DNA of 64,000 nt, taken from positions 2,299-66,298 of the forward strand of contig JAXMHQ010000027.1 in the NCBI GenBank assembly GCA_046346665.1, given 5' to 3'. Positions within the stretch are counted from its first letter, which is position 1, and every line of letters starts with the position of its first letter. The notes under the pieces are model-generated. The model was not told where the DNA came from, ran no database searches, and was given only the letters and a program-made list of their open reading frames with translations. Shown in pieces: positions 1-64,000 of the stretch. The DNA is from Verrucomicrobiota bacterium. Its GTDB lineage: Bacteria > Verrucomicrobiota > Verrucomicrobiia > Limisphaerales > JAXMHQ01. A program made the position numbers and the translations under genes.

Positions 1-911
1 CCTGGTTCGTTTATGTGAACAACGGGAATTCTCCGGCTCAAATCTGGGCCGATGCGAAAGAGCGGGCGCATCAGGAAAGACAGCGCTGGCCGTACGACTG
101 GATGCGGCATCCCGCCTACCCGCTCGAGCGCGGGAGTGTCCACGGCACGCTGAAACTTTTCGACGGCAGCCAGTGCGCGTCCAACGCCCTCATGATCCTG
201 ACCGCCCCGGAACCCGACTGGCAGCTCCAGGTCTTGAATTACATCTTCAGCACGCGCGCGGACGCCCAGGGCCGATTCCACATTCCCGCGGTCCGGCCCG
301 GCGACTACACGCTCTTCGCCGCTGTGCCCGGCGTCACCGACGAGTTCCGCCGCGATAATATCCGCGTCGCCGCAGGCCAGGAACTCGACCTCGGCACGGT
401 GCTCTTCTCGCCCGCCCGCTACCCCGTCCGGCTCTGGCAAATCGGCGAAGCTGACCGCCGCACCTCGGGATTTCGCCTGGCCGACCAACCCCGCCAATAC
501 GGGCTCGATCGACAGGTGCCCGCCGAACTGGTCTACACCGTCGGCGCCAGTTCGCCGTCGAACGACTGGTATTACGCGCAGGCAAAACCGGGCGATTGGA
601 AAATTCTGTTTCAGTCGCAAAAGACCCATACCGGCGAAGGCGTGTTCACACTGGGAATCGCCGGGCAGACGCGCGACCCGGAACTGGAGGTGCGCCTGAA
701 CGGGAAACCAATCGGCTCCTACAAAGGCGGCAACAGCAGCGCTCTCTATCGCAGCGCCGTGCTCGGCAGCAGCTATTACGAAAACAAAATCATCCGCTTC
801 CCCGCCGGCCTCGTCCAGCCGGGCACCAACACCCTCACCCTCCGACTGCTCCGCGGATCGGTGATGTACGACACGCTGAAACTGGAGATCGATGGATCAT
901 CCCGAGACTGA
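1..911 (+). CDS. Rhamnogalacturonan lyase (PL4-like), C-terminal part. The 5' end lies outside the window.
   Basis: The reading frame is open from the window edge (WFVYVNNGNSPAQIW...), in the same frame as ORF 15..911. The C-terminal region resembles PL4 rhamnogalacturonan lyase beta-sandwich domains. Family recognised from memory, not searched. Confidence 0.6.
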   Translation, partial: WFVYVNNGNSPAQIWADAKERAHQERQRWPYDWMRHPAYPLERGSVHGTLKLFDGSQCASNALMILTAPEPDWQLQVLNYIFSTRADAQGRFHIPAVRPGDYTLFAAVPGVTDEFRRDNIRVAAGQELDLGTVLFSPARYPVRLWQIGEADRRTSGFRLADQPRQYGLDRQVPAELVYTVGASSPSNDWYYAQAKPGDWKILFQSQKTHTGEGVFTLGIAGQTRDPELEVRLNGKPIGSYKGGNSSALYRSAVLGSSYYENKIIRFPAGLVQPGTNTLTLRLLRGSVMYDTLKLEIDGSSRD

Positions 912-918
912 ACCAGTG

Positions 919-1152
919 CGAAATGCGGAGCGTGGAGTGAGGCGGCCATCCCTCGGTGGGGCGAGACTCCGTCGAGCCCTGACTGGGCCTTGAGGATTGA
1001 TGGATCAATGGATTGTTGGATTGCTGGATGGCTCCGCGCGACAGTCTTCCCATTTATCCAGGAATCCATTAATCCACCAATCCGTTCGTGGGCTCGACGG
1101 AGTCTGCCCCACCGCCAGGATTCCGCACTCCGCACTCCGCACTCCGCATTTA
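919..1152. repeat. Three-layer nested palindromic element that fills the convergent intergenic gap
   Basis: Outer arms are AAATGCGGAGCGTGGAGTG (921-939) and CACTCCGCACTCCGCATTT (about 1133-1151). Middle arms are GGGGCGAGACTCCGTCGAGCCC (958-979) and its inverted copy (1090-1110, with a 1-nt indel). Inner arms are GGAT-rich (about 995-1030 and 1055-1085). Confidence 0.8.
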
Positions 1153-1154
1153 AC

Positions 1155-3110
1155 CTACCGTCCCTTCAGCTTCAGCACTACGATGCTGTTCGGCGGCAGC
1201 GCGGTGCTGAACGACGGCTGGACGCCCTTCACCGTCCCAGCCTCGGGCACCACGTTGCGCGGGCGCCGGATCGAGTTGGTGTCCTCGGGATTGGCCGACA
1301 GCGTCAGGCTCCGACCTTTCGACTCCAGCGCCGCCACTCCTTCGATCTTCAGATCCACGGTTTCCGCCACCGGATTCGGGTTCACCAGCTTGATGAAGAT
1401 TTCGCCCGTCTTCGAATCGCGCGTCGCCGATCCCTGGACGGCCGAGCCCGTCCAGCTCACCGGCAGGACTTCGTCGCCGATGTTGCGGCTGAACATCTGG
1501 AACGCGTAGTAACTCGGCGATCCGTACGACGTCAGCGCATCGTAGCCGATCATGTCCGGTCGCCACTGGCGCCCGCCCGGGTTCACGTTCACGAACAGCG
1601 GCGCGTAGCAATTCATCAGCACCAGGTCGGCGTTCCGCTCCATCGCCGCCATGAACACCGCGTCGCCCAAAGCCGCCTTGAACGTCGGCGTCGGAGGCTG
1701 TTTCCGCGCCCCCGGCGACCACGGTTTCACATCCCCATCCTCGTGCGCCGCCCATTCGCCCACAAACACCTTCGGCCCGTTCCGGTCATACTTCTTCCCG
1801 TAATCCGGCGACGTCCGGATGAATTCATCGGTCGAACTGTAATAATGCTCGTCCATCATGTCCGGCTTGCGGCTGCGCACCCGGTTGGTCTCCGGCTGAT
1901 CGTAGCCTATCGTTGAAATAAGCTGCAGTTCCGGATACTTCGCCTTGATCGCGTCGTAGAATTGCGCGAACCGCTGGTCGTAACTGCCCGATCGATCGAA
2001 CCAATCCTCGTTGCCGATCTCCACGTACTTCAGCGGGAACGGCGCCGGGTGCCCGTCGCGCGCCCGCGCGGCGCCCCACGCCGTGTTCGTCCCGCCCGCC
2101 ACATACTCGATCTCCTCCAGCGCCTCCTTCACAAACGGCTCCAGGTCCGGGCCCGGATTCACATGCGTGCCCTTCAGGTTGTACCCCGCATACACCGCCA
2201 GCACCGGCTCCGCATTCATGTCCTCGCACCACATCAAAAACTCCATCAGGCCCAGGCCGTCCGACGACCGGTAACCCCACGGACACCGATGCCCCGGGCG
2301 ATTCTCCACCGGACCGATCGTTTTCTTCCAGTCGAACCGCGTCTCCACCGTGTCCCCTTCCACATAATTCCCGCCCGGGAACCGCAGGAATTTCGGGTTC
2401 ATGTCCACCAGCAACTGCATCAGGTCGGGCCGAAACCCGTTGGGCTGATCTTTCCACGTCGGCGGAAACAGGGAAACATAGCCCAGCCGGATCGTGCCCG
2501 GTCGGTCGAGCGTCACCGCCAGCCGCGCCGCCGCGGTCGGCTCCACGCTGCCCGTCTTGAGCGTCAGCTCGTATTTCTTCCAATCGCCGGTCAGCGACGG
2601 AATATTCCCGCTCGCATACACCGTCCGGCCGTCGTCGCTGACGATGGAAACCGTCACCGGCCCGGCAAACCCTTCCTCAGCCCGCGCGATCAGCGTGGCG
2701 CGATACTTGGTCGACGGCTCCACGGGAATCCCCCAGTAACCGCTGTTCGCCACGCCCGCGGGCTGCGCGGCGGACGCCTTCGTCACCGTCACTTTTAAAC
2801 TCGTCGTGAGCGCTTCGTTGCAGGGCGTACCGGGATCGAGCGCGATCGAGGCTTCGCCGCCGCCCGGAATCCAGGCCGACCAGTGGGCGGGCGCCGCCGC
2901 GTCGTCCAGGAACGCGCGGTTCTGCACCAGCTCGGCATACAAGCCGCCGTCGTAGGAATGATTGATCTCTTCCGTCATCAGCCCGTAAAACCCCGGGCTG
3001 ACGCTGCCTGCGGGGTGCCCGGCATCGATGGTGAACGTGGAGTTCGCCGCAAAGGCGGCGGCCGCAGCGAGGGTGAGGGCGAGGAAACTGAGCGCAGTTT
3101 TCATGGTCAA
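1155..3110 (-). CDS. abfA: Alpha-L-arabinofuranosidase, GH51 family, secreted
   Basis: 651-aa ORF with a signal peptide (MTMKTALSFLALTLAAAAAFA). The N-terminus (GFYGLMTEEINHSYDGGLYAELVQNRAF) and the GNEDW / EWA catalytic regions are typical of GH51. Confidence 0.85.
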   Translation of the reverse strand: MTMKTALSFLALTLAAAAAFAANSTFTIDAGHPAGSVSPGFYGLMTEEINHSYDGGLYAELVQNRAFLDDAAAPAHWSAWIPGGGEASIALDPGTPCNEALTTSLKVTVTKASAAQPAGVANSGYWGIPVEPSTKYRATLIARAEEGFAGPVTVSIVSDDGRTVYASGNIPSLTGDWKKYELTLKTGSVEPTAAARLAVTLDRPGTIRLGYVSLFPPTWKDQPNGFRPDLMQLLVDMNPKFLRFPGGNYVEGDTVETRFDWKKTIGPVENRPGHRCPWGYRSSDGLGLMEFLMWCEDMNAEPVLAVYAGYNLKGTHVNPGPDLEPFVKEALEEIEYVAGGTNTAWGAARARDGHPAPFPLKYVEIGNEDWFDRSGSYDQRFAQFYDAIKAKYPELQLISTIGYDQPETNRVRSRKPDMMDEHYYSSTDEFIRTSPDYGKKYDRNGPKVFVGEWAAHEDGDVKPWSPGARKQPPTPTFKAALGDAVFMAAMERNADLVLMNCYAPLFVNVNPGGRQWRPDMIGYDALTSYGSPSYYAFQMFSRNIGDEVLPVSWTGSAVQGSATRDSKTGEIFIKLVNPNPVAETVDLKIEGVAALESKGRSLTLSANPEDTNSIRRPRNVVPEAGTVKGVQPSFSTALPPNSIVVLKLKGR

Positions 3111-3232
3111 TTACAGAAAGGACGCCGGAGGTTTTCACAAGGCCGGCGATGAATTCGGCTCGACCCGATTCGATTACCCGAAATCGCTAAACACCACAAG
3201 TGTTTGTCCGCGTGGAATGCGCGATAAAGAAA

Positions 3233-3311
3233 TGGGGTGGTTGACGGGATTTGAACCCGCGACAGCCAGATCCACAATCTGGGGCTCTAACCAGGCTGAG
3301 CTACAACCACC
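3233..3311 (-). tRNA. tRNA-His (anticodon GTG)
   Basis: A manual cloverleaf fold gives: extra G-1 paired to C73; acceptor GTGGTTG/CAACCAC; D arm GCTC..GAGC; anticodon stem CCAGA/TCTGG with loop TTGTGGA; T arm GCGGG-TTCAAAT-CCCGT; encoded CCA. Confidence 0.9.
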
Positions 3312-3379
3312 GGCCAGACGAACAGCGTAGGGTTCCAGAATCCCCCAGTCAAGCCAGCAGCAGACCTGATCATGCTTAC

Positions 3380-3447
3380 TGCTCACTGATTACAGTTCAC
3401 TGATTACTGATTACCTTTTCAGTAGCCACCGGCCACCGGCCACTGGG
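3380..3447. repeat. Short tandem repeats (CACTGATTA units, then CCACCGG x3)
   Basis: The sequence reads ctcactgattacagttcactgattactgattacc, followed by gccaccggccaccggccac. Confidence 0.7.
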
Positions 3448-3504
3448 TCACTTCATTCTGAAATATGATTTCACCGCCGGTCGGCTCCGGTTACACTCCC
3501 CCCC

Positions 3505-4602
3505 ATGGTCACGCTCGAAGCCAGCAAACCGTTCCGCAACCTCAATCCGGCCGAACGATCCGCGCTTCGGCAGATTGCGCAGGAGCGATCCTTTCCGGCC
3601 GGGCAGGTGATTTTCCAGGAAGGCGAAGGCGGCGACGGCGTTTATGTGGTCAAATCCGGGCGCGTCGAGTTGTCCGTGAAACTCTCGGAACAAGGCAGCC
3701 GCAAGTTCGCCGAAGTCGCGGCCGGCGACATGTTCGGCGAAATGGCCGTGCTCGAACTCAAGCCGCGCACCGCCACCGCCACCGCCGCCGAGGATTCCAT
3801 CGTCTATTTCATCCCGCGCAATGAACTGCTCGTCATGATCGAGCGCTCGCCCGCGTTGTCGCTCGAATTGCTCCGCGAAATCAGCCATCGCCTCCGCGAA
3901 TTCAACCAGCGCTACATCCAGGAAATCCTCCAAACCGAACGCCTCGCCATCATCGGCCGGTTCGCCCGATCCATCGTCCACGACCTCAAAAACCCCCTCA
4001 ACATCATCGGGCTCACCACCGAGGTCATCTGCATGGACAAATCCACCCTGCCCGTCCGACAGCAGGGCATGTCCACCATCCGCAAACAAATCGACCGCGT
4101 GAGCGATATGATCGGCGAGATCCTCGATTTCACCCAGGGTTCCAACGCCCAGGTCATCCTCGCCCTTATGGAATACGGTGCGTTCGTCGACCCGCTCCTC
4201 CAGGAAATCCGGTCCGAAACCGAAATCCGCGGCGTCGCCATCGAAACCGCCCCGCCCCCGCCCGTCCGCGTCCGGCTCGACCCGAAACGCCTGCGGCGCG
4301 TGTTCTACAACCTTATCCATAACGCCACCGACGCCATGCCCGGCGGCGGCCGCATCCAGATCCGCTACCTCGTCGATCAAAATCAACTGGTCACGGAAAT
4401 CCAGGACACCGGGCGCGGCATCGCACCCGAAATCGCGCCGAAACTCTTCGAAGCCTTCGCCTCGTTCGGCAAAGCCCACGGCACCGGCCTCGGCCTGTCC
4501 ATTTGCAAGAAGATCGTCGAGGATCACCAGGGCCGCATTTGGGCCCGCAACGCCCCGGACCACGGCGCCATCTTCTCCTTCACACTCCCCATCGCCCTCT
4601 AG
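3505..4602 (+). CDS. Histidine kinase with an N-terminal cyclic-nucleotide-binding domain
   Basis: cNMP-binding signature (FGEMAVLELKPRTATA). HisKA H-box (SIVHDLKNPLN). HATPase_c G-boxes (DTGRGI, GTGLGLSICKKIV). Confidence 0.85.
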   Translation: MVTLEASKPFRNLNPAERSALRQIAQERSFPAGQVIFQEGEGGDGVYVVKSGRVELSVKLSEQGSRKFAEVAAGDMFGEMAVLELKPRTATATAAEDSIVYFIPRNELLVMIERSPALSLELLREISHRLREFNQRYIQEILQTERLAIIGRFARSIVHDLKNPLNIIGLTTEVICMDKSTLPVRQQGMSTIRKQIDRVSDMIGEILDFTQGSNAQVILALMEYGAFVDPLLQEIRSETEIRGVAIETAPPPPVRVRLDPKRLRRVFYNLIHNATDAMPGGGRIQIRYLVDQNQLVTEIQDTGRGIAPEIAPKLFEAFASFGKAHGTGLGLSICKKIVEDHQGRIWARNAPDHGAIFSFTLPIAL

Positions 4603-4627
4603 CCGCCCAACCCCCGCCGCCGCCCCC

Positions 4628-6538
4628 ATGAACCGCATCCGGCTCCTCCCCGATCACGTGGCCAACCAGATCGCCGCCGGCGAAGTGGTTGAACGCCCCG
4701 CCAGCGTCGTGAAGGAACTGGTCGAAAATGCCCTCGACGCCGGCGCCACCCGCATCCAGGTCGAAATCCAGGCCGGCGGACGCAGCCTCATCCGAGTCAC
4801 GGACGATGGCACGGGCATGAGCCGCGACGACGCGCTGCTCTGCCTCGAACGCCACGCCACCAGCAAAATCAAACAGGCCGAGGACCTCTCCGCCATCGCC
4901 ACCATGGGCTTCCGCGGCGAAGCCCTCCCCAGCATCGCCAGCGTCAGCCGGTTCACCCTCACGACCCGGGAACGCGATTCCGAATCGCCCGAAGCCACCC
5001 AGGTCGTCATCAACGGCGGCAAAATCCTCGAAGTCAAATCCGCCGGCGCCGCCCCCGGCACCTGCATCGAAGCACGACAGTTGTTCTTCAACCTCCCCGC
5101 CCGCCGCAAGTTTCTCCGCAGCGAGGAAACCGAGTCCGCCCACGTCCAGCATTACCTCACCCTCGCCGCCCTCGCCTTTCCCGAGGTCTCTTTCACCTTC
5201 CAAAAAGACGGACGCCTCGTCTGGCAGTTGCCCGCCGCAAAATCCGGCCCCGATATCCCCGCGCGCCTGTCCGCCCTGGGCGAACGACTCCGCGCCATCT
5301 ACGGCGGCGAACAGCGGCTGCTCGCGGTGAATTTCTCCGCCGCAATGACCGTGGCTCCCGAATCCGACGAACCCGGCATCAACCCCGCGCCGCCACCCGC
5401 CCGCGAGTTCCGGCTCTGGGGATTCATCGGCGCGCCCGGCGTGTCCCGGTCCACACGCGAAGACCAGCACCTGTTCGTCAACCGCCGGCCGGTCGAAAAT
5501 CGAGGGCTCAATTTCGCCCTCATGGAAGGCTACCACACCGCCCTCATGAAAGGCCGCTACCCGGTGTGCTGCCTGTTCCTCGAAATCGATCCCGCCGCGG
5601 TCGATGTGAATATTCACCCGGCCAAACGCGAGGTGAAATTTCATCGCGAAGGCGAAGTGCGCCGCCTGACAGCCGAAGCCGTCCGCCAGACGCTCCTGGC
5701 CTTCCATTCTCCCCAGGAATCACCCGCACCCCTTCCTCCCGCGGCGCCGCCGCGTCCCGCCCCGCCGACGCCTCCCGCGCCTGTCGCGCCGCTGCTCCCA
5801 CGATTCCCCGCACCGGCGCCGCTCCCCGCCCCGGCCTCCCAGCCGCCGCTTAAAATGGGCTTCGCACCCTCCACCGCCGCGCCCGCTTCACCTGCCACGG
5901 CAAAACTTGCGCCGCCCCCACCCGCACCCGCCGAGGGGCCCATCCCGCTCCTCAGTGTTCCCCTCAAACTCATCGGCGTGGTCGGCAAACTCTACGTCCT
6001 GCTCGAGTCCGACCGCGGCCTGGTCCTGCTCGACCAGCACGCCGCCCACGAACGCATTTTGTTCGAGCAGATGCTCAACCGCCTCGAACACAGCGGCCAG
6101 GCCGCATCGCAAAAGCTGCTCCTGCCCGAAACCGTCGAACTGTCCGCGCGCGACGCGCAGTTCATCCGGGATCACCTCGCCGTCCTCGTCCGGCTCGGGG
6201 TCGGGCTGGCCGAATTCGGCGAACGCACCTTCCTGCTCGACGCCCTGCCGCCGTTCGTGAAGGTGACGGATCCCCGCCGGTTTGTGCTGGAATTGGTGGA
6301 TGAATTGAAGGCCGCCGGACAACAGGTGAATTCCATCCGGCTCGGCGAACATACCGTCGCCAAAACCGTCTGCCGCCACGCCGTCAAAGCGAACGACCCG
6401 CTCGCCGGGCGCGAATTGGAAAATCTCGTCGAAGACCTCCGCCGCTGCACCATGCCCTACACCTGCCCCCACGGGCGGCCGACGCTCATCGAAATGAATT
6501 ACCGCGAGCTGGAGAAAAAATTCGGCCGCGCCCAGTAA
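4628..6538 (+). CDS. mutL: DNA mismatch repair protein MutL
   Basis: MNRIRLLPDHVANQIAAGEVVERPASVVKELVENALDAGA is the canonical MutL N-terminus, and the C-terminal dimerisation domain is present. The longer ORF from 4178 overlaps the kinase gene and is rejected. Confidence 0.95.
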   Translation: MNRIRLLPDHVANQIAAGEVVERPASVVKELVENALDAGATRIQVEIQAGGRSLIRVTDDGTGMSRDDALLCLERHATSKIKQAEDLSAIATMGFRGEALPSIASVSRFTLTTRERDSESPEATQVVINGGKILEVKSAGAAPGTCIEARQLFFNLPARRKFLRSEETESAHVQHYLTLAALAFPEVSFTFQKDGRLVWQLPAAKSGPDIPARLSALGERLRAIYGGEQRLLAVNFSAAMTVAPESDEPGINPAPPPAREFRLWGFIGAPGVSRSTREDQHLFVNRRPVENRGLNFALMEGYHTALMKGRYPVCCLFLEIDPAAVDVNIHPAKREVKFHREGEVRRLTAEAVRQTLLAFHSPQESPAPLPPAAPPRPAPPTPPAPVAPLLPRFPAPAPLPAPASQPPLKMGFAPSTAAPASPATAKLAPPPPAPAEGPIPLLSVPLKLIGVVGKLYVLLESDRGLVLLDQHAAHERILFEQMLNRLEHSGQAASQKLLLPETVELSARDAQFIRDHLAVLVRLGVGLAEFGERTFLLDALPPFVKVTDPRRFVLELVDELKAAGQQVNSIRLGEHTVAKTVCRHAVKANDPLAGRELENLVEDLRRCTMPYTCPHGRPTLIEMNYRELEKKFGRAQ

Positions 6539-6550
6539 GCCCAAAAAATC

Positions 6551-6618
6551 ATCCGCAGCTCACACAGGTTTCGCAGACTATTGTAAGTCCATCTGCGGAA
6601 TCGGCGCGGTCTGCGGAC
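6551..6618. repeat. Imperfect inverted repeat of CTGCGGA-type modules between convergent mutL and tig
   Basis: ATCCGCAG (6551-6558) faces CTGCGGAA (6593-6600), and there is a further CTGCGGA copy at about 6610. Confidence 0.5.
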
Positions 6619-6653
6619 AACAATGCCCTGAATGATCCCCGGACTCCCGGTGC

Positions 6654-8003
6654 TCACCCCGGGTTCGGCGCGCCGGGCGCCTGCGACAGCGTGCCCGCGG
6701 GCACTTCCTCGATCTTCGCGTGCTGCTGCAGGAATTCGAGCGCCTTTTCGTTCGTCAACTGGTCGTAAATCTCCACGATCCCGTTCCGCTTCTGCAGGTC
6801 CTTGACGAATTTCTCCGGCGGAATCTGGTACATCGCCGCCATGCCCTGGATCCGGCGGATCACTTCCTCCTGCGACACCTTGATGCCTTCCTTCTCGGCG
6901 ATCTTGTGCAGGAGAAAACTCGCCTTCACACGCCCCTTCGCGCCTTGGCTCGCCGCGGAATAAATCTGCTCCTTCTGCTGCTCAATGATGTCGCGCGACA
7001 CTCCCCGCTTCTGGTTCTCGCGGACGATGTCGTAAACGACGTTCTTGGTCTCCGCCGCGACGACGGATTCCGGCAGGTCGAAATTCACCGCGCCCAACAG
7101 CGCCTTGACGAGCTGGTCGCGCAGGTTCCGCGTCTGGCTGTAATTCAGCTCGTTCTCGAGGTCCTTCTTCACGCCTTCGCGAAGTTTCTCGACGCTCTCC
7201 GCGCCGTAAGACTTGGCAAATGCCTCGTCCAGCGCGGGCAACGCCTTCTCCTTCACCTCCACGATTTCCACCTCGTAAACACCCTTCTTGCCCGCAAGCT
7301 GCGGCGTGACGAAATCGGCCGGGAAATCCACCGTCACCGTCCGCTTGTCTCCCGCCTTGGCGCCCTGGAGCTGGTCGCCGAAACCGGGAATGAACGAGCC
7401 CGGCGTCAGTTCCACCCAGAAATTCTTCTGCTCCGTCAGGCCCTTCGCCGTCGGGGCGAGGTCGGTGATCGGTTTGCCGTCGCAGGTGCCGGTGTAATTC
7501 ACCACGGCGATGTCGCCGTTCTGAACCGGGCGCTCCACGGTGTTGTAGCCAACCTGCTGCGCGCGCAGCGTCTCCAGCGCGCGCTCGATGTCCTCGGGCG
7601 TCACGGTCCGCGCCTCGCGCTGCACCGCCAACCCCTTGTACTCCGGCAGCTCAAACGCCGGCGCCGTCTCCACCGTCGCCGCAAATTGCAGCACCTGCCC
7701 GCGACCAAATTGAATCTCCTCAATGTCCGGATACCCCAATACCTCCAGCTTCTGCTCCTTCACCGCGTCCCGATACGCCTCCGATATCAGCTTCTTCTTC
7801 GCCTCTTCCTCAATCTCCTTTTCATAGCGCTTCAGCACCATGTCGCGCGGCGCTTTGCCCGGACGAAACCCCGGCAGCGACGCCTGCTTCTGGAAATCCT
7901 TCCCGATGGCGGCAAACGCCTCGTCCACCGTCTTCACATCAACTTCAACCCGCACCAGCTTCTTGCACGGGGCCAGATTCTCGACACTTACATTCACAGG
8001 CAC
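6654..8003 (-). CDS. tig: Trigger factor
   Basis: Typical trigger-factor sequence (NVSVENLAPCKKLVRVEV..., GFRPGKAPRDMVLKRYEKEI), with FKBP and C-terminal domains. The start is set at a GTG at 8003 or 7997, preceded by GGAAAGG; the ORF-track start at 8081 adds an implausible leader. Confidence 0.9.
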   Translation of the reverse strand: MPVNVSVENLAPCKKLVRVEVDVKTVDEAFAAIGKDFQKQASLPGFRPGKAPRDMVLKRYEKEIEEEAKKKLISEAYRDAVKEQKLEVLGYPDIEEIQFGRGQVLQFAATVETAPAFELPEYKGLAVQREARTVTPEDIERALETLRAQQVGYNTVERPVQNGDIAVVNYTGTCDGKPITDLAPTAKGLTEQKNFWVELTPGSFIPGFGDQLQGAKAGDKRTVTVDFPADFVTPQLAGKKGVYEVEIVEVKEKALPALDEAFAKSYGAESVEKLREGVKKDLENELNYSQTRNLRDQLVKALLGAVNFDLPESVVAAETKNVVYDIVRENQKRGVSRDIIEQQKEQIYSAASQGAKGRVKASFLLHKIAEKEGIKVSQEEVIRRIQGMAAMYQIPPEKFVKDLQKRNGIVEIYDQLTNEKALEFLQQHAKIEEVPAGTLSQAPGAPNPG

Positions 8004-8108
8004 AAAACCTTTCCGTTGATCGCGACCGTTCCGGAGTTGGAACCGATCTTCAGCGAGCCGGTAAAGGTAGAAAAGCCCCAATTTCCAGTCAAGCGCGGGA
8101 TTTTACTC

Positions 8109-8265
8109 AACCACGGATGGACACGGATCAACACGGATGAAAAAGGCTTTGACGCGAATTCTCCCGAATTTTCGTTAATTGGGAAAAATTAGCGGTAATT
8201 CGCGTCAATTCGCGTCAAAAAGGCCTCCGTTTTTCATCCGTGTCCATCCGTGTCCATCCGTGGTT
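8109..8265. repeat. Nested palindromic element (ATCCGTG-type plus AATTCGCGTCA-type modules) in the tig/bioD divergent region
   Basis: The left arm AACCACGGATGGACACGGAT...TGACGCGAATT is mirrored by the right arm AATTCGCGTCA...ATCCGTGTCCATCCGTGTCCATCCGTGGTT. Confidence 0.8.
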
Positions 8266-8319
8266 AAAACAGATTCTTTGCGTGTGTTTCATGCATTTCG
8301 CGGTTATTAAATTCCTTGC

Positions 8320-9006
8320 GTGAACCCAACGACCCTCTTCATCACCGGCACCGACACCGACGCCGGCAAAACGGTCGTCGGCTGCCTGCTCGCCCGGTTT
8401 CTCTCAAACCGCCACCCGCCCCTGGGCGTCTGCAAACCCGTCTGTTCCGGTAATCGCAACGACGCCCGCCACCTGCGCACAGCCGCCGGGGCCACTCAAT
8501 CGCTCGACGAAATAAACCCCTGGCACTTCACCGCCCCGATCGCCCCCGTCCTCGCCGCACGCCGCGAACGCAAATTCGTCCGCCGCCGCGACGTTCTCGC
8601 CCATCTTCGATCGCTCCAGCGCCGGTTTCCCATCCTCATCGTCGAAGGCGCCGGCGGACTGCTCAGCCCGCTCGGCACCGACTTCGATTCGCGCGACCTG
8701 ATCCTCGCCCTGCGCGCCCGGCCAATCCTCGTCTGCCCCGACCGCCTCGGCGCCGTCAACCAGGTCCGCCTCGCCCTCGCCGCCCTCCCGCCCGCCGTCG
8801 CCCGAACAACCCCGGTCGTCCTCTCCGCCTGCCACCCGCCCGATCCCGCCGCGCCTTCCAACGCCCTCCTGCTCCGCGAAATCCTCGGCCCCAACCGGGT
8901 CCACCGCCTCCCGCGCCTGCGCCACCCCCACGACCCCACCCGCCCCGCCCTTCGCCACTTCATCCAAACCCTCGCCACATCCACTCTTAAACTCTTAAAC
9001 TCCTAA
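8320..9006 (+). CDS. bioD: Dethiobiotin synthase
   Basis: GTG start. The N-terminal P-loop LFITGTDTDAGKTVV is typical of BioD. 228 aa. Confidence 0.85.
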   Translation: MNPTTLFITGTDTDAGKTVVGCLLARFLSNRHPPLGVCKPVCSGNRNDARHLRTAAGATQSLDEINPWHFTAPIAPVLAARRERKFVRRRDVLAHLRSLQRRFPILIVEGAGGLLSPLGTDFDSRDLILALRARPILVCPDRLGAVNQVRLALAALPPAVARTTPVVLSACHPPDPAAPSNALLLREILGPNRVHRLPRLRHPHDPTRPALRHFIQTLATSTLKLLNS

Positions 9007-9027
9007 ACTCTTAAACTCCTAAACTCT
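8984..9027. repeat. Tandem octamer array CTCYTAAA (5.5 units)
   Basis: The array reads ctcttaaa ctcttaaa ctcctaaa ctcttaaa ctcctaaa ctct. It contains both the bioD stop (9004-9006) and the stop of the convergent peptidase gene (9011-9013). Confidence 0.9.
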
Positions 9028-9817
9028 GGACTGTTCGAATGGTCCAAAAGTCCGCCGCCAAATCCGGATCCGTCAAGTACGCGTAAGGCAATGTAAAGTA
9101 TCCCTTCATTCCCCATCCATCGCCCCAGGAATTCCTGACCAGGAACCATTGCCGCGCGTCGTTGTAGCCCACCGCCAGCACCGCGTGCCCGCCCAGGGCC
9201 GATTCCCCCGGCTTCGGCAGCGACGCATGCCCCGTCCGGGCCACCTGCCTGGATTCAAAACCCTCGTACACCGCAAATCCGAACACGAACGGATACCCCT
9301 CCGCCAGGCAGCCCCGCAACTGGTTCAACGTCGGCACCAGACGTTGATACAAAATCACCCGGTGCTTCATCGCATGCCGGTAACACGCCGCCGAGGGTTT
9401 CAACCGGAATCGCTCAATCACATACGGCCATTCCGGTTCCGGGCAAACCCCCTGCCGGCTCACCGATTTGATCCCATCCCGCAACTGCGCGCCGCCGTCC
9501 GATTCCACCGTGCCCTCGATCACGCGCTCGTTGTAGTAAATGAACAATCGCGACGGCACGAACACCTCCCCGAGCTTCTGCTTCATCTGCTCGAATTCCA
9601 CCGCCGCCCCGATGGCATTGGCCGTGCAGCTCCCCAGCCGGCCCTGGTCGTAAACGGGCGGACATTCCCGCCGCAAATCCAGTCTGGGCGGAAGCGCCGC
9701 CAGCGCGGCCACGGGAGCGCCGTAAACCTGGTCCCGGTGATCCGGCACATCCGGGATCCAGCCGTATCGCGAACGCGAATTCTGTCGTGCCATAAACGTC
9801 TGAGACTCCTTTCCCAC
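9011..9817 (-). CDS. Papain-family (C1A) cysteine peptidase
   Basis: Catalytic Cys motif QGRLGSCTANA, His region GGHAVLAVGY, and NSWG..WG motif. The start could be GTG at 9817 or ATG at 9793. Confidence 0.85.
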   Translation of the reverse strand: MGKESQTFMARQNSRSRYGWIPDVPDHRDQVYGAPVAALAALPPRLDLRRECPPVYDQGRLGSCTANAIGAAVEFEQMKQKLGEVFVPSRLFIYYNERVIEGTVESDGGAQLRDGIKSVSRQGVCPEPEWPYVIERFRLKPSAACYRHAMKHRVILYQRLVPTLNQLRGCLAEGYPFVFGFAVYEGFESRQVARTGHASLPKPGESALGGHAVLAVGYNDARQWFLVRNSWGDGWGMKGYFTLPYAYLTDPDLAADFWTIRTVQSLGV

Positions 9818-9911
9818 TGCGGAATGAACGGCGTGAACAACCGAACCCCGAACCGGGCGGTTCGCCGGGAATAATTCCTAACAGGAGTATAATCTTCGTC
9901 AAGCCGAAGGA

Positions 9912-9949
9912 TTTTGAAAAATGGGGAGGGACGCCCTCCCCGGCGTCCC
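9912..9949 (-). terminator. Candidate intrinsic terminator after the membrane-protein gene
   Basis: Stem GGGACGCC (9928-9935) pairs with GGCGTCCC (9942-9949). On the minus strand the hairpin is followed by tccccaTTTTTc. Confidence 0.45.
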
Positions 9950-9953
9950 AGAC

Positions 9954-10490
9954 TCACTTCCGCACCGGCATCAGCCCGTAATGCAGCACCAGCCAGATTG
10001 GAAACGCGAACCCCGCCACCACCAGCAGCCGCTCCCACGTCCAGGCCAGGTGCCCGGTTTGCATCGGGAAGATCATGATCATGAAATAATTCGCAAACCG
10101 CGTGTAACCCAGGAACCGCCCGTATTTCGGGAAATGCTTCCGCAACCCGCTCCACAACGCCACAACCCCCATCGCCATCACGCCGAACGTCACCAGCATC
10201 TTCACCGGCACCATCGCGTCCAACTCCAGGTGCGGACCCTGCGGGCCGCGCGCCCGAAAATACGGATACAACCATTGAACACCCGCCCACAGGAAGCTGA
10301 ACCCGGTCTGGATGGCGGTCCGGAAATTCGCCTTGGCCGATGTCAATTCGCCGAGCAGCAGCGCAAAATAAAGCGGCACGATTCCCCAGATCAGTTCCGT
10401 GAACTGGAACGGGGTTTCGATCAATTGAACGAAGGTGGCCCAGTAGTGATGCACCGCGAAGACGCTAGAATTGACACCGTCAATAGGCAA
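9954..10490 (-). CDS. Integral membrane protein of unknown function (about 5 TM segments)
   Basis: 178-aa hydrophobic ORF with a non-ATG (TTG) start. I did not recognise a family. Confidence 0.5.
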
Positions 10491-10583
10491 GAGCGCGGTT
10501 CCCCTCGCCCGTAGCCGCCAACGTGAGTTGGCGGAAGCGACGCTGCCGCGATCTTACGATCGCTGCTACGACGGCTGTGCGCT

Positions 10584-11374
10584 TCAAAAATAATGCAGCA
10601 CCGAGTGCCGGCCCGCGCGACGGCTGCCCGCGATGGCGCGCGTCACAAATTCCTTGGCGTGCCTCACCGATTCCACCAGCCCGCAGCCGCGCGCGAGATA
10701 ACCCGCAATCGCCGCCGAGGTCGTGCACCCGGTCCCGTGCGTTCCCACGCCGCGAATGAACGGCGCCGTCAGCAGCCACTCGTCCCGTCCCATCCAGCAG
10801 CAAATCCGCCGCGCGCGGCAAATCCCGCAGGTGCCCGCCCTTCACCAGCACCGCGCAGCCGAACTGCGCCCGGATCCGGCGCGCCGCCGACCGCATGTCC
10901 TCCGCGGTCCGGATCGATTGTTCCGCCAGCACCTCCGCCTCCGGCACATTGGGAGTCACCAGTCGCGCCAGCGGCAGCAAATTGTTTTTCAAACTCGCCA
11001 CCGCGTCCGGCCGCAGCAGCCGCGATCCGCTCGTCGCCACCATCACCGGGTCCACCACCAGCGGCGCGACGTCGTTGCTTCAGGAATCCGGCCACCACCC
11101 GGATGATCGGCGCGGAAAACAACATCCCCGTCTTCACCGAGTCGGGCGGCAATTCCGCAAACACCGCCTCCATCTGCGCCTTCACCATCGCCGCCCCGCA
11201 CGCTTGCACCCCGGTCACGCGCCGCGGATTCTGCGCCGTCACACAGGTGATCGCCGTCGCGCCATGCACGCCCAGCGCGGCGAATACCTTCAAGTCCGCC
11301 TGGATCCCGGCCCCGCCGCCGCTGTCCGACCCGGCTACCGACAAGGCCACCGTGAGTGCTGGTTTCTTTCTCAT
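10584..11374 (-). pseudogene. thiD: Hydroxymethylpyrimidine/phosphomethylpyrimidine kinase ThiD, split over three frames
   Basis: The N-terminal part (LSVAGSDSGGGAGIQADLK) is in the frame of 11374. The middle part ([14 protein letters not shown]...VLVKGGHL) is in the frame of ORF 10480..11058. The C-terminal part ([17 protein letters not shown]) is in the frame of ORF 10584..10793. Frame changes lie near 11060-11075 and near 10795. Confidence 0.8.
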
Positions 11375-11408
11375 GCCAAAATTACTCGTATTTGTGCCGG
11401 GAGGGACG

Positions 11409-11480
11409 AGCTACTGCGAGTCCCACAACCAGGCATATTGAAGGGGGACTCGCAGTAGCTCGTCCCTCCCGCGCCATGGA
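11409..11480 (-). terminator. Perfect 26-bp-stem hairpin 3 nt after the GH172 gene stop (possible terminator or repeat-family member)
   Basis: GGGAGGGACGAGCTACTGCGAGTCCC (11409-11434) pairs with its exact reverse complement (11455-11480) across a 20-nt loop. There is no clear U-tract. Confidence 0.4.
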
Positions 11481-11483
11481 TCG

Positions 11484-13538
11484 TTACGGGGCTGCGCTTA
11501 ACTTCACGTAATCCAGTCCGAACATGTAGGCCTTCTGCGCCTGAGGATTCGCCCCGACAATTTCAACCGCCAGCACGTGATCGCCCGCGCTCAACGGGCG
11601 CGCGCCCAACGGCAGCTCGCCGGTCGACACCACCCATCCGTGGTAACCGTCAAATGGCGCGCCCAGCTTCTGGCCGTCCAGCCAGAGCTGCACAATCCCG
11701 TAATCCACCGCCTGCGTGAAGTGCCCCAGCAACTGGTATTGGCCCGCCTTCTCGACCGGGAACTCCAGCTCCAGCCGGTCGCCCGGCTTGCCGCCCGTCC
11801 ACCAAAGCTGGCCGTCCCCGCTCCACTCGTCGCCGAACCCCGCCATGTTCTGCTCCTGCGCCGCGCCGCCGGTCACCTTCAACACCTTCAATCGCTCCGC
11901 CTCCAGCGCGCCCGCCACGTGCCTGGGCTCCGGCAATACCCAGTTGCCCAGCCGCTCCTCCACCGGCGCCGCCTGGTAGGGATCGTTCCCGCCCGGCGCC
12001 AGGTACCAGTAAACCGTCGAGGCATACAAGGTCCCCCGCGCATTCGAAAAATATTTCTCGATGCAACCCTCGAATTGCTTCTGGAACGGCACCGCGTCCG
12101 GCACCTGGAACCGGTTCACCGACACGTGCCCGCGATTGTTCCCGTCGTTGTGAGTTTGATTGTGATAGGCGTTCCCGAACAAATCCGGGCAGCACCACGC
12201 GTAACCGAAATAATCCTCGGAGCCCGTCCCGAAGGTCGATGGGAACTTCTCCCCGTCCACAAAGAACTTCTCATCGCCCTCGCCCCACCAGCCGCCCCGC
12301 GCGTTCCAAATGTGCAGCGCCAGCCCCACGAACCGACCCGCGCCCGTCGTCTTCAGGAAAGGCCAGTCAATCTGCCGCTCCGGCTCCGTCGGCAACAGCT
12401 CGTCCCGGTGCCACTTCGCGTGAAACCGCGCATACCGCGCCGGGTCCTGCTTCAAATCCACCGAGCTGATTTCATACGACAACTTTCGCTCGCGCGGTCC
12501 GTCGTTGATGAATTTCACCTCCGCCCCCTTCGCGTACGGCATGTACCAGTTGGCGTAAAACCAGCCGTTCGATTCCATCCCGCAGGTCAGCGCCGAATAA
12601 ATGTTCACCCCCGGCGCCGTTCCAAAAAAATCTCCCAGCGGCGCCCAGACCGAACTGCCCCTGTCGCCGTCCCACCGCATTTGAATCGCCAGTTGCCTCA
12701 ACACGTCGCGGTCTTCCGGCGCCGGCGGCAATTCCACCTTCACCCGGATCAAGGCAATCGCGCCCGCGCCGTCCAGCCGCGCGCTTGTGGTTCCGCCATT
12801 CGCGCCCAGCACGCCTTCGCCGCGCGTGGTGCTGTGGGGCGCCTCGGATAAATCTCGCGGACCGCAGTGGCTCAACACGCGGTCCGCCTCGTCCAACGCC
12901 GCCTGGTCGTCCGGGCCCAGGTTGCGCGTGAAAGTCGGCACCTGCGTGCCCGCCGGGAACGTCGAGTATACGAAATGATAGTACGCACCCCAGTTTTCGT
13001 CGGCCACGATGCGGCACGATTTCGCATAGGGCACCGGCGTGTAATTGTTCCAGCCATGAGCCACCGTGTGCACCAGCGCCGGCCGCGTGAACGGCGCGTT
13101 TTGACCGTCGAAATATCCCGAGAACGGCAGGTCCACCGCCGGCTCCTTCGCCCCGTCCAGGTAAATCCGCACGTGCCCCGCCCCCGGCGTCGCCGACCAC
13201 ATCCGCCAAACGCATCCCGGGCCCTTCATCTCCGCGAGCACCAGCTTGCCGTCCTCCTTCCGAATCACCCCGTCTCCGTCGTTGTTCGCATCCCACCGCA
13301 CATACTTGCCCGTGCCCGCGTCATACCGACTCGCCCGGTCGTAACTCGAAAATTGCGCCGTCGTCTCGCCCGCCGCCGGCAGCAGCGACAGCGCTTCCAA
13401 ATCTGTCATCCGCCGCACCAGGTCGACATAGGTCATCACCCTCCCATCACCCGCCCCCGCCGCCGGCAGCGCCACCGCCACCCACAGCGCCACCCCAAAA
13501 CCGGCCAGACTCCCCGTGCATTTGATTTTCATAAGCAT
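11484..13538 (-). CDS. DUF2961 / GH172-family glycosidase with a C-terminal carbohydrate-binding-like domain, secreted
   Basis: 684-aa ORF with a signal peptide. The motifs SSYDR, GPGCVWRMW and GTGSEDYF are characteristic of DUF2961. Confidence 0.75.
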   Translation of the reverse strand: MLMKIKCTGSLAGFGVALWVAVALPAAGAGDGRVMTYVDLVRRMTDLEALSLLPAAGETTAQFSSYDRASRYDAGTGKYVRWDANNDGDGVIRKEDGKLVLAEMKGPGCVWRMWSATPGAGHVRIYLDGAKEPAVDLPFSGYFDGQNAPFTRPALVHTVAHGWNNYTPVPYAKSCRIVADENWGAYYHFVYSTFPAGTQVPTFTRNLGPDDQAALDEADRVLSHCGPRDLSEAPHSTTRGEGVLGANGGTTSARLDGAGAIALIRVKVELPPAPEDRDVLRQLAIQMRWDGDRGSSVWAPLGDFFGTAPGVNIYSALTCGMESNGWFYANWYMPYAKGAEVKFINDGPRERKLSYEISSVDLKQDPARYARFHAKWHRDELLPTEPERQIDWPFLKTTGAGRFVGLALHIWNARGGWWGEGDEKFFVDGEKFPSTFGTGSEDYFGYAWCCPDLFGNAYHNQTHNDGNNRGHVSVNRFQVPDAVPFQKQFEGCIEKYFSNARGTLYASTVYWYLAPGGNDPYQAAPVEERLGNWVLPEPRHVAGALEAERLKVLKVTGGAAQEQNMAGFGDEWSGDGQLWWTGGKPGDRLELEFPVEKAGQYQLLGHFTQAVDYGIVQLWLDGQKLGAPFDGYHGWVVSTGELPLGARPLSAGDHVLAVEIVGANPQAQKAYMFGLDYVKLSAAP

Positions 13539-13554
13539 CCTTCGCGTCCTGTAA

Positions 13555-13590
13555 CTCCTAAACTCTCAAACTCCCAAACTCCTAAACTTT
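13555..13590. repeat. Second CTCYYAAA octamer array (4 units)
   Basis: The array reads ctcctaaa ctctcaaa ctcccaaa ctcctaaa. The stop codon of the Zn-ribbon gene (13582-13584) lies inside it. Confidence 0.8.
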
Positions 13591-14016
13591 CCTCCGCCCC
13601 GTCCGGACCTCGTAAAGATACGCAATCAATCCGCTGTCCGATTTGTTCCCGTCCTCCCCGCCCTGCCGCTGGCTGCGCTCGAATTCAAGCTGCGCCAGTT
13701 CGCCGTCCTCCATCCAGCACCCGCCGCAGTCCGGGCACTCGTCCACGCTCGCCCGGCTGCCCGGCGCAAACGGCAGATGCTTCAAAATCGCCGCCACACA
13801 CCGCGGACAGTGTCGCGGCTTCGATAAATCCACCCGCAGCCGCCGGTCTTTCGGAATGTAGGCAAGCCCTTCCCCCGCCGACTCGGTCTCCTCCGCGATC
13901 CGGCCCGGCTCAAACGTGTCGAACCAAACGCCGCCGCAACCGCCGGCGCAGACATCCACCCGCAATTGACCCACATGGCGCTCCGTCAGTTCACGATGGC
14001 ACGCGGGACATTTCAT
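13582..14016 (-). CDS. Zinc-ribbon protein (two CxxC...CxxC units, TFIIB-type zf-like)
   Basis: The cysteine pairs are MKCPACH...CAGGCGG and HCPRC...CPDCGG. The ATG overlaps the stop of the upstream amidohydrolase gene (ATGA at 14013-14016). Confidence 0.65.
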   Translation of the reverse strand: MKCPACHRELTERHVGQLRVDVCAGGCGGVWFDTFEPGRIAEETESAGEGLAYIPKDRRLRVDLSKPRHCPRCVAAILKHLPFAPGSRASVDECPDCGGCWMEDGELAQLEFERSQRQGGEDGNKSDSGLIAYLYEVRTGRRKV

Positions 14017-15356
14017 GGCGCACCGGGCAACGGCCGGTTCCGATATTTTTCATACAACCGCGTGTGCCGGCTCTCCAGGCTCACTTCCTTTCCCTCAATC
14101 CACATCCGCATCACCCGCGTCCGCAAATCCAGCACGTCGCCATCCGCAACAAACAGCGTCCCGCTCTTGCCGCGCTCGATCGATCCCAGCCGGTCGGCCG
14201 CGCCCAAAATTTCCGCCGGGTAAAGCGTGATCCCCTTCAACGCCTCGTCCGGGTCGAGCCCGAATGCCACCGCCTGCGCCGCCGCGTACGGCAGGTTCCG
14301 CACATACCACGCGCTCGCACTGTTCGGCCCAACCCCAAACACCACCTTCACCCCGGCCCGGCGCAAGCGGCCCGGCGCGGAAAAATTCGCGTCGTACGAT
14401 TCCGTGTCGCGCGCCGGCCGCACGAAGATTTGTTCGTAGATCACGGGGATGTTGTTCGACGCCAGCAGCGCCGCCGCCGCGACCGCGTCGCGCCCTCCGG
14501 CCAAGACCACGCGCACGCCGTTGGTCGACCAGTTCGCCGCCGCCCGGATCTGGCGCAGCTCGTTGGCATGCACCACCACGGGCCGCTCGCCGCGCACGTA
14601 GGGCAGCATCGCTTCCCAGGCGGGAACGAGCTGCGGCGCCGGCGACAACTTCTTCACCGCCGCAGCCTTTGCCCGCTCATACGCCAGTGCTTCCTCGAAG
14701 AAATCCATCAGCCCGCGCTGCTTCACCGCCCGCTCCTTCGCCTGGTTCTCGGCCGATTTCCACTTCGCCGGGTCCGGCGACAGCGCTTTTGGCGTCAGGT
14801 CCAGATCCATCGACGGCCAGAACACATGCAGCGCCGCCGGCGCCCGCAGCAACATGCCCTCCCACGTCCAGCCCGCGGTCCACAGCAGGGCCGATTGACC
14901 CGCCACCACCCCGCCTCCCGGCACCGCCTCGAACACCGCGATCCCATTCGCGCGCGTCACCGGGATCAACTCGGAATCCGGGTTCACCGCAATCCACGAC
15001 TCAACCTCGGGATGATATTGCCCCACCTCGGTCGTGTCCTGCGTCGCCCGCACCGCGTCGATCTCCGTCAGCCCGATCCCCGTGTCGAGCGCCACCAGGC
15101 CCGGATACAAATGCGCGCCCTTCAAATCCTCCACCACGGCATTCGCCGGGACGGCCGGAGCCTCGGCCAGAACATCCTGGATCCGCCCATTCACCACCAG
15201 CACCGATCCGTGCGGCAACACCGGCCCGCTCACCGTGTGAACCACCGCGTTCGTCAACAGCAACGACTGGCCCGCCGCCGCGAATCCAGGCGTCAACGCT
15301 GCCATCACCAGCAGCAGCCGGGTCAACGATGAACTTTTGAAACGCATGAATTTCAT
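14013..15356 (-). CDS. Amidohydrolase-family protein, secreted, apparently lacking the HxH metal motif
   Basis: The start is set at MKFMRFKSSSLTRLLLVMAALTPGFA (15356), which overlaps the upstream stop (ATGA). It has an amidohydrolase-like fold signature, but the position expected for HxH reads GLVALDTGIG. Confidence 0.7.
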   Translation of the reverse strand: MKFMRFKSSSLTRLLLVMAALTPGFAAAGQSLLLTNAVVHTVSGPVLPHGSVLVVNGRIQDVLAEAPAVPANAVVEDLKGAHLYPGLVALDTGIGLTEIDAVRATQDTTEVGQYHPEVESWIAVNPDSELIPVTRANGIAVFEAVPGGGVVAGQSALLWTAGWTWEGMLLRAPAALHVFWPSMDLDLTPKALSPDPAKWKSAENQAKERAVKQRGLMDFFEEALAYERAKAAAVKKLSPAPQLVPAWEAMLPYVRGERPVVVHANELRQIRAAANWSTNGVRVVLAGGRDAVAAAALLASNNIPVIYEQIFVRPARDTESYDANFSAPGRLRRAGVKVVFGVGPNSASAWYVRNLPYAAAQAVAFGLDPDEALKGITLYPAEILGAADRLGSIERGKSGTLFVADGDVLDLRTRVMRMWIEGKEVSLESRHTRLYEKYRNRPLPGAP

Positions 15357-18220
15357 CGCTCGTCCAGGCAGTCTCGGTCGCGCCCGTCGTATTGATGCTC
15401 GAGTGACACGCGGAAGAAACCGCTCTTCGCCGGATCCGACCCGGGCTTCCCGCCTTCGTTCGCACCTGCCGCCAGTTTGCGGGCCTTGGTCAGCAGAGCC
15501 TCGCGCTCCCCGGCCAGCCGCGCCGCCCGCGCGGGCTCCAGCGATCGATCGAAATATTTCCGGCCGTCGATCCACGTCTGCAGGCAAACGGTGTCGAAAG
15601 CCAGGGGCGATTTCGACCACACCGCGAAATCCGCGTCCTTGCCGGGTTCGAGCGACCCGACGTAACGATCGATCCGCAACTGGCGCGCGGAGTTGATGGT
15701 GACAAAGTTCAGCGCCTCAATTTCCGGCGTCCGCCCGTACTTGACGGCCTTTGCCGCCTCGAGATACAGCCGGCGCGCCAGTTCGGAGGAATCGGAATTG
15801 AACGACACCACCACCCCCCGCTCGCGCATCAGGCTGCCGTTGTATGGAATGGCGTCGTAGACCTCGAACTTGTAAGCCCACCAGTCCGAGAAACTGGACG
15901 CGCCAATGCCGGCTGCGGCGAGTTCATCCGCAATCTTATAGCCCTCGAGAGCGTGCTGGAACGTGCCGATCTGCACGCCAAAGGATTGCATCAGCCGTGT
16001 GAGCATCAGCATTTCGTCCTGGCGATAGGCGTGGCAATGAATCCAGCGCTGGCCGGCGAGGATTTGCGCGAGGGTTTCCAGCTCCAGGTTGCGGCGCGGT
16101 GGCAGGGTTCCGGCGGGCGCGTTCGACCACGCCTGCCAGGCCTGCGCATATTCTCGGGCGGCCGTGAACCGGTTGGCGACGAAGGCCCGCACGCCCGTCC
16201 GCGATTGCGGAAACCGCGTCACGAACGCGTCGCCCCAGTTCGCTTCCTTCACATTTTCACCCAGCGCAAATTTGATCCCGGGCGGCGCGTTGGAAAACAC
16301 CAGTTCATCCGGCCCCGCGCCGTCGCGCAGCTTGATCACGCAATTCTGCCCGCCGATCGGGTTCGCCGATCCATGCAGCAGGTTCACCAGCGTCACGCCG
16401 CCGGCCAGTTGCTGGTGCAGATTTTCCGTCTCCGAATTCACCACATCCGCAATCCGCACCATCGCCGTCGAGGGCAGCGTCGGCTCGTTCACGTTCCCCA
16501 GAATCGCCGTGTGACTGTGGCAATCAATGATCCCCGGCGTGATGAACCAGCCCCGCCCGTCCACGTGCGCCGCGCCCGACGCGGCGCCCACAGCGCCCAC
16601 GGAAACAATCTTCCCATTCGCCACCAGCAGGTCCGCGTTGGTCAAAATCCCCTGCGGCCCGCACGTCCAGATCGTCGCCCCGGAAATCCACACCGCTCCC
16701 GGCGTCTCCACCGGCCCGCGCCCTTCCAGCGGCGCATGCGCCAGCCGGACCTTGCGGCTGTCCCGCGCGTCCGGAATCGCAGGCGCGTTCGTGGCCGATT
16801 TGGAATCCTTCGCCTCGAGGTCCGGTGGAACCGGGTAGACCCGGCCGTCAATCCACACCGCCCGGACGCGCGCCTCGGGATTGAAATAATTCGTCCCGTC
16901 CACCACCACCAGGTCCGCAATCTTCCCGGGCTCAATCGTCCCCAGCATGTCCTCCACCCCGCACAACCGCGCCGGCACCGTCGTCAGCGCCGCCAGCGCG
17001 TCGTCCTCCGACAACCCCCGGTCCATCCCCAGCCGCACGTTCTTCCGGAAATTTTTCCGATCCTCCAAACCATACGTCGTCAGAGCCACCGGCAAACCCG
17101 CGCGCCGCAGGACCGCCGGATTTTCCGGCGCCCAGTCCCACGCCCGCAACATGTCCAAACTCACCTGCGACCAGTCGTCCGTCGATGGCAACTTCGGCAG
17201 CTCGGGAAAATTCACGGGCACGACAAACGACGCGCCGGTCTCCCGAACCAGATCCGGCCGGCGCCATTCCTCGCCCGACGCCAGCAACGCATACCGCAGC
17301 CCCAGCTCCCCCGCCAGCTTCGCCGCCCTCGCATCCATCAACACGCTCCCCGCCTCGAAAAACACCGGCATCCGACCCTCCGCAGCCGGCAGCAATGCCT
17401 CCAGCGACGGATCGTATTCCGGCCGCGGCCGGTCCTGAGGGCGCCGCGCAAAATCCGCGCGGTCCACCACCGAATACCGCGCATCGAGAAACACCTGCCG
17501 CAACGCCGCCAACACACCCATCAATGAACTCGGATACTGGCTGCCATCCTCGTCGTGGGTCTCGAACGCCACATGCTGAAACACATCCGGCCGCAACAGC
17601 GCCTTGTTCGGATCTTCGTCCGACAACGACACCAGCGCGCTGCTGCCGCGCAGGATCCCGTGGCCCGGCACCACCAGCGCCGCCGTGAACCCCTGCTCCC
17701 TCAACGATCCCAGCACCTTCGCATCCGGCGTGTAGAAACTCAGCGCCCGCGTCTCCGGCTGGAACCGCACCAGGTCCGAACCCGACCCCGGCCGGCCCGG
17801 ATCCACCTGGTCCCCCGGCGCACCGAAAAACTGCACGCCGCCATATGTCAAAGTTTGATTCCGGACCGGCGACGCATCCGAGGTCATCACCGGCCGGTTG
17901 GTCGGCGTCAATGGAAAGGACGGTTCGATGAACCCCGCGTAAACCGTCGCTCCTTTCAAATCCCAAACCCGCGCATCCGCGGGAACCGCCACCTGCGCGC
18001 CCACCGATTCAATCCGCCCATCCCGGATCACCACAGTGCCCGACGGAATCACCTCGCCCGGCCGCGGACAAATCCGGGCCCCGACCAGGGCATGAACCCC
18101 GGGAGGCAGCGGACGATATCCGGGCGGCAGCAACTCGGCGGAATTCACCGGCCCGGGGCCGATGCCAATCAGTCCCAGGGTCGCCACTCGAATCCAACGG
18201 CTCAGCAACAGCCGCATCAC
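15353..18220 (-). CDS. Large two-module amidohydrolase-family protein, secreted
   Basis: 955 aa. The N-terminal module has no HxH (GFIEPSFPL). The second module has PGIIDCHSHTAI (HxH) and further amidohydrolase motifs. Confidence 0.75.
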   Translation of the reverse strand: MMRLLLSRWIRVATLGLIGIGPGPVNSAELLPPGYRPLPPGVHALVGARICPRPGEVIPSGTVVIRDGRIESVGAQVAVPADARVWDLKGATVYAGFIEPSFPLTPTNRPVMTSDASPVRNQTLTYGGVQFFGAPGDQVDPGRPGSGSDLVRFQPETRALSFYTPDAKVLGSLREQGFTAALVVPGHGILRGSSALVSLSDEDPNKALLRPDVFQHVAFETHDEDGSQYPSSLMGVLAALRQVFLDARYSVVDRADFARRPQDRPRPEYDPSLEALLPAAEGRMPVFFEAGSVLMDARAAKLAGELGLRYALLASGEEWRRPDLVRETGASFVVPVNFPELPKLPSTDDWSQVSLDMLRAWDWAPENPAVLRRAGLPVALTTYGLEDRKNFRKNVRLGMDRGLSEDDALAALTTVPARLCGVEDMLGTIEPGKIADLVVVDGTNYFNPEARVRAVWIDGRVYPVPPDLEAKDSKSATNAPAIPDARDSRKVRLAHAPLEGRGPVETPGAVWISGATIWTCGPQGILTNADLLVANGKIVSVGAVGAASGAAHVDGRGWFITPGIIDCHSHTAILGNVNEPTLPSTAMVRIADVVNSETENLHQQLAGGVTLVNLLHGSANPIGGQNCVIKLRDGAGPDELVFSNAPPGIKFALGENVKEANWGDAFVTRFPQSRTGVRAFVANRFTAAREYAQAWQAWSNAPAGTLPPRRNLELETLAQILAGQRWIHCHAYRQDEMLMLTRLMQSFGVQIGTFQHALEGYKIADELAAAGIGASSFSDWWAYKFEVYDAIPYNGSLMRERGVVVSFNSDSSELARRLYLEAAKAVKYGRTPEIEALNFVTINSARQLRIDRYVGSLEPGKDADFAVWSKSPLAFDTVCLQTWIDGRKYFDRSLEPARAARLAGEREALLTKARKLAAGANEGGKPGSDPAKSGFFRVSLEHQYDGRDRDCLDER

Positions 18221-18286
18221 GCGGGCAATGTGTCAGGAAACCCGCCCAAGGCAAGCCGGGCCTTGGCCAAAACCAATCGGAATGGT

Positions 18287-18650
18287 GGGGCGAGACTCCG
18301 TCGAGCCCTCGAAAAAGTGGATCGTTGGATTATTGGATTGCTGGATGAATGGACAGACCGTCGCGCGGAAGCCATCCACTATAGCGGTTCAACATAAACC
18401 GTAGCCGCAGGTAGGGACGCCGCGCTGCGGCGTCCGCGGTCGGCGCAGCGCGCCGACCCTGCCTTTTGCGGCTACGACCTTTCTTAAGCCGCTCTAATAC
18501 ATCAATCCATTGATCCAATAATCCTCACGGCCAGGTCAGGGCTCGACGGAGTCGAGCGAATTTTCGCGAATCAAGAAGCAATTGGCGAAGATTCGCGTCA
18601 ATTCCCGTCAAAGCCTTTCATCCGTGTTTATCCGTGTCCATCCGTGGTTA
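18287..18650. repeat. Composite nested palindromic element sharing modules with 919-1152 and 8109-8265
   Basis: GGGGCGAGACTCCGTCGAGCCC (18287-18308) faces GGGCTCGACGGAGTC (18539-18553). TTGGATTGCTGGATG is at 18333-18347. Inner GC hairpins are GGACGCCGCgctGCGGCGTCC and GGTCGGCGCagcGCGCCGACC. A half element, ATTCGCGTCA...ATCCGTGTCCATCCGTGGTTAA, ends at the stop of the lipoprotein gene. Confidence 0.8.
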
Positions 18651-19148
18651 AAATTTTTCAACCGCCGCCACGATCGCCTGCAGCGATTCGGGTTTCATCG
18701 GCCCGTCGCAACGCGCCGCCAGCTCCCCTTGCGGCGTGAACACAAAAATATTAACCGCGTCCGGCACACACCGGAATTTCGAAGTCACCGCCCCCTCCCA
18801 ATCAATCATCACCGGGTGCTTGTAAGTCTTTTTCAGGCTCGACAGGATCCGCCCCTTCACAAACCAGGGCGCGCCATGCGTGTCCGCAATTCCAGCCAGC
18901 CGGATCCGGCTGCCGAATCGCGCATCAAGGGTCTGCGCCCACTCGCCCACTTGCTTGGATCCTTCCCGGTCCGCGATGGTGAGCACCGTCACGTTGGTCG
19001 CGGGAAACGTGAGCGTCTGCTTCTGGCCGAACTGGTCTTCCAGCTCGATCCGGCTCGGCGCGTGCGCCGGTGTGTTGGTTTGGCCGCAAGCCGGCAGGAG
19101 TGGCAGTGCCACAAACGCAGCCGCGACCAGGCACGGCAAAAATTTCAT
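18648..19148 (-). CDS. Lipoprotein of unknown function; last gene of the carotenoid-type operon
   Basis: MKFLPCLVAAAFVALPLLPAC carries a lipobox. The ATG overlaps the GT2 stop (ATGA at 19145-19148). The longer ORF-track start at 19532 is rejected. Confidence 0.6.
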   Translation of the reverse strand: MKFLPCLVAAAFVALPLLPACGQTNTPAHAPSRIELEDQFGQKQTLTFPATNVTVLTIADREGSKQVGEWAQTLDARFGSRIRLAGIADTHGAPWFVKGRILSSLKKTYKHPVMIDWEGAVTSKFRCVPDAVNIFVFTPQGELAARCDGPMKPESLQAIVAAVEKF

Positions 19149-20284
19149 ATCGTCTCCGGAATGCTGCCGGCCGCGGGATAATCCCGGCCCTTCCACCGCG
19201 ACGGTTTGCCCAGACAAAACCGGGCCAGCGCCATCCATTGAATCGCCACCAGCATGCCGACTCCGACAGGATGCAGCAAGGCCCCCGCCGCCGGCTGGGA
19301 GAATCGCTTCAAACCCAACCAGCGGGGGAGCCAGGCAAGCGCTGCCGCCGCCCCGGCCACCACTCCGACCGGAACCTGCCCGCCGCTGCACAGCAGCAGC
19401 ACGAACGGCAGCACCTGACCACCCAATAAAAACAACGTCATCGGACCAATCGTCCCCGGCGCGCCCAAACCTTCCACCGCGTTCTTCCCCAGCCCGCGCC
19501 ACACCTCCCGGTCCGTCCCATACATCCGGCACACCGCCAGGTCCGTCGCATCCACCAGCTCCGTCCGAAAACCCGCGCGCCGAAAAATCCGAGGCAACAT
19601 CACCCCGTCATGCAAACTCCCACGAATCGCCGCATGCCCGCCCGCCCGAAAGTAAGCACCCCGCCGCACCGCAAACAACTGGCCGCAACCCGCCGACATC
19701 GACGGCCGCAGCGACGCCCGCATCGCCCGGATGGGCAGGAAACACAATAGAATGAAGTGAATCAGCGGGATCAACATTACCGCGCTGAAACAAGTCAGTT
19801 CCTGCCGCGGCACACCGCTCACCAGCCCCGCGCCCGATGTCTCCAGGAAAGCCGACAGGCGGCACAGCGAATCGGGCGCCAGCCGCACGTCGGCGTCCAG
19901 GAACACCAAAACTTCGTGCCGGGCCAGTCCCGCCAGCACCTGGCAGGCATGCGGCTTTCCACACCATCCGGCCGGCAGCAACGGCGCCGACTCCAATCGA
20001 ACGCGGCCATCCCGCATCCCAAACCCGCGCACGCACTCCGCCGTGCCGTCCGTGGAATGATCGTCCAGCACGATCACCTCGAATTCGCAACCGGTGTTCC
20101 GAAGCACCGCTTCCAAAGTCGCCGGAAGCTGGTGCGCCTCGTTTCGCGCGGGTATCAACACCGACACCCGCCCCGCACGCCGGGCTTTGGGCGCCGGACG
20201 GTATTGTCGCCAGTTCGACAGAAACAGTCCCGCAGGCACCGCCGCCAGCGCCAGCGAACTCCAGGCGAGAATTTCCAGGATCAT
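19145..20284 (-). CDS. Family 2 glycosyltransferase (CrtQ-like position in the operon)
   Basis: VSVLIPARNEA...VIVLDDHSTDGT is the GT2 signature. The gene has membrane-spanning ends and an ATGA overlap with the upstream gene. Confidence 0.8.
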   Translation of the reverse strand: MILEILAWSSLALAAVPAGLFLSNWRQYRPAPKARRAGRVSVLIPARNEAHQLPATLEAVLRNTGCEFEVIVLDDHSTDGTAECVRGFGMRDGRVRLESAPLLPAGWCGKPHACQVLAGLARHEVLVFLDADVRLAPDSLCRLSAFLETSGAGLVSGVPRQELTCFSAVMLIPLIHFILLCFLPIRAMRASLRPSMSAGCGQLFAVRRGAYFRAGGHAAIRGSLHDGVMLPRIFRRAGFRTELVDATDLAVCRMYGTDREVWRGLGKNAVEGLGAPGTIGPMTLFLLGGQVLPFVLLLCSGGQVPVGVVAGAAAALAWLPRWLGLKRFSQPAAGALLHPVGVGMLVAIQWMALARFCLGKPSRWKGRDYPAAGSIPETI

Positions 20285-21102
20285 AACACGCCGTGCTCCG
20301 GTCGAAACGTCTCGCCCCGCGCCGCAGCCCGCAACCGCCGCCAGGCATCGTAAACCCCGCCCTGGCCCGCACCGCCCCGCAACAACGACACAAACGCCCC
20401 GGGCTGCCGCGCGCGCGCCTCTTCCCCCAACGCGTCCTGCGCCGATTCCAGCGCCCCCTCAAACCGCCGGGTCCAGGACGCGGCCGACTGCCCCGCGCCC
20501 TCGCCCGGCCGCACCGTGACCGGTTCGCCAAACCGGATCAGCACCTCGGGCAGTCGTTCCTCCCAGTAAACATACTCGATCGCCAGCGGCGCAAAGACGG
20601 TCGCGCCGCCCCGCGCCGCCAGGTGCCCCAGCCCCGGCGCAAACCGCAACGGCCGCTCCCGCACATCCGCAAACCGGCCCTGGGGTGTTAATACCAACAG
20701 TCCGTTAGGTTGAGACAAAACCCCGTTCGCCATGCGCAGGAATTGCGCCGCCCCGCGCCGCGCGCCCTGTTCCACCCCGAAAAATCCCAGCCGCCTGAAA
20801 AACCGGTATTTCTCCAGCGCCGCCGCGTCGATCGGCGCAAAGGCCCGCCGCCCGGAATAGAGTTCGTCCTTCAACACCAGGCAGACCAGCGCGTCCCACC
20901 ACGACGCGTGATTGGCGAAAAGCACCAGCGGCAAACCGTCGGCGCGCGGGACCGGGACGGATTGCGACAGCCGGATGGAATGGAAATGGCGACGGAGGTA
21001 GCGCCGGCAATACCACGTGAACAACCCCAGCAGCGGCTTCGACACCGGCGGAAGTTCCCCGCCGGTTCCTCGCCGTTGAAATGGAACTGATGACGCTCTC
21101 AT
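20281..21102 (-). CDS. PlsC-family acyltransferase (CrtO-like position in the operon)
   Basis: HX4D motif FANHASWWD. The start is set at MRASSVPF (21102), 2 nt after the upstream stop. Confidence 0.7.
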   Translation of the reverse strand: MRASSVPFQRRGTGGELPPVSKPLLGLFTWYCRRYLRRHFHSIRLSQSVPVPRADGLPLVLFANHASWWDALVCLVLKDELYSGRRAFAPIDAAALEKYRFFRRLGFFGVEQGARRGAAQFLRMANGVLSQPNGLLVLTPQGRFADVRERPLRFAPGLGHLAARGGATVFAPLAIEYVYWEERLPEVLIRFGEPVTVRPGEGAGQSAASWTRRFEGALESAQDALGEEARARQPGAFVSLLRGGAGQGGVYDAWRRLRAAARGETFRPEHGVL

Positions 21103-21104
21103 AC

Positions 21105-22685
21105 TCAAGCGGCCACCGCTTCCCGGCTGGCCTCGTTGCGATTCTGCACTTCCCCGCCCGCCGCAACCGCATCGCGGTCGAGCGTGTCCGCCGCGATCCA
21201 ACCGCTCATCAACGCCATCGGCATCCCCGGCCCCGGATGCACCGATCCACCCGCGAAATAAAGCCCCCGCACATCCGGCGAACGGTTTCCCGGCTTGAAC
21301 GCGCCCAGGAACCGGCCGTGGCTCGCCAGCCCGTAAATCGCGCCCTTCCAAACTCCGTAACGCTGCTCAATATCCTCCGGCGTCAGCACAGCCTCGGAAA
21401 GAATCCGCGATTCAATATCCGTCAGCCCCGCCGTCTTGCGCAGTTTCTGCAAAATCACCTGGCGATACAGCGGCAGGATCCGGCTCCAGTTGTGCCGCGG
21501 CCGCAAATAGGGCGTGTGCACCAGCACATACAACGCCTCCGCACCCTCGGGCGCGGCAGTCGAATCCGACCGGCTCGGCGCCGCCACATAACACGTCGGG
21601 TCCGGCGCCGGCTCGCCCCGCCGGTAAATCGCGTCGAATTCCTCCCCGGGATCCCGGCTGAACACGAAATTATGATGCGCCAGGTGCTCGTAACGCCGCT
21701 TCAATCCCAGGTACAACACCACCCCGGAACAGGCCGCCTCCAGGTGCTTCCGACCCAGAAACGCCCGCGACTTATCGTCCGGCATCATCTCCGAATGCGT
21801 CCGCACCACGTCCGAATTCGCCACCACCGCGTCGAACATCAGCGTCTCCCCCTGCTGCGTCAGGACCCCGCAGGCCCGGTCCCCCGCACAAATCACTTTC
21901 TTCACCGGCGTCTTCAGCCGGATCTCCACACCGAGATCCAGCGCCAGCCGGCTCAACGCCCGCGGCACGGACACAATCCCGCCTTCCGGGTACCAAACCC
22001 CCTCGCCCACCTGCATGTCCGCAATCCCGCACAGCACCGCCGGCGCCCACTCCGGGTTCGACCCCACATACTGCGTGAAATGATCCATCATCTGCGCCAC
22101 CCGCCGGTCCGGGTGATACGACCGCACCAGCCCCGCCACCGTCCGGCCCATCTTCATCGCCGCCACGTCCCGAACCATCCCCGACCCCCGCAACGACGGC
22201 CACTCCACCATGTCCGACAATCCCCCGATCGGCTTGTAAAAGAAATGGCGTTGGCTGATGTCGTTCAGCCGACGGCTGGTCTGCAAAAACGCCCGGTAAC
22301 CGGCCCCGCCCCCGGGCGTGAACGCGTCCAGCGATCGCGCCATCTCGTCGGCATCCTCCACCAAATCCAGTTTCGAACCGTCCTCGAAAAAACAGCGCCA
22401 CTGCGGATCCAATCGGATTAGTTTCAGATAGGCGTCCATCGGCCGGTTCGCCTCCTGGAACACCCGCCGCAACACCGACGGCAGCGTCAGAATCGTCGGA
22501 CCCATGTCGAACCGGAAATCCCCGTCCTGCCGCACCGCGGCCTTGCCGCCCGGCCACGCGTTCGACTCCAGCAGGGTGACCGCATATCCCCGCGCCGCCA
22601 GAGTGCATGCCGCCGCCAGCCCGCCCAGCCCGCCCCCCACAATTCCAACGCGCCCGCGACCGTGACCGTGACCGTTCGTATTCAT
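21105..22685 (-). CDS. Phytoene desaturase-family oxidoreductase (CrtI/CrtN/CrtP-like)
   Basis: FAD dinucleotide fold VGIVGGGLGGLAAA; GPTILTLPSVL; C-terminal GGSVHPGPGMPMA. Confidence 0.85.
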   Translation of the reverse strand: MNTNGHGHGRGRVGIVGGGLGGLAAACTLAARGYAVTLLESNAWPGGKAAVRQDGDFRFDMGPTILTLPSVLRRVFQEANRPMDAYLKLIRLDPQWRCFFEDGSKLDLVEDADEMARSLDAFTPGGGAGYRAFLQTSRRLNDISQRHFFYKPIGGLSDMVEWPSLRGSGMVRDVAAMKMGRTVAGLVRSYHPDRRVAQMMDHFTQYVGSNPEWAPAVLCGIADMQVGEGVWYPEGGIVSVPRALSRLALDLGVEIRLKTPVKKVICAGDRACGVLTQQGETLMFDAVVANSDVVRTHSEMMPDDKSRAFLGRKHLEAACSGVVLYLGLKRRYEHLAHHNFVFSRDPGEEFDAIYRRGEPAPDPTCYVAAPSRSDSTAAPEGAEALYVLVHTPYLRPRHNWSRILPLYRQVILQKLRKTAGLTDIESRILSEAVLTPEDIEQRYGVWKGAIYGLASHGRFLGAFKPGNRSPDVRGLYFAGGSVHPGPGMPMALMSGWIAADTLDRDAVAAGGEVQNRNEASREAVAA

Positions 22686-22686
22686 A

Positions 22687-24177
22687 TCAGTCCTTTCCTG
22701 TTGCTTTCTTCCAAATCACCCGAGCCAGCCGCGCCGCCGCGCCCAGCCGCAGCCGCCAGCCCGTCCCGTGCGCCAGTTGCAGCCCGCTCAACACCGCCTC
22801 CCCCGCCACCGCGTCCGCAGGGGAATACGCCGGACGAAACCCGCCCCGCGTCACCGTCACCACCCGCGGCGCCGTGACTTCCAAAAGACCCTCCGCCCCA
22901 CGCGTCGACCCAAACCCGCTCCAGCCCCGGCCCGCAAACGGCAGCCGCGGATCCGCCGTCGGCACAATCACGTCGTTCACCGTCACCACCCCGCACCGGA
23001 GCAAACCCGCCAGCTTCGACGCCGCCCCCAAATCCCGCGTGAACAAACTGGCCCCCAGGCCGTAACCCGACCCGTTCGCCAGCGCCAGCGCCTCCGCATC
23101 GTCCCGGACCGGAACCACCACCGCCACCGGAGCGAAAAATTCCGGCTCGAACAACCGCGCGGATCGGGACACCGATCCCATCACAACCGGCACACAGCCG
23201 GCGCGCCCAGCCACCCTCCGCGCCCCGTCCTGCATCGCCTCGTCCACACACACCTCCACCCCGCGCGGCGCCGGCTGAAAATCCGCCTCCGGCCGGTCCG
23301 CAAACAGCCCCGCCACCCGCGTTTCCAGTTCCGCCGCGCGCGAGGAGTGGACCAGCACCCGCTTCGGACACAAACATGTCGCGCCGCCGTTGAACGTCAG
23401 CCCAAACACCAGCGCCCGCGCCGCCAGGTCCACGTCCGCATCCTCGCGCACCCACAACACATCGCAGCCACTCAGCTCCATCACGGACGGAATCCCGGCC
23501 GGCGCCAGCCGCTCGAGCACCTGCAGCCCCGCGGCGCGCGACCCGGTGAAAAAAACCTTGTCCGGCCCCGATTCGATCGCCCGGTGCGCCGCGGCCGGTT
23601 CCTCGGACAACACGCGCGACAGCGCCGCGGGAAACCCGGCCTCGGTCAGCAATGTTGAAAACAGTTGAGCGACAGGAACGCCGCGGTTGCCGGGCTTCAC
23701 CAGCACCGCGTTTCCGGCGGCGAGCGCCTGGATCCATTGCACGCCGGGCAACAGGAGCGGATAATTCGACGGACCGATGATCAGCGCCACGCCGAGCGGC
23801 GCGCGCTGAATTTCGCTGCGAACCCCCGGCAGCCAGAACGGGCGGCCACGGACGCCGCAACGCCGCGGACGCAACACCGCCGAAGCGCGGCGTTCCAGAA
23901 ATCGGCACGCCTCCGCCAGAGGCAGCACCTCCGCCGCCACCATTTCCGCCGCGGGACGCCGGCGCGGCGCCGCCGAAGCCGCGGCCAGATCGGTTGCGCG
24001 GACCGCCAGAAGTTTCCTCAGCCGCCGCACACAACCCAGCCGCTCCGACAGCGGCACCTCGGCCCAGGTCCGTTGTACCGCCCGCATCTCATCCAGCTTG
24101 ATCACCACGGACCACGCCGCCGGACTGGGTTGATCCGGAAAATCGACGGGAATTCGGATGAGACCGGACGCGATCAT
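22687..24177 (-). CDS. Aldehyde dehydrogenase-family protein
   Basis: The ALDH catalytic region has MELSGCD (Glu) and FNGGATCLCPKRV (Cys). 496 aa. Confidence 0.8.
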   Translation of the reverse strand: MIASGLIRIPVDFPDQPSPAAWSVVIKLDEMRAVQRTWAEVPLSERLGCVRRLRKLLAVRATDLAAASAAPRRRPAAEMVAAEVLPLAEACRFLERRASAVLRPRRCGVRGRPFWLPGVRSEIQRAPLGVALIIGPSNYPLLLPGVQWIQALAAGNAVLVKPGNRGVPVAQLFSTLLTEAGFPAALSRVLSEEPAAAHRAIESGPDKVFFTGSRAAGLQVLERLAPAGIPSVMELSGCDVLWVREDADVDLAARALVFGLTFNGGATCLCPKRVLVHSSRAAELETRVAGLFADRPEADFQPAPRGVEVCVDEAMQDGARRVAGRAGCVPVVMGSVSRSARLFEPEFFAPVAVVVPVRDDAEALALANGSGYGLGASLFTRDLGAASKLAGLLRCGVVTVNDVIVPTADPRLPFAGRGWSGFGSTRGAEGLLEVTAPRVVTVTRGGFRPAYSPADAVAGEAVLSGLQLAHGTGWRLRLGAAARLARVIWKKATGKD

Positions 24178-25733
24178 GCAACCCTCGAATCACTTCGCCG
24201 TTCAAGGCGGGCATTGCCCAGGTCGCCAGCCGCACATTCCGCCCCCGAATCAGAGCCAGCACCAAGGTCCTCGAGCAACAACCGCGAACTGATGCGCGCA
24301 CTCTCGAAAATCACCGGCAAGCCGCTGCCCGGATGCGTCCCGCCCCCCACCAGATACATTCCGTCAAGGTCCTCAAACCGGTTGTGCGGCCGCAGGTGCA
24401 ACATCTGGTCCAGCGTGTGCGCCAGATTGAACGTCGCCCCCCGATAAATCTCATACCGCGAATCCCAGTCGGCCGGCGTGATCACCCGCTCATACACAAT
24501 CCTCTCCGACAACCCGCCGTAACCCGCCTGCGAGAGCGCGGAGAGCAGGCGCTCCCGGAACGGACCGCGCTCGCGCGACCAGTCGACGTTCGGATGCTGA
24601 TGCGTCACCGGCGCCAGCACATACAGCGCGCTGTGCCCGCGCGGCGCCAGCGACGGATCCGTCACGCAGGCGTTCTGAACGTAAAAACTCGGGTCTTCGC
24701 TGAGCACGTGGCGATTCTCGATTTCATCCAGGTTCTTCGCGTAATCCCGCGCGATGTGAATCGTGTGATGCGGCAGATCAAAGGTTCCCTTCACGCCCAG
24801 GTACATCATGAACGTGCTGCAGGAATATTTCTTCGACGCCAGCTTCCGGTTGGTCCAGCGCCGGCGCAGCGAATCCGGCACCAGCCGCTCCATCGCCCGC
24901 GCAAAATCCGCGTTCACCACCACCGCGTCCGCCCGCAACACCCCCGCCCGCGTCCGCACCCCCACCGCCCGCCGGCCCGCAAACAGGATCTCCTCCACCG
25001 GTTCGTCCAGCCGGATCTCCACCCCCATCCGCGCCGCCACGCGCGCCATCGCCTCCGTCACCGACGCGCACCCGCCCATCGGGTGCCATACCCCATGCTC
25101 GTATTCCAGAAAGCTCAGAATGCTGAACAGGCTCGGACACCGGAACGGCGACATGCCGAGATATTTCGACTGAAAGCAAAACGCCAGGCGCACCCGCTCA
25201 TCCTTGAAAAATCGCTTCAGATAATCGTCGATCGACCTGTGCGGCCTCAACTCCGGCAGCAGCCGCAATAGCCGCGCGCTCAACAAATCCTTCCAGCCCT
25301 CGAACGGCTGATGCAAACACGGCTCCATCCGCTCCAGCTTGGTCCGGTTCTCCCGCAAAAACCGGCCAAACCCCGGCACGTCCCCCGGCGACAACGCCGC
25401 AATCTGCCGCTCCATCGACGCCAGGTCCGGCGTGCAGTCCAGCCGCCCGCCCGCCCCAAATTGAATCCGATATTGCGGATCCAACCGCACCATCGGCACC
25501 TCGGCCTGCAACGACGTTCCCGCCGCCTGAAAGATCTCGTCCAAAACCCGCGGGTACAGAAAAAACGTCGGCCCCAAATCAAATCGAAAGCCGTCGGCCT
25601 CAATCCGCGAAGTACGGCCACCCAACACCGGCAGCCGCTCCACCACCGTCACCCGCACCCCGGCAGCAGCAAGTAAAATGGACGCCGCCAACCCGCCTGG
25701 CCCCGCTCCCACAATCACAACATGCTTTGACAT
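24174..25733 (-). CDS. Phytoene desaturase-family oxidoreductase (CrtI/CrtN-like); first gene of the operon
   Basis: MSKHVVIVGAGPGGLAAS FAD fold; C-terminal GGGTHPGSGLPVI. ATGA overlap with the downstream ALDH gene. Confidence 0.85.
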   Translation of the reverse strand: MSKHVVIVGAGPGGLAASILLAAAGVRVTVVERLPVLGGRTSRIEADGFRFDLGPTFFLYPRVLDEIFQAAGTSLQAEVPMVRLDPQYRIQFGAGGRLDCTPDLASMERQIAALSPGDVPGFGRFLRENRTKLERMEPCLHQPFEGWKDLLSARLLRLLPELRPHRSIDDYLKRFFKDERVRLAFCFQSKYLGMSPFRCPSLFSILSFLEYEHGVWHPMGGCASVTEAMARVAARMGVEIRLDEPVEEILFAGRRAVGVRTRAGVLRADAVVVNADFARAMERLVPDSLRRRWTNRKLASKKYSCSTFMMYLGVKGTFDLPHHTIHIARDYAKNLDEIENRHVLSEDPSFYVQNACVTDPSLAPRGHSALYVLAPVTHQHPNVDWSRERGPFRERLLSALSQAGYGGLSERIVYERVITPADWDSRYEIYRGATFNLAHTLDQMLHLRPHNRFEDLDGMYLVGGGTHPGSGLPVIFESARISSRLLLEDLGAGSDSGAECAAGDLGNARLERRSDSRVA

Positions 25734-25882
25734 GTCTAAATTATGTCTAACAACAACGCGTTTGTCAATTGTTTGTCTAATTTATATCGAAAAACTCACA
25801 ATTCATTGTAGAGTAAAATATTACATTAATATTTTACACCGATTTGCGAAAAACTTCTTGATTATGTCTATGTTTTGTTTAA
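25733..25882. promoter_or_regulatory. Three pairs of 11-bp-spaced direct repeats (TGTCTAA-like); candidate CarH/LitR-type operators
   Basis: TGTCTA occurs at 25733 and 25744; TGTCAA at 25763 and TGTCTA at 25774; TGTCTA at 25865 and TGTTTA at 25876. The first unit, aTGTctAaaTt, fits nTGTnnAnnTn, which is the reverse of the reported CarH repeat nAnnTnnACAn. Confidence 0.5.
25740..25768 (-). promoter_or_regulatory. Candidate sigma-70 promoter of the carotenoid-type operon, predicted to give a leaderless mRNA
   Basis: On the minus strand the sequence is TTGACA (25768-25763), N17, then CATAAT (25745-25740). Only 6 nt separate the -10 element from the A of the start codon at 25733. Confidence 0.5.
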
Positions 25883-25911
25883 TTTCCTCATCAGTGAATG
25901 CACATCATTCG

Positions 25912-26823
25912 ATGAAGGTGGCGGCTCAGCGGACCGGGTTGTCGCCTCACGTGATCCGGGTCTGGGAACGGCGTTATCGCGCGGTGTCCCCTGCGCGGAC
26001 CGGGTCGCGGCGGCGGTTGTATTCGGATGAGGAATTGGAGCGACTTTTATTGCTGCGTCAGGCGACGGAGCGCGGGCACAGCATCGGCGACATTGCGGCG
26101 CTGCCGTCGGAGCGCTTGCGGGCGCTCGCGGGCGAAACCGGGTCCGCCGCGGTTCGAATTCCCGGCGCGCCTCTCGACGAGGGACGCATGTTGGACGAGG
26201 CGGTGGCCGCGGTTCAAAAGATGGATGCCGCGGCGCTGAATGCCGTGTTGCAGCGCGGCTCCGTCCGGCTGGGAACCCAGGGCCTGCTGCTGCGTGTCAT
26301 CGGCCGCATGGTTCACGACATCGGTGAACGCTGGCGCCGCGGTGAGATGACCGCCGCCCACGAACATTTCGCCAGCGCGGTCATTCGCACGTTCCTTTCC
26401 CAGTCGTTGCGCGGATTTTCCGATTCCGTCTCGGCCCCGGTCCTGATTGTTTCGACGCCCCCCGGACAACTGCACGAGTTGGGCGCATTGCTGGCCGGGG
26501 CGGTCGCGTCCGGCCTCGGCTGGCAGGTGGCCTATCTCGGCCCCAGCCTGCCCGCCGCTGAGATCGCAGGCGCCGCCGTCCAAAAACACGCCCGCGGCGT
26601 CGCCCTCAGCCTCGTCTATCCCGAGGACGATCATCGCTTGCCCGCCGAACTGGAGCGGCTCCGCGAACTGCTCCCGGCCGAGATTCCCATCGTCGCCGGC
26701 GGCCGCGCCGGCCGCGCCTACGCACGCACCCTGGCCGCCATCGGAGCCGAACGCGTCGAGGATCTCGACCAATTGGAGCGCGTTCTCGAATCGTGGCGCC
26801 GCCCCCAACCGCAGCCCGCCTGA
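25912..26823 (+). CDS. carH: MerR-family, B12-binding light-responsive regulator (CarH/LitR type)
   Basis: N-terminal MerR helix-turn-helix (MKVAAQRTGLSPHVIRVWERRY). Wx9EH motif (WRRGEMTAAHEH). B12-binding loop LHELGALL. The start is chosen at the ATG at 25912. Confidence 0.8.
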   Translation: MKVAAQRTGLSPHVIRVWERRYRAVSPARTGSRRRLYSDEELERLLLLRQATERGHSIGDIAALPSERLRALAGETGSAAVRIPGAPLDEGRMLDEAVAAVQKMDAAALNAVLQRGSVRLGTQGLLLRVIGRMVHDIGERWRRGEMTAAHEHFASAVIRTFLSQSLRGFSDSVSAPVLIVSTPPGQLHELGALLAGAVASGLGWQVAYLGPSLPAAEIAGAAVQKHARGVALSLVYPEDDHRLPAELERLRELLPAEIPIVAGGRAGRAYARTLAAIGAERVEDLDQLERVLESWRRPQPQPA

Positions 26824-27032
26824 TGAAATCGTTCTTCAAACCCAACCTCGCCCCCGCCGGCCGCCGCGCCCGCGCCACAACCGCCGTCCTTCTCCTCCTG
26901 GCCGCAGCCGGCATGGCCTTCGTCTTCATCCCCGCCGCCATCGCCCTCGCGATCTCCGCCTGCTTCGTCGCCTTCGAAGCCGCCCGCGGCTGGTGCGTCC
27001 TTCGCGCCTGCGGCATCAAGACGCGCTTGTGA
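26823..27032 (+). CDS. DUF2892 (YgaP-like) small membrane protein
   Basis: MKSFFKPNL...GWCVLRACGIKTRL. The ATG overlaps the carH stop (TGATG). Confidence 0.7.
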   Translation: MKSFFKPNLAPAGRRARATTAVLLLLAAAGMAFVFIPAAIALAISACFVAFEAARGWCVLRACGIKTRL

Positions 27033-27222
27033 GGGCCCTCGTTGCTGCCGCACAGTGGCGCGGGCTGCCTGTCCATTACTGAGCACACAGGTGGCTGCTG
27101 AGCCGGTTCGACTCCCGGGCCGCTCCGGATTGCCTCCGGTTCACCGAATCCCTCCCTCGACAGAGTCGCGCTGGACGGGGCGCCTATCGCCGCCGGATGG
27201 CATTACGCCTCACGCCAAAAAA

Positions 27223-27263
27223 GATTACAATCTGCTTGACCCGAATTGACCACAAGTGTAATC
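27223..27263. promoter_or_regulatory. Candidate BlaI-type operator: inverted GATTACA ... TGTAATC half-sites flanking two TTGACC boxes
   Basis: GATTACA (27223-27229) and TGTAATC (27257-27263) lie 27 bp apart, 27 nt upstream of the blaI ATG. TACA/TGTA cores are typical of BlaI/MecI/CopY boxes, but this spacing is atypical. Confidence 0.3.
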
Positions 27264-27289
27264 GTTGGCGCCAGTGAAAGAGGTTGAAC

Positions 27290-27691
27290 ATGCCTGGCAC
27301 GCCAAGGATCACTGAAACCGAGTGGGAAATCATGCGGGTGGTGTGGCAAACACATCCTATCGCCGCGTCGGCGATCGTCGATCGGCTTGCGGCGCAGGAT
27401 CCGACCTGGCATCCGAAAACGGTTCGCACCCTCCTCAACCGTTTGCTCCGCAAGAAGGCGCTGCGTCACCAGGTCCGCGGCCGCGCCTATCTTTATGAAC
27501 CTTGCGTCAGCGAAGCCGAATGCGCCGCGGCGGCCAGCGAATCGTTTCTCGACCGGGTCTTTGGCGGATCCATGAAACCGATGCTCGCGTATTTCGTCGA
27601 AGCCCGCCGCCTCACGAGGGAGGACCTGAAGGAACTTCGGAATCTGTTGGATGCTCCAAATCCCAAGCCCAGGAGAAAGACATGCAAATGA
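27290..27691 (+). CDS. blaI: BlaI/MecI/CopY-family transcriptional repressor
   Basis: ITETEWEIMRVVW...TVRTLLNRLLRKKAL is the penicillinase-repressor winged helix. The SD sequence AAAGAGG lies 6 nt upstream of the ATG at 27290. Confidence 0.85.
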   Translation: MPGTPRITETEWEIMRVVWQTHPIAASAIVDRLAAQDPTWHPKTVRTLLNRLLRKKALRHQVRGRAYLYEPCVSEAECAAAASESFLDRVFGGSMKPMLAYFVEARRLTREDLKELRNLLDAPNPKPRRKTCK

Positions 27692-30600
27692 TGGAAATCG
27701 CGCCGTTTTTGGTGGGAATCGGCCGCTGCTCGCTCCAGGCCGGGGCGCTGGTGCTGATGGTTCTGCTTGTGCAATGGCTGTTGCGCCGGCGGCTCTCGCC
27801 CAGGTGGCGCTGCGCGCTCTGGCTGCTGGTGGCCGGCCGGCTGATGCTCCCCGTGTCGCTGAGCAGCAGCTTCAGCCTGTTCAATCTCGTCCCGCAATCG
27901 CCCCCTCCGCCCGCACCCTCAACGAGGGCCCCGGCCGATGGGGCCGGATATCGCCCTGCGGTAATGGATTTCTCCGCCCCGAAAATCGAAACCATCCCCC
28001 GTTTCGCGGCGGAACCGTTGCTGCCGCCCGCGATGAAAAACCCCGTCGCGCAGCCTGACCTTGCGACCGGCCATCACCTCCCATGGAACGGGATCCTCTT
28101 CTCCGCCTGGCTGGCCGGCGTGCTGGTTCTGGGCGGCCGGCTGGCGGGATCCACGTTCCGGCTGCGACGCCGCATTTCGACGCTGCCTGCCCTCCTCGAT
28201 CCCGAAGTGGAATCCGTCGTCGAATTGTGCCGCAGGCAAATGGGCATGCGTTCCAGCCCGAGGGTGGTGGAGACCGGGGTGGTGTCCAGCCCGGCCTTGT
28301 ACGGCGTCTTCCGGCCGCGGTTGTTGTTGCCGCCGGGCATTGCCGGCCGGTTCACATCCCGGGAGTTGAGATTCATCTTCCTCCACGAATTCGCTCACCT
28401 CAAACGTCGGGACCTGCTCGTGCAATGGGTGTTCGCAACGCTCCAGATCCTGCACTGGTTCAACCCGCTGGTCTGGCTCGCGTTCGCCCGCTGGCGCGCC
28501 GACCGTGAGCTGGCCTGCGACGCGCTTGTTCTGGAAACCGGCGGGGAGGGACAGAATCGTGACTATGGCCGGACGATCCTGCACCTGCTGGAAAGCCTTC
28601 CCGGGCGGGCGCCGACGGCCGGGACGGTGGGCATCCTGGAGGACAAACAACAATTGCGGCGGCGCATCCAGGAAATCGCCCGATTCAAACCCGCCACCCG
28701 CGGTTCCCTGCTCGCCATCTTCCTGCTTGCCGCCATTGCCGTCGGCTGCCTCACCGATGCCAGGAGCCGGTCCACATCGCCCGCGGCAAAACCGCACGCG
28801 GCGCTTCCGCTCCCGCTGGATCTGACCCGTTATCAGCTGCCGTGGATGGTCAACTTTGCCCAAATCACCAATATCGCCGCGCATCAGACGCTGGACGGAC
28901 TCCCGTTCAACACCGACGGCAACGCCGTTCTCTACGGACAAGGCTGCGAAATGCGGTCGCGCAACGTCTATCCCCGCCAACTCGAAGGCATCCGGGTCGG
29001 CTGCGCCTTCGCCGAGCTGCACCTGGTGCACTATGGGATCTGGCTGGAAATGGACGGATCCGAACTGGCCCTTATCCGGCTGAATTACGCGGATGGAACC
29101 CACGCAGAGTTGCCCATGATCTACGGGGTGCACTTCAGGGACTGGCTGCGCCAGCCAACCGAAGAAAAAGAGACGGTATCGGACCCGGACACCAAGATTT
29201 GTTTCCGCTTTCCCCAGGCCGAAGGCGGCACCCGGCTCTTCAAGACGAAATTGCTGAACCCCCAACCGAAAAAAATCGTGGAATCGATCGACGTCCTTTC
29301 CACCGGCCATTTCGGCTCCTACGTCCTGGTCGCCGCGACAGTCGCGGCCAAGGATTCCTCACGCCCGATCACGCCTGGCCTGCCCTGGCTGCCGGATCGC
29401 CATTTCGACGGAACCCTAGCCGTGCGGGTCGTGGACCAGGACAACGGTTTGCCCATTGCGGGAGCCCTGGCATTGAATGCGATGGCGGCCGCCGCCCCGG
29501 CAAACTGGTCGCCGCTGTTCTATTCCGATACGAACGGGGTCGGGAAAATCCACTTTCCTGTCGGCCACACCGACATGATTTCAGTCCAGGTGCAGAAGGA
29601 CGGATATCAGCCGGCCTCCGTCGGGTGGCAGAACGAGGCCATACCCGCGCAATACACGATCCGGCTTTCGAAGAACCCTGTTTCCCCCGCCGCGGGCGCG
29701 GAATCGCAGGAGCCGCTGTGCCTGGATATCCGGCGATTTTACCATGATTTGATGAGCCGTCCGGAGGATCCGCTGAAGGCGTTTGGCGGACGGCAGGTGA
29801 TTGACGGGCTGCCTTTCCAGCTCGATGGCGAAGCGATGCTGTTCAGCACGTCTTCTTCCGAAACGGACCTGCCTTTGGAGCTGTCAGGCATTCGCATTGA
29901 CCGCAGGTTCGACGAACTCGACCTGATCGATTACGCCGGCTGGCCCGATGTTGACGGGGAAACCGTGGCGTTCATCCGGTTGAACTACGCCGACGGAACC
30001 CAGCATGATTTCCCAATTCTGTACGGAGTGCACGTGCGCGATTGGTTCCAGATGCCGTCGGAGGAAAAGGAGATCCTGACAGACCCGGACACCAAGGTCT
30101 GCTGGCGCCGCCCGCCGTTGTATTTCAAAGCTCCCATCCGCATCTTCAAAAGCCGGCTGCTCAATCCGCATCCGGAGAAGGTTGCCTCCACCATGGACGT
30201 CATTTCGGCGAAGCATCGGTCCACTTACACGCTGGTCGCCGCGACCGTGGCGAATCGTGATCCGAACCGCCCGGTGACGCCGCCCGCCCCGCCGCTGGTG
30301 CCGGACCGGCCGTTTGACGCGGCGGTCGTCATCCAGGTGCTCAACGACCAGACCGGCCAGCCGATCCCGGACGTGGTGCTGAGCCCCTATTTCACGGTGG
30401 ATGATGAGGGCATTGTCGGCAATCCAATCAAGACTTCCGCCGACGGCATTGGCCGGATGCGCTACCCAAAGGCCCGAACCGCATCGCTGAGTGTGACTTC
30501 CGTGTCGGAAGGGTATTCAACCATGGGCGCCAACTGGCAGGCGGGATCCATCCCCGGCGAGATCACGTTTCGGCTCACTCCGGAGAAGGTCTACACCGGC

Positions 30601-33117
30601 AGGATCAGCGGCGTCGTGGTCGATGAAAAGGGCCGGCCGGTCCTCAACGCCACCGTTCGCGCCGAAGCATATAATTTTGGCTACCCAAACGCCCCGTTCG
30701 TCCGTCTGCCGAGGGCGGCCATCCAGACGGATGGGGAGGGGCGGTGGACACTGACGGGCTTCCCGGAGAAGTTCCAGGACTTCGGATTGACGGTCCATTG
30801 CCAGGGCTATCCCGAACTGACCTTCCTGGCCGACGGCCCGATCGATCGCGGCATCATCGGCAAGCACGTCAGCACCGCGGATTTCTGGTCGGGCAAAGCC
30901 GTGCTGCAACTGGAGCGGGGCGCCGAATTATCCGGCGCCGTGCGTGACATTGAGGGCAAACCCGTGACCAATGCCGTGGCCTACCTCGGATTCAACCGCG
31001 TTGGCAACGCCTCGATGACAGCGAGGACCGATGCCACAGGCCGTTTTACGTTGAGCGCCTTAAAACTGGGGGATGACTATCTCACGATCACGGCCGGAGG
31101 CCTCAGCCCGCATTACCAAATGATTAAGATTGCTTCGACCAATCCTCCCCTGGACCTGGTCCTCAAGCCGGCCCGGGCGATTCGCGGGCGGGTGGTGGAC
31201 TCCGCGGGCCAGCCGGTGCCCGGAGCGAGCGTGATCTACGACGGTTTAAACAGCGGGATGGTCCGGATGGAGCACCGGGAGGAGTGGCTATCGCGAACCG
31301 ATGCGGAGGGCAGGTTCAGCTGGGACTCGGCACCCGCACCTGCGTTTCTTCTGAATGTCTCTAAACCGGGTTACATGGCACTCCTCTGGTCAACCGTTCC
31401 GGCAGAGATCACGAATGAAATCGCGCTCAAGCTGGCACCACCTTTGAAAATCCACGGATCGGTCATCGACGCCGACACCGGGGAACCCATCGGCAGCTTC
31501 CGCGTCACGCCAGGCTGGCCCCAAAACGGATTGGCGCAGGTCCGCCTGCAGGAGGAGCAGGGAAAAACATTTTCCGCGGGGCGCTACGAACTCACGCTCG
31601 ACCAGCCGCTGGTGATCAGCACCTCGCCTTACGACTACGTCCTCCAGATAAGCGCCGAGGGCTACGCTCCCGTGCTGTCACCCTTGATCCGGCCGGATGC
31701 CGGCGATGCCCCATTTGACGCGAAGCTCAAGAAAACCCCCATGATCGATGGCCGAATCCTGGATTCGCAAGGCAATCCGATGGCGTCTGCCTCCGTCCAA
31801 ATCGCCGGGCCGGAGGACTACCTGCAATTGTCGGGTACGCGAATCGTGAATCAAGGCAACCAGGCAACCTCTATCCAATCCGATACCAAAGGCCGCTTCA
31901 AGCTGGCGCCGCGCATCGGCAGTTATGCGCTGATCGCGGCTGCAGATTCCGGTTTTGGCATCGTTCAGAGCGATGACATCTCGAACCGGGTGGACCTGGT
32001 GGTGAAGCCGTGGGGCCGAATTGAAGGCGTCCTGCTCAAAAACGGCCGGCCGGCCGGCAATGAGTCCGTTTACTATTTCGCCGGGGCCAGCACATCGCAG
32101 CAAATCAATACGACGCCGGCTTCCACCGATGCCGAAGGCCGGTTCGTCCTCGAACACGTCCCGCCGGGCGACATCAAACTTCAATTGAAACAACCCCTGT
32201 CCGAACGGTCCTGGTCGTATCTCCCCCTGCAAAGCCTGGTCGTGGATGCCGGCGCGACAAACCGGGTGACCGTCACGCTCGAAGGCCGCGACGTGATCGC
32301 ACACCTGGCGCTTCCGGCCGACCTCACCGGCGACCTCGGCGCCCTCGAGGGCAATATCATGCTCACGCCGGACATCACCAATCGCCCGGCGGTGCCGAAG
32401 GATACCCCGGATCCCGGACGCTGGATGCGCGACTGGCTGAAGACCGCTGCGGGGCGGGATTACCAGGAAGCCATGAACCGGCGCCGATTTCTGCGGAGGG
32501 ATTCGGACGGCACGTTGCGCGGCAGCAGTGTAACGCCTGGAAGTTATCACGTGACCGGGTCCTTTTATCAAAACGGATCCACCCTGGCGCAGTTGGAGAC
32601 CACAAATGTAGTGATTCCCGGCCCCGGCGGGGGAGAGGAAGACAAGCCGCTTGATTTGGGCACCTTCAAAGTCAAAGCCCTGAAGACACTCAAAGTGGGG
32701 GCGATGGCTCCTGATTTTCATGTTAAAACCCTCGACGGCGCGCCGCTCTCCTTGTCGCAATTCCGGGGCAAATACGTCCTGCTCGATTTCTGGGCGGTCT
32801 GGTGCGGACCCTGCGTGGCCGAAACGCCGCACCTGAAAGCGGTCTATGATGCGTTCCAAAAGAATGACCGCTTCGCAATGGTCAGCCTCAGCCTGGATCC
32901 GGACGTGGAAACGCCAAAAAAATTCTCACGGGAGAAGCAAACCGCCTGGATCCAGGGCTTCCTTGGGGAATGGTCCAAGGATACGTTGACCGCCGATTAC
33001 GGTGTTTACAGCATTCCATCGATCTTCCTGGTCGGCCCGGACGGCCGGATCGTGGCGATGGGCCTTCGTGGACCAGCCATTATGGCAGCGGTGGAGGCGG
33101 CGCTCAATGCCCGCTAA
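27682..33117 (+). CDS. Giant BlaR1/M56-peptidase sensor fused to repeated extracytoplasmic domains and a C-terminal TlpA/ResA-like thioredoxin
   Basis: The start MQMMEIAPFLVG overlaps the blaI stop. M56 zinc motif FLHEFAHLKRRD. A TM segment follows at about aa 390. Then come two units of about 300 aa, at least six CarboxypepD_reg-like beta-sandwich signatures (for example IRGRVVDSAGQPVPGASV), and a C-terminal FWAVWCGPC thioredoxin motif. Confidence 0.85.
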   Translation: MQMMEIAPFLVGIGRCSLQAGALVLMVLLVQWLLRRRLSPRWRCALWLLVAGRLMLPVSLSSSFSLFNLVPQSPPPPAPSTRAPADGAGYRPAVMDFSAPKIETIPRFAAEPLLPPAMKNPVAQPDLATGHHLPWNGILFSAWLAGVLVLGGRLAGSTFRLRRRISTLPALLDPEVESVVELCRRQMGMRSSPRVVETGVVSSPALYGVFRPRLLLPPGIAGRFTSRELRFIFLHEFAHLKRRDLLVQWVFATLQILHWFNPLVWLAFARWRADRELACDALVLETGGEGQNRDYGRTILHLLESLPGRAPTAGTVGILEDKQQLRRRIQEIARFKPATRGSLLAIFLLAAIAVGCLTDARSRSTSPAAKPHAALPLPLDLTRYQLPWMVNFAQITNIAAHQTLDGLPFNTDGNAVLYGQGCEMRSRNVYPRQLEGIRVGCAFAELHLVHYGIWLEMDGSELALIRLNYADGTHAELPMIYGVHFRDWLRQPTEEKETVSDPDTKICFRFPQAEGGTRLFKTKLLNPQPKKIVESIDVLSTGHFGSYVLVAATVAAKDSSRPITPGLPWLPDRHFDGTLAVRVVDQDNGLPIAGALALNAMAAAAPANWSPLFYSDTNGVGKIHFPVGHTDMISVQVQKDGYQPASVGWQNEAIPAQYTIRLSKNPVSPAAGAESQEPLCLDIRRFYHDLMSRPEDPLKAFGGRQVIDGLPFQLDGEAMLFSTSSSETDLPLELSGIRIDRRFDELDLIDYAGWPDVDGETVAFIRLNYADGTQHDFPILYGVHVRDWFQMPSEEKEILTDPDTKVCWRRPPLYFKAPIRIFKSRLLNPHPEKVASTMDVISAKHRSTYTLVAATVANRDPNRPVTPPAPPLVPDRPFDAAVVIQVLNDQTGQPIPDVVLSPYFTVDDEGIVGNPIKTSADGIGRMRYPKARTASLSVTSVSEGYSTMGANWQAGSIPGEITFRLTPEKVYTGRISGVVVDEKGRPVLNATVRAEAYNFGYPNAPFVRLPRAAIQTDGEGRWTLTGFPEKFQDFGLTVHCQGYPELTFLADGPIDRGIIGKHVSTADFWSGKAVLQLERGAELSGAVRDIEGKPVTNAVAYLGFNRVGNASMTARTDATGRFTLSALKLGDDYLTITAGGLSPHYQMIKIASTNPPLDLVLKPARAIRGRVVDSAGQPVPGASVIYDGLNSGMVRMEHREEWLSRTDAEGRFSWDSAPAPAFLLNVSKPGYMALLWSTVPAEITNEIALKLAPPLKIHGSVIDADTGEPIGSFRVTPGWPQNGLAQVRLQEEQGKTFSAGRYELTLDQPLVISTSPYDYVLQISAEGYAPVLSPLIRPDAGDAPFDAKLKKTPMIDGRILDSQGNPMASASVQIAGPEDYLQLSGTRIVNQGNQATSIQSDTKGRFKLAPRIGSYALIAAADSGFGIVQSDDISNRVDLVVKPWGRIEGVLLKNGRPAGNESVYYFAGASTSQQINTTPASTDAEGRFVLEHVPPGDIKLQLKQPLSERSWSYLPLQSLVVDAGATNRVTVTLEGRDVIAHLALPADLTGDLGALEGNIMLTPDITNRPAVPKDTPDPGRWMRDWLKTAAGRDYQEAMNRRRFLRRDSDGTLRGSSVTPGSYHVTGSFYQNGSTLAQLETTNVVIPGPGGGEEDKPLDLGTFKVKALKTLKVGAMAPDFHVKTLDGAPLSLSQFRGKYVLLDFWAVWCGPCVAETPHLKAVYDAFQKNDRFAMVSLSLDPDVETPKKFSREKQTAWIQGFLGEWSKDTLTADYGVYSIPSIFLVGPDGRIVAMGLRGPAIMAAVEAALNAR

Positions 33118-33120
33118 GCC

Positions 33121-33306
33121 GTCTCTATAAAGTTCAAAAAAACTCAAACTCACGCAGAGACGCAGAGGACGCAGAGGGCCGCAGCGAAACGGGTCAGACA
33201 AATCGCTCACTAATCGGTGACCCCGAAAGAGCCGCCAGTTCTCTGCGAATCTCTGCGCCCTCTGCGCCTCTGCGTTTATCCCCAGGAAAACCAACTGCAT
33301 AGAGAC
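33121..33306. mobile_element. 186-bp MITE-like palindromic element (CGCAGAG-type core)
   Basis: Terminal inverted repeats are GTCTCTAT (33121-33128) and ATAGAGAC (33299-33306). Internal inverted arms are CGCAGAGACGCAGAGGACGCAGAGGGC and GCCCTCTGCGCCTCTGCG. The element is flanked by GCTAAGCC (33113-33120) and GGCTAAGCC (33307-33315). Confidence 0.6.
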
Positions 33307-33315
33307 GGCTAAGCC

Positions 33316-33501
33316 GGAACGATTCAGTTGAAAAGGCTTTTAACCACGGATAAACACGGATGGACACGGATAAAAAACCGCCGCACTCCTAGAATCAAAC
33401 CCAAACCAAACGGTGAGTTGAAAGCACCCCCGGAAACTGGCTTTCACCATTCTGTATCCGTGTGAATCCGTGTTCATCCGTGGTTTAAACTGAATCGTTC
33501 C
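33316..33501. mobile_element. 186-bp MITE-like palindromic element (ATCCGTG-type core)
   Basis: 14-bp terminal inverted repeats are GGAACGATTCAGTT (33316-33329) and AACTGAATCGTTCC (33488-33501). Internal arms are AACCACGGATAAACACGGATGGACACGGAT and ATCCGTGTGAATCCGTGTTCATCCGTGGTT. The element is flanked by GGCTAAGCC (33307-33315) and GGCTAAGAC (33502-33510). Confidence 0.6.
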
Positions 33502-33514
33502 GGCTAAGACCCCT

Positions 33515-33565
33515 GCCCGCGGCTGGTGCGTCCTTCGCGCCTGCGGAATAAAAACAAAGCTCTGA
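33515..33565 (+). pseudogene. Orphan 3' fragment of a DUF2892 gene (encodes ARGWCVLRACGIKTKL-stop)
   Basis: The first 32 bp are identical to 26982-27013, inside the intact DUF2892 gene. The following codons still encode GIKT(K/R)L-stop but with different nucleotides. No upstream coding part is present. Confidence 0.7.
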
Positions 33566-33617
33566 TCTGGCGGATTGACTTGACCCGGTTCGGCCCGCCG
33601 GTTTACGGATTTCGGCC

Positions 33618-34715
33618 ATGGGCACTCACCAGGCCTCGCTCCTGCTCCCATCCACCGGCGTCTACAAGGACCTCGGCCCCGCCCTGCTGGACACCCTCCA
33701 GTCCGCAGGCTGGTCCGCCACACTCCGCCCCGCCGCCGATGCCTCGATTCTTGAATCCGACCTGGTGCTCTGCGCCGGACAATGCCGCAACATCGATCGC
33801 CTCGGCAAAATCCTGTCGCGCCGGCGCGGCCGCAAACCGCATGTAATCGCCTGGCAACTGGAACCGCTGCCGCCCGCATCGCTCAGCCCCGAAGGCGAAG
33901 CCGTCGGCTGGAGAGCGAGCGCCTGGGATTGGGGCCGCCTGCCCCGGCCCGCCCGCAAAATCCTCAACGCCCTCGTCCCGTTCCGCACCCGCCTGTTCCG
34001 CGCCCTCCAGCGATCCGCCGCCGCTTCGTACTCCCGCGCCGTCGTTCACGAACCCGGACACCAGGGCTGGGGATCCTACGATCCCGACATCTTCGTCGTC
34101 GCCATGTCGGAATGGCGCTGGATCAAAGCCGCCCACGAACACGGCTGGATCGACCGCCTCTACGCCAGCAACCGCCCCCGGTCCGACTTCCTCCGCAGCC
34201 GCGGCCTCGATGCGCCCGTCGTGCCGGTCGGCTGGCACCGCTCCTGGGGCCGCGACCTCGGGCGGCCGCGCGACATCGACATCCTGTTTCTTGGCAGCGC
34301 CGGCACGGACGCCCGCGGGGATGCCTTGCGCCAATTAGACTCTGAACTGGCCGCGCGCGCGCGGTCGATCACCTTTGCGGAGGGCGCCTACGGCCCCGAT
34401 CGCGAACGCCTGCTCAACCGCGCACGAATCGTCCTGAGCCTCCTCCGCGCCCCGCACGACCTCGCCGGCATGCGCGTGCTCATGGGCCTCGCCTGCGGCG
34501 CGCTCGTCGTGTCGGAGTCCTGCCCCGATACCAACGCCTTCACGCCGGGCGAACATTTCGTCATGGCACCACGCGCGCAGCTCGCGGATTGCCTCTGCCA
34601 TTACCTCGACAACGAACCCGAACGCGCCCGCATCGCCCGACAGGGCTGCGCGTTCGTCAACCGGGAATTGACTCTGGAACGTTCCCTCGCCACGATGCTC
34701 CAGCCTGTCTGCTGA
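33618..34715 (+). CDS. Glycosyltransferase, CgeB / GT1-like C-terminal domain
   Basis: 365 aa. The C-terminal half (DILFLGS...RERLLNRARIVLSL...GMRVLMGLACGALVVSE...G.HFV) resembles the Glyco_trans_1_2/CgeB family. The N-terminal half was not recognised. Confidence 0.55.
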   Translation: MGTHQASLLLPSTGVYKDLGPALLDTLQSAGWSATLRPAADASILESDLVLCAGQCRNIDRLGKILSRRRGRKPHVIAWQLEPLPPASLSPEGEAVGWRASAWDWGRLPRPARKILNALVPFRTRLFRALQRSAAASYSRAVVHEPGHQGWGSYDPDIFVVAMSEWRWIKAAHEHGWIDRLYASNRPRSDFLRSRGLDAPVVPVGWHRSWGRDLGRPRDIDILFLGSAGTDARGDALRQLDSELAARARSITFAEGAYGPDRERLLNRARIVLSLLRAPHDLAGMRVLMGLACGALVVSESCPDTNAFTPGEHFVMAPRAQLADCLCHYLDNEPERARIARQGCAFVNRELTLERSLATMLQPVC

Positions 34716-34718
34716 ACC

Positions 34719-35870
34719 ATGATCCCCACGTTTCGGCCCCACCTCGACGGCGATGAACTGCGCGCCGTTGGACGCGTCTTCGACAGCCGCTGGCTCGGAA
34801 TGGGCGACGCCGTCCGCGCCTTCGAAGAGCGCCTCCAGGAATTCCTCGGCGTTCCGCACGTGGTCGCCGTCGGCCACGGCACCGCCGCCCTGCACCTCGC
34901 CCTGGATGCGCTCGATCTCCAGCCCGGCGACGAAGTGCTCGTCCCCTCGCTCACCTTCGTCGCCACCGTCCAGGCCATCCGCCTCGCCGGCGCCATCCCG
35001 GTGTTCTGCGAAGTCGATCCCGAATCGCTCAACCTCGATGTCGCGGACGCCCTCGACCGGCTGTCCCCCCGGACCCGCGCCGTGATGCCGGTTCATTTCG
35101 CCGGGTTGCCTTGCGACATGGAACCCCTCGTCGACGCCGGCAGGCGCCACGGCTTCCGCATTGTGGAGGATGCCGCCCACGCCTTCGGCGCCGGCCTGAA
35201 CGGGCGTAAAATCGGCGCCTGGGGCGACCTCACTTGTTTCAGTTTCGATTCGATCAAACACATCACCTGCGGGGAAGGCGGCGCCGTCTAGAAAAAAAAC
35301 GCCGACTGGGCGGAACGCCTCCGGCAGCGCCGCCGGCTCGGCATGGACCCCGCCGCGCCCGGCGAAGGCCGCGTCGATGCCCACTGGCAATACGGTGTCA
35401 TGGGCCACGGCTTCCGCTATCACATGTCGGACATCAACGCCGCCATCGGCCTGGTCCAACTGGAAAAACTGCCGCGGTTTCTCCAGCGCAAACGCCAGAT
35501 CGTCCGGCGCTACGACGAGGAATTGTCCGGTTTGCCCGGCCTCCAGTTCGTCCGCCGCAACCTCGAGGAAGCCTGCCCCTGGGCTTACGTACTGCGCATC
35601 CTGAACGGCCGGCGCGAGGCCTTCCGCGATCACCTCCGGAATCGCGGAATCGCCACCCTGGTCCAGTTCGTGCCCAACCATCTCCAGCCCGCATTCGCTC
35701 CCTGGCGCACCCCGCTGCCCGTCACCGAGCGGCTCTTCGACGAAATCGTCACCCTTCCACTCTTCACCGAAATGACCGACGCCGATGTCGATCAGGTCCT
35801 GGCTGCCGCAAAATCATTTCTGGACGTCCCGGCGCGCGTGGAGCTGGCCTGCGGAGCCCCCACCCCATGA
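34719..35870 (+). pseudogene. DegT/DnrJ/EryC1/StrS-family sugar aminotransferase interrupted by one in-frame TAG
   Basis: ORFs 34719..35291 and 35343..35870 are in the same frame. Translation across the junction reads CGEGGAV-stop-KKNADWAERLRQRRRLGMD, which continues the family alignment. The TAG is at 35289-35291 and is followed by an A8 run (35292-35299). Confidence 0.75.
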
Positions 35871-36517
35871 ACCCGGATCCCAAACCAATCTTCATTCTCG
35901 GCACGGGCTCGTTCGCTGTTGAAACCGCCGATATGGCGGGCGACATTCCGGGGATTCGCGTCGCCGGGTTCGTCGAAAACCAGGACCGGGCAAAGTGCGA
36001 TGCGCCCCTCGAAGGACTGCCGGTGCATTGGTTTGAGGAATTGAAATCCCTCTCCGCCGGACACTGGTTCGCCTGCGGACTGGGAACCACCCACCGGGCC
36101 CGCTTCACCGACCAGGCGGATGCCGCCGGATGCCGCTTCGCCACGCTGGTTCATCCCACCGCGCGCGTGTCCACCACCACCACCCTCGGCGAAGGCAGCA
36201 TCGTGCACCCCGGCGCCCTCATCGCCTCCCATACCCGGATCGGTCGCCACGTCTGCATCAATCGCGGCGCCACCGTCGGGCACCACGCCGTCCTGGACGA
36301 TTTCGTCACCATCGGCCCCGGCGTCAACCTCGCCGGCAACGGCCACATCCACACGGCCGTCTATGTCGGCATCGGCGCCACCATCATCGACCACATCACT
36401 ATCGGCGCGGGATCCGTCATCGGCGCCGGCGCCGTGGTCACCGAAGCCGTCCCCGACCGCGTGCTCGCGGTCGGCGTTCCGGCGCGCATCGTCAAACGCG
36501 ACATCGCAGGCAAATAA
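35867..36517 (+). CDS. NeuD/PglD-family sugar N/O-acetyltransferase (left-handed beta-helix)
   Basis: PIFILGTGSFAVE N-terminal Rossmann-like part followed by hexapeptide repeats. The ATG overlaps the DegT stop (ATGA). Confidence 0.75.
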   Translation: MNPDPKPIFILGTGSFAVETADMAGDIPGIRVAGFVENQDRAKCDAPLEGLPVHWFEELKSLSAGHWFACGLGTTHRARFTDQADAAGCRFATLVHPTARVSTTTTLGEGSIVHPGALIASHTRIGRHVCINRGATVGHHAVLDDFVTIGPGVNLAGNGHIHTAVYVGIGATIIDHITIGAGSVIGAGAVVTEAVPDRVLAVGVPARIVKRDIAGK

Positions 36518-36520
36518 CCC

Positions 36521-37414
36521 GTGAACCCCACCCCGCTCATCATCAACGCCGCCATCACCGGCATGGTGCCCACACACAAGGACAATCCGCACGTCCCGCT
36601 CTCGCCCGCCGAGATCGTCGCGGATGCCCGGCGCTGCCGCGACGCCGGCGCCAGCATCCTGCACGTCCACGCCCGCGACGATGCCGGCGCCCCGACGTGC
36701 CACCGCGAAATCTTCGCCGAAATCATCGGCGGCATCCGGTCCGCCTGCCCCGGCTTGCTCATCTCGGGAACCACCAGCGGCCGCTGCCACAAGGAATTCG
36801 AACAGCGCTCCCAGGTCCTCGAACTCGACGGCGATCTCCGGCCCGATTTCGCTTCGCTCACGCTCGGCTCGATGAATTTTCCCACGCAAGCCTCCGTGAA
36901 CGAGCCCCGCATGATCCAGGACCTGGCCAGGCGCATGCGCCAGCGCGGGATCGTGCCCGAACTCGAACTGTTCGACCTCGGCATGACCGATTACGCGAAA
37001 TACCTCGTCGACCGCCAGATCCTCGAGCCGCCATTTTACGCCAATATATTGTTAGGCTCACTCGGCACCCTCGCGGCCACGCCGCAGCACCTGGCACTCA
37101 TGGTGGACGGATTGCCCGAGGGCACCACCTGGTCGGCCGCGGGCATCGGCCGATACCAATGGCCCATGAACCAGCTCGCGATCGCCATGGGCGGCCACGT
37201 GCGCGTGGGCCTGGAGGATAATCTCTGGATGGACACCGCCCGGACCGATCCGGCATCGAACCCGCGGCTGGTGGAGCGCCTTGTGAAACTGGCCGGACAG
37301 ATGGGCCGCCCCATCGCCTCGCCCGAGACCGCCCGCGACATCATCGGCCTGCGCCCGCGCACGCCGCACCCCGAGTCCGTCTCCGCCAGCCCGCCTACCC
37401 CCGATTCGCGTTGA
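36521..37414 (+). CDS. BKACE-family enzyme (3-keto-5-aminohexanoate cleavage enzyme-like, DUF849)
   Basis: GTG start. LIINAAITGMVP, ILHVHARD and HVRVGLEDN are signature motifs of the DUF849/BKACE TIM-barrel zinc enzymes. Confidence 0.75.
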   Translation: MNPTPLIINAAITGMVPTHKDNPHVPLSPAEIVADARRCRDAGASILHVHARDDAGAPTCHREIFAEIIGGIRSACPGLLISGTTSGRCHKEFEQRSQVLELDGDLRPDFASLTLGSMNFPTQASVNEPRMIQDLARRMRQRGIVPELELFDLGMTDYAKYLVDRQILEPPFYANILLGSLGTLAATPQHLALMVDGLPEGTTWSAAGIGRYQWPMNQLAIAMGGHVRVGLEDNLWMDTARTDPASNPRLVERLVKLAGQMGRPIASPETARDIIGLRPRTPHPESVSASPPTPDSR

Positions 37415-37496
37415 TCCATGGTTGAGTGCTGGCTTTCTCGAAACCGCCTCTTGCAGTCGGGGCGCGCCTCTGCTGCAGATTGGCCATTCCTGGAGC

Positions 37497-37561
37497 GCGG
37501 GCGTGGTTCAGTGGTAGATTGCGGGCTTCCCAAGCCTGGGATGAGGATTCGATTCCCTTCA
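37497..37561 (+). pseudogene. Truncated, degenerate copy of tRNA-Gly(CCC): 5' 65 nt only, no 3' acceptor strand
   Basis: It aligns to the intact tRNA at 44485-44558 with 4 substitutions. One of them breaks the T-stem (GAGGA versus GAGGG). The sequence continues as AAAATGTGCC instead of CCCGCTCCA. Confidence 0.8.
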
Positions 37562-37655
37562 AAATGTGCCACGAGTTCAAAGAAGGCCAGATCCGTCCGG
37601 TGCAGACCGAAGAACAGCGGCGTCCAAAGTCCGTTGAGCGCGATGAACAAGTTCT

Positions 37656-38531
37656 TCATGCGGCGAGTTCCTGACTCGGCCGGGATGCTCGCGATTCGGC
37701 GCTGCTCCATTTGCGGCGCAGGCCCGTCAATCGCGTCTGCATCTCCTTCATCTCTGCTTCGAGCGCCTTGAGTTCGTCCTCCAGCGTGGCCGAACCGGTT
37801 TCGAGCTCGCGCTGCGCGCGGTCGCGCTCGGCGATCTCGGCGTGCATTTCGGACATGCTGTTCATGATGATGCCGATGAAAAGGTTCAGGATGATCATGG
37901 TGCCGAGCACGATGAACGTGACGAAATAAATCGCGACCTTGATGGCCGACACATGCGTAACCTGCGCGGCGAACAGGTCCGACCAGTTATCCAGCGTCAC
38001 CAATCGGAACAGCGACAGAAACGCCGCCGGGAGCGAGCCGAAGTTCTTCGGGTCGTGCGCGCCGAAAAGGTGAATCCCCGCCACCGCATAGATGTAGAAC
38101 AACAGCGCCAACAACAGGCTCACGTAACCCATCGCCGACAAACTCTTCAGCAGCGCGCCGACGAGGAGTTGCAATTTCGGCAATGCGCTCACCAGCCGCA
38201 GCAATCGCAATCCCCGCGCCAATCGCAGCACCGCCGCGAACGGTCCGCCCACGGGCAGCAGGCAGATCACGACGATCAGGAAGTCGAACACGTTCCAGCC
38301 ATCGGCGAAGTAGCGCCAAGGCATGCGGCCATGCGCCGCCATCTTCAGCAGCGCCTCGACGATAAAGATGCCAAGAATAAATTTGTCCAGCCCGTGCAGC
38401 CACGCGCCATGCTGCACCATGACCGCCGGGCTGGTTTCCAGCCCGGCCACCGCGCCCGCCAGCACGATCACCGCCACGATGGCGTGGTGAAACGGCTTGG
38501 ACTCGACCAGATATCTGATGCGATGGGTCAT
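37656..38531 (-). CDS. Bacterial voltage-gated cation channel (BacNav/NaChBac family) with a C-terminal coiled coil
   Basis: Six TM segments. S4 has Arg at every third position (RLARGLRLLRLV). The pore motif is FRLVTLDNWSD. The coiled-coil tail includes EDELKALEAEMKEMQ. Confidence 0.8.
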   Translation of the reverse strand: MTHRIRYLVESKPFHHAIVAVIVLAGAVAGLETSPAVMVQHGAWLHGLDKFILGIFIVEALLKMAAHGRMPWRYFADGWNVFDFLIVVICLLPVGGPFAAVLRLARGLRLLRLVSALPKLQLLVGALLKSLSAMGYVSLLLALLFYIYAVAGIHLFGAHDPKNFGSLPAAFLSLFRLVTLDNWSDLFAAQVTHVSAIKVAIYFVTFIVLGTMIILNLFIGIIMNSMSEMHAEIAERDRAQRELETGSATLEDELKALEAEMKEMQTRLTGLRRKWSSAESRASRPSQELAA

Positions 38532-39835
38532 GGCTTCTCCGCTTCCGGTGTCACAAGAACTTTGTCCACGCGCTCGCCGTCCATGTCCAGCACTTCAAAG
38601 CGCCAGCCGCCAGTGGAAAAACATTTTCCCTCAGCCGCCGCACCGCTGAGCCGCGCACTGACATACGCGCCCAGTTTTTGCTTTGGAGCAGCTTCGCGGG
38701 CGACAGACGCTTCCACTTCCAATTGCTCCCAGATCTTCGCCACCTCGAACGCCCCGTCCACGAGCCACGAGCCGTCGTCGCGCCGGCGCGCCTCGGGGCG
38801 CAGCCGCTCCTCAAGCGAGGGCAGTTCGCCGACGATGGCTTCGAGCACGTCCACCAGCGTGATCACGCCGAGGAAGTTGTTCCGTTTGTCCACCACAATG
38901 CCGATGTGTTGGCCGCTCGCCTTGAACGTTTCGAGCAAGGACGCAACCGACCGGTTGGCCGTCACGAATAGCGGAGCGACCATGAGATCAACGACATTCG
39001 GCACGACGCCCACCGCGACGTTCGCGTAAACAGCCTTGACCGAAATCACACCCACGATGCGGTTGCGGTTGCTGTCATACACCGGAAAGTGGTTGTGCCC
39101 GGAGACCACGATCTTGTGCCATAGCGTCTCGGGGTTCTCATCGCGCCGGATGAAAATCACCTTGCCGCGCGGCGTCATGATGTCCGTCACGGGCCGCTGG
39201 TCGAACGCGAGAACCGATTCCACCATGCGCGGCTCGGCAGGATGGAAGACACCCGTGTGCGAGCCTTCCTGCATCAGCGATTTCACCTCGTCCTCAGACA
39301 CGGTCGCTGGGGCTTTCGGCTTGACGCGCAACACGAACAACACCGCGTCGGTCACAACACCCAGCATCCAGATGACCGGCCGGGCAAGCCGGCTCAAAAG
39401 GTCGAGCGGACGCGCCATCAAGCCGGCGATGCGTTCCGGATTCGAAAGCGCCAGTCGTTTCGGGACGAGTTCGCCGATGACGAGCGACAGAAAAGTCAAC
39501 GTCACCACCACCACACCCATACCGATGGCTTCGGCGTAAGGCGAGAGCGCGGGCCACTCAGCAAGCATCTTCGCAATCTCGCGGGCCAGGGTCGCGCCCC
39601 CGAACGCGCCAGCCAACAATCCCACAAGAGTGATGCCCACCTGAACGGAGGGCAGGAAGCGATTGGGCTCTTCAACCAGCTTGAGTGCCGCCCGCGCCCC
39701 GCGATCACCGCTGTCAGCCAGCATCCGCAACCGGCTCTTGCGCGATGAAACCATCGCCATCTCGGTCATCGCAAACACGCCATTCGCGAGGAAGAGCAAC
39801 AAGATGATCACTAATTCAAAACTGATCGCATTCAT
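38528..39835 (-). CDS. HlyC/CorC (CNNM) family transporter: DUF21, CBS pair and CorC_HlyC domains
   Basis: 435 aa with the typical architecture. ATGA overlap with the channel gene start. Confidence 0.85.
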   Translation of the reverse strand: MNAISFELVIILLLFLANGVFAMTEMAMVSSRKSRLRMLADSGDRGARAALKLVEEPNRFLPSVQVGITLVGLLAGAFGGATLAREIAKMLAEWPALSPYAEAIGMGVVVVTLTFLSLVIGELVPKRLALSNPERIAGLMARPLDLLSRLARPVIWMLGVVTDAVLFVLRVKPKAPATVSEDEVKSLMQEGSHTGVFHPAEPRMVESVLAFDQRPVTDIMTPRGKVIFIRRDENPETLWHKIVVSGHNHFPVYDSNRNRIVGVISVKAVYANVAVGVVPNVVDLMVAPLFVTANRSVASLLETFKASGQHIGIVVDKRNNFLGVITLVDVLEAIVGELPSLEERLRPEARRRDDGSWLVDGAFEVAKIWEQLEVEASVAREAAPKQKLGAYVSARLSGAAAEGKCFSTGGWRFEVLDMDGERVDKVLVTPEAEKP

Positions 39836-39852
39836 GATTCAGGTAAGGCGCG

Positions 39853-40797
39853 TCACTCGTGCGCGCCGACGCATATGACTTTCGCCGTCTTTGGCTTCAC
39901 CAACGACCACACCACGCTCGTCGTGAGAATCAGGACGATCACGCCCAACGACACCAGCGTGTCAATCTTCCACGCCGTGTGCGCCAGAATCATCTTCACA
40001 CCCACGAACGACAGCACCACGCCCAGGCCGATCTTCAGGTAATGGAATTTGTCCATCACGCCCGCCAGTGCGAAGTAGAGCGAGCGCAGGCCAAGGATCG
40101 CGAACACGTTCGACGTATAGACGATAAACGGATCCTTCGTGACCGCGAAGATCGCCGGGATGGAATCCACCGCGAAGATCAGGTCGGCGAATTCCACGAG
40201 CAACAGCACCACGAACAGCGGCGTGGCCAGGCGCACGCCGTTCTCACGCACGAAGAACTTATCCCCGCGGTATTCTGGCGTCACCGGCATCAGCTTCTTG
40301 AAAAGCCGCACGACAGGATTCCGCTCGGGATGAATTTCCTCTTCGCGCTTCACGATCATCTTGATGCCGGTGAGGATCAGGAACGCGCCGAACACGTAGA
40401 TGATCCAGGCAAACTTCGCGATGAGCGCCGCACCCGCCGCGATCATGACAGCCCGCATGGCCAGCGCGCCAAGGATGCCCCAGAACAGCACCTTGTGCTG
40501 ATACTTCGGCGGCACGGCGAAATAGGAGAACAACAGCGCGAACACGAACACGTTGTCCACGCTCAGCGATTTCTCGATAACGTAACCCGTGAAGAACTCC
40601 AGCGCCGCCTGCGACCCCGCGTAATGCCACAGGCCTGCGTTGAACAGGAGTGCCAGCACCACCCACACGCCCGTCCACGTGAGCGATTCGCGCAGCGAGA
40701 CGACGTGTGTCTTGCGATGGAACACGCCCAGGTCCAGCGCCAGCATCGCCAGCACGAAGGCGTTGAATCCGATCCAGAGCCAAAAATGTTCATTCAT
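39853..40797 (-). CDS. TerC-family integral membrane protein
   Basis: 314 aa. The motifs LSVDNVFVF and DLIFAVDSIPAIFA are typical of TerC/Alx. Confidence 0.85.
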   Translation of the reverse strand: MNEHFWLWIGFNAFVLAMLALDLGVFHRKTHVVSLRESLTWTGVWVVLALLFNAGLWHYAGSQAALEFFTGYVIEKSLSVDNVFVFALLFSYFAVPPKYQHKVLFWGILGALAMRAVMIAAGAALIAKFAWIIYVFGAFLILTGIKMIVKREEEIHPERNPVVRLFKKLMPVTPEYRGDKFFVRENGVRLATPLFVVLLLVEFADLIFAVDSIPAIFAVTKDPFIVYTSNVFAILGLRSLYFALAGVMDKFHYLKIGLGVVLSFVGVKMILAHTAWKIDTLVSLGVIVLILTTSVVWSLVKPKTAKVICVGAHE

Positions 40798-41071
40798 AGT
40801 TTCTGTTTAACGCGGACAAGGTAGTTGCATCCGATGGAAGAACTAGTCGGTTGAGTTTGCAAACAGATGCAGGTCTGTTCGGCAAAAGGGTTCTGTAGCG
40901 TTCGCGCAGCCAGTTCAGCCAGCGCCGGGCCCAAAGAAACTCGACGGCCAAAATCGCCAGCGCGGCGGGAATCACCACGATGGCCGGGCCCGGCAGAACG
41001 AGCATCGCCAACCCAGCAATGAGCAGGGCGCCGCCCAAGATCGCCACCAGACATTTTCGCAGGAGAATCAT
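40790..41071 (-). CDS. PGPGW-domain small membrane protein
   Basis: LLIAGLAMLVLPGPAIVVIP followed by a second TM segment. It overlaps the terC-like start by 8 nt. Confidence 0.6.
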   Translation of the reverse strand: MILLRKCLVAILGGALLIAGLAMLVLPGPAIVVIPAALAILAVEFLWARRWLNWLRERYRTLLPNRPASVCKLNRLVLPSDATTLSALNRNYE

Positions 41072-41374
41072 GCTGTGTTTACAAATTTGATCGGCCTTGA
41101 GGGAGACGCCCGGTCTCCATTGCGAGCATCGCGATGACGAACACGTTGCCCCGATCCAAAGCCGAATGTGTTAAGTCGCATTGTTTTGTTTCACGCCACA
41201 AAACTAGCCGCGTCCGCCGGGGCCTCTAATCGATAATTCAGAAGCCATTGTTAGGATTTGCCGAAGAGTGGGCGGAGGAGGCTGAAGACCGCCATCTCAG
41301 GACCCGGGTGATCTGGTGGCCGTAAAAGAACCCTCGATCGCGTTGCGGGCCGACGCTTGCCTGACCGAATATTC

Positions 41375-42592
41375 CTATCGGGCGGGGCGGGTGGAGGCGC
41401 GGCGGACGCGCCTGACGCGTTGCACGAACCGGTCCTTGCGCAAGTGCCACACCTGCAACTTGAGCGCCGCCAACTCCGAATCGAAACGCGCAAACAACCA
41501 GTAGGCGAAACGCTGCTTGAGCCGTTGCCACCATGTGCGGCCATGCTTCAGCGCTTCCCGCGTGATTGGAGTCGCCCGCTGGGCCAGGTCGGCATCGAAC
41601 TGTTGGCGTGCGGTGACCGCCAGGGTGGCGTCCTGAATGCGCAACATGATCTCAAAGTTGATGCGTAAGCTGCGCGGATCGAGGTTCGAGGAACCGACGA
41701 ACACGATGTCATCCACCACGATCAGTTTCGCGTGAAGCACTTGGGGCTGGTATTCCCAAATTTCGATGCCCTGGTTCAACAGGCGCCGGTAGAGCGAACG
41801 GGACGCGCATTGCATCAACGGCACATCGCTCTTGCCGGCCAGCAGCACGCGCACCCGGGCCCCGCGGGCCACCGCTTGGGCAAGATGATGCCTCATGCGG
41901 TGGGAGGGCAGAAAATACGCCGAGGTGATCGCCACATCTTTCGCGCGGACCAGATCCTGCCGCAACGCCTCACGCAACGGATTGCGCCCCAGGCCCGGTT
42001 TGATGAACAGTACCTGAACCCCGGCTCCGCACTCCACTCGCACCCGTTGACTGAAACCGCCCGTTGGGAACTTCCAGCGTTGTTCGACCGCTCGCTCCCA
42101 TTGCCGGTCGAACTCGGCCTCCAGCACTCCGGCCACCTCTCCCTGCACGCTCACCCCGCCATCGCGCCACCCCGTCGTGATGCCGTCGCCACAGTATTCC
42201 GGTGCGATATTGCATCCGCCTACGAACGCCATGCGCCCGTCCATGATCAGTAGTTTCCTGTGGTCCCGGAAGGAAAACGAGCGCAAGCGCAGCTCGTTGA
42301 ACCACCGCATCGCCCCACCCGACTCCACCAGGCCGCCAAAATAATCACGCGGCAACTGATACGAGCCTATTCCGTCCACCAGCAACCGCACGCGCACTCC
42401 GCGCCGCGCCGCCGCCGTCAACGCCTCTCGGAACTGCCGGCCAATGTCCGAATCGCGGAAGATAAAGGTCTCCATGACCACGGACGATTGTGCCGCTGCG
42501 ATGGCGGCCAACTTCGCTTCCAGCAGGCTCCGCCCGGTTCCATGCCATGTGAAACAGTGGTCCTCGGCCATAGGGGCACGAGGGTGGCGCAA
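41375..42592 (-). CDS. Phospholipase D-family protein (cardiolipin synthase ClsB-like)
   Basis: Two HKD motifs are present (HRKLLIMDG and LHAKLIVVDD). 405 aa. Confidence 0.8.
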   Translation of the reverse strand: MRHPRAPMAEDHCFTWHGTGRSLLEAKLAAIAAAQSSVVMETFIFRDSDIGRQFREALTAAARRGVRVRLLVDGIGSYQLPRDYFGGLVESGGAMRWFNELRLRSFSFRDHRKLLIMDGRMAFVGGCNIAPEYCGDGITTGWRDGGVSVQGEVAGVLEAEFDRQWERAVEQRWKFPTGGFSQRVRVECGAGVQVLFIKPGLGRNPLREALRQDLVRAKDVAITSAYFLPSHRMRHHLAQAVARGARVRVLLAGKSDVPLMQCASRSLYRRLLNQGIEIWEYQPQVLHAKLIVVDDIVFVGSSNLDPRSLRINFEIMLRIQDATLAVTARQQFDADLAQRATPITREALKHGRTWWQRLKQRFAYWLFARFDSELAALKLQVWHLRKDRFVQRVRRVRRASTRPAR

Positions 42593-42786
42593 AACAGGCG
42601 GCGCGACAACCGGATTGAGGAGGAGAGGGCCGGCGTGAGGGCTAATTCAATCGAGGAGATGCCGAGCTCCGACCGTGATTGCGATTCAATCCTGATTCAT
42701 GTGCATCCGTGTCCATTCGTGATTGCCTCGGCGTCTCTGTGTCTCCGCGGTGATCCATTTGGTGCACTTCGCGGTTGGCCGCAAAG

Positions 42787-43035
42787 TCATTCGTTCAATC
42801 CGCCGCGCTGCCACGGCGTAACGAATTGGAACGGCGCGCCGGCCCGGGCGTAGAGGTCACGGGCGACCGCAGCCGAACCGCGGCGGGCGGCGCGAAGTTC
42901 GCGTCGCGTCGCGCGCACGGCCGGACCGAGGACCTGTTTCGAGACGTTCACCGCCCGCCCCGGCATGGACGCGGCCAGGGACAGGGCGTCGGCCGGAATG
43001 TCGGCCAGCGACTTCAGGATGAGTTTCGGTTTCAT
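42787..43035 (-). CDS. Hypothetical small protein (82 aa)
   Basis: It is the only plausible ORF in the gap and starts 45 nt after the upstream gene's stop. No recognisable family and no clear SD sequence. Confidence 0.25.
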   Translation of the reverse strand: MKPKLILKSLADIPADALSLAASMPGRAVNVSKQVLGPAVRATRRELRAARRGSAAVARDLYARAGAPFQFVTPWQRGGLNE

Positions 43036-43080
43036 GACTTGTTGTTTGTTGATGGTTGATCGTTGTTCGTTGATTGATTT

Positions 43081-43419
43081 TCACCCGCCACGGCGGGACT
43101 TGAGGTTGCCCTTGAGCCGCTGCAATCGCTTGGTGGCGCGGGCGGTGATCTGCTCGCGCAGTTGCGTCATAGCCTTGGCAAATGCGGCGCGCAACGTGTG
43201 GTCGCGGCTCTCGGCGAACACGTCCGGCCCGGGCGTCACCAGATGCACGTGGACTTGAAACGCAGGGCTGGCGTTTTCCAGCCGGACGAGCCGGACATTG
43301 GCTTCGTCAATCTGCCGCGTTGCGCCGAGCGCACGGAGTTGTTTGTCCACCCAGGCATCCATCCTGTCGAGCGGGCGGATGTTGAGGTGTTGCACATTCA
43401 TTCTCATGGTCGTCGTCAT
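43081..43419 (-). CDS. HPF/RaiA-family ribosome-associated protein (short form)
   Basis: MRMNVQHLNIRPLDRMDAWVDKQL...FQVHVHL resembles the sigma-54 modulation/HPF fold. The start is among the ATGs at 43419, 43407 and 43401. Confidence 0.5.
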   Translation of the reverse strand: MTTTMRMNVQHLNIRPLDRMDAWVDKQLRALGATRQIDEANVRLVRLENASPAFQVHVHLVTPGPDVFAESRDHTLRAAFAKAMTQLREQITARATKRLQRLKGNLKSRRGG

Positions 43420-43444
43420 CGTATTTGTGTTTGATGGTTTGGGT

Positions 43445-44137
43445 TTATCCCCGCGACCGGTTGCCGCCCGCCAGCAAGGGCAGCAAGTGCCAGAGGAAAT
43501 AAGCGAGCGAGGTGATGAACGCCGCCACGTATGTCCACGCCGCCGCATCGAGAACCTTCCTCACGCCAGCGGCTTCTTCGCCAGGCGCGATGAATCCGAA
43601 GTCGGCCAACACCGCCTTGGCGCGACGGGAAGCGTCGAACTCCACCGGCAGCGTGACAAGGTTGAACAGCATGATCACGCCCCACGCCACCGCCATCAGC
43701 ATCGCGCCGGTCAGCGGCTGGATCAGACCCGTGAACAGGCCGAGCGCCGGCAGCAACATCACGACATGGTTCGCGTAGGTCGTAATGCCCACCGCCGCCA
43801 TGCGCCAATGCAACGGCTTGTACGCCAGCGCATGCTGGATCGCGTGGCCGGCCTCGTGCGCGGCAACGCCGAGCGCCGCAGGCGTGCGCCCGTGGAAGTT
43901 GTCCGGCGAAAGCACGAGCCGTTTGTGCAACGGATCGTAGTGGTCGCCGAGCATGCCTTCACCCTCGGTGATCTCGACGTCGCAGATGCGTTTGCGCCGG
44001 AGGATTTCCGCCGCCACTTCCGCGCCGGTAAATCCGGAGCGCACCACGCCCTGGTTGTAGCGGGCATAGACCGACTTCACGCGCCATGCCGCCCAGAGCG
44101 AGAGCGCCATTGTGCCGATGAACAGTATCCAAATCAT
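43445..44137 (-). CDS. Membrane zinc metallopeptidase (Zn_peptidase_2 family)
   Basis: HEAGHAIQH motif; N-terminal TM segment; 230 aa, typical of this family. Confidence 0.8.
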   Translation of the reverse strand: MIWILFIGTMALSLWAAWRVKSVYARYNQGVVRSGFTGAEVAAEILRRKRICDVEITEGEGMLGDHYDPLHKRLVLSPDNFHGRTPAALGVAAHEAGHAIQHALAYKPLHWRMAAVGITTYANHVVMLLPALGLFTGLIQPLTGAMLMAVAWGVIMLFNLVTLPVEFDASRRAKAVLADFGFIAPGEEAAGVRKVLDAAAWTYVAAFITSLAYFLWHLLPLLAGGNRSRG

Positions 44138-44484
44138 AACGTGCCTTTCTCTTTTCGTTTCCGCACCGCCGAGAGGCTCTCCTTGACCTCCAGCCCCCGG
44201 GCGGTGTTCACGCGTGACAATAGGCCCGGCGGCGCGTGCCGACTAATATGCGGTTCCGAATGGACGCTTCGGTTAATCCGAAGCAAACTGTCGGCGCATG
44301 GAATGGCTGAATTATCACCAAACCGGCCTGCTGCATCAAAACGCGCTGGTAAGATCCAGTGAACCCCTTGGTGTTCTTCGTGTCCTTCGTGGTGAACCGG
44401 CCTTCGAAGTAAAGTCCGGCTTTGCGGTGAAACCCCCCTTGCAGTCCGGGCCCGCTTCTGCTACAGATTAGCCATTCCTGGAGC

Positions 44485-44558
44485 GCGGGTGTGGTTCAGT
44501 GGTAGAATGCGGGCTTCCCAAGCCTGAGATGAGGGTTCGATTCCCTTCACCCGCTCCA
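44485..44558 (+). tRNA. tRNA-Gly (anticodon CCC)
   Basis: Acceptor GCGGGTG/CACCCGC; anticodon stem CGGGC/GCCTG with loop TTCCCAA; T arm GAGGG-TTCGATT-CCCTT; encoded CCA. Confidence 0.9.
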
Positions 44559-44776
44559 ATCTTCAGCTCGCGATCTCGGCGAAATCGGCTCAGGGCTCAT
44601 CCCGCTGACACAGCGCCCCCCGACTCCACCAGCGCGCCGTCGCCCCGGCTCTCGCCAAACAGGCAACCCCATCCTCGATCCGTCGCCGGAGCCCGCCCAG
44701 GGGCGCTGGAGCCAAATGCCCCCGGAAAACACAGGCGGTTTGATGACGGCAGGTGACAAGTATAGCAATTCGCCGG

Positions 44777-44803
44777 TCAAGTTCCCTCGGAATCCGCCGA
44801 TTA
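44777..44803 (+). promoter_or_regulatory. Candidate sigma-28 (FliA) promoter upstream of cheW
   Basis: TCAAGTTC-N11-GCCGATTA compared with the enterobacterial consensus TAAAGTTT-N11-GCCGATAA (6/8 and 7/8 matches, exact spacer). It lies 86 nt upstream of the cheW ATG. Confidence 0.55.
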
Positions 44804-44888
44804 CCCCCTCGGCAGCTTGTGGGGAGAGGCTATGGGTTCAGTTGCCTCCCCAACGCAAACCCTGCTGTAACAACAACTCGGGCAAATA

Positions 44889-45407
44889 ATGGTTATGGCT
44901 ACAGACCTTCACGAACGCGCTCTCGGCACTACCCAGAAGCTTTCGGGCAAGTACCTCACCTTCACTCTCCAGCAGGAATCCTACGGCATCGATGTCCTCC
45001 AGGTGCGGGAAATCATCCGGCTCACCGACATCACCGCCGTCCCCCAGATGCCCGCCTACGTCAAAGGCGTCATCAACCTGCGCGGCAAAATCATACCCGT
45101 CATTGACCTGCGATTGCGCTTCGGCTTCGCCAACGTCGATAACACCGAGCAAACTTGCATCATCGTCGTCCAGGTCAAACTCCCCGACGGCAAACTCACC
45201 CAGATGGGGCTCATCGTCGACGGCGTCGAGGAAGTCATCAACATCGCCGCGGGCGACATCGAGGAAACCCCGGATTTCGGCTCCCAGATCACCACGGATT
45301 ACATCCTCGGCATGGCCAAAGTGAAAGGCGAAGTCAAAACCCTGCTCAAGATCGACCGCGTCCTCGGCGCCGAAGCCCTGGAACACATCCGGCAGGCTGT
45401 CCGCTGA
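44889..45407 (+). CDS. cheW: Chemotaxis coupling protein CheW
   Basis: 172 aa with a typical CheW domain (YLTFTLQQESYGIDVLQVREI...VINLRGKIIPVIDLR). Confidence 0.9.
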   Translation: MVMATDLHERALGTTQKLSGKYLTFTLQQESYGIDVLQVREIIRLTDITAVPQMPAYVKGVINLRGKIIPVIDLRLRFGFANVDNTEQTCIIVVQVKLPDGKLTQMGLIVDGVEEVINIAAGDIEETPDFGSQITTDYILGMAKVKGEVKTLLKIDRVLGAEALEHIRQAVR

Positions 45408-45434
45408 ATCCACTCCGCATTCTGACGGGCACCT

Positions 45435-47066
45435 ATGACTAACACTAACTGGACCATCAAACGCCGCATCATCACCGGTTTCGCCGCCCTGCTTCTGCTG
45501 GTCTGCGTCATCGGAGCCTGTTCGTTCGTCCTGTTCGGACGCATGAAAGTCCAGACCCACACGCTCGACTCCGACGCGCTGCCGGGACTGCAGGCCGCTT
45601 CTGAAATCAACAACTCGGCGTCGGACGTCGAAATAGCCTCGCTTCACGCGCTGCTATCCAAAACCCCGGAGGAACAGGCCCGTTACGAATCCGTCATCCA
45701 GTCACTCCGGGACAAGACCCTCCAGGCCATGGATGTCTATGACAAATCCATCAGCCATGCGGACGATCGCGCCCTGTTCGAGCAAATGAAGCAGGCCCGT
45801 GACAATTATGTCGCTGCGCGCATCAAACTTTTTGAACTTGTCCACGCGGGAAAAACCGAGGATGCCCTCGCCTTCAGCCGTGCGACCGTCACGCCCGCGT
45901 ACAATGCCTATAGCGACCTGATCGACAAAATCCTGGGGTACAATCTGCAAAACGCGAACGTCGCGACCGACAGATGCGCCGCCGCCGTGGTCCAGGCGGG
46001 ATGGATCACCAACGGCCTCGTGCTGGCCGTGCTCGTGTTGGGCATCGTCCTCGCGTGGATGATTGTCAGCGGTCTAAACCGCGCCCTGTCCAGCCTGGCC
46101 TCCACCCTTAACGAAGGCGCCGTCCAGGTTTCCTCCGCCGCGACCCAGGTCTCCTCTTCCAGCCAGTCCCTCGCCGAGGGCTCGAGCGAACAGGCCGCCT
46201 CCATCGAGGAAACCAGCGCGTCCCTCGAGGAACTCGCCAGCATGACCCGCCGCAATGCGGAGAATGCCCAAAAAGCCAACGACCTCGCCAAGGCCGCCCG
46301 CCAGGCCGCCGATCGAGGGGTCGAAAACATGCAGTCCATGACCAGCGCCGTCGATGCCATCAAACATTCGAGCGATGACATCGCCAAAATTATCAAAACC
46401 ATCGACGAAATCGCTTTCCAGACGAATATTCTCGCTCTGAACGCCGCGGTCGAAGCCGCCCGCGCCGGCGAAGCCGGCATGGGTTTCGCCGTTGTCGCCG
46501 ACGAGGTCCGCAATCTCGCCCAGCGCTCCGCCCAGGCCGCCAAGGAAACCGCCGGCAAAATCGAGGGCGCCATCCATAACACCACCCAGGGCGTCGAACT
46601 CAGCGCCAAAGTCGCCGAAGTCCTCGGCGATATCGCCTCCAAAGCCCGCCAGGTCGACGACCTCGCCGCCGAGGTCGCCAACGCCTCCCGCGAACAGACC
46701 CAGGGAATCACGCAGATCAACACCGCCATCAGCGAAATGGACAAGGTCACCCAGCGCAACGCCGCGAACGCCGAGGAAAGCGCCGCCGCCGCGCAGGAAC
46801 TCAACGCCCAGTCCATGACCATGAAGGATTCCGTCGCGAAGCTGGCGCATCTCGTCAACGGCGGAACCGCCGCGGGCCAGGTCGGGTCGGCGCGAGCCTC
46901 CACAAAACCCGCCCCGCGCACAACCTCTGCCCAGCATCGCAACACCCCGGCCCCCGCACGGTCCGGCCAGGCCGCCCCCGCCCCGCAACCCGCCAGGCAC
47001 CCCGCACCCGGCGCGGCGGATAAGCGCAACCAAATCCCGCTCGAAGACGCTTTTAAAGACTTCTGA
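45435..47066 (+). CDS. Methyl-accepting chemotaxis protein (four-helix-bundle sensor, HAMP, MA domain) ending in a pentapeptide-like AFKDF
   Basis: It has two TM segments and the highly conserved signalling hairpin [35 protein letters not shown]. Confidence 0.9.
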   Translation: MTNTNWTIKRRIITGFAALLLLVCVIGACSFVLFGRMKVQTHTLDSDALPGLQAASEINNSASDVEIASLHALLSKTPEEQARYESVIQSLRDKTLQAMDVYDKSISHADDRALFEQMKQARDNYVAARIKLFELVHAGKTEDALAFSRATVTPAYNAYSDLIDKILGYNLQNANVATDRCAAAVVQAGWITNGLVLAVLVLGIVLAWMIVSGLNRALSSLASTLNEGAVQVSSAATQVSSSSQSLAEGSSEQAASIEETSASLEELASMTRRNAENAQKANDLAKAARQAADRGVENMQSMTSAVDAIKHSSDDIAKIIKTIDEIAFQTNILALNAAVEAARAGEAGMGFAVVADEVRNLAQRSAQAAKETAGKIEGAIHNTTQGVELSAKVAEVLGDIASKARQVDDLAAEVANASREQTQGITQINTAISEMDKVTQRNAANAEESAAAAQELNAQSMTMKDSVAKLAHLVNGGTAAGQVGSARASTKPAPRTTSAQHRNTPAPARSGQAAPAPQPARHPAPGAADKRNQIPLEDAFKDF

Positions 47067-47078
47067 GCGCTCCGCGCC

Positions 47079-49163
47079 GTGAAGATACAGACCAAAATCA
47101 CCCTCGCCAGCGTCGGCCCCCTCCTGGTCGCGCTGGCCGCCGTACTCGTCACCTTCCTTATCCAACAACGCCAGCTCACCCGGCAGGTCGACGTCACCAT
47201 CCGCGACCAGGGCTTCAGCGAAGCCTCCAAGCTCGCCCAGAGCGTCTACTGGCTTTGCGCCAGCACCGAGGAACGCAACCAAAGCCGCCTCACCCACGAC
47301 CTCGCCGTCGCCCGACAGTTGATGCAACAAAAAGGACGGCTCGAGTTTGCCCCCGATACCGTTCATTGGGACGCCGTCAACCAGCTCACCAAGGAACGCC
47401 TCGCCGCCAACCTGCCCAAAGTCATGCTGGGCTCAAACTGGCTCGGCCAGGTCACCTCCACCAACGAATCCGCAGGTCTCGTCGACGAAGCCAAGCTGTT
47501 CACGCGCGATTTCTGCACCGTCTTCCAGCGAATGAACGACGCGGGCGACATGCTGCGCGTCAGCACCAGCGTCGTGAAGGATGATGGTTCCCGCGCCATC
47601 GGCACTTACATCCCCGCCGTGCGGCCCGACGGATCCAAAAACCCCATCATCGAGACGGTGCTCCGCGGCGACACCTACCGCGGCAGGGCGTTCGTCGTCA
47701 ATCAATGGCATTGCGCGGGTTACGAACCTCTCTGGGACGCCGCCCACCAGCGCGTCATCGGCATGCTTTACGTCGGCATCGGCCTCCGCGAAATGAACAA
47801 GGAACTTCTCACCGGCCTCGTTCAAATGAAAGTCGGCAAGACCGGCTATGTCTTCATCCTCGGTGGCGACGGCGATGAACGCGGCAAATACATCCTCTCC
47901 CGCGGCCAGGAACGCGACGGCGAAAATATCTGGGAAAGCAAGGACGCCTCCGGCCGGCTCTTCGTCCAATCCATCATCCAGAAAGGCATGAAAGCGAAAA
48001 ATGGCGCGGTGGATTTCGAAGTTTATTCCTGGAAAAATCCCGGTGAATCCGCGGCGCGACCCAAATTCGCCGCCGTCACCTCGTTCGGCCCCTGGAACTG
48101 GGTCATCGGCGCCTGCGCGTACGAGGACGATTACGCCCAGATGCGCACCCACATCGAAAAGGTCCAGCGCACCATCCTCATCGGCATCCTCACCGTCGCC
48201 ATCGCCATCGCCCTGCTCGCCGCCTTCTCCGGCGCCGCCATCGCCCGCACCATCGCCCGCCCCATCAATCACGTCATCCGAAGCCTCAGCGAAAGCGCCC
48301 GGCAGATCTCCGACGCCGCAAGCCAGGTCTCCGGCGCCAGCCAGACGCTTGCGGAAGGTTCCAGCGAGCAGGCCGCCTCCACCGAGGAAACCAGCGCGTC
48401 CCTGGAGGAAATGTCCTCCATGACCCGCCGCAATTCGGAAAATGTCCAAAAAGCCAACGAGCTCGCCCGCGAAACCCGTCAGGCCGCGGAAAAAGGCGTC
48501 AGCGACATGACCGCCATGAACACGGCCATGGACGCGCTCAAGAATTCCAGCGGCGACATCGCCAAAATCATCAAGACGATCGACGAAATCGCCTTCCAGA
48601 CAAACATCCTTGCCTTGAACGCCGCCGTCGAAGCCGCCCGCGCCGGTGAAGCCGGCATGGGCTTCGCCGTTGTCGCCGACGAAGTCCGCAGCCTCGCCCA
48701 GCGCAGCGCGCAGGCCGCCAAGGAAACCGCCGCCAAAATCGAAAGCGCCATCACCAACACCGCCCAGGGCGTCAGCCTCAGCGCCAAAGTCGCCAGCGCG
48801 CTCTCCGATATCGCCACCCGCGCCCGACAGGTCGACGAACTTGCCGTCGAGGTCGCCCACGCTTCACGCGAACAAAACCAGGGAATCCAGCAGGTCAACG
48901 GCGCCGTGGCCGAGATGGAGAAATCCATCCAAAGCAACGCCGCCAGCGCCGAGGAAAGCGCCGCCGCCGCCCAGGAACTCAGCGCCCAGGCCCAGATCAT
49001 GAAACAACTGGTCGGCTCGCTCGTCAGCCTCGTCGGCGATTCCGATCCCGCCCCGGCCGCCGCGCCCGGCACTCCCGCCGGTCCGCACACCGGCCGCCGC
49101 GACACTTTCACCGCGCCCGCGCCAACCCGAATCGCCGGGCACCCGGTTCACAATGTCTCATGA
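47079..49163 (+). CDS. Methyl-accepting chemotaxis protein with a large periplasmic Cache-type sensor
   Basis: 694 aa with a periplasmic region of about 330 aa (for example [19 protein letters not shown]), followed by HAMP and the MA domain. Confidence 0.85.
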
Positions 49164-49400
49164 AATGACCCCGGCAACCCACGTCCATGCAACCCATAGG
49201 GCAGTTAGGTTGGGCAATCAGGCGCGCATCGAAAACGTTGCGGTTCGCCCCGGCCGCCCTGTCACCGGCGGGATGCCTCGCCGCCACAGCCCGGGAAACC
49301 GCTGACCCCGCCGCGCCCGCAGGGTTCTTCGCAGTCCAATTTCCGGCGCAAACAACCCCCATCCAGGCCGAGTGCATTTCGGGCCTGAGCTCATTGAACT

Positions 49401-50960
49401 ATGAAACTCCAGCATAAAATCACTCTCGTCCTCCTGGCGGGGCTGCTGCTGGTCTACATCGGCTCCGGCTGGTTCCAGCGGCATCAAAGCCTGCAGACCA
49501 TCGAGCGATTCTCCAAAAGCCGGCAGGCCGGCGAAGCCGATCCGCCAGTGGGAATGGGTGGGCCGGTTGCAACACGCCATCTTCGCGCCGCTCGCCGACG
49601 CCATGAGCGCCGGTGAGATGGATAAGTTCGAAAAAATCATCGCCTCCCAGCGCGCGGTTCCCGGGCTCCAGGACCTCAACCTCTACAGCCCGAAAGGCCG
49701 GGCCGCCTACGCCTGCAATCCGGCCTCGCTGAAATCCGAACTGCCCCCCGATCTCCGGGAAACCCTGCTCGGGGCCGGCCGCGACGTCACCCGCCGCACC
49801 GATTCCTTCGAAATGTAAGCCGCTCCGCGCCGAGAAGGCGTGCCTCGAATGCCACAACGAATGGAAACAGGACCAGGTGTGCGGTGTCATGAGCGATGCG
49901 GCTTCCGCCGATGCCCTCAAGGCCGCCGAACAATCCTGGATCGGATTTGAAAACGATTTCGCGAAATCCAGCACCCTCACCGCCATCCTCACCGCCGCCG
50001 TCCTCGTCATCGCCCTCGCCTTGCTCGTCGCCGCCACCGTCCATTACCAGGTCGCCGCACCCTGAACCGGCTCGCCCGCCAGTTGCTCGACCAGGCGCGC
50101 CGCGTCCGTCTCGCCTTCCCGCCGCATGGCCGAAGCCAGCCACCAGCTCTCCGAAGGCGCCAGCACCCAGGCCGCCTCCCTTGAGGAAAGCAGCGCCTCG
50201 CTCCAGGAACTCACTTCCATGACCGAATCAAACGCCAGCAACGCCGGCAAATCACCGTGCTCGCGCGCCAAACCCGCGATGCCGCAGAAAAGGGCGCCCG
50301 CCACATGTCGGAACTCGAGGCCGCCATCCGCGAAATCACCGCCGCCAGCGGCGACACGGCCAAGATCATCAAGACCATCGACGAAATCGCTTTCCAAACC
50401 AACATCCTCGCCCTGAACGCCGCCGTCGAAGCCGCCCGCGCCGGCGAAGCCGGCATGGGCTTCGCCGTCGTTGCCGACGAGGTCCGCAGCCTCGCCCAGC
50501 GCTCCGCCCAGGCCGCCCGCGAAACCGCCGAGCGCATCGAAGGCTCCCTCAAACGCACCACCAAAGGCGCCGAACTCAGCGCCCGCGTCTCCGGAAGCCC
50601 TCAACGAAATCCTCCGCCACGCCCGCAGCGTCAACGAAATCGACGCCGACGTCGCCACCGCCTCCCAGCAGCAAAGCCAGGGCATCAACCAGATCAATAC
50701 CGCCATCAGCCAGCTCGACAAAATCACCCAGAACAACGCCGCCAGCTCACAGCTCAGCGCCGCGGCCTCCACACAACTCGACTCCGACGCCCAGGCCATG
50801 CAGGAACTCGTCTCCAGCCTGCTTAACCTCGTCGGCAACGACGCCGATGTCGCCAGCCCGGATCTATTCTCCCCGAACCCGGACTGGAACCGCCCCCGCC
50901 GGCCGGCCGGCCCACACCCCAACCCGGTCCGAACAACACTTCGAGTCGCCATTGAGCAAA
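49401..50960 (+). pseudogene. Decayed methyl-accepting chemotaxis protein with a CxxCH (heme c) sensor motif
   Basis: Homologous MCP segments are spread over all three frames, with switches near 49540, 49815, 50060, 50115, 50240 and 50590. The sensor carries KACLECHN. The C-terminal tail has been lost. Confidence 0.8.
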
Positions 50961-51146
50961 TAACGTACATACCGCGCATTTCCCGGACGTTTTTTTCTCA
51001 ATTATGCGCGAGTTTGCCCGATGTCAGAAGCGCATGGACGCGTTTTCACCTTCATGCGGAACCATCGGGTCTCTATCGGAATAAACACAGAGAAACGCTG
51101 CTGTCTCTACGTGCATGCGTGCATCAGTCGGGTAAAAGGGATTGAT

Positions 51147-52655
51147 ATGATGAAATCAAATCAGCTGACGGCACGTTCCTCCTCGCTTCAAGCCACGCTG
51201 CTTGTCTCCGTTCTCGCAGGAATGTCTACGATTCAAACCTTCGCAGAGGACGCCCCGCGGCGGCGCAACCCGCCCCGGCCGCCACCATCGCTCAAGCGCC
51301 CGCAACTCCTGCCGCCGCGCCGGACGCCCAGGTGATGGAAGATCTCAAGAAACAAATCCAGGCTCTTGACCAGAAACTGCAAACCCTGGATCAGCAACGG
51401 CAGGCGGATCAAAAATCGGCCGCCGCGAAGGAAGCCGACGCTGCCAAGGCGGCCAAGAGCACGCCGAAATTCAGTTTCGGCGCCAGCGGATTCAGCTTCT
51501 CAAGCCCCGATACCAATTTCGTTTTCGCCTTTCACGGCTTGCTCCAGGTCGACAGCCGCTCCTTCGCCGGGCCTGAAGCCGATACGGTCCAGGGTCTCGA
51601 TGGATTCATCCTTCGCCGCGCACGGCCCATCTTCTCCGCGACCGTGTTCCGCGATTTCGATTTCATGCTGGTCCCTGATTTCGGCGGCTCGACCATCCAG
51701 ATCATGGATGCCTACATCAACTATCGTCTCCAACCCGCTCTCCAGCTCGAAATGGGCCGGTTCAAATCCCCGTCGGCCTCGAAGCGCTCCAATCGGATCC
51801 CGCCACTCTTTTCAACGAGCGCTCCCTGGTCACCGACCTGGTGCCCAATCGCGATGTCGGCGTCGCTCTCCACGGCGATGTCGGCAGCGGCGTCGCCTCC
51901 TACTGGGCCGGCCTGTTCAACGGCGCCCCCGATTACTCCAACACCGCCGGCAACTCCGATTACGACAACGACAAGGCCTTCGCCGGACGCATCTTCTTCA
52001 TGCCCTTCAAAAAATCCGACATGGATTTCCTTAAAGGTTTCGGCTTCGGCTGTGGCGCCTCCTACGAAGTTGACGCCGCCTGGACCAACACCACTTCCAC
52101 AGGCCTGACCAGCGGTTACACCACCGACGGCCAGCAGAAATTCTTCACCTACACCAACAACGTCGTCGGCAACGGCACCCACTGGCGCGTCTCGCCCCAG
52201 GGCTATTATTACTGGGGCCCCTCGGCCTCATGGGCGAATACGCCATCTCCGACCAGGAAGTTGTCCGGGTCATCCCCGTCCGCCAATCGGCCAACCTTCA
52301 ACATCATGCCTGGGAAATCTCCGGCTCCGTCGTCCTCACCGGTGAAGCCGCCTCCTACACCGGCGTCACTCCCAAGCACAACTTCGACCCCCTCAAAGGC
52401 CAGTGGGGCGCCGTCCAGGCCGTCGCCCGTTATGCCGAACTTCACATCGACCCGGATGCCTTCCCCTACTTCGCCAACCCCGGCGCCTCCGCTTCCCAGG
52501 CCCAGTCCTGGGCCGTCGGATTCAACTGGTATTTGAACCGCGACATTCGGGTCAACGCCAGCTTCTCCCACACCCGCTTCGACGGCGGCACCACCGGCGT
52601 TGTCACCCGCCAGCCCGAGCAGGTCTTCTTCACACGCATGCAACTGGCGTTTTAA
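51147..52655 (+). pseudogene. Phosphate-selective porin O/P-family outer-membrane porin with three frameshifts
   Basis: A signal peptide and coiled-coil N-terminus are followed by a Porin_O_P-like barrel ending in RMQLAF. Frame changes occur at C-runs near 51252-51255, about 51768 and about 52215; adding one C at each restores a continuous protein. Confidence 0.75.
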
Positions 52656-52677
52656 TCAGCACAACACCTTTAATCCA

Positions 52678-53235
52678 ATGAAACAAATGAAACTCCTCCT
52701 CGCCCTCTCCCTGGCTGCCGCCGGCTTTCTGTCCATCGCCCGGGCCGCTGACGAACTCGATCCCGCTCTCCAGGCGAAAGTGGACGCCCAGATCAAACAA
52801 ATCCAGGCGCTCGCAGCCGACCCCGTCATCGTGGACGCCGTTAAGGCGCAGAATGCGTCCCTGCCGGCCGAGGACGCCGCCATGACCCAGGAGAAATGGA
52901 AATCGCTGACGATCATGGATCCGTTTGTGCGTTCGTTCACCAAGAACCCGGCCGGCCAGTTTCTCAAGAGTCGGAAAACCGACGCGATCTCGGAGGCATT
53001 CCTTTCGGATGCCGCCGGCTGCAAGGTGGCGTTCCTGAGCAAGCCGACAAGTTGGTGCCACAAAGGCAAACCGAAACACGACGTGCCCATGTCCGGTAAA
53101 ACCTGGCAGGGCCCGGTGGAGCTCGACGAATCGTCCGGCACGCAACAGGTCCAGGTGTCGGTGCCGGTGCTGGACGGCGACAAGCCGATCGGCTCGCTCG
53201 TGGTGGGTTTGAGCCTGGGCAAATTGAAGAATTAA
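52678..53235 (+). CDS. Secreted periplasmic Cache/PDC-like sensor-domain protein (stand-alone)
   Basis: Signal peptide MKQMKLLLALSLAAAGFLSIARA. The body resembles single Cache/PDC domains (AFLSDAAG..., DESSGTQQVQVSVPVLDGDKPIGSLVVGLSL). Recognition is of moderate certainty. Confidence 0.6.
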   Translation: MKQMKLLLALSLAAAGFLSIARAADELDPALQAKVDAQIKQIQALAADPVIVDAVKAQNASLPAEDAAMTQEKWKSLTIMDPFVRSFTKNPAGQFLKSRKTDAISEAFLSDAAGCKVAFLSKPTSWCHKGKPKHDVPMSGKTWQGPVELDESSGTQQVQVSVPVLDGDKPIGSLVVGLSLGKLKN

Positions 53236-53295
53236 TGAGCCGGGGCCGGGGCTCCCCGTGGAGCCGGGCGAAGCCCCCAACCGCTGACACTGTTT

Positions 53296-55260
53296 ATGTC
53301 CATACGAACGGGTTCCAGCATCCCCCGCCAACTGCTGCTTCTCCTGGGGCTCGCGGCCGCGGTCACCCTCGCCGCCGCCGCCCTGTATTACACGACCTCC
53401 AGCCGCGCGTTCAAAGACACAGCCGCCATCACGCAATCCGCGGTCGAAAAACTCGACCGGGCGTATCAACTCCTGGAACGCGTTTCAGGCGACCTCGGCG
53501 ATCTGCAGCAATTGCTGCGGCAAAAGGACCCCGACCAGATTGAAAAAAATCTGGCGGACCTCGAAAAGAGCCGCAAGGAAGCCGCCCGGCTCGTCGAGGC
53601 CACCGGCCCGGGGGGCGCGGCGGTCAAATCCAAATTCGAAATCCTGGTTCAAATGGAGAAGGCCGTCACGGATGAATTCCTGCAGGGGAACGCCGGGCTG
53701 GCCTACGAGAAATACCTGCAAACCGCCGCCCCGCAGGGCAATGCCGTCATCGAAGAAGTGCAACGCTACCACGACGGCATCGAAAAGGCCACGCACGCCG
53801 AGGTGGCCGCCCAACAGGCCGCCATGATCAGCCAGTTGCGCTGGCGCTCCCTCACGCTCGCGGTCGTGCTGGCCTTCGTCCTCGCCGGCGGCTGGCGCCT
53901 CAAAAACCGCATCACCCGCAGCTTGCTCGACATCGCGTCGGGCCTGGCCGATGTGAGCGACAACTCCACTCGCGCCGCTGAACAGGTTTCCCAAGGCAGC
54001 CAGTCACTGGCCGAAGGCGCCAGCGAACAGGCCGCCTCGCTCGAGGAAACCAGCGCATCCCTTGAGGAACTCGCCAGCATGACCCGCCGCAATGCCGAAA
54101 ACGCTCAGCGCGCCAACGAGCTGTCGCGCGAAGCCCGCGGGGCGGCCGACAAAGGAGCCGTCGATATGCAATCCATGTCCGCCGCCATGGAAACCATCAA
54201 ACGCTCCAGCGACGACATCGCCAAAATCATCAAAACCATCGACGAAATCGCCTTTCAAACCAACATCCTCGCCCTCAACGCCGCCGTTGAAGCCGCCCGC
54301 GCCGGCGAAGCCGGCATGGGCTTCGCCGTCGTCGCCGACGAGGTCCGCAGCCTCGCCCAGCGCTCCGCCCAGGCCGCCCGCGAAACCGCCGCCAAAATCG
54401 AAGGCGCCATCGCCAACACCGCCCAGGGCGTCGAAATCAGCTCCAAAGTCGCCAACGCCCTCAACGATATCGTCGCCAAAGCGCGCCAGGTCGACGAGCT
54501 CGCCGCCGAAGTCGCCAACGCTTCCCGCGAACAAACCCAGGGCATCGGCCAGATCAATACCGCCGTGGGAGAAATGGACAAGGTCACGCAGCGCAACGCG
54601 GCGAATGCCGAGGAAAGCGCCGCCGCCGCCCAGGAACTCAACGGACAAGCCCGCATCATGCGGGATTCCGTCAATGCCCTGCTCCAGCTCGTCGGCGCCC
54701 GCGCCGGCGACCGCGCCATTCTCGCCGCCACCCACACCGAAGCCGCCTTCTCCCTGCCCGCCGCCGACACCGCCGCCCTCCCGGAGGCCCCGGCGCGCTC
54801 CGTTACACCCGCCGGCTCTCCGTCCGGCGACCTCGTCGTGTGGGACGAAGAGCGCATGACCACGGGTGTGGAAGCCGTCGACGACGAACACAAGGAGCTC
54901 ATCCGGATGATCAACGAGCTGCACCAGGCCTGCCGGGAAGGCCGCGGCAAGACCGAGGTCCAGCGCATGATGGGCTTCCTCGGACAATACGTCCAAACCC
55001 ACTTCAAACACGAGGAAGGCATCATGGAAAAAACCGGGTGCCCCGTGCGCGCCAAAAACAAACTGGCCCACGAAGCGTTCCTCAGAAATTTCCAGAAACT
55101 GGCCACCGAATTCGAAACCAAGGGCGAATCCACCGCCGTGCTCCTCGACCTGCGCAAAATGGTCGGAGACTGGCTCACAAACCACATCTGCTCCGTGGAC
55201 ACCAAACTGCGCCTGTGCCGGGAACATTGCGGCCCCCGGCATGAACAGCACAGCTTCTAG
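53296..55260 (+). CDS. Methyl-accepting chemotaxis protein with a C-terminal hemerythrin-like domain (DcrH-like architecture)
   Basis: An MA domain is followed by [15 protein letters not shown]...H...HFKHEE......H...H...DWL..HI...D, which is the hemerythrin metal-ligand pattern. Confidence 0.85.
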
Positions 55261-55276
55261 GTGACTTACTCCGCCT

Positions 55277-55303
55277 TAAAGTCGCACGAAGGACTTCCGA
55301 TAA
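55277..55303 (+). promoter_or_regulatory. Candidate sigma-28 (FliA) promoter upstream of the barrel/PBP/MCP operon
   Basis: TAAAGTCG-N11-TCCGATAA compared with TAAAGTTT-N11-GCCGATAA (6/8 and 7/8 matches, exact spacer). It lies 107 nt upstream of the ATG at 55410. Confidence 0.55.
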
Positions 55304-55409
55304 GATTGCGGGTGCCGACGGCGGGCCATTGCCCGATGTCGCGCGGGGATCCTCGCCTTCTTTCCGTCGCCCACCGAAAACAAACCAGTCGAGCATAACT
55401 CAGATCCAT

Positions 55410-56642
55410 ATGACGAGATCCTTCTGCATCCGTTGGGCACTACCGGCACTGGGCGCGGCGCTGCTGATGAGCGGAACGCAAACCCAGGCCTGGGAATTGA
55501 AAATGGGAACCAATATCCCCCCCGTCGATTTCCACGGCTTCGTCAGCCAGGGGCTGCTCTATTCCACCACCTACAATTACCTGGCCGACAACACCACGCG
55601 CGGGTCACTGGAGTTTTTCGATGCCGGGCTGAATTTTTCAATGAACCCGTTCCCCCGAACGCGCATCGCGGCGCAGGGTTTCATGTACGACGTCGGCAAC
55701 GTCGGCCAGTATGATCCGTTCCTGGATTATGCACTGCTGGAATACACCTTCGGCGATTACCTCGGCGCCCGCGGCGGCAAAGTGCGCCGGCCGAGCGGCA
55801 TCTACAATCAGATCCAGGATCTCGACGTCGCCTATCCGTGGGTGCTGCTGCCCCAGGGCATGTACGACGTGCGCTGGCGCGACTTCAGTTGCAGCCTGAA
55901 CGGTGGCGAGTTGTTCGGCGAAGTCCCGCTCAAAAAAGCCGGCAGCTTCAGCTACGAACCCTACGCCGGCATCATCAACATGAAGGACAACGGCGGCGTC
56001 GCCCGGTTCATCGAAAACGGACTCCCACCCGCCCCCATCGGGTCGCTCGACTCCATCGATTCCGCCACGATCTTCGGAACTCAATTCTGGTATAACACAC
56101 CGCTGGAAGGCCTCCGCGCCGGTGCGTCGTTCGGTTACATGGAAAATTTCGGATACACCACCACCATCGTGCCGCCCTACGGCCCGGGACAAATCCACTC
56201 CTCCGGCAATATCTTCTTCCAGCAGTATTCCCTCGAATACCTGTGGAGGGCCTGGACCTTCCAGGTGGAATATTACACCTACAATTTCACGGGACATAAC
56301 TACGTCGGCGGCGTCCAGGTCGGCGACACCGGCAACGTCCCCGAAACCTGGTACGTGGCGGTGGGTTATCGCTTCAACAAATACGTGGAAGCGGGCTCCT
56401 ATTACACCCAGTACTACGCCAACATGCACAACCGGGACGGGTCCGGCACCTCCACCCCGTCCGATTCGTTCCAGAACGACCTCGCCCTGGCCTGCGCATT
56501 GCACCCGACCGACTGGTCCATCTTCAAGGTCGAAGGACATATCCTGCACGGCACCGCGCTGCTCCAGGATGACGCCGCCAACCCCGTCCGCGGGTCCGGC
56601 GGATGGTTCATGCTCGCCGTTAAAGCCACCCTCTACTTCTAA
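55410..56642 (+). CDS. Outer-membrane beta-barrel (porin-like) protein of unknown family
   Basis: Signal peptide MTRSFCIRWALPALGAALLMSGTQTQA. The sequence has alternating aromatic/Gly-rich beta-strand character and a terminal ...ATLYF with C-terminal Phe. Confidence 0.65.
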   Translation: MTRSFCIRWALPALGAALLMSGTQTQAWELKMGTNIPPVDFHGFVSQGLLYSTTYNYLADNTTRGSLEFFDAGLNFSMNPFPRTRIAAQGFMYDVGNVGQYDPFLDYALLEYTFGDYLGARGGKVRRPSGIYNQIQDLDVAYPWVLLPQGMYDVRWRDFSCSLNGGELFGEVPLKKAGSFSYEPYAGIINMKDNGGVARFIENGLPPAPIGSLDSIDSATIFGTQFWYNTPLEGLRAGASFGYMENFGYTTTIVPPYGPGQIHSSGNIFFQQYSLEYLWRAWTFQVEYYTYNFTGHNYVGGVQVGDTGNVPETWYVAVGYRFNKYVEAGSYYTQYYANMHNRDGSGTSTPSDSFQNDLALACALHPTDWSIFKVEGHILHGTALLQDDAANPVRGSGGWFMLAVKATLYF

Positions 56643-56663
56643 CCGTCGCCGGAGAACACGACC

Positions 56664-57086
56664 ATGAAATCCACACTTCTCGCTCTCGCCACCGCCGCCG
56701 GCCTGCTGGCCGGCGCGCTCCCGGCCGCGGCCCTCGACGGCGCCGTCCTCATCGTCAACGAAGGCGTCCCCCTCACCAGCATCAGCCCCGCGGCACTCAA
56801 AGACATCTATACCGCCAAGACCACCTACTGGGAGGGCGGACAAAACATCGTTCTCGCGGTGCTCGAAGACAAAACCGATGCCGCGCTCCAGGAAGTCAGC
56901 GGCATGGACGCCGGCCAGTTCAAGACGTTCTGGCAACGCCTCGTCTTCTCCGGCCGCGGCAAACAGCCCAAGAAAGAGTCCGATCCCGCCGCGCTCGTCG
57001 CGCTCGTCGCATCGACCAAGGGCGCCATCGCCCTCGTGCCCGCGGACACCGAGCTGAAAGGCGTTAAGAAACTCGAAATCAAATAG
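56664..57086 (+). CDS. Small secreted PstS/PBP-like (phosphate-binding-protein-like half-domain) protein
   Basis: Signal peptide plus LIVNEGVPLTSISPAALKDIYTAKTTYWEGGQNIVL...WQRLVFSG...GAIALVP, which is typical of short PBP_like_2 proteins. Confidence 0.6.
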   Translation: MKSTLLALATAAGLLAGALPAAALDGAVLIVNEGVPLTSISPAALKDIYTAKTTYWEGGQNIVLAVLEDKTDAALQEVSGMDAGQFKTFWQRLVFSGRGKQPKKESDPAALVALVASTKGAIALVPADTELKGVKKLEIK

Positions 57087-57119
57087 AGCCACCGGCCCCC
57101 GGGCGAGCCGTACCGATTC

Positions 57120-58706
57120 ATGAGCACTCCGAAACGCACCTCCATCCAGCGCAGTTTCCGCATCATCCAGGGCGTGGTGGCCCTGCTCCTGGTGTTCCTC
57201 GTCGTCCAGGCCGTCGTGCTCTGGCGCGTCTGCTCCGAAGGCACGCGGGCCACCCGCGGGCTGGAAGCCGAAGGCCTGCCCAGCCTTCGTTACCTCGCCT
57301 CCCTCCAGGAAAACCTCGCCGTCTATCGCCTGCACGCCTACGAAATCATGTTCGCACAGGACCAGGATCGCCCCGCCCGCATGGCCGAGGCCGACGCGGT
57401 TCACCGCAAAAACCTCGAACTCCTCCAAAGCCTCGAAGCCCTGTTCCCCGCGGGCGAAGGACATGAACGCCTCCAGCAGCTCCGGGCCAGCCTCGAGGAT
57501 TATGTCCAGGCCATGGGCCGTGTGCGCGGACAGATCGACAAGGATTTCGCCGGCGCCATGAAGCTGCTCGACCAGGACATCCCGCCGCGGGTCAAACGAC
57601 TGAACGACACGGCCGAAACGGTCAAGGTCTATTGCTCCGACGCCGCCAACCAGCGCGCTTCCCTCACCGTCACCGGATTCGATCGCGTCCGGCAATCCGT
57701 CTGGGGCCTCGGCTCCGCCAGCATCGGTTTCGCGCTGCTCGCCGCCTTCCTCGTCAGCCTCAATTCCTCCCGCGTCCGCCGCGCATTGTCCGACCTCGTC
57801 GCGGTTCTCAACCAGGGATCCGAACGCCTCATCGGCTCCGCCAACATCGTCGCTTCCGCCAGCCGCTCCCTCGCCGAAGGCGCCAGCACCCAGGCCGCCT
57901 CCATCCAGGAAACCGGCGCGTCCCTCGAAGAGATGTCGAACATGACGCGCCGCAACACCGAGAATTCCGGCAAGGCAAACGAACTCGCACGCCAGGCCCG
58001 CGAATCCGCCGACAAAGGCGTCTCCGACATGCAATCCATGTCCGCCGCCATGGAAACCATCAAACGCTCCAGCGACGACATCGCCAAAATCATCAAAACC
58101 ATCGACGAAATCGCCTTTCAAACCAATATCCTCGCCCTCAACGCCGCCGTCGAAGCCGCCCGCGCCGGCGAAGCCGGCATGGGCTTCGCCGTCGTCGCCG
58201 ACGAGGTCCGCAGCCTCGCCCAGCGCTCCGCCCAGGCCGCCCGCGAAACCGCCGCCAAAATCGAAGGCGCCATCGCCAACACCGCCCAGGGCGTCCAGAT
58301 CAATTCCAAGGTCGCCGAAGCGTTAAATGAAATCGTCAACCGCACCCGGCAGGTCGACGAGCTCGCCGCCGAAGTCGCCAACGCTTCCCGCGAACAAACC
58401 CAGGGGATCACGCAAATCAACTCCGCCGTGGGCCAGATGGATCGCGTCACGCAAACCAACGCCGCCAGCGCCGAGGAGAGCGCCTCCGCGGCCCAGGACC
58501 TCAACGCGCAAGCCGAGGAAATGCGGCGCGCCGTCACCGAGCTGCTCCAACTGGTCGGCGGCTCCGGATCCCAGGCGCCCGCTCCGGCAACCATCAAAAA
58601 GGCTGCAGCTCCAACGCCCGCACCCCGCGCCCCAAAACCCGCCCCGCGCAGCGTCAAAGCCCGCGCCGCCGAAATCCCGCTCGAAGAAGGGTTCAAGGAT
58701 TTTTGA
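57120..58706 (+). CDS. Methyl-accepting chemotaxis protein (four-helix-bundle sensor) ending in GFKDF
   Basis: 528 aa with two TM segments, HAMP and an MA domain. It shares a 267-bp near-identical tract with the MCP at 53296-55260. Confidence 0.9.
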
Positions 58707-58814
58707 GTCCCCGCTTTTGACCCCGGCTCGCGCCGATTGGCGCAGGTCTTCCGTGAAATCTGCAATCTGCCGGCGCCTTTTCAGAGGCTTGCCGGTTATG
58801 GTAGCGTGTCGCCC

Positions 58815-59231
58815 ATGAGCACGTTTCCCGTCAGCCCTGAAAAGGAAACCCAGTTGGAACAGCGCATGGCGGCGCTGGGCGTCCGGGAATCCGACCTCGA
58901 GGAATCCTTCGTCCGGTCCGGCGGCCACGGCGGCCAGAACGTGAACAAGACCTCCACCTGCGTCATGCTGTTGCATCGCCCCACCGGCATCCAGGTCAAA
59001 TGCCAGGAAACCCGCCAGCAGGGACTCAACCGGTTCATCGCCCGGCGACTGTTGCTGGACAAAATCGAGGCGCAACGCCTCGGCCGGCTCGCCGCGCGCC
59101 AGCAGGAACAGGAACGCATCCGCCGCCAGAAACGCCGCCGCTCGCGCCGCTCCAAACAACGCATGCTCGCCGACAAATCCCATCAGTCGGCGAAAAAACA
59201 ATTCCGCCGGGCCGGTGGCGGGGAGGATTAG
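58815..59231 (+). CDS. arfB: ArfB (YaeJ)-like peptidyl-tRNA hydrolase, RF-1 domain with GGQ
   Basis: 138 aa with SGGHGGQNVNKTST and a basic C-terminal tail (RRQKRRRSRRSKQR). Confidence 0.7.
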   Translation: MSTFPVSPEKETQLEQRMAALGVRESDLEESFVRSGGHGGQNVNKTSTCVMLLHRPTGIQVKCQETRQQGLNRFIARRLLLDKIEAQRLGRLAARQQEQERIRRQKRRRSRRSKQRMLADKSHQSAKKQFRRAGGGED

Positions 59232-59242
59232 AAGCCTGATAC

Positions 59243-59318
59243 GTAGGAGACGAGGTAACGAGTCTCACAACATCGCCGCTCCTGCGGTTTGTCAGAGACT
59301 TCTCACCTCGTCTCCTAC
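59243..59318. repeat. Palindromic element with a 14-bp stem
   Basis: GTAGGAGACGAGGT (59243-59256) pairs with ACCTCGTCTCCTAC (59305-59318). Confidence 0.7.
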
Positions 59319-59348
59319 TGAACTCATTGGAACCGTTTGGCAGGTTAA

Positions 59349-60249
<901 letters not shown>

Positions 60250-60254
<5 letters not shown>

Positions 60255-60660
60255 CGGCCCTAAAGGAAATCCGCACGATCAAATCGCGCCCGAAACTGTG
60301 CTGCAGCCGGGCCAGGATTTCCTTGCGGCGATAACGCACAATTTCCGCCAGCCAGACGCTGCTGTCCACCTCCACAAACAGCGTGCCTTTGTGAATCCCC
60401 ACCGGCTGGGCGTGCGCCACCACATCGGGATCGAGCAGGTGGTTCCACACTTTCACAATCTCCGCCTCCGACTGCCGCCGGTCCATCCGGACATCGCCCA
60501 GCACGCGTTTGAGCGTGTCCCCGGCCGATTTGGCGCTGGAACGGCGGGCGATTTCGAGCGGCGCAAGGTGGGCGCCCCGCCAGGCCGCCAAAACGCGGTC
60601 ACGCGCCGACCGCCGGGGCGGACCGAGCGGTGGAATATGTCTGGGCGGGAACGGCGGCAT
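60250..60660 (-). CDS. DUF721-domain protein (DciA-like)
   Basis: The C-terminal part (W..L.....A.HA.PVGIHKGTLFVEVDSSVWLAEI...R.EIL..L) matches DUF721. Confidence 0.6.
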
Positions 60661-60672
60661 CGGTGTTCAGAA

Positions 60673-60760
60673 GTTGAACCGTCAAAAAAGTTAAAGGGTT
60701 AAATCGCGACGGTCGCGGGCACTGGAACGCTTTAACTTTTCAACCTTTTAACCATTTAAC
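60673..60760. repeat. Second palindromic element of the TTAAC/TTCAACC type
   Basis: GTTGAACCGTCAAAAAAGTTAAAGGGTTAAA pairs with TTTAACTTTTCAACCTTTTAACCATTTAAC. Confidence 0.75.
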
Positions 60761-60763
60761 GAG

Positions 60764-62842
60764 CTAGCCTTCCACCACCGCGGCCGGCTTGACCTCCGGA
60801 TGTTCGTCCAGGACCAGCACGCCGTGAGGGGGCAAATCGTAGTTGCCCGAGAAAGTGGCGCCGGTCAGGAAATCGTGCATCGGCTTGTAAAACTGGATCC
60901 GCACCGGCGAATTCTGGTGGTTTAAAAGGAAATACACCCGGGTGCCTTCCTTCTCGCGCATGCTCACCTGGACCGTGTCCGGCACTTTCAGCAGCGGATG
61001 CAGGTTGCACACCTGCCGCAGCCAGCCCACCAGGTCGAAATAGAAATGCTGGTGGCTTTGCGTCCCGATGTAGATCGCCTTGCCCAGCCCGAACGTGTTC
61101 ATCGTCATCGCCGGCCGCCCCGAATAAAAATCCTTCGCGTAGGTCGCCAGCACCTGGCACTCCTTCGGCTCGATGATGTCGCACCAGATCCGGGCCGGAT
61201 GCAAATGGCTCGTCGGAAACGCGCCCTTGAATGTGATGTGATTCTCCTCGCCCGGAGGCAAAGGATCGAATTCCAGCACTTCCATCCCGAACAGGTCCGT
61301 CAGGTCGTGCGGAAAACCGTTCACCGGCGCCAGGTTGTGCTCGTCCACCAGCCCCGTGTTGAACGTCCCCACCAGCGTCCCGCCGTTCTGCACATACAAC
61401 TTCAACAAATCCGCCTCGGTGCCGGACAACAAATGCAGCGACGGCGCGAACACCAGTTTGTACTTCGACAAATCCTCGTCCGGCCGCGCGAAATCGACCG
61501 AAATGTTCCGGTCATGCAGCGCCGTGTAGAACATCTGGATGTGTTCGCGCAGGTTGAAATGCTTGTTCGGCTGCATCGGCTGCTGCAACGCCCAGTCGTT
61601 GTCATGCGTATACAGAATGCACGCCTCGGCCACCACCTTCGTGTCCTTCAACGCGGGCGCCAGCAGCTTGATTTCCTCGCCGATCTGGCTGATTTCCTTG
61701 AACACCCGGTTGTTGGTCTGGATGTGGTGCGGCAACACCGCGCCGAAAAATTTCTCAAACCCGATCCGCGACTGGCGCCAGTGGTAATACAGCACCCCCG
61801 ACGCGCCCCGCGACAGCAGTTGATACGTGAACAGCCGGATCACCCCCGGCCGCACCAGCGAGTTCACATCCTGCCAGTTCACCTGCCCCGCTTTCTGTTC
61901 AATCACCCAGAACCCGCAATCGCCGTCCGGCGTCCGGATCCCTTCCTTCTTCAGCGACCGCAGAATATCAATGTCGCACGCCAGCTCGGCCGCCTTGCTC
62001 TTGATCACCGCGTTGCTCTCGATCGAAACGAAATCCAGGATCTTCGCGACGTCGAAATGATCGAACTTCCGCAGCAGGGCGCGCAGGTTCGTGGTCAGCG
62101 GGATGTCGGGCGTCAACTCCCGCAACAGCTCCGCCTGCATGTTCACAAACGCCACAATCGTATCGCTGCTGAACCGCGCCCAGTCGAGCACCAGCGCCGG
62201 ATTGTGCGCCGTCGGCGCATACATCGGCATCGGGACTTCGTCGAACGACGACACCACCTGGCCCCAGTAAGCCAGGCCCAGCTCCCGGTTCAGGCGCTCC
62301 ACGGTCTCGTATTTCAGCTTGAGCCAGTTCTGCCATTCCAGCCGCGTGTCCTCGTTGAACGACCACTCGGTCTGGTGCCCCCCAATGCCGCTGTCAATCT
62401 GCCACGCCACCAGTTGCGGATGCTTCCCCAGCGCCTTCGCCATCTGCTCCACGATCCGCTTGGCGTGATTCCAGTAAACGTCGTTGTTGAAACACACCGC
62501 GCGACGCGTGCCTTCCCGGCGCGGAATGCCCTTCTCGTCCAGCGGCAGAATCTCCGGATGTTTCTTCGACAGCCATACCGGCGGGGCGGCCGTCGGAGTG
62601 GCCAGCACCACCTGGATGCCCGCCTTCCCCAGGATGTCCATCACCCGCTTCATCCAGCCGAAGTCGAACTTGCCCTCCTTCGGCTCGCAAATCCCCCAGG
62701 AGAATTCGCCGATGCGGACAACGTTGATGCCGGCCTTGACCATCAGTTGGGCATCCTCTTCCCACTGTGCTTCGGGATGTTCGGCCGTGCCGCCGTAAGG
62801 AAAGACCCACTGTTCCGGATAATAATCGACGCCGAAATACAT
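60764..62842 (-). CDS. Beta-galactosidase, GH42 family
   Basis: MYFGVDYYPEQW...NVVRIGEFSWG..EP is the typical GH42 N-terminus. 692 aa. Confidence 0.9.
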   Translation of the reverse strand: MYFGVDYYPEQWVFPYGGTAEHPEAQWEEDAQLMVKAGINVVRIGEFSWGICEPKEGKFDFGWMKRVMDILGKAGIQVVLATPTAAPPVWLSKKHPEILPLDEKGIPRREGTRRAVCFNNDVYWNHAKRIVEQMAKALGKHPQLVAWQIDSGIGGHQTEWSFNEDTRLEWQNWLKLKYETVERLNRELGLAYWGQVVSSFDEVPMPMYAPTAHNPALVLDWARFSSDTIVAFVNMQAELLRELTPDIPLTTNLRALLRKFDHFDVAKILDFVSIESNAVIKSKAAELACDIDILRSLKKEGIRTPDGDCGFWVIEQKAGQVNWQDVNSLVRPGVIRLFTYQLLSRGASGVLYYHWRQSRIGFEKFFGAVLPHHIQTNNRVFKEISQIGEEIKLLAPALKDTKVVAEACILYTHDNDWALQQPMQPNKHFNLREHIQMFYTALHDRNISVDFARPDEDLSKYKLVFAPSLHLLSGTEADLLKLYVQNGGTLVGTFNTGLVDEHNLAPVNGFPHDLTDLFGMEVLEFDPLPPGEENHITFKGAFPTSHLHPARIWCDIIEPKECQVLATYAKDFYSGRPAMTMNTFGLGKAIYIGTQSHQHFYFDLVGWLRQVCNLHPLLKVPDTVQVSMREKEGTRVYFLLNHQNSPVRIQFYKPMHDFLTGATFSGNYDLPPHGVLVLDEHPEVKPAAVVEG

Positions 62843-62920
62843 AGGTGGTTGGAGCGCGTGGCGCTGTTGGCCTCACTTTAAGAAGAAGTCCGATGGGCTG
62901 CAATTCCAAAAAACAGAATT

Positions 62921-63003
62921 CAGAAGCCAGAAGCCAGAAGCAAGCAGAGCAACCCCGCGACGGAAAAGCTGCAACCCGCAATCCGCAACCTGCAACCCGC
63001 AAC
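62921..63003. repeat. Two short tandem arrays (AGAAGCC x3, then GCAACCYGCAA units)
   Basis: The arrays read cagaagccagaagccagaagcaag and ctgcaacccgcaatccgcaacctgcaacccgcaac. Confidence 0.7.
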
Positions 63004-63036
63004 AAAAAACGGCGCCCCGTTTCCAGGACGCCGTTC
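63003..63036 (-). terminator. Intrinsic terminator downstream of gap
   Basis: On the minus strand the stem AACGGCG...CGCCGTT (plus-strand coordinates 63008-63014 and 63029-63035) is followed by TTTTTTG. Confidence 0.65.
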
Positions 63037-63053
63037 GTGAAAAACCGTTCGGC

Positions 63054-64000
<947 letters not shown>

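Follow-up and report, generated by a model that had tools for sequence, protein, structure and literature searches.

Results

Organization of the locus

The window analyzed here is a 64,000-nt stretch of a Verrucomicrobiota genome of the order Limisphaerales (assembly GCA_046346665.1, contig JAXMHQ010000027.1, positions 2,299 to 66,298 of the forward strand), in which a segment carrying blaI and a blaR-like gene lies between a carH-DUF2892 gene pair and a sugar-modification operon, with a copy of the 3' end of the DUF2892 gene on either side:

25678..26823, + strand: carH-type regulator (MerR HTH and B12-binding domains; Pfam), left flank; its stop overlaps the next ATG (TGATG)
26823..27032, + strand: intact gene for a 69-aa DUF2892/YgaP-like membrane protein (Pfam, homologs), ending ...FEAARGWCVLRACGIKTRL*
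26982..27013, + strand: left 32-nt direct repeat (attL-like), encoding ARGWCVLRACG
27014..27032, + strand: gene end now used, CATCAAGACGCGCTTGTGA, IKTRL*; judging by topology, it probably came with the insert
27033..27289, + strand: 257-nt spacer upstream of blaI (from the sequence)
27290..27691, + strand: blaI, Penicillinase_R repressor, 133 aa (Pfam), sole copy in the genome
27691..33117, + strand: blaR-like gene, 1808 aa, with M56 peptidase, CarboxypepD_reg repeats and a C-terminal AhpC/TSA thioredoxin-like domain (Pfam)
33118..33309, no strand: MITE-A, 192 bp, termini GCCG...CGGC, with TAA at 33115-33117 (blaR stop) and 33310-33312
33313..33504, no strand: MITE-B, 192 bp, termini GCCGG...CCGGC, with TAA at 33310-33312 and 33505-33507
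33508..33514, + strand: right-junction linker GACCCCT, 7 nt, all that lies between the blaR stop and the orphan once the MITEs are removed
33515..33546, + strand: right 32-nt direct repeat (attR-like), exact repeat match
33547..33565, + strand: orphan gene end, AATAAAAACAAAGCTCTGA, IKTKL*, putatively the original end of the resident gene
33618..37414, + strand: four-gene sugar-modification operon (glycosyltransferase (GT), DegT, hexapeptide transferase, BKACE; Pfam), right flank

The DUF2892 label, assigned earlier in a sequence-only reading of this DNA, is carried by the homologs of the small protein (46-61% identity), which contain PF11127, named DUF2892; the protein itself scores 17.0 bits against YgaP-like_TM/DUF2892, below the Pfam gathering cut-off of 25.3. 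Its gene is single-copy in this genome. The same reading described the segment as blaI plus a BlaR-like gene of 1811 aa; the gene content stands, while the length becomes 1808 aa if translation starts at the ATG of position 27691, where start codon and blaI stop overlap as TGATG. Within the spacer, an inverted repeat (GATTACA at 27222-27228, TGTAATC at 27256-27262) surrounds TTGACC motifs and may represent a candidate BlaI operator and promoter. The spacer resembles none of the other loci examined, and a tRNA-like remnant within it was considered and rejected. Only BlaI and BlaR are encoded by the segment, with no integrase, integrase pseudogene or transposase, and the earlier statement that integrase and transposase genes are lacking holds for the segment as well as for the whole 77-kb contig.

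The repeat and its two tails

The 32-mer GCCCGCGGCTGGTGCGTCCTTCGCGCCTGCGG occurs at 26982-27013 and at 33515-33546 with 0 mismatches between both copies, exactly as first noticed. There is no further match in the window at up to 3 mismatches (0 expected, 100 shuffles) and none elsewhere in the 4.5-Mb genome, so that a copy number of two disposes of the dispersed repeat that had been named as a test of the original proposal. Beyond the repeat, both copies continue in frame, copy 1 within the 69-aa ORF (26823-27032) as GGC ATC AAG ACG CGC TTG TGA (GIKTRL*) and copy 2 as GGA ATA AAA ACA AAG CTC TGA (GIKTKL*), in agreement with the claim that practically one C-terminus is encoded by different nucleotides. 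The copies differ at 0/32 and then at 9/19 positions, and a confinement of all 9 differences to the final 19 of 51 positions has a chance probability of 3e-5. This abrupt switch marks a recombination joint, as opposed to a decaying duplicate.

Homology to the DUF2892 gene starts sharply at 33515, the 13 nt upstream being unrelated. Copy 2 has no upstream ORF, its upstream frame being MITE sequence with a stop 8 codons before the 32-mer; it is an orphan gene end, as the earlier reading had it, and untranslatable. At the left border, the reading frame is uninterrupted across 27013/27014. Thus, one junction lies inside homology, the other lacks it, and an old 3' end is kept downstream, which is the layout of a 3'-end displacement; direct repeats at both borders and a target gene end rebuilt in frame, as in integrative elements, are found as well. 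Among other candidates, a diversity-generating retroelement was rejected (the genome has no RVT_1 match, 3/9 differences fall at non-A positions and the peptides are nearly identical), as was a transposon target-site duplication as the source of the 32-mer (the insert starts with gene-end homology and has neither terminal inverted repeats nor a transposase).

MITEs and the right junction

Near-full copies of both MITEs occur throughout the genome (~10 for MITE-A, flanked by TAA or TTA, and ~14 for MITE-B). Each element at this locus is bordered by a 3-bp TAA target-site duplication, the blaR stop codon having been duplicated by each of them, and the order of the MITEs is read directly from these duplications. 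The sequence-only reading correctly placed two MITE-like elements between the repeat copies; their membership in the original insert is contradicted by the duplicated blaR stop, and both are secondary, later insertions. With the MITEs removed, the GACCCCT site is the right junction, abrupt and non-homologous.

Conservation of the flanks and of the segment in relatives

The nearest genomes available for comparison belong to other families of the same order. The carH-DUF2892 pairing is conserved (CarH adjoins DUF2892 in 23/29 best loci), and in relatives the position after DUF2892 is taken by SRPBCC or other genes; blaI was never seen after carH-DUF2892 in the relatives examined, and in the genomes of other families neither the GT operon nor blaI comes after DUF2892. 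An empty site, with carH-DUF2892 directly ahead of the glycosyltransferase as looked for in the original proposal, is seen in none of them. The C-terminal motif is kept in 114/401 genomes of the order, and the nearest other lineages differ from the 32-mer at 3 or more of 26 comparable positions. KTKL, in which the orphan ends, is the commonest ending in the family (14/39 homologs), and the A-rich codons of the orphan resemble those of the nearest homolog (GGA TTA AAA ACC AAA). A full-length KTKL-ended protein has no match in a 15-billion-protein collection, although k=31 contigs could not assemble such a protein anyway.

The distribution of strong BlaI homologs across the order is patchy (119/401 genomes). 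In seven of the closest loci, from different families, blaI-blaR is followed by gene X, coding for a 444-aa CarboxypepD_reg protein, which is missing downstream of blaR here and has no match in this genome; the right junction is thus a breakpoint in a conserved module. No flanking repeats longer than 14 nt are present at ~20 related blaI-blaR loci. A DUF2892 end lies upstream of blaI in 0 of the 29 closest blaI loci, and the donor imagined in the sequence-only reading, carrying its own DUF2892 end together with blaI-blaR, is therefore hypothetical.

Relatives hold the sugar operon as a unit with unrelated genes upstream, and DUF2892 precedes it in none of them. Another repeat scar is found at 37442, on the far side of this operon, and a second integrase-less block, bracketed by tRNA-Gly repeats, lies 4 kb away.

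Composition

A compositional comparison of the segment with its flanks revealed differences in GC (0.656 and 0.655 in the flanks vs. 0.622 in the segment), in GC skew (-0.20 and -0.13 vs. -0.03) and in third-position skew3 (DUF2892 -0.71 and GT -0.45, both C-ending, vs. blaI 0.00 and blaR -0.06). The segment is the weakest-skew patch of the 77-kb contig, and among 6-kb windows of strongly skewed contigs, ~10% have a skew as weak as this. Relative to the genome as a whole, the segment is typical (58th percentile for the tetranucleotide profile, 34th for GC) and the flanks are the outliers, with the GT operon at the 99.8th percentile for GC and the 96th for tetranucleotide distance. In a search of 5.8 billion protein clusters, the closest BlaI homolog has 72% identity, and the flanking genes are no more distant. 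Because the composition of the segment is typical and BlaI is no closer to outside sequences than the flanking genes are, a recent foreign origin is unsupported, and the qualifier "foreign" attached earlier to this DNA is not sustained.

Discussion

A one-off insertion into the DUF2892 gene as the preferred reading

The reading that we favor, tentatively and at somewhat less than even probability, is that one recombination event added ~6.1 kb of DNA within the 3' end of the DUF2892 gene resident at this site, as a one-off, homology-guided event. The inserted DNA would have comprised the last codons of a DUF2892 gene, the 257-nt spacer, blaI, blaR and 7 nt. Its left junction would have been homology-guided, placed inside the strongly conserved 32 nt or at their edge, and, since the junction lies there, the frame continues and the gene, with an imported end (IKTRL*), stays intact. 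At the right, the junction would have been abrupt, and the resident 32 nt with the original IKTKL* end would have been displaced 6.1 kb downstream as an untranslated orphan, now directly before the sugar operon that would formerly have come after the DUF2892 gene. Such an event would require no dedicated recombinase and would not be ascribed to a specialised mobile element; precedents for the mechanism exist in homology-facilitated illegitimate recombination and in orphaned 3' regions (PMC5361080, PMC3240628). Afterwards, two 192-bp MITEs would have entered the TAA stop of blaR, one after the other. The 32-nt direct repeats could also permit a precise RecA-dependent loss of the segment, restoring the intact gene.

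This insertion is favored by the exact two-copy repeat with its abrupt switch, by the sharp start of gene homology 7 nt past the blaR stop (MITEs removed), by the patchy and single-copy occurrence of blaI-blaR, by the missing gene X, by carH-DUF2892 never preceding blaI elsewhere and by flanks that are alike in GC and skew. The repeat itself, the recombination joint, the order of the MITEs and the conserved gene modules are shown by the data; the direction of the event (i.e., which end is resident), its enzymology and its timing are what we infer. As to direction, the family's commonest ending, KTKL, and the A-rich codons resembling the nearest homolog hint that the orphan may be the resident gene's own original end and that the current end came with the insert. 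The exact identity over 32 nt would be unexpected if donor and recipient were diverged alleles and counts against the insertion; to arise, it would need a closely related donor, a crossover at the far right edge of the 32-mer by which the resident copy was duplicated, or a site-specific core. Thus, the original proposal of a recombination into the DUF2892 gene survives in its topology, which fits, and is unsupported in its foreign source as well as in its linked donor, for which no blaI locus among 29 provides an example.

Alternative explanations

A site-specific core is the essence of an alternative that we regard as unlikely, namely a remnant or satellite of an integrative element, with the 32-mer as attL/attR core, an insert that mimicked the target 3' end, in the manner of islands at tRNA genes or gene ends, and an integrase lost or acting in trans (CIME-like). 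Exact direct repeats at both borders, the gene end rebuilt in frame from the insert, a compact unit with an att-like site 7 nt past its last gene and the nearby tRNA-Gly-bracketed block without an integrase would all suit such an element, the genome encodes five tyrosine recombinases elsewhere, and CIMEs by definition keep attL/attR and have lost their integration genes (PMC5704250). The repeats are indeed present and the integrase absent, but the segment holds no decayed remnant, integrase pseudogene or spare sequence beyond the 257-nt spacer and the 7-nt tail. Furthermore, the PF00589 matches fall on contigs C22, C10, C14, C21 and C2, with none on the 77-kb contig C20, and the surroundings of the genome's recombinases contain nothing similar; the C-terminal motif, for all its spread in the order, has two copies on one contig only here, and the related blaI-blaR loci are without comparable flanking repeats. 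An extended version appears decidedly improbable to us: the 32-nt DUF2892 end would be a true att site and blaI-blaR a minimal integrase-less cassette of 6.1 kb that a tyrosine recombinase of the genome mobilizes in trans, the cassette and the tRNA-Gly block together standing for a class of verrucomicrobiotal cargo units mobilizable in cis.

The native composition of the segment and the vertical-looking divergence of BlaI would also be compatible with decay in situ, which we consider quite unlikely, whereby blaI-blaR would long have stood between two DUF2892 paralogs, a deletion would have taken gene X (whose loss does show a deletion or a breakpoint right after blaR) and all of the downstream paralog except its final 51 nt, and gene conversion would have equalised 32 nt. 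At least two DUF2892 matches exist in 19 genomes of the order, every listed second match being full-length; yet the two motif copies in other genomes are always on different contigs, none flanking blaI-blaR, a conversion of exactly the leftmost 32 of 51 nt next to 9/19 differences is contrived, and the skew and GC shared by both flanks and absent from the middle are left unexplained. It is very improbable, in our view, that the right side is the newcomer, the GC-rich sugar operon having arrived from a donor where it came after DUF2892, together with the donor's last 51 nt, and having been joined illegitimately after blaR in place of gene X. The outlying composition of the operon, the missing gene X and the repeat scar at its other border agree with this scenario, which nevertheless gives no reason why 32 nt should match the resident gene exactly; the operon also shows the contig-wide strong negative skew and C-ending codons of the carH-side genes, as in long-resident DNA, and no relative has DUF2892 upstream of it. 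Finally, an assembly artefact, in which two strains, or an empty-site chromosome and a blaI-blaR molecule that was separate or circular, were threaded through the shared 32-mer, seems extremely improbable. The genome is a 70-contig draft, the repeat length of 32 is near common k-mer sizes, and the junction pairing is known from one assembly, an independent k=31 Logan contig being unable to confirm it because it begins exactly inside the 32-mer and stops in MITE-A. Against this, the contig runs through each copy and has unique sequence at all four borders, for which k-mers or reads that bridge the 32-mer are needed, the junction of MITE-B, GACCCCT and the 32-mer must physically exist regardless, and the Logan contig, as a second assembly, is identical over 26984-33152.

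Significance and comparison with known systems

Overall, under the preferred insertion the locus would be a clean example of how a regulator-sensor pair can enter the end of a conserved gene and leave that gene intact, with a readable order of events (insertion first, then two MITE insertions at one stop codon). Two conserved modules of the order, carH-DUF2892-SRPBCC and blaI-blaR-X, are seen here cut and re-joined. This is an ordinary kind of genome scar that reveals no new mechanism, and its value is mainly for annotation: the gene is intact, the 51-nt fragment a scar and the MITEs secondary.

Campbell-type single-crossover integration of circular DNA likewise duplicates a homologous segment around the insert, each copy being a resident/incoming chimera. 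It is known mainly from laboratory suicide vectors with hundreds of bases of homology, whereas here 32 nt of identity could be used, near the minimum that RecA-dependent exchange needs. Islands, IMEs and CIMEs that site-specific recombination has placed in gene 3' ends (PMC5704250) share with our locus exact flanking direct repeats, a gene end rebuilt by the insert and a displaced original end at the far border, and differ in that here there is no integrase, relaxase or remnant, just two cargo genes, no recurrence at this site in ~400 genomes of the order, and neither an empty site nor a circular form has been seen. At rhs, CDI and T6SS effector-immunity loci, displaced 3' ends that leave orphaned gene ends behind have been described, and homology-facilitated illegitimate recombination is given as their cause (PMC5361080, PMC3240628). 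In those systems, the exchanged ends form arrays and bring in a toxin tip with its immunity gene, whereas here the event is single, the conserved anchor only 32 nt and the cargo a regulator-sensor pair, and, since both ends encode practically the same peptide (R vs. K), nothing was diversified. Shared with them are the constant 5' part, the conserved stretch, the new end with its cargo and then a fragment with the old end as an orphan, as well as the combination of one homologous and one abrupt junction with no recombinase gene.

Two Ends of One Small Gene

The 32-mer GCCCGCGGCTGGTGCGTCCTTCGCGCCTGCGG occurs at 26982-27013 and, with 0 mismatches, at 33515-33546, just as the sequence-only reading had stated. 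Neither the window nor the entire 4.5-Mb draft genome contains a third copy with up to three mismatches (shuffles give none), and two genomic copies at this threshold rule out a dispersed repeat, which that reading had allowed for; the other isolated short repeats of the genome are fragments of MITE-like hairpins. The left copy lies in frame within a 69-aa ORF (26823-27032) encoding the DUF2892/YgaP-like membrane protein; the ATG of this ORF shares bases with the stop codon of a CarH-type regulator (MerR/B12-binding). The left copy continues as GGC ATC AAG ACG CGC TTG TGA (GIKTRL*). The right copy continues as GGA ATA AAA ACA AAG CTC TGA (GIKTKL*); it has no upstream ORF, its frame extending back into a MITE, where a stop lies 8 codons upstream of the 32-mer, and is thus an orphan gene end. 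The copies differ at 0 of the first 32 positions and at 9 of the next 19, a partition with a probability of 3e-5 if nine differences were scattered over all 51 positions. The orphan is therefore not a decayed duplicate, in agreement with the earlier view that it is no simple duplication. The border of the 32-mer is a joint between sequences with different histories. A template/variable pair of a diversity-generating (DGR) type, an idea prompted by the lack of adenine in the 32-mer, is ruled out, since the genome contains no reverse transcriptase and some of the differences fall at non-A positions.

Anatomy of the Segment and Assembly Support

Pfam finds two genes between the copies, blaI and a blaR-like gene, which bears out the initial observation that the segment holds no integrase; the five tyrosine recombinases of the genome are all encoded off this 77-kb contig.

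Features between the two copies of the 32-mer
27290-27691: blaI, Penicillinase_R (Pfam)
27691-33117: blaR-like gene, 1808 aa, with M56 peptidase, CarboxypepD_reg repeats and a C-terminal AhpC/TSA-type thioredoxin domain
33118-33309 and 33313-33504: two MITEs, 192 bp each, each flanked by a 3-bp TAA or TTA duplication

Both blaI and the small gene are single-copy in the genome. In the 257-nt spacer upstream of blaI, TTGACC motifs are enclosed by the inverted repeat GATTACA/TGTAATC, a candidate operator and promoter belonging to the blaI-blaR module itself. The GGTTCGACTCC-like motifs of this spacer were also considered as a remnant of a tRNA or tmRNA 3' end and rejected, ARAGORN and Rfam giving nothing significant; the best alignment to the 48 tRNA/tmRNA genes of the genome was equalled in 31 of 200 shuffles.

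The region 33118-33504 is occupied by two repeat families, identified by aligning other genomic copies with their flanks as MITEs with related termini (GCCG...CGGC), each family having about 10-14 near-full copies in this genome (e.g., G000 C34:105333-105541 and C34:113016-113216, on another contig). The TAA of the blaR stop codon (33115-33117) recurs at 33310-33312 and 33505-33507, so that both MITEs must have entered the stop codon one after the other, and they now stand there in tandem. Without them the sequence reads blaR-TAA-GACCCCT-32-mer, with the orphan starting 7 nt past blaR and a repeat spacing of 6143 nt.

An independent Logan contig (k=31, run SRR14234082) is identical over 26984-33152. 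As it begins inside the 32-mer and ends in the first MITE, it confirms the segment and leaves unconfirmed the pairing of entry and exit at the repeat. It is unlikely that the assembly path is chimeric, or that an empty site (which would read 26981, 32-mer, AATAAAAAC) and a circle (GACCCCT, 32-mer, CATCAAGAC) were mixed.

Composition and Skew

A compositional discontinuity was anticipated and does exist, although not in the direction of a foreign insert: the segment resembles the genome at large (tetranucleotide distance at the 58th percentile; GC 0.622, at the 34th), and it is the flanks that deviate, both being outliers of high GC near the 96th percentile. Strand bias is the more informative measure. 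GC skew is strongly negative along the whole contig (-0.11 to -0.25 per 3 kb) regardless of gene direction; with a mean of -0.155, it is the strongest of the assembly, which suggests an extended piece of a single replichore. At third codon positions the skew reaches -0.71 in the small gene and ranges from -0.32 to -0.53 across the sugar operon on the right flank, compared with 0.00 in blaI and -0.06 in blaR, the segment being the weakest-skew patch of the contig. This contrast is suggestive of flanks that form one old neighbourhood around a younger or re-oriented piece. Composition was rejected as proof of foreign origin, given the typical character of the segment and because strongly skewed contigs show equally weak skew in about 10% of their windows.

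The second weakest patch is a repeat-bracketed block at tRNA-Gly. Its direct repeats (37442-37561 and 44430-44549; 120 nt, 90% identical, 6988 nt apart) end inside tRNA-Gly(CCC) at 44485-44558, and the contig carries no integrase.

Comparison With Relatives

No close relative was found in any collection searched, all 30 genomes used as relatives sharing the order but not the family. In 5.8 billion protein clusters, the closest homologs from elsewhere of the glycosyltransferase (58% identity), the small protein (61%) and BlaI (at most 72%) are all from Verrucomicrobiota, and the exact full-length protein ending in KTKL is absent from the protein collection searched. At this family distance, carH-DUF2892 is clearly a conserved pair (of the 29 best loci, 23 have the two genes side by side), and 114 of 401 genomes from the order carry the C-terminal motif FEAxRGWCxxRACGIKT(K/R)L*, for which controls gave 0 matches. 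In nine loci from seven families (L017, L036, L048 and others), the pair is directly followed by a 147-aa SRPBCC (polyketide cyclase-like) gene, the ortholog of which lies here on another contig (G000 C4:84632-85081, behind a 346-aa ORF); the light-regulon neighbourhood has thus been rearranged.

On the right, glycosyltransferase, DegT, hexapeptide transferase and BKACE form a conserved unit of four genes, and the genes upstream of it in relatives are unrelated. In the window, the DegT aminotransferase gene (34719-35870) matches the first half of the Pfam profile (190 aa) and then meets a stop, versus 378-382 aa in relatives, and is therefore either interrupted or read through at that stop.

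Across the order, strong homologs of BlaI have a patchy distribution (119 of 401 genomes). In seven of the closest blaI-blaR loci a secreted 444-aa CarboxypepD_reg protein (X) is encoded immediately after blaR, and this three-gene module spans at least seven families (L100 G296:C101, L023 G020:C16, L094 G063:C325 and four more loci). X is missing after blaR here and has no match anywhere in this genome, and in no relative locus compared, at family distance, is the small gene followed by blaI or the sugar operon; the search for an empty site thus found none. Since carH-DUF2892, the sugar operon and blaI-blaR-X are each conserved in relatives, the segment borders are breakpoints in otherwise conserved modules on both sides.

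Origin of the Arrangement

The proposed reading of the segment as an insertion scar is supported in outline; its foreign nature (see the percentiles and BlaI identities) and the derivation of the orphan from a diverged allele were not demonstrated. The orphan is likelier to be the displaced end of the resident gene: if the flanks were once contiguous, KTKL would be the original end and KTRL would have come with the insert. Codon and ending usage point weakly the same way, KTKL being the commonest ending among 39 homologs (14, versus 6 for KTRL) and the nearest homolog ending in the A-rich codon style of the orphan (GGA TTA AAA ACC AAA).

A blaI-blaR cassette that is generally repeat-flanked was rejected, as none of about 20 related loci has a flanking direct repeat longer than 14 nt. 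No donor with a DUF2892 end near blaI was found among the 29 closest blaI genes, the spacers upstream of blaI match no other locus examined, and this is the sole genome with two motif copies in which the two share a contig. The lack of repeats at related loci, of a donor, of a second double-copy contig and of a nearby recombinase argues, within the limits of sampling, for a one-off event over a dedicated element family.

The left junction lies within homologous sequence, because the reading frame continues, and the right junction is abrupt. The observed product is what would be expected if the chromosome had undergone a single crossover with a circularised fragment that bore a short DUF2892 end; homology-facilitated illegitimate recombination displacing the old 3' end would be equivalent. 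A site-specific event with an integrase acting in trans would yield an identical product; no att-like or repeat-like sequence was found near the five tyrosine recombinases. Purely homologous exchange leaves the exact identity unexplained: the 32-mer differs from other lineages at three or more of 26 comparable positions, so that identity over 32 nt requires a close donor, a crossover at the extreme right edge that duplicated the resident copy, or else a site-specific core.

With an integrase in trans, the segment would be CIME-like (PMC5704250). [quoted passage not shown]

Follow-up and report, generated by a model that had tools for sequence, protein, structure and literature searches.

A gene pair of an uncultured Verrucomicrobiota bacterium (MAG), blaI followed by the gene of a giant M56 membrane metalloprotease, probably forms an autoregulated two-gene BlaIR cassette that works by regulated proteolysis, with a repeated extracytoplasmic unit, here called X, as the likely sensor module. 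All features of the pair lie on the forward strand of the window, the whole 64-kb stretch of DNA that was analysed. The blaI gene (27290-27691) ends in a TGA at 27689-27691, and the large ORF runs uninterrupted for 5.4 kb from an ATG at 27682 to 33117, encoding 1811 aa. The two genes overlap, as an earlier note on this DNA had described, here by 10 nt, and an alternative ATG at 27688 would yield the classic ATGA overlap; read from these frames, blaI is shown to be translationally coupled to the M56 gene. The 1811-aa product is identical to the NCBI entry 'MAG: M56 family metallopeptidase [Verrucomicrobiota bacterium]', and the pair has the layout by which atypical BlaIR systems are defined, an M56 protein that has no penicillin-binding domain and whose gene is at most a few genes away from one resembling blaI (PMC13492132). 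There are no paralogs of blaI, M56, X or thioredoxin in the 64-kb window, and a simple promoter/terminator scan gave no convincing terminator 3' of the M56 gene. The neighbours of the pair in the window are carotenoid genes and sugar-modification genes.

The 133-aa product of blaI belongs to the BlaI/MecI/CopY family of winged-helix repressors, with a match to Penicillinase_R (PF03965) at 2.7e-33 (115.2 bits against a cutoff of 22.6, profile positions 1-114 of 115) and to MecI (1sd6) at 2e-19 over about residues 5-121. It was aligned over its full length with S. aureus BlaI and MecI and 11 verrucomicrobial BlaIs, and in this alignment the predicted scissile bond Y101|F102 is in register with N101|F102 of MecI and BlaI. 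The cleavage region is in register across 12 verrucomicrobial BlaIs, all with Phe at P1'. At P1 they have Tyr, His or Phe where the reference has Asn, which counts against the model, and the score of the protein lies under the NCBIfam BlaI cutoff.

The M56 zinc-metalloprotease membrane domain occupies aa 1-362 of the large protein (27682-28767), with Peptidase_M56 (PF05569) matching aa 14-331 at 4e-57 (194.1 bits against a cutoff of 31) and the HEFAH motif at aa 235-239 (28384-28398). On alignment to BlaR1 (8exp), residues H235, E236, H239, E276, D280 and R327/R328 correspond to H201, E202, H205, E242, D246 and R293/R294, the roles of which in BlaR1 come from its structure paper (PMC9834060), and the M56 assignment made earlier stands with an active site that is not degenerate. 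The autocleavage site of BlaR1, S283|F284 (PMC9834060, the 2023 structure paper), aligns with G317|I318 and is not conserved, therefore the autocleavage step may differ or be absent. Four hydrophobic segments were estimated from hydropathy only, at about aa 6-38, 42-67, 132-157 and 335-362, which would place the protease loop with HEFAH between TM3 and TM4 and leave the last ~1450 aa on the extracytoplasmic side.

None of the Pfam matches of the 1811-aa protein is a transpeptidase or beta-lactamase family, and NCBIfam blaR1_generic reached 170 bits against a cutoff of 400, matching only profile positions 104-324 of 585. The loss of the beta-lactam sensor that had been proposed is thus upheld; judged by domain content, the classical sensor is absent and the signal is not a beta-lactam. 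A 2026 survey found that ~6% of ~15,000 M56 proteins have a beta-lactam sensor and that ~96% of M56 proteins lie near a blaI, in 254 M56 architectures that include CarbopepD_reg-type partners (PMC13492132). BlaIR systems without the beta-lactam sensor are the majority and still regulate genes (PMC13492132; preprint 10.64898/2026.08.03.742534). Nothing specific was found in the literature on M56/BlaR in Verrucomicrobia or Planctomycetes.

What stands in place of the sensor begins with two repeat units, each an X part of ~195 aa followed by a transthyretin-like beta-sandwich. Unit 1 (28810-29676) has X at aa 377-570 and the sandwich at aa 571-665, and unit 2 (29716-30585) has X at aa 679-873 and the sandwich at aa 874-968. 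The internal repeats, aa 365-667 against 667-970, share 35-50% identity (E-values between tiles from 1e-30 to 3.5e-50), and the X part has no match in Pfam or NCBIfam, which confirms the two units of ~300 aa and no recognised family reported in the earlier note, with the end of the unit now seen to be transthyretin-like. A degenerate CarboxypepD_reg-type domain closes each unit according to the tile scan and with support from the structure model; the second part of unit 1 has a weak CarboxypepD_reg match, and the C-terminal part of the unit has a fold match to carboxypeptidase D regulatory (domain II) and transthyretin-like domains. AlphaFold gave a pLDDT of 94.1 for unit 2 and 91.8 for X alone. 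In a PDB fold search the sole significant neighbour of the X-only model was AziU2/U3 (TM about 0.53, 12-14% identity), and beyond it the two-domain and X-only models found only non-significant jelly rolls. X is described as a jelly-roll-like beta-sandwich.

The X-unit family is large, with 2637 representative clusters at E<=1e-10. Of the 120 top homologs about 40 have X directly behind TM4, it is found C-terminal to the membrane segments in six Hanks-type Ser/Thr kinases, and free forms (free lipoproteins) begin with signal-peptide or lipobox-like sequences. It is because X occurs also after kinase membrane segments and as free lipoproteins that it is considered the best sensor candidate. Rather tentatively, X may be a new and very widespread Verrucomicrobiota/PVC extracytoplasmic sensor that two unrelated kinds of transmembrane transducer, M56 proteases and Ser/Thr kinases, share, the free lipoproteins perhaps being co-receptors or competitors, and with a tandem copy and a redox-active thioredoxin tip the switch could integrate ligand binding with the periplasmic redox state.

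Beyond the repeat units lies an array of six CarboxypepD_reg (transthyretin-like) beta-sandwich domains at aa 969-1534 (30586-32283), in agreement with the at least six carboxypeptidase-regulatory-like domains noted before. CarboxypepD_reg (PF13620) scores 155.7 bits over the whole protein against a cutoff of 32.3, in 5 stretches, and tile scans gave E-values of 5e-7 to 6e-15. The stretch that follows, aa 1535-1665 (32284-32676), had no family match in the tile scan. The protein then ends, before the stop codon, in a TlpA/ResA-like thioredoxin fold at aa 1666-1811 (32677-33117), with matches over cutoff to AhpC-TSA (5.8e-18, 65.5 bits), Redoxin (50.6 bits) and Thioredoxin_8 (55.3 bits). Its closest solved chain is 2lrn at 5e-22, with ResA and TlpA also matched, the WCGPC at aa 1707-1711 (32800-32814) is intact, and the cis-Pro position is kept in a 'SIP' that aligns with 'GFP' of 2lrn. 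The earlier description of an M56 protein with a giant extracytoplasmic region and a TlpA/ResA-like C-terminus holds; the protease residues and WCGPC are intact and the two repeats are real.

Upstream of blaI, a 16-bp dyad GACCACAAGTGTAATC at 27248-27263 is a candidate BlaI-type operator in the operon's own promoter. A scan of the 64-kb window with GAYTACANNTGTARTC had this dyad as its best match, with 1 mismatch, and at <=2 mismatches there were 2 matches against 0.07 expected. The same dyad lies 42-57 nt upstream of the blaI start at 12 of 12 independent loci, from which the conserved consensus GAYTACAnnTGTARTC was taken. The putative promoter can be parsed as TTGACC-N17-TAATCG with the dyad embedded, filling the spacer and overlapping the putative -10 TAATCG (27259-27264); the blaI promoter was not called by a simple promoter scan because this hexamer is weak. 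The putative -35 box TTGACC (27236-27241) ends 6 nt short of the dyad, and the TTGAC/TTGCC box of loci L005, L007 and L012 is placed in the same way.

The operator had been proposed as an inverted GATTACA...TGTAATC pair around two TTGACC boxes. These elements are all present, GATTACA at 27223-27229, TGTAATC at 27257-27263 and TTGACC at 27236-27241 and 27246-27251, but their geometry is not conserved, and GATTACA-N27-TGTAATC is rejected as the conserved unit by the 12-locus comparison, which gives the 16-bp dyad instead. By the same reading only one TTGACC, the first, serves as a -35 box, and the other is simply the dyad's left half. The upstream GATTACA is a lone half-site that fits GAYTACA, the left half of the consensus; where the right half should follow, the -35 box takes up the space and 1-2 of 7 consensus positions are matched. 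GATTAC-type half-sites at related loci belong to full dyads. The second match of the scan, the intragenic site at 32598-32613 within the stretch without family match (2 mismatches), lacks a -35 box at the conserved spacing, does not recur at orthologous loci, and is treated as chance or lineage-specific. Apart from it the 64-kb window showed no further operator, and the flanks of the 12 loci showed none save for one weak (2-mismatch) match just past the M56 stop of L005, and therefore no regulon member beyond the operon is visible.

The arrangement is not confined to this genome. More than 1,100 homologs of the 1811-aa protein were found at E<=1e-10, and this set of domains is shared by many of them, which goes against the rarity that the first description had implied. 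The layout of M56, CarboxypepD_reg and thioredoxin fold recurs in many uncultured Verrucomicrobiota relatives, already auto-labelled in databases, and blaI is directly 5' of the M56 gene and overlapping at every orthologous locus with DNA. Among the GTDB loci of the closest BlaI genes an M56 gene with a varied C-terminus is downstream in 6 of 8, and only short ORFs were found downstream of blaI at L008 and L013.

A proteolytic derepression switch, as had been proposed, has all of its needed parts in the sequence, although the operator geometry first given for it was wrong and its thiol/disulfide signal is weakened, as set out below. In such a switch a BlaI dimer would occlude the TTGACC-N17-TAATCG promoter until a signal at the ~1450-aa periplasmic part passed via TM4 to the cytoplasm-facing protease, which would then cut BlaI at Y101|F102 and break the dimer, derepressing the operon and any genes of the genome that have the dyad. 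Domain co-occurrence only points to the membrane-proximal X units as the most likely ligand- or partner-binding module, and the transthyretin-like domains, six to eight in number, would serve as spacer or scaffold. The thioredoxin at the end of the protein would be redox-competent in the clade of this protein, to judge by its motif, and probably a redox-dead binding module in most relatives.

It could instead be the TlpA-like thioredoxin that is the sensor, with oxidation or reduction of the WCGPC disulfide under envelope thiol stress triggering the M56 protease, although this is thought unlikely. In its favour, CxxC and cis-Pro are intact, and among solved structures the nearest are periplasmic thiol-disulfide oxidoreductases. 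WCGPC is also kept by each of the 14 members of the clade although they share just 45-65% identity, a sign that the cysteines are under selection. Against this, only 14 of the 83 relatives with a C-terminal thioredoxin fold retain WCGPC and most others have WSERS or WSDRS, with which they cannot do thiol chemistry. As most fold-keeping relatives have lost both cysteines redox sensing cannot be the family-general mechanism, and the fold thus has a conserved function independent of cysteines; the thiol/disulfide stress put forward as a possible signal in the earlier note is weakened. Some 1300 residues and 10 domains also separate the thioredoxin from the membrane, so that it is badly placed to pass on a small conformational change, and it scores under the NCBIfam equivalog cutoffs for ResA (67.8 against 170 bits) and TlpA (58.5 against 230 bits).

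Of similarly low probability is that the output is the giant M56 protein itself, serving as a scaffold that is anchored in the membrane and brings a reductase into the periplasm, the BlaI/M56 core feeding back on its own level or assembly with no wider regulon. This would fit with the operon's own operator being the sole intergenic one in the window and flanks, apart from the weak L005 match, and with no neighbour gene being conserved beside the pair across the flanks of related loci, save an aldo-keto reductase near two. Arrays of X, CarboxypepD_reg and thioredoxin without a detectable M56 part (P0175, P0152, P0148) would fit also, but some of these may be truncated metagenome ORFs, the operator search covered 64 kb of the genome, and characterised atypical BlaIR systems control other genes (PMC13492132). 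That the pair is an inactive relic, no longer signalling and its protein merely a structural envelope protein, is very improbable. Nothing direct favours it beyond the unconserved autocleavage site and the one full dyad here against two in most relatives, whereas HExxH is kept in all of the top 120 homologs, the other catalytic residues here are intact, the 5.4-kb ORF is unbroken, and both operator and translational coupling are conserved.

The pair shares with BlaR1/BlaI and MecR1/MecI of S. aureus and B. licheniformis a repressor and M56 partner, four TMs, a cytoplasm-facing gluzincin site, a TACAnnTGTA-type dyad in the promoter and a scissile position in register with P1' Phe. It differs in having ~1450 aa of two X units, 6-8 transthyretin-like domains and a thioredoxin where BlaR1 and MecR1 have a class-D beta-lactamase-like sensor, in the order blaI then M56 with overlapping codons and without a divergent effector such as blaZ or mecA, in the lack of a conserved S283|F284, in the P1 Tyr instead of Asn, and in NCBIfam BlaR1 and BlaI scores under cutoff. 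[quoted passage not shown] The thioredoxin fold, WCGPC and cis-Pro are those of TlpA, ResA and DsbE, which are small membrane-anchored proteins, whereas the present 1811-aa signalling protease carries the fold at its C-terminal end. X resembles PASTA and Cache on kinases as an extracytoplasmic sensor module common to several signalling families, here M56 proteases and Ser/Thr kinases, but unlike them has no Pfam or NCBIfam model.

Since non-antibiotic BlaIR systems are known to be common, the pair is a fairly ordinary member with a few new details, to which the present analysis adds the operator dyad consensus, the X repeat unit and the thioredoxin cysteine loss in relatives. Current views are not overturned, as it is already on record that BlaR sensor domains are diverse. 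The loss of cysteines with the fold kept is a warning against inferring 'redox sensing' from a domain name. The consensus GAYTACAnnTGTARTC is usable for predicting regulons in complete verrucomicrobial genomes, and X, as a large unannotated family common to proteases, kinases and lipoproteins, merits a family model of its own and a search for its ligand. If the cassette works as proposed, Verrucomicrobiota would reuse the BlaI/M56 proteolysis chassis for general envelope sensing, with interchangeable periplasmic modules.

The repressor gene of the pair, blaI, is a 133-aa ORF at 27290-27691 (+) that is preceded by the ribosome-binding site GAAAGAGG in the window sequence and matches Pfam Penicillinase_R (2.7e-33). 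Its stop codon, TGA at 27689-27691, falls within the opening codons (ATG CAA ATG ATG) of the M56 ORF at 27682-33117 (+), which encodes 1811 aa from the start at 27682, with an alternative start at 27688 that would give the usual ATGA overlap. The overlap of blaI with a gene of this size had been proposed in an earlier note and is borne out by the ORFs, the Pfam matches, an NCBI entry 100% identical to the M56 protein ('MAG: M56 family metallopeptidase [Verrucomicrobiota bacterium]') and an independent Logan contig that carries both genes. Directly 5' of the blaI promoter is a candidate gene, a 79-aa ORF (26793-27032, +) with a hydrophobic core and no Pfam match.

Within the M56 protein a Peptidase_M56 domain (aa 14-331, Pfam 4e-57), with the motif HEFAH at aa 235-239, is followed by two repeat units (aa 365-667 and 667-970, 35-50% identical in a tiled self-comparison), by six CarboxypepD_reg-type domains in tile scans of aa 969-1534 (five stretches in the whole-protein Pfam search, 3.9e-46) and by an AhpC-TSA/Redoxin/Thioredoxin_8 domain (Pfam, aa 1671-1795) with WCGPC at aa 1707-1711. 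Self-comparison, tile scans and Pfam searches thereby agree with the two ~300-aa units, at least six CarboxypepD_reg domains and WCGPC thioredoxin of the earlier note. The tile scans gave no family match for the ~195 aa that open each repeat unit or for aa 1535-1665.

The M56 region aligns without gaps to BlaR1 of S. aureus (8exp, 3e-10), and with residue roles taken from the BlaR1 cryo-EM paper (PMC9834060) H201, E202 and H205 of the HExxH motif, in which both histidines bind zinc, correspond to H235, E236 and H239, the zinc ligand E242 to E276, the active-site D246 to D280 and the functionally important pair R293/R294 to R327/R328. Mutation of BlaR1 D246 abolished induction (PMC9834060). Whilst these active-site residues are common to both proteins, the autocleavage bond of BlaR1, S283|F284, is not conserved and is G317|I318 in the M56 protein. 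Alignment gave no sign of degeneracy in either the M56 or the thioredoxin active site, with catalytic residues, CxxC and cis-Pro all intact. Hydropathy places four membrane segments at about aa 6-38, 42-67, 132-157 and 335-362 and the protease loop in the stretch that separates the last two, and because this is the topology of BlaR1 the region after aa ~362 should be extracytoplasmic, as hydropathy and homology indicate.

The BlaI of the window matches MecI and BlaI along its entire length (2e-19), the S. aureus cleavage bond N101|F102 becoming Y101|F102, and 11 other verrucomicrobial BlaIs have H, Y or F followed by F or Y at this position. Both proteins of the pair score well under the BlaI and BlaR1 equivalog cutoffs of NCBIfam, and the BlaR1 model matches the M56 protein in its protease part only. 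As the core aligns, yet falls below these cutoffs and is matched by the BlaR1 model only in the protease part, the pair appears to work in a BlaIR-like manner but has no beta-lactam sensor domain.

A candidate operator emerged from the upstream regions of three orthologous loci (reached through the homologous proteins P0002, P0006 and P0007) and eight GTDB loci with the closest BlaI relatives. Every collected locus has a 16-bp dyad (consensus GAYTACAnnTGTARTC) whose distance to the blaI start is 42-57 nt; most compared loci have a second copy closer in, at 21-31 nt, which is absent from the window, and several have a TTGAC/TTGCC box 6 nt 5' of the dyad. In the window the best match, with one mismatch, is GACCACAAGTGTAATC at 27248-27263, and two sites with at most two mismatches were found against 0.07 expected in 64 kb. 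The putative promoter consists of TTGACC (27236-27241), a 17-nt spacer and TAATCG (27259-27264), so that the dyad would cover the spacer and the -10 element, the arrangement expected for promoter occlusion by a repressor. The locus comparison does not uphold the operator of the earlier note, a GATTACA-N27-TGTAATC pair around two TTGACC boxes: the first TTGACC serves as the putative -35 box, whilst the two halves of the dyad are the second TTGACC (left) and TGTAATC (right), with GATTACA (27223-27229) a good half-site that has no partner. The flanking DNA of the compared loci, up to 16 kb, contains no further copy of the dyad except for one dyad-like site in L005, an orthologous locus: GACTACATGCTTAGTC at 12671-12686, directly past the M56 stop codon. 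The other site in the window, GACCACAAATGTAGTG at 32598-32613 (+), has two mismatches and lies within the M56 gene, ~80 nt 5' of the sequence that encodes the thioredoxin; no -35 box stands at the conserved spacing, and the orthologous loci do not share the site.

As the signal for the switch the earlier note had suggested an envelope cue, possibly thiol/disulfide stress or a surface polymer. The nearest relatives of the thioredoxin domain are Bacteroides TlpA-like proteins (2lrn, 5e-22), then ResA and TlpA, and both the CxxC and the cis-Pro position align with the solved relatives. The C-terminal thioredoxin fold is kept in 83 of the best 120 homologs, but WCGPC in just 14, which make up the clade of the query itself (thioredoxin-domain identity 45-65%); WSERS (n=26) and WSDRS (n=12) are found in others, and most of the rest are without at least the first cysteine. 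Since most homologs that keep the fold are without the cysteines, it is conserved for a reason usually independent of thiol chemistry, and the redox signal is weakened for the family as a whole. For this protein redox sensing by the thioredoxin is a minority possibility, favoured by the retention of WCGPC in all 14 members of the query clade, a clade that may have kept or regained redox activity.

The repeat units offer another candidate sensor. Each consists of a ~195-aa all-beta domain, here called X, and a C-terminal beta-sandwich of ~95 aa. Unit 2 gave a confident AlphaFold model from a 29-sequence alignment (pLDDT 94.1, pTM 0.90), the C-terminal part of which has matches to domain II of carboxypeptidase D and to transthyretin-like domains, whilst X modelled alone (pLDDT 91.8) has AziU2/U3 as its sole significant PDB neighbour (E about 1e-4, TM about 0.53, 12-14% identity), the other PDB matches being jelly rolls that are not significant. 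There is no model for X in Pfam or NCBIfam, yet the domain is not rare: among 1.84 billion representative proteins a profile search gave 4377 clusters at E<=1e-3, 2637 at <=1e-10 and 349 at <=1e-30, although some of the weaker matches may stem from the profile's transthyretin-like half. Of the 120 closest M56 homologs about 40 have the X unit immediately past TM4, some of them ending in ankyrin, secretin or WD40/PD40 domains, and the unit also occurs as free proteins of ~300-340 aa with signal-peptide or lipobox-like N-termini and in combination with CBM9 and Laminin_G_3 or with PD40 domains. In six Hanks-type Ser/Thr kinases it is C-terminal to one or several membrane segments, and its presence in two unrelated types of membrane transducer, M56 proteases and kinases, is the strongest argument here that X would be a sensing module. 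Tandem duplication of X is found in the homologs P0008, P0026, P0064 and P0171; among the best 150 representative matches the query alone joins M56, two X units, CarboxypepD_reg repeats and a thioredoxin.

Among the scored candidates the M56 protein has more than 1,100 matches at E<=1e-10, dozens of them with M56, CarboxypepD_reg and AhpC-TSA/Redoxin together, and JGI labels such proteins 'beta-lactamase regulating signal transducer with metallopeptidase domain/peroxiredoxin'. Several of these proteins are found together on a single contig or within one MAG, which makes them an expanded paralogous family, with no paralog of the pair in the 64-kb window. The M56 partners of the closest BlaI genes differ in their C-termini (a dead thioredoxin, a PD40 propeller or none); the core of BlaI and M56 is hence stable and the periplasmic region shuffled. 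In the GTDB loci L008 and L013 the ORF downstream of the blaI relative is only 195 and 153 aa, against an M56 gene of >1000 aa, which may reflect a frameshift, gene fragmentation or another partner altogether. No conserved flanking gene is found next to the pair across the orthologous loci and the window; an aldo-keto reductase gene is near it in two otherwise non-syntenic orthologous loci (L002 14495-15733, L005 6210-7445).

At 21105-26823, upstream of the pair, the - strand encodes two phytoene-desaturase-like flavin oxidoreductases and an aldehyde dehydrogenase, with a divergent MerR and B12-binding (CarH/LitR-like) regulator (25678-26823, +); together they resemble a light-regulated carotenoid cluster with no apparent relation to blaI and its partner. 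The intergenic DNA 3' of the M56 gene (33110-33527) holds nested palindromic elements, one inverted repeat (33110-33134/33293-33317) enclosing a CGCAGAG-rich hairpin and another (33338-33377/33450-33489, 40 nt, 85% complementary) made of CACGGATnnn repeats. Copies of CACGGAT are also present at 8112-8262, 18619-18646 and 42704-42721 (11 hits in the window against 0.02 expected), and the motif looks like a dispersed REP- or MITE-like element. Further on, a DegT/DnrJ/EryC1-type aminotransferase gene (34719-35870, +) has a single in-frame TAG at 35289-35291, after ...GEGGAV, past which the family homology resumes in the same frame; it could be a pseudogene, an assembly error or a case of recoding.

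The CenIR paper (J. Bacteriol. 2026; PMC13492132) surveyed ~15,000 M56 proteins in 254 architectures, of which only ~6% had a penicillin-binding domain and ~96% were within five genes of a BlaI-like repressor, with a CarbopepD_reg-type partner among the frequent architectures. A BlaIR pair of P. aeruginosa governs virulence and not resistance (2026 preprint, 10.64898/2026.08.03.742534). Our literature search found no published work on the verrucomicrobial M56 architecture itself. A BlaIR-type proteolytic switch with a non-beta-lactam signal, the core of the earlier proposal, is the best reading of the pair and one that we hold to be somewhat probable, with its operator element and its redox idea both revised. 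The system is part of a large class, recognised but uncharacterised. Of most use beyond the pair itself are the operator consensus, the X family as delineated here together with its Ser/Thr kinase connection, and the finding that most of the thioredoxin-fold relatives have lost the cysteines.

Follow-up and report, generated by a model that had tools for sequence, protein, structure and literature searches.

Two adjoining palindromes behind a BlaR1-type gene of a Verrucomicrobiota bacterium are probably related non-autonomous transposons inserted at CTNAG

Background

In the 64-kb stretch of DNA considered here (the window), which belongs to the genome of a Verrucomicrobiota bacterium (GCA_046346665.1, hereafter G000, other G-numbers denoting other genomes of the collection), two palindromes of equal length stand directly behind a very long gene, in the order GCTAAGCC / 186 bp / GGCTAAGCC / 186 bp / GGCTAAGAC. 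The locus raises the questions of what these two units are, whether they are related and which kind of enzyme could have brought them there. We consider it likely that both, here named A and B, belong to one superfamily of non-autonomous DNA transposons (MITEs) with exchangeable arms, were inserted successively and show the behaviour of IS5-/Harbinger-like DDE elements. They are small and multi-copy and have no ORF of their own, and no published description of the A/B family was found in a literature search.

Results and discussion

Borders of the elements and their target

The two head-to-tail palindromes that a preliminary description had recognised are real, but their borders lie 3 bp further out than the 186 bp first given, because GCC/GGC is part of the inverted repeat, and the units measure 192 bp each (Table 1). 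TAA forms a direct repeat at 33115-33117, 33310-33312 and 33505-33507, and its left copy is indeed, as had been noticed, the TAA stop of the giant gene, which is of the BlaR1 type and carries Peptidase_M56, CarboxypepD_reg repeat and AhpC/TSA domains (Pfam). The duplication had been read as GCTAAG, which was not borne out: it is TAA that is duplicated within C/TNA/G, and the other letters of GGCTAAG come from the tip of the terminal inverted repeat (TIR). GGCTAAG itself has two occurrences in the 64-kb window, each at a border of these elements, and about two are expected by chance.

Table 1. Coordinates of the gene, the two elements and their parts in the window, with the tandem arrays found in this and other genomes
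Feature	Position	Strand	Remark
Gene, BlaR1-type, 1871 aa	27502-33117		Stop codon TAA = 33115-33117
Left target half, C + TAA copy	33114..33117	+	Sequence
Element A, putative MITE, 192 bp, CGCAGAG-word arms	33118..33309	+	Multi-copy, hairpin fold
A left TIR GCCGTCTCTATAAAGTT	33118..33134	+	Family consensus GC at 33129-33130
A left arm, tandem ACGCAGAG words	33152..33188	+	Internal inverted repeat
A apex motif CACTAATCGGTG	33208..33219	+	Begins at element position 91
A right arm, CTCTGCG words, complementary to left arm	33239..33275	+	Internal inverted repeat
A right TIR AACTGCATAGAGACGGC	33293..33309	+	Sequence
TAA common to A and B	33310..33312	+	CTAAG with C tip of A and G tip of B
Element B, putative MITE, 192 bp, CACGGAT-word arms	33313..33504	+	Multi-copy, hairpin fold
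B left TIR GCCGGAACGATTCAGTT	33313..33329	+	17 bp
B left arm, three CACGGATnnn words, 10-bp period	33338..33377	+	Internal inverted repeat
B apex motif AACCAAACGGTG	33404..33415	+	Begins at element position 92
B right arm, ATCCGTG words	33450..33489	+	Internal inverted repeat
B right TIR AACTGAATCGTTCCGGC	33488..33504	+	Sequence
Right target half, TAA copy (33505-33507) + G	33505..33508	+	Sequence
Tandem arrays	Window; G000:C28:7610-7998; G000:C1:167970; G024; G257:C21; G127 (triple); G187		

Shared ends, apex and length

Every full copy is bounded by 17-bp TIRs, for which the A consensus is GCCGTCTCTATGCAGTT and the B form that listed in Table 1; the two agree at 12 of 17 positions, and the form across the superfamily is GCCG...C.AT.CAGTT. 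The TIR of 8 bp once ascribed to A is that of a mutated copy, as the window has AA for GC of the 17-mer at 33129-33130. A and B had been thought unrelated in sequence, and this is refuted by their related TIRs, by hybrid or intermediate TIRs (C23, C25, C58 and further cases) and by a 12-nt apex motif common to both. The difference between them is confined to two arms of about 73 nt, set in a shared backbone that consists of a TIR, an arm, the 12-nt apex about 90 nt from either end, the second arm and the opposite TIR, and it is because this backbone is shared that A and B are equal in length.

The apex motif is also found in other genomes, in elements with quite different arms. Allowing at most two mismatches, 14 of 46 elements contain it, and a reversed control matches 2 of the 46, this being the only count made on an unselected set; among 19 aligned elements picked for having the motif, it lies at position 91±1 in 15 and at 89-93 in 16 (mean 91.9, sd 4.3), and the distance from the apex to the right end is 89-92 nt (sd 1.1), the arms being unrelated.

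In G000, about 21 full copies occur in unrelated contexts and 20 of these 21 measure 191-193 bp. The A interior is present in about ten copies (74-95% identity), all 191-193 bp long, of which seven have A-type TIRs at both ends, and there are about eleven full B copies (89-97% identity), ten of 191-193 bp and one of 200 bp. Elsewhere, 34 of 72 elements measure 190-195 bp and represent several interior types, and other lengths in the superfamily are 144, 164, 184 and 203 bp. The size constraint suggested at first therefore holds as a mode of about 192 bp and not as a law: a universal length rule was rejected since families of 164 bp and 144 bp exist. These other lengths, together with the unequal internal segments obtained when A and B are split by their word arrays, could be taken to mean that the equal length of two unrelated palindromes is a coincidence, which seems to us scarcely credible in view of the kindred and hybrid TIRs, the apex at position 91-92 in both elements and the many elements of 190-195 bp with other interiors. 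The related TIRs, the hybrids and the common apex position support a common mobilisation of A and B, as was initially proposed. Compared genome-wide, the copies show CTNAG flanks and a near-constant length, and not the missing flanks and variable lengths that the preliminary description had set against its own reading.

Of 301 genomes sampled from the order, 168 have the B-type TIR, with up to 135 TIR matches per genome, and a reversed control pattern gave counts near zero. The family is widespread in Verrucomicrobiota, through an order and in parts of a class.

Target duplication and successive insertion

The triplets flanking the elements are direct repeats and do not prolong the palindrome: in other genomes 28 pairs are identical and 2 reverse-complementary, in G000 9 and 1. 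The identical pairs in other genomes are TTA (14), TAA (5), TCA (5) and TGA (4). Of 72 elements, 59 have C before the left TNA copy and 60 have G after the right one. The target is C/TNA/G, with a 3-bp duplication, TAA in the window, which may alternatively be the 5-bp CTAAG; the two are indistinguishable because the target is palindromic.

As the tips of the elements are G...C, a full CTNAG is restored at both junctions, which should provide two fresh targets per insertion and would explain why tandem arrays with one common TNA recur. Such head-to-tail pairs or triples are found in G000 and in four other genomes, and the right TIR of A and the left one of B start 20 positions apart (17 + 3), matching other tandem pairs. 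The enzyme would cut the target with a 3-nt stagger and join the element in; the first element would have entered the CTAAG that holds the stop codon of the gene, and the second one of the two rebuilt sites, giving the order stop/TAA-A-TAA-B-TAA. Two successive insertions into one short target, as the preliminary description had supposed, are supported by the direct triplets and the recurring arrays.

Other signs of mobility are deletion derivatives of 49-138 bp, a candidate paralogous empty site at 80% identity (C34:105338 compared with C14:25675-25755) and a young family of 144 bp, the copies of which are 98-100% identical and break an assembly. No orthologous empty site was found in the collection, where G000 is without a close relative. 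The only other contig encoding an identical protein ends about 10 bp past the right TAA, short of the insertion site.

Folding and a possible role in RNA

As single-stranded DNA each element is predicted to form one long hairpin (z = -7.4 for A and -9.6 for B, relative to shuffles); the internal inverted arms are of 37 nt and 84% complementarity in A and of 40 nt and 85% in B. A host function as a regulatory hairpin or structured RNA, for instance as an RNase III site, a transcript stabiliser or a terminator between genes, with mobility secondary or long past, would account for such very stable folds, for ends and apex that are conserved between variable stems and for the position of the copies, which are intergenic and in 9 of 23 cases lie exactly on a stop codon, as against 17.5% of all CT[AG]AG sites. 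We regard this explanation as unlikely. The excess at stop codons is modest and would be expected if intragenic insertions are lost, both orientations occur, no terminator-like site was found and no Rfam family reached its gathering score; the sole Rfam listing is a plant miRNA precursor far below its threshold (24.9 bits where the gathering score is 184, E = 0.0086), and such a match fits any long hairpin. Moreover, duplications, tandem arrays, deletion derivatives and near-identical bursts are the behaviour of a transposon.

Search for the mobilising enzyme

By its duplication and its target, the enzyme behaves like a DDE transposase of the IS5 group (IS1031/IS427) or of PIF/Harbinger type. 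The search covered fifteen draft genomes (G000, the eight with most copies and six more) and used the models PF01609, PF13586, PF13358, PF07592, PF13359 and NF033563, plus Y1_Tnp. No locus found among these 15 genomes with PF01609, PF13586, PF13358 or PF07592 carries the family TIR, and Harbinger-type PF13359 and IS30 NF033563 gave zero loci in the genomes searched with them. The TIRs of the PF01609 and PF13586 loci differ from those of the family, leaving no IS5-type partner among them. For IS630 (PF13358) there was no match in G000, and the ends of its copies in G444 and in further genomes are different; for ISAzo13 (PF07592) there was none in G000 or in the control genomes, and the loci of G272 and G169 are without the TIR. 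Several high-copy genomes have neither IS630 nor ISAzo13 families, and no TIR-bearing transposase locus was seen in G444, which has at least ten element copies of 98-100% identity.

Individual candidates were also discarded. The two IS types of G000 have other ends (1219 bp with TIR CAGGGCTCACGCATTAAAA; about 1330 bp with TIR GCCACTAGTGTCCGGTTAAA), contig C68 holds just IS5 fragments, and the sole TIR near an IS, in G257:C41, lies outside that IS. A weak pair of TIRs 3.1 kb apart in G000 (C1:36437-39548) encloses ordinary genes, and a pair 3.6 kb apart in G444:C26 belongs to two separate MITEs. In G286, all three TIR matches lie at contig ends and are followed by the same 37 bp inward, resembling the end of an IS; genome and metagenome contigs gave no extension of them.

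The IS200/IS605 or RAYT route that had been suggested would make the elements REP/REPIN- or IS200/IS605-type hairpins, moved single-stranded by a Y1 (HUH) tyrosine transposase (RAYT/TnpA). Genes for Y1_Tnp are available (five in G000 and two to nine in five other carrier genomes), and the long hairpin folds, the constant arm length and the conserved apex would fit recognition of folded DNA by the enzyme. These genes are, however, flanked by other palindromes, such as AAGCCCTGAAAGGGCG and TTATAGGACTGACCCC, and none adjoins a family TIR. The elements show direct 3-bp duplications and 17-bp TIRs, and Y1 transposition, to go by IS608 and REPIN biology, is not known to leave these. We consequently judge this route to be very improbable.

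It could also be imagined that a site-specific endonuclease cutting C^TNAG frees the element with TNA overhangs, after which it is ligated into another cut CTNAG. A restriction enzyme that cuts C^TNAG and leaves 3-nt overhangs is known (DdeI), the G...C tips make a full CTNAG of each junction in every case, and no DDE parent was found anywhere in the searched genomes. This scheme is purely inferential and has no candidate nuclease, and IS5-type insertion sequences of the same clade, in G257 and G444, have the same TNA duplication and the same G...C tips with an ordinary DDE gene, so that no special enzyme is needed; we give cutting and ligation very little credence.

We can suggest with much reserve that an enzyme other than the usual transposases with a TNA duplication reads the folded hairpin and measures the distance of about 90 nt between the TIR stem at its base and the conserved apical loop, an idea that is probably wrong. 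If true, it would explain why the arms change in sequence but not in length, why no transposase with matching ends is found even where copies are 98-100% identical and why the ends are conserved across an order, and it would constitute an undescribed mobilisation system of Verrucomicrobiota. The absent enzyme and the fixed 90 + 12 + 90 layout in any case make a concrete and testable puzzle.

Comparison with known elements

The Correia elements (CREE/NEMIS) of Neisseria are multi-copy, intergenic, hairpin-forming sequences of about 100-160 bp, bounded by TIRs and by a short duplication of fixed length; we know of no cognate transposase for them. The A/B family resembles them in all these traits: small intergenic hairpins with TIRs and a short duplication, many copies and no known transposase. 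Correia elements duplicate TA and are known from one genus, whereas the A/B family duplicates TNA in CTNAG, is distributed over an order and parts of a class, and has a fixed apex and swapped arms.

With MITEs of the IS5 superfamily (IS1031/IS427 derivatives and the eukaryotic Tourist elements of PIF/Harbinger) the family has in common TIRs and a 3-bp TNA/TWA duplication. The IS5-type insertion sequences of related genomes show the same TNA/G...C/TNA junction, but the interiors of their TIRs past the tip are unrelated to those of the A/B family. MITEs derived from IS630 and ISAzo13 likewise share the 3-bp TNA duplication and the hairpin; the loci of these two groups in carrier genomes have ends unlike those of the family.

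Interiors made of short tandem repeats are known from the foldback elements of Drosophila. The MITE DTC84 of the clam Donax trunculus also has an interior of this kind (PMC3879986). Both are eukaryotic and unrelated in sequence to A and B, and offer an analogy only.

The ends, target and geometry given here define an element class for a poorly studied phylum in a form that annotators can search, and the family accounts for the contig breaks, the spurious ORF extensions and the repeated occurrence of tandem palindromes in assemblies from Verrucomicrobiota. It also illustrates a simple rule, that a MITE which restores its own target builds arrays.

Arms and GxxExxY cassettes

Word hairpins (CGCAGAG and CACGGAT) of the kind that flanks GxxExxY genes (PF13366/TIGR04256) in G000 form the arms of A and B, and they would be an exchangeable filling of the stem, drawn from a palindromic repeat family common in the host. 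The word hairpins of the GxxExxY genes, of which those at C2 and C13 agree with A and B in words and flanks, have neither TIR nor duplication; in A and B they are cargo within a TIR-bounded element. The TIR elements are in this way tied to the GxxExxY word hairpins, which are carried within a transposon. All eight GxxExxY genes in G000 have inverted arms of at least three tandem CRCRRAD words (R = A/G, D = A/G/T) with the same flank. The word and flank (GGATAAACGCAGAGGCGCAGAG) of the A arm are those of an arm of the GxxExxY cassette at G000:C2, and the word of the B arm, with its TTTTAACC flank, recurs in the arms of the cassette at G000:C13:10753-11211.

The paired elements and their copies in the genome

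The window contains, in order, GCTAAGCC, a 186-bp palindrome, GGCTAAGCC, another 186-bp palindrome and GGCTAAGAC, and the sequence reads just as the preliminary description had laid it out, with two palindromes and three flanking repeats. The stop codon of the 1871-aa ORF upstream is the TAA at 33115-33117; this ORF encodes a BlaR1-type M56 sensor that also carries CarboxypepD_reg repeats and, at its C terminus, an AhpC/TSA domain, it is preceded by a BlaI-type repressor gene, and the next gene downstream of the pair is a glycosyltransferase starting at 33618. A public contig with the gene downstream of the second element starts at 33517.

Both elements, named A and B as are their families, are multi-copy in the genome of the window (G000; 70 contigs, 97.4% complete). 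Alignment of the copies showed that GCC/GGC is part of the inverted repeat, so that the true units are 192 bp long (Table). The terminal inverted repeats (TIRs) of family A (GCCGTCTCTATGCAGTT) and family B (GCCGGAACGATTCAGTT) are identical at 12 of 17 positions. For the first element a TIR of 8 bp had been proposed; a repeat is indeed present, but these 8 bp represent a mutated copy of the family TIR, only partly recognised because the window copy carries AA in place of GC. In nearly all pairs of G000 the left and right TIRs are spaced 174-176 nt start to start, giving a length of 191-193 bp for 20 of the 21 full copies, and three copies (on contigs C23, C25 and C58) are hybrids that combine one A end with one B end.

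The feature is thus real and the pair is of a known kind, the MITE (a small non-coding non-autonomous transposon); the earlier reading was correct in outline. No paper describing the A/B family was found in the literature. The superfamily, spread across an order, apparently is undescribed, and no parent was found in the genomes searched.

Two other repeats of G000 interrupt or adjoin these elements. One A copy, at C11:76625-77085, is split by a MITE of ~270 bp with a TA duplication and the TIR GAACCCATTCATAAATAGGCAAGGGGTGCG, which looks like a third, IS630-like family; intact A copies represent its empty site. In addition, a GC-rich palindromic repeat of ~100 bp (GTAGCCGCAAAAGGTAGGGTCGGCGCGCTGCGCCGACC...GCGGCTACGGTTTATGTTAAACCGCTATAGC) is present at C15:~87.5 kb, C18:~0.55-0.67 kb, C70:~127.8 kb and C19:~6.8 kb; its CTATA end is twice followed immediately by a MITE of the A/B superfamily.

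Table. Location of the elements, tandem arrays, cassettes and transposase genes considered
Feature	Location	Remarks
Unit A	window 33118-33309	192 bp, from alignment of genomic copies
Unit B	window 33313-33504	192 bp, from alignment of genomic copies
Tandem sharing one TNA	window	A then B
Tandem sharing one TNA	G000:C28:7610-7998	B then A
Tandem sharing one TNA	G000:C1:167970	B stump then A
Tandem sharing one TNA	G024	
Tandem sharing one TNA	G257:C21	
Tandem sharing one TNA	G127	triple
Tandem sharing one TNA	G187	pair
GxxExxY cassette	G000:C13:10753-11211	
GxxExxY cassette	G000:C2:~50.6-51.3 kb	
GxxExxY cassette	G000:C5:67276-67944	
GxxExxY cassette	G000:C19:~72.9-73.5 kb	
GxxExxY cassette	G000:C69:63139-63647	
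GxxExxY cassette	G000:C35:30017-30569	
GxxExxY cassette	G000:C1:~180.1-180.7 kb	
GxxExxY cassette	G000:C19:~3.6-4.2 kb	
IS5-type IS, L189	G444:C3:~37.2 kb	about 870-960 bp, TNA duplication, G...C tips, TAA/GAGC...
IS5-type IS, L088	G257:C48:~93.2 kb	about 870-960 bp, TNA duplication, G...C tips, TTA/GAGCC...
Y1_Tnp gene (IS200/RAYT-type)	G000:C22:57920-58258	
Y1_Tnp gene (IS200/RAYT-type)	G000:C45:3609-3938	
Y1_Tnp gene (IS200/RAYT-type)	G000:C19:22359-22691	
Y1_Tnp gene (IS200/RAYT-type)	G000:C34:96414-96740	
Y1_Tnp gene (IS200/RAYT-type)	G000:C23:59017-59340	

Target site and tandem insertion

The direct repeat at the borders is T-N-A. The same TWA stands on both sides of nine G000 copies, and its reverse complement in one. 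Among 72 distinct elements of other genomes the flanking triplets are identical in 28 (TTA 14, TAA 5, TCA 5, TGA 4) and reverse-complementary in 2, with C before the left triplet in 59 and G after the right triplet in 60. An extended palindrome would put TTA opposite TAA; the direct repeats observed are therefore a target-site duplication inside C/TNA/G, and not of GCTAAG as first suggested, as the repeat is TNA and GCC/GGC falls within the TIR. Duplications of 3 bp and of 5 bp look alike in these data, the outer C and G being symmetric. A paralogous empty site was found for the A copy at C34:105338, the joined flanks of which match C14:25675-25755 (80% over 81 bp, spanning the junction), the empty site reading CAGAG and the filled one CTGAG. 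A second candidate, C15 versus C70, was not convincing.

At both junctions the G...C tips of the element combine with TNA and the neighbouring bases to restore CTNAG, so that each insertion creates two new targets. Two successive insertions into one short target had been proposed for the window, and arrays sharing a single TNA do recur in G000 and four other genomes (Table); at their junctions the TIRs are spaced 20 nt start to start (17 + 3). CT[AG]AG is rare in G000 (4315 sites, both strands). The duplicated triplet doubles as a stop codon in 9 of the 23 copies (counting ORFs of 85 codons or more on the appropriate strand), compared with 17.5% of all CT[AG]AG sites, a modest excess (p about 0.01, our own binomial estimate) that would be expected if insertions within genes are lost and if, at gene ends, many of the few TNA sites are provided by stop codons.

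Varied interiors and a fixed apex

According to a repeat finder, the internal arms of A are 37 nt long (84% complementary) and consist of tandem ACGCAGAG spaced 8-9 bp, and those of B are 40 nt long (85%) and consist of CACGGATnnn every 10 bp. As single-stranded DNA, A and B each fold into one long hairpin (-48 and -52 kcal/mol; z = -7.4 and -9.6), and none of the shuffles was equally stable. No Rfam family reached its gathering score, the sole listing, a plant miRNA precursor, scoring far below threshold, and no terminator-like site was found.

The same ends surround differing interiors, namely four GC-rich REP-like hairpins, GGTAGGGC-type palindromes and word arrays of CACAGAT, CGCGAAA or GTTGAAWG. 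In other genomes 34 of the 72 elements are 190-195 bp long. Of 46 unselected elements measuring 180-205 bp, 14 contain a central motif like AACCAAACGGTG (at most 2 mismatches), against 2 for the reversed control. In 19 motif-carrying elements with unrelated arms, both window elements included, the motif starts at 91±1 in 15 and at 89-93 in 16 (mean 91.9, sd 4.3), leaving 89-92 nt to its right (sd 1.1); since these were selected for having the motif, its position is informative there and its presence is not. The superfamily is characterised by a self-rebuilding target, by arms that are exchangeable and by an apex whose position is strikingly fixed.

That A and B are equally long, earlier taken to suggest a common mobilisation or size constraint, follows from the backbone they have in common, 17 + about 73 + 12 + about 73 + 17 nt; this length is not universal, as families of 164 bp and 144 bp exist. 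The former has about 40 copies in G257 (87-100% identity) and derivatives of 49, 85, 122 and 138 bp, the shortest of which (L106, G257:C23:48141-48189) consists of two TIRs and the 15 bp between them, flanked by CTG at its left end and by TAA at its right. The latter, of the same TIR superfamily, has at least 10 copies in G444 (98-100% identity; L168, L163-L173), which break the assembly, many contigs ending in them; the active enzyme is best sought in G444.

Distribution and search for the enzyme

Of 301 genomes sampled from the order, 168 contain GCCGGAACGATNCAGTT with at most 1 mismatch, covering 100 of the 143 genera, and its reversed control gives almost no matches. The A-type TIR is present in 43 genomes of this sample, intermediates such as GCCGTATCGATGCAGTT exist, and there are also elements that combine an A-like TIR on the left with a B-like one on the right. 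Genomes sampled from the rest of the phylum have mostly zero or single matches, two of another order having 13 and 26.

Profile searches of G000 and other genomes yielded no transposase with these ends. G000 has no PF13359, PF07592 or PF13358 matches, and its PF01609 elements have other ends. In the eight highest-copy genomes NF033563 and PF13359 are without matches and the PF13586, PF13358, PF07592 and PF01609 loci all lack the TIR, as do PF01609 loci in G444 and G312 and PF13358 loci across six genomes. All genomes being drafts, a multi-copy parent could be unassembled. An IS200/IS605 or RAYT partner had been suggested, but Y1_Tnp genes, present in 6 of 6 genomes tested, adjoin palindromes other than the TIR; at least three of the five in G000 (C22, C19, C45) have flanking palindromes of their own, e.g. 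TTATAGGACTGACCCCTTTGCCAAAGGGGTCAGTCCTATAA at C19, and they are candidate movers of other repeat families of that genome. We tentatively rank an IS5-like enzyme first, since IS5-type ISs of G257 and G444 have the same junction design, with an unrelated TIR.

Arms shared with GxxExxY cassettes

A search for CACGGAT arms in further genomes turned up one copy whose arms enclose a 136-aa gene for a GxxExxY / PDDEXK_3 protein (TIGR04256 3e-35; PF13366 1e-32). All eight GxxExxY genes of G000 lie between inverted arrays of at least three tandem words, a distinct word per gene (CACGGAT, CGCAGAG, CACGGAA, CACAGAG, CGCGAAG, CGCGAAT, CACGAAG and one more) fitting CRCRRAD (R = A/G, D = A/G/T), and the cassettes begin directly after the upstream stop codon. 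B has its word and the TTTTAACC flank in common with the C13 cassette, and A has GGATAAACGCAGAGGCGCAGAG in common with that on C2. What is new here is the TIR/TNA transposon as an outer layer carrying such a word hairpin as its stem. About 277 triple-word arrays are found in G000, many of them bare hairpins whose loops contain additional ones. At 8112-8262 of the window (G000:C20:10410-10560) a bare CACGGAT hairpin without TIRs has a CGCGAAT hairpin nested in its loop, and more word arrays lie near 8988 and 18620.

Follow-up and report, generated by a model that had tools for sequence, protein, structure and literature searches.

A broken gene block between a tRNA-Gly(CCC) pseudogene and its intact counterpart in a Verrucomicrobiota genome: probable fossil of a non-site-specific insertion or translocation

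How did a block of genes, all on one strand, come to lie between a truncated and a complete copy of tRNA-Gly(CCC), and is it, as an earlier note on this DNA proposed, an island that integrated at the tRNA gene? The locus lies within a 64,000-nucleotide stretch of contig JAXMHQ010000027.1 of a Verrucomicrobiota bacterium (assembly GCA_046346665.1), hereafter the window, to which all coordinates refer unless another contig is named. The direct repeat that brackets the block is real and far beyond chance: its local alignment score is 87, whereas 200 shuffles reach at most 13. Positions 37442-37561 and 44430-44549 match without gaps at 108 of 120 positions (90%), and with two small indels the match reaches approximately 37431/44419, giving a repeat of ~130 bp that comprises ~66 nt of promoter region and nt 1-65 of the tRNA. 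The 132-bp repeat reported previously therefore exists, with its right end at 44549 rather than 44551. Its 3' limit at tRNA nt 65 (37561/44549) coincides exactly with the T-stem/acceptor-stem junction, and the two repeat starts are 6988 bp apart, within the 2-200 kb that Islander admits as island length. Besides the unrelated tRNA-Gly(TCC), only these two copies occur in the 4.5-Mb genome, and their divergence in the upstream part (8/55) is about twice that in the tRNA part (4/65).

The two copies differ markedly in integrity. ARAGORN calls only the right one, an intact tRNA-Gly(CCC) at 44485-44558 (+; 69.2 bits with the Rfam model), in agreement with the original observation that the right copy alone is complete; it is the sole gene for this isoacceptor in the genome and is identical to the corresponding tRNA of relative G010. 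The region upstream of it (44419-44484, +) carries TTGCAG-N17-TACAGA, with TGC preceding the second hexamer, and appears from alignments and from a TTGC-N17-TGnTA pattern upstream of tRNA-Gly(CCC) in 21 relatives to be its working promoter. The left tRNA copy (37497-37561, +), on the other hand, lacks the 3' acceptor strand and CCA, receives no ARAGORN call and scores 31.9 bits over Rfam model positions 7-64. It carries four substitutions, at nt 6, 23, 43 and 51, and because the right copy has the consensus base of 21 relatives at 4/4 of these sites, all four differences are derived in the left copy. In the left upstream region (37431-37496, +), alignment with its right counterpart places TTGCAG at 37451-37456. 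The -10 region there is TGCTGCAGA, and position 37475 is a G in place of the A of the right copy and of most relatives. Judged by its sequence, the left copy is a decaying tRNA pseudogene with a mutated promoter, having both lost an essential part and acquired substitutions at conserved positions. It resembles the tRNA pseudogenes and fragments that arise from rearrangements in its truncation, its lineage-specific changes at otherwise invariant positions and its mutated promoter, and we see no difference of substance from them.

The genes enclosed by the repeat are all encoded on the minus strand, and Pfam searches corroborate the gene list drawn up earlier. From left to right, they encode a NaV channel (Ion_trans, 37656-38531), CorC/CNNM (CNNM/CBS/CorC, 38528-39835), TerC (39853-40797), PGPGW (40790-41071), a PLD-type cardiolipin synthase (PLDc_2, 41375-42592), HPF (S30AE, 43081-about 43420) and a Zn peptidase (Zn_peptidase_2, 43445-44137), to which we add a conserved 82-aa open reading frame (42787-43035) that has no domain hit and is recognized by its colinear homologues. 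The order of the block genes is found again in at least eight other families as well as in contigs from metagenomes, with colinear homologues in G078, G052, G043, G025, G074, G107, G075 and G104, and the matching neighbourhood of the same Verrucomicrobiota order reads LysR | Zn-peptidase-HPF-82aa-TerC-CorC-NaV-PGPGW-TspO. In the relatives, LysR is always divergent from the Zn-peptidase or HPF gene, and the neighbourhood never adjoins a tRNA or an island integrase. Contig C6 of the genome under study harbours a LysR | HPF2 locus of its own, full-length and of a different type, its HPF being only 46% identical; the block is thus a second, partial copy of the neighbourhood. NaV, LysR and an orthologous Zn-peptidase are missing in five of the nearest relatives (RpoB 92-94% identical), and block genes are present in the clade-mates G078 and G104.

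Both ends of the block are broken within genes. The left flank ends with a BKACE gene (36521-37414, +; PF05853, 1.8e-93) that closes a conserved GT-DegT-acetyltransferase-BKACE cluster; 16 nt separate its stop codon from the repeat. The four genes stay together in contigs with a 72-73% identical BKACE, the aminotransferase is absent from one at 68%, and the genes downstream of the cluster are different in each contig compared. Beyond the repeat, tRNA nt 65 is followed by 8 filler bases (AAATGTGC, 37562-37569) that match neither partner in comparisons with the intact TspO genes of G104 and G020, and then by a relic open reading frame (37570-37659, -) whose ATG overlaps the NaV stop codon (ATGA). 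Its first 8 codons (MKNLFIAL, 37659-37636) are a PGPGW start, joined in frame to ~22 TspO codons (about 82-105; NGLWTPLFFGLHRTDLAFFELV, 37635-37570) that correspond to positions 78-104 of the Pfam TspO_MBR profile. The order is that of G104, where NaV is followed by PGPGW (MKKVFIAL...) and TspO (...LALNASWTPLFFGLRRPDLAFAEIV...). The small ORF coupled to the channel gene, which had been suspected of being truncated by the event, is hence real, as the start of PGPGW fused to the middle of TspO, and the left junction does cut a gene; an intact TspO is found nowhere in the genome.

At the right end, the divergent intergenic region next to the Zn-peptidase gene (44138-44297) aligns with its counterparts in the genome's own contig C6, L068, G043 and G078, is 81% identical to the LysR upstream region of C6, and contains a palindrome (TTCGGTTAATCCGAA, 44268-44282) that is likely a LysR operator. 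It leads into a stump of the first 7-8 LysR codons (MEWLNYHQ, 44298-44320, +), at which homology to full-length LysR ceases, the BLAST matches of G078, G043, G025 and G052 all stopping at 44320. With the operator region retained, the full-length LysR of C6 (68036-68953 of that contig) probably continues to regulate the block in trans. The 98 nt between the stump and the right repeat (44321-44418) have no match elsewhere in the genome, no protein-level match in 120 genomes of the order and no Pfam match in any frame, and they differ from the sequence downstream of the tRNA, of which they are not a copy. Comparison of the tRNA locus itself reveals no synteny with the nearest genomes (RpoB 92-94% identical) on either side of tRNA-Gly. 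No other member of the family is found among 199,900 species representatives, the best BKACE and MCP hits among 5.8 billion clusters reach 75% and 58%, respectively, and a pattern scan of metagenomes for an empty tRNA-Gly site found nothing.

Does this anatomy define a tRNA-targeted island? A segment indeed lies between an intact tRNA gene and a same-orientation cognate fragment, and to that extent the original proposal stands; a recognisable mobile island is unsupported, because the locus has no mobility genes, an unremarkable composition, chromosomally colinear cargo and broken, non-homologous ends. In the terms used by Islander, the full tDNA and its cognate fragment share one replicon and one orientation (both +), the 5' fragment lying 6.9 kb upstream of the tDNA. 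The earlier note called duplication of the 5' half atypical, which is overstated, as this layout is already on record as a minority form: a 5' fragment upstream of the tDNA is present in 159 of the 3919 islands in Islander (~4%; PMC4383910), and PMC6563490 cites Zhao & Williams 2002 for reversed target orientation, or 5'-distal recombination. Furthermore, the T-stem/acceptor junction is one of the three att crossover subsites listed by Islander (PMC4383910). No tyrosine-integrase gene lies in or overlaps the segment. Pfam detects no tyrosine recombinase in the block or on the whole 76.9-kb contig (C20), the five PF00589 hits of the genome all fall on other contigs, and the block genes with a domain hit belong to non-recombinase families throughout, all of which bears out the previous statement that no integrase remains. 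Deviant composition and mobile-type cargo are likewise absent. The comparison with the flanks that had been suggested as a check on acquisition yields near-native values, with a GC content of 61.2% (17th percentile of 1209 same-size windows) and a tetranucleotide distance at the 92nd percentile, the left flank being more deviant.

Canonical island signatures do occur elsewhere in the genome, as 3' fragments that are 23-49 nt long and 97-100% identical; for tRNA-Lys (C21) and tRNA-Pro(GGG) (C2) the contig also carries tyrosine-recombinase hits. The tRNA-Gly(CCC) locus is unlike them in every respect. The resemblance to 5'-fragment tDNA islands is closer, including a cognate 5' fragment upstream in the same orientation, the 6.9 kb between, a duplicated part that holds what is required to restore a working gene, promoter included, and an end at the T-stem/acceptor junction. 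However, integrase, mobility genes and att-arm-like non-coding ends are absent here, what is carried is part of a conserved chromosomal neighbourhood, in truncated form, and the repeat spans 120-130 bp at 90% identity as opposed to the short, near-exact core of tDNA islands.

The observed anatomy, broken genes, polarity of decay, conserved synteny elsewhere and absence of recombinase genes are, on balance, probably best explained as the fossil of an old insertion or translocation at tRNA-Gly(CCC) that was not site-specific. In this scenario, a piece of ~6.76 kb would have been excised from a LysR | Zn-peptidase-HPF-82aa-TerC-CorC-NaV-PGPGW-TspO neighbourhood, either of another lineage or of a second locus that this genome has since lost, with breaks at LysR codon 8 and TspO ~codon 105. 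Its TspO end would have been joined to tRNA nt 65 through the 8 filler bases and its LysR end, with the 98 orphan nt in between, immediately upstream of the tRNA promoter, so that promoter and tRNA nt 1-65 (about 130 bp) came to flank the insert on either side. Of the two copies, the downstream one would have retained its 3' end and remained functional, while the upstream one, having lost its function, would have drifted, acquiring the four derived substitutions among its 65 nt and the A -> G change in the -10 region; the fusion of the PGPGW start to the TspO middle could stem from an internal deletion, later or pre-existing. That the block moved in, rather than the flanks having moved, we infer from parsimony only. 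The joins would be products of illegitimate recombination, by end joining, replication template switching or a single crossover through which a circularised fragment entered at the 130-bp homology; non-homologous junctions, filler or orphan bases and truncated end genes are all found. Insert ends within genes, such joins and no need for a dedicated recombinase are also features of the illegitimate or homology-facilitated joining of linear DNA (HFIR; PMC3240628 and references there). In classical HFIR, nevertheless, the incoming DNA is anchored by homology on one side and recipient DNA is usually deleted, whereas here 130 bp are duplicated; the repeat could serve as the anchor, but no relative has a tRNA beside the source neighbourhood. 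Campbell-type insertion-duplication would give the same outcome, an insert flanked by direct repeats of the shared segment with one complete and one truncated copy, from a hypothetical circular donor carrying promoter, tRNA nt 1-65 and TspO middle; no such molecule was found. Several observations weigh against our preferred explanation: simple end joining seldom duplicates as much as 130 bp of target, the genome lacks a Ku gene, the end of the repeat at the T-stem/acceptor junction fits a site-specific event, and the layout is what a 5'-type integrase island would leave.

Such an island, now decayed, is an unlikely alternative. Its attP would have carried its own promoter and tRNA nt 1-65 with crossover at the T-stem/acceptor junction, the native promoter and 5' part would have been displaced to the left, and integrase and att arms would later have been deleted; LysR stump, 98-nt spacer and TspO relic would be what remains. 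The locus passes the orientation, configuration and end-fragment filters of Islander, for which the 159/3919 islands are precedents (PMC4383910); 5'-distal recombination is documented (PMC6563490), the repeat ends at a crossover subsite and contains the promoter that such an element must supply, and tRNA-Gly(CCC) hosts canonical (3') integration in relatives G007 and G093. Nevertheless, no frame of the spacer or block contains an integrase or its remnant, no 5' fragment of tRNA-Gly(CCC) is found in 25 relatives, the cargo is colinear with a chromosomal neighbourhood that elsewhere never lies beside a tRNA or island integrase and is truncated in its terminal genes, and at least two extra deletions would be required, one ending exactly at the att core. 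It is highly doubtful that an integrase-less or integrase-lost 5'-type element ferried a whole chromosomal ion-homeostasis/stress operon (Zn-peptidase, HPF, TerC, CorC, NaV, TspO) between Verrucomicrobiota lineages; if true, this would explain the operon's patchy distribution among close relatives.

A local history without import, in which tRNA-Gly and its promoter were first duplicated, either in tandem or close by, and one redundant copy was then wrecked by rearrangements or deletions that brought a native block alongside, strikes us as quite improbable. It accords with the near-native composition, with the block genes of G078 and G104, which make vertical descent with losses possible, with gene trees that do not reject such descent, and with the upstream and tRNA divergences (8/55 and 4/65), which are as a single duplication with subsequent drift would be expected to leave them. 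It calls, however, for several independent events, the 98-nt spacer is not a tandem-unit remnant because it does not copy the tRNA-downstream sequence, the different type of the C6 locus makes the block a second, partial copy, and five of the nearest relatives are devoid of NaV, LysR and an orthologous Zn-peptidase. The chance is slight indeed that assembly fused two strains or contigs into a chimera at a shared tRNA sequence: the genome is a 70-contig metagenome-assembled genome and contigs of several related ones break inside the tRNA-Gly(CCC) gene, but the copies differ at 12/120 positions, which speaks against collapse or mis-join, the right copy has no sequence in common with the left copy's TspO junction, and the left copy bears pseudogene-type changes.

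Read as an insertion or translocation fossil, the locus is a well-resolved record of an old rearrangement at a tRNA gene, of small direct importance in itself. It indicates that no integrase is required for the signature of a 5' tRNA fragment beside an intact tRNA to arise, or at any rate to persist, and it advises caution in finding islands by tDNA fragments alone. The definition of the conserved neighbourhood is a by-product that may be more useful than the tRNA locus itself: LysR | Zn-peptidase-HPF-82aa-TerC-(CorC)-NaV-PGPGW-TspO, together with its conserved palindromic putative operator, is a candidate co-regulated membrane and ion stress module of the Verrucomicrobiota.

The direct repeat described in the earlier note is present as a 120-nt ungapped pair, 37442-37561 and 44430-44549, identical at 108 of 120 positions (90%) by repeat search and direct count, with similarity extending back to about 37431/44419 through two small indels. 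The two copies, the only ones in the 4.5-Mb, 70-contig genome, align with a local score of 87, whereas the best of 200 shuffles scored 13; each comprises about 66 nt upstream of tRNA-Gly(CCC) plus tRNA nucleotides 1-65 and terminates at 37561 or 44549. The tRNA is encoded by a single gene among the genome's 47 tRNA genes: ARAGORN calls the right copy and not the left, and the Rfam score is 69.2 bits for the right copy versus 31.9 bits for the left, the latter over model positions 7-64. The tRNA parts differ at nucleotides 6, 23, 43 and 51, where the right copy always agrees with the consensus of tRNA-Gly(CCC) genes from 21 relatives (three of these positions show no variation in that set), and the right-copy tRNA is identical to that of G010, a genome of the same order. 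Upstream, the sole pattern common to most relatives is TTGC-N17-TGnTA, which we take to be a putative promoter; a consensus promoter scan called the tRNA promoter in neither copy, and the assignment is made because the pattern is conserved in relatives. The right copy reads TTGCAG-N17-(TGC)TACAGA, and in the left copy the A that is conserved within the -10 element has given way to G at 37475. On these sequence features the left copy is a decaying pseudogene; the working tRNA gene is intact and the left copy inert. Divergence between the copies (4/65 in the tRNA part, 8/55 upstream) is as expected from one duplication followed by drift, provided that the left copy is free and the right constrained only in the tRNA and the promoter boxes, and the event is therefore old.

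Pfam assigns the gene families of the block between the repeats, and all genes so confirmed lie on the minus strand: a NaV-type channel (37656-38531), CNNM/CBS/CorC (38528-39835), TerC (39853-40797), PGPGW (40790-41071), a PLD-type cardiolipin synthase, Cls (41375-42592), HPF (43081 to about 43420) and Zn_peptidase_2 (43445-44137). An 82-aa ORF (42787-43035) is conserved beside HPF in relatives. A DNA search of 120 same-order genomes, with tblastn then run on the retrieved loci, found these genes in matching order across many families of the order: TerC-CorC-NaV-PGPGW with HPF and Cls adjoining (G078), Zn-peptidase-HPF-TerC-CorC (G052, G043), TerC-NaV (G025, G074, G107, G007) and HPF ... NaV-PGPGW-TspO (G104). 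A LysR gene diverges about 110-160 bp upstream of the Zn-peptidase in G043, G078, G052, G074 and G025 and in the metagenome contigs whose Zn-peptidases come closest to the block's (90-93% identical); its divergent partner in G075 and G104 is HPF instead. No tRNA lies near the compared loci of relatives. By gene content and order, the block is a piece of a conserved chromosomal neighbourhood. Across the window (37656-44320) and the fetched loci L048-L059 and L064-L068, its variants follow the scheme LysR | Zn-peptidase-HPF-82aa-TerC-(CorC)-NaV-PGPGW-(TspO), at times with Cls, and G074 also carries truncated Zn-peptidase copies.

Both ends of the block are broken genes. At the right end, the divergent Zn-peptidase/LysR intergenic region (44138-44297) is strongly conserved across families and contains a perfect palindrome, TTCGGTTAATCCGAA (44268-44282), a likely LysR operator. 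It is followed by ATGGAATGGCTGAATTATCACCA (MEWLNYH-), a stump at 44298-44320 in which eight codons of LysR are left: alignment to all full-length LysR genes ends at 44320, the base at which the BLAST matches of four relatives also end. The 98-nt spacer beyond (44321-44418) has no match in the genome, the 120 relatives or Pfam, and the right repeat starts directly after it; one spacer frame is faintly similar to the N-terminus of a P4-type integrase, a candidate to which Pfam gave no support. A sigma-70-like match, TTGATG-17-GATAAT (44311-44339, minus strand), spans the stump/spacer junction and faces the Zn-peptidase operon, either a chance match or possibly a hybrid promoter made by the join.

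At the left end, the small ORF that the earlier note read as truncated proves to be a relic of two genes. An ATG overlapping the NaV stop opens with eight codons, MKNLFIAL, that resemble the beginning of the PGPGW gene found after NaV in relatives (MKKVFIAL in G104); the 22 codons after these, NGLWTPLFFGLHRTDLAFFELV, correspond to a central stretch of TspO that reads LALNASWTPLFFGLRRPDLAFAEIV in G104. An in-frame deletion has thus fused the two genes. TspO homology breaks off eight bases before tRNA nucleotide 65, the intervening AAATGTGC matching neither partner. The genome holds no intact TspO. In G020, whose RpoB is only 86% identical to that of this genome, a Cls 80.6% identical to the block's divergently adjoins an intact TspO (locus L042, G020:C73, 8197-10171).

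A full-length LysR, 78% identical to a metagenome LysR, lies on contig C6 of the same genome, divergent from a second HPF that is 46% identical to the block HPF and 64% to that of G075, where LysR and HPF are arranged in the same way; the LysR 5' regions of window and C6 are 81% identical over 97 nt. The block is thus a second, partial copy of such a neighbourhood, neither the genome's sole one of this type nor a recent copy of C6. The LysR operator region survives in front of the orphaned operon, and the LysR on C6 probably controls it in trans.

Composition, proposed in the earlier note as a check for acquired DNA, does not set the block apart: its GC content of 61.2% falls at the 17th percentile and its tetranucleotide distance at the 92nd of 1209 same-size windows, and the left-flank sugar cluster deviates more (96th percentile). 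RpoB places the genome in a supported clade with G093, G011, G070, G078, G060 and G104. NaV and LysR were not found in G093, G011, G070 and G060 of this clade nor in the sister-clade G092; for the Zn-peptidase, the former four have only a 43-47% identical paralogue and G092 gives no match. G078 and G104 do carry the genes. More distant genomes often hold more similar copies (TerC, 90% in G052 versus 87% in G078; Cls, 81% in G020 versus 66% in G078), and TerC, Zn-peptidase and NaV trees, compared with RpoB, are star-like and reject no origin; the genes may have been transferred within the order or inherited vertically with losses. No pre-insertion site emerged: in the 20 kb surrounding tRNA-Gly(CCC) of 25 same-order genomes, those closest by RpoB among them, no gene of the window's contig (C20) is syntenic, from either flank, a TerC near the tRNA of G010 being only 58% identical and of a paralogue type. 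Database homologues of the flank genes reach at best 75% (BKACE) and 58% (MCP); contigs with the closest BKACE (72-73% identical) share the four-gene sugar cluster, with different genes downstream in each. In metagenome loci L039/L040 (72% identical BKACE), tRNA-Gly(CCC) lies 3.6 kb downstream of GT-DegT-acetyltransferase-BKACE in opposite orientation, which may be an old linkage or coincidence. A 25-mer that both repeat copies contain gave 0 matches when scanned against metagenomes.

With moderate confidence we favor an old event without site specificity, in which a fragment with broken ends was inserted or translocated into the tRNA gene at nucleotide 65 and about 130 bp of promoter and 5' tRNA was duplicated. 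The joining chemistry is a matter of three candidates: replication template switching, a single event of which would account for the filler bases, the 98-nt orphan stretch and the second copy of the 130 bp; a Campbell-type crossover through the 130-bp homology, bringing in a circularised fragment; or end joining at staggered breaks, despite the absence of a Ku gene (NHEJ route), none being found in the 97%-complete genome. The earlier note, whose observation stands, had seen a resemblance to a tRNA-targeted island, made atypical by duplication of the 5' half. Such duplication is a known minority configuration: Islander allows for an upstream 5' fragment and lists 159 such islands among 3919 (PMC4383910), and PMC6563490, citing Zhao & Williams 2002, documents that the 5'-distal part of tRNA genes can recombine. 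With islands of this kind the locus shares the configuration, the promoter within the repeat and the repeat end at the T-stem/acceptor junction. The locus differs, however, in lacking any integrase or remnant (the block encodes no recombinase, and all five PF00589 matches in the genome lie on contigs other than the window's), in its cargo, a truncated chromosomal segment, in joins without homology that hold filler and orphan bases, and in its long, diverged repeat. The earlier note's interpretation is supported in part; a decayed 5'-type integrase island is in our view unlikely. A purely local history of duplication and rearrangement is quite unlikely, and an assembly chimera highly improbable.

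The same genome offers internal controls, with 3' fragments 97-100% identical to their tRNAs. The canonical island signature is seen at tRNA-Lys(CTT) (C21:40042-40117), with 97-98% identical 3' fragments of 49 nt (C21:73489-73537) and 34 nt (73581-73614) about 33 kb downstream and a PF00589 tyrosine recombinase match (C21:71970-72482) about 1.0 kb away. tRNA-Pro(GGG) on C2, with an adjoining recombinase match, has a 26-nt 3' fragment on C3, while for tRNA-Pro(CGG) on C26 the 3' fragment, 23 nt long, lies 21.7 kb downstream, its contig giving no recombinase match. At tRNA-Gly(CCC) itself, in two relatives, 100% identical 3' fragments of 28 nt, 4.4 kb downstream (L026, G007:C55, 345-372 and 4755-4828), and 20 nt, 1.3 kb downstream (L099, G093:C64, 10011-10084 and 11397-11416), are small canonical insertion scars. 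None of these examples but the one in the window is of the 5' type. Contigs of three related MAGs, L104 (G026:C171), L105 (G005:C222) and L103 (G011:C253), stop inside tRNA-Gly(CCC) at about nucleotide 56, and others right at or just past it; these ends are assembly forks and suggest variable DNA beside the tRNA in several lineages. Only 4 kb left of the tRNA-Gly locus, an exact 32-bp repeat (26982-27013 and 33515-33546) surrounds a blaI-blaR segment, so that two segments in this region lie between copies of a duplicated gene end.

The locus is a genomic scar of an ordinary kind whose structure could be resolved closely. The recurring neighbourhood from which the block derives may represent a candidate co-regulated ion and membrane stress module.
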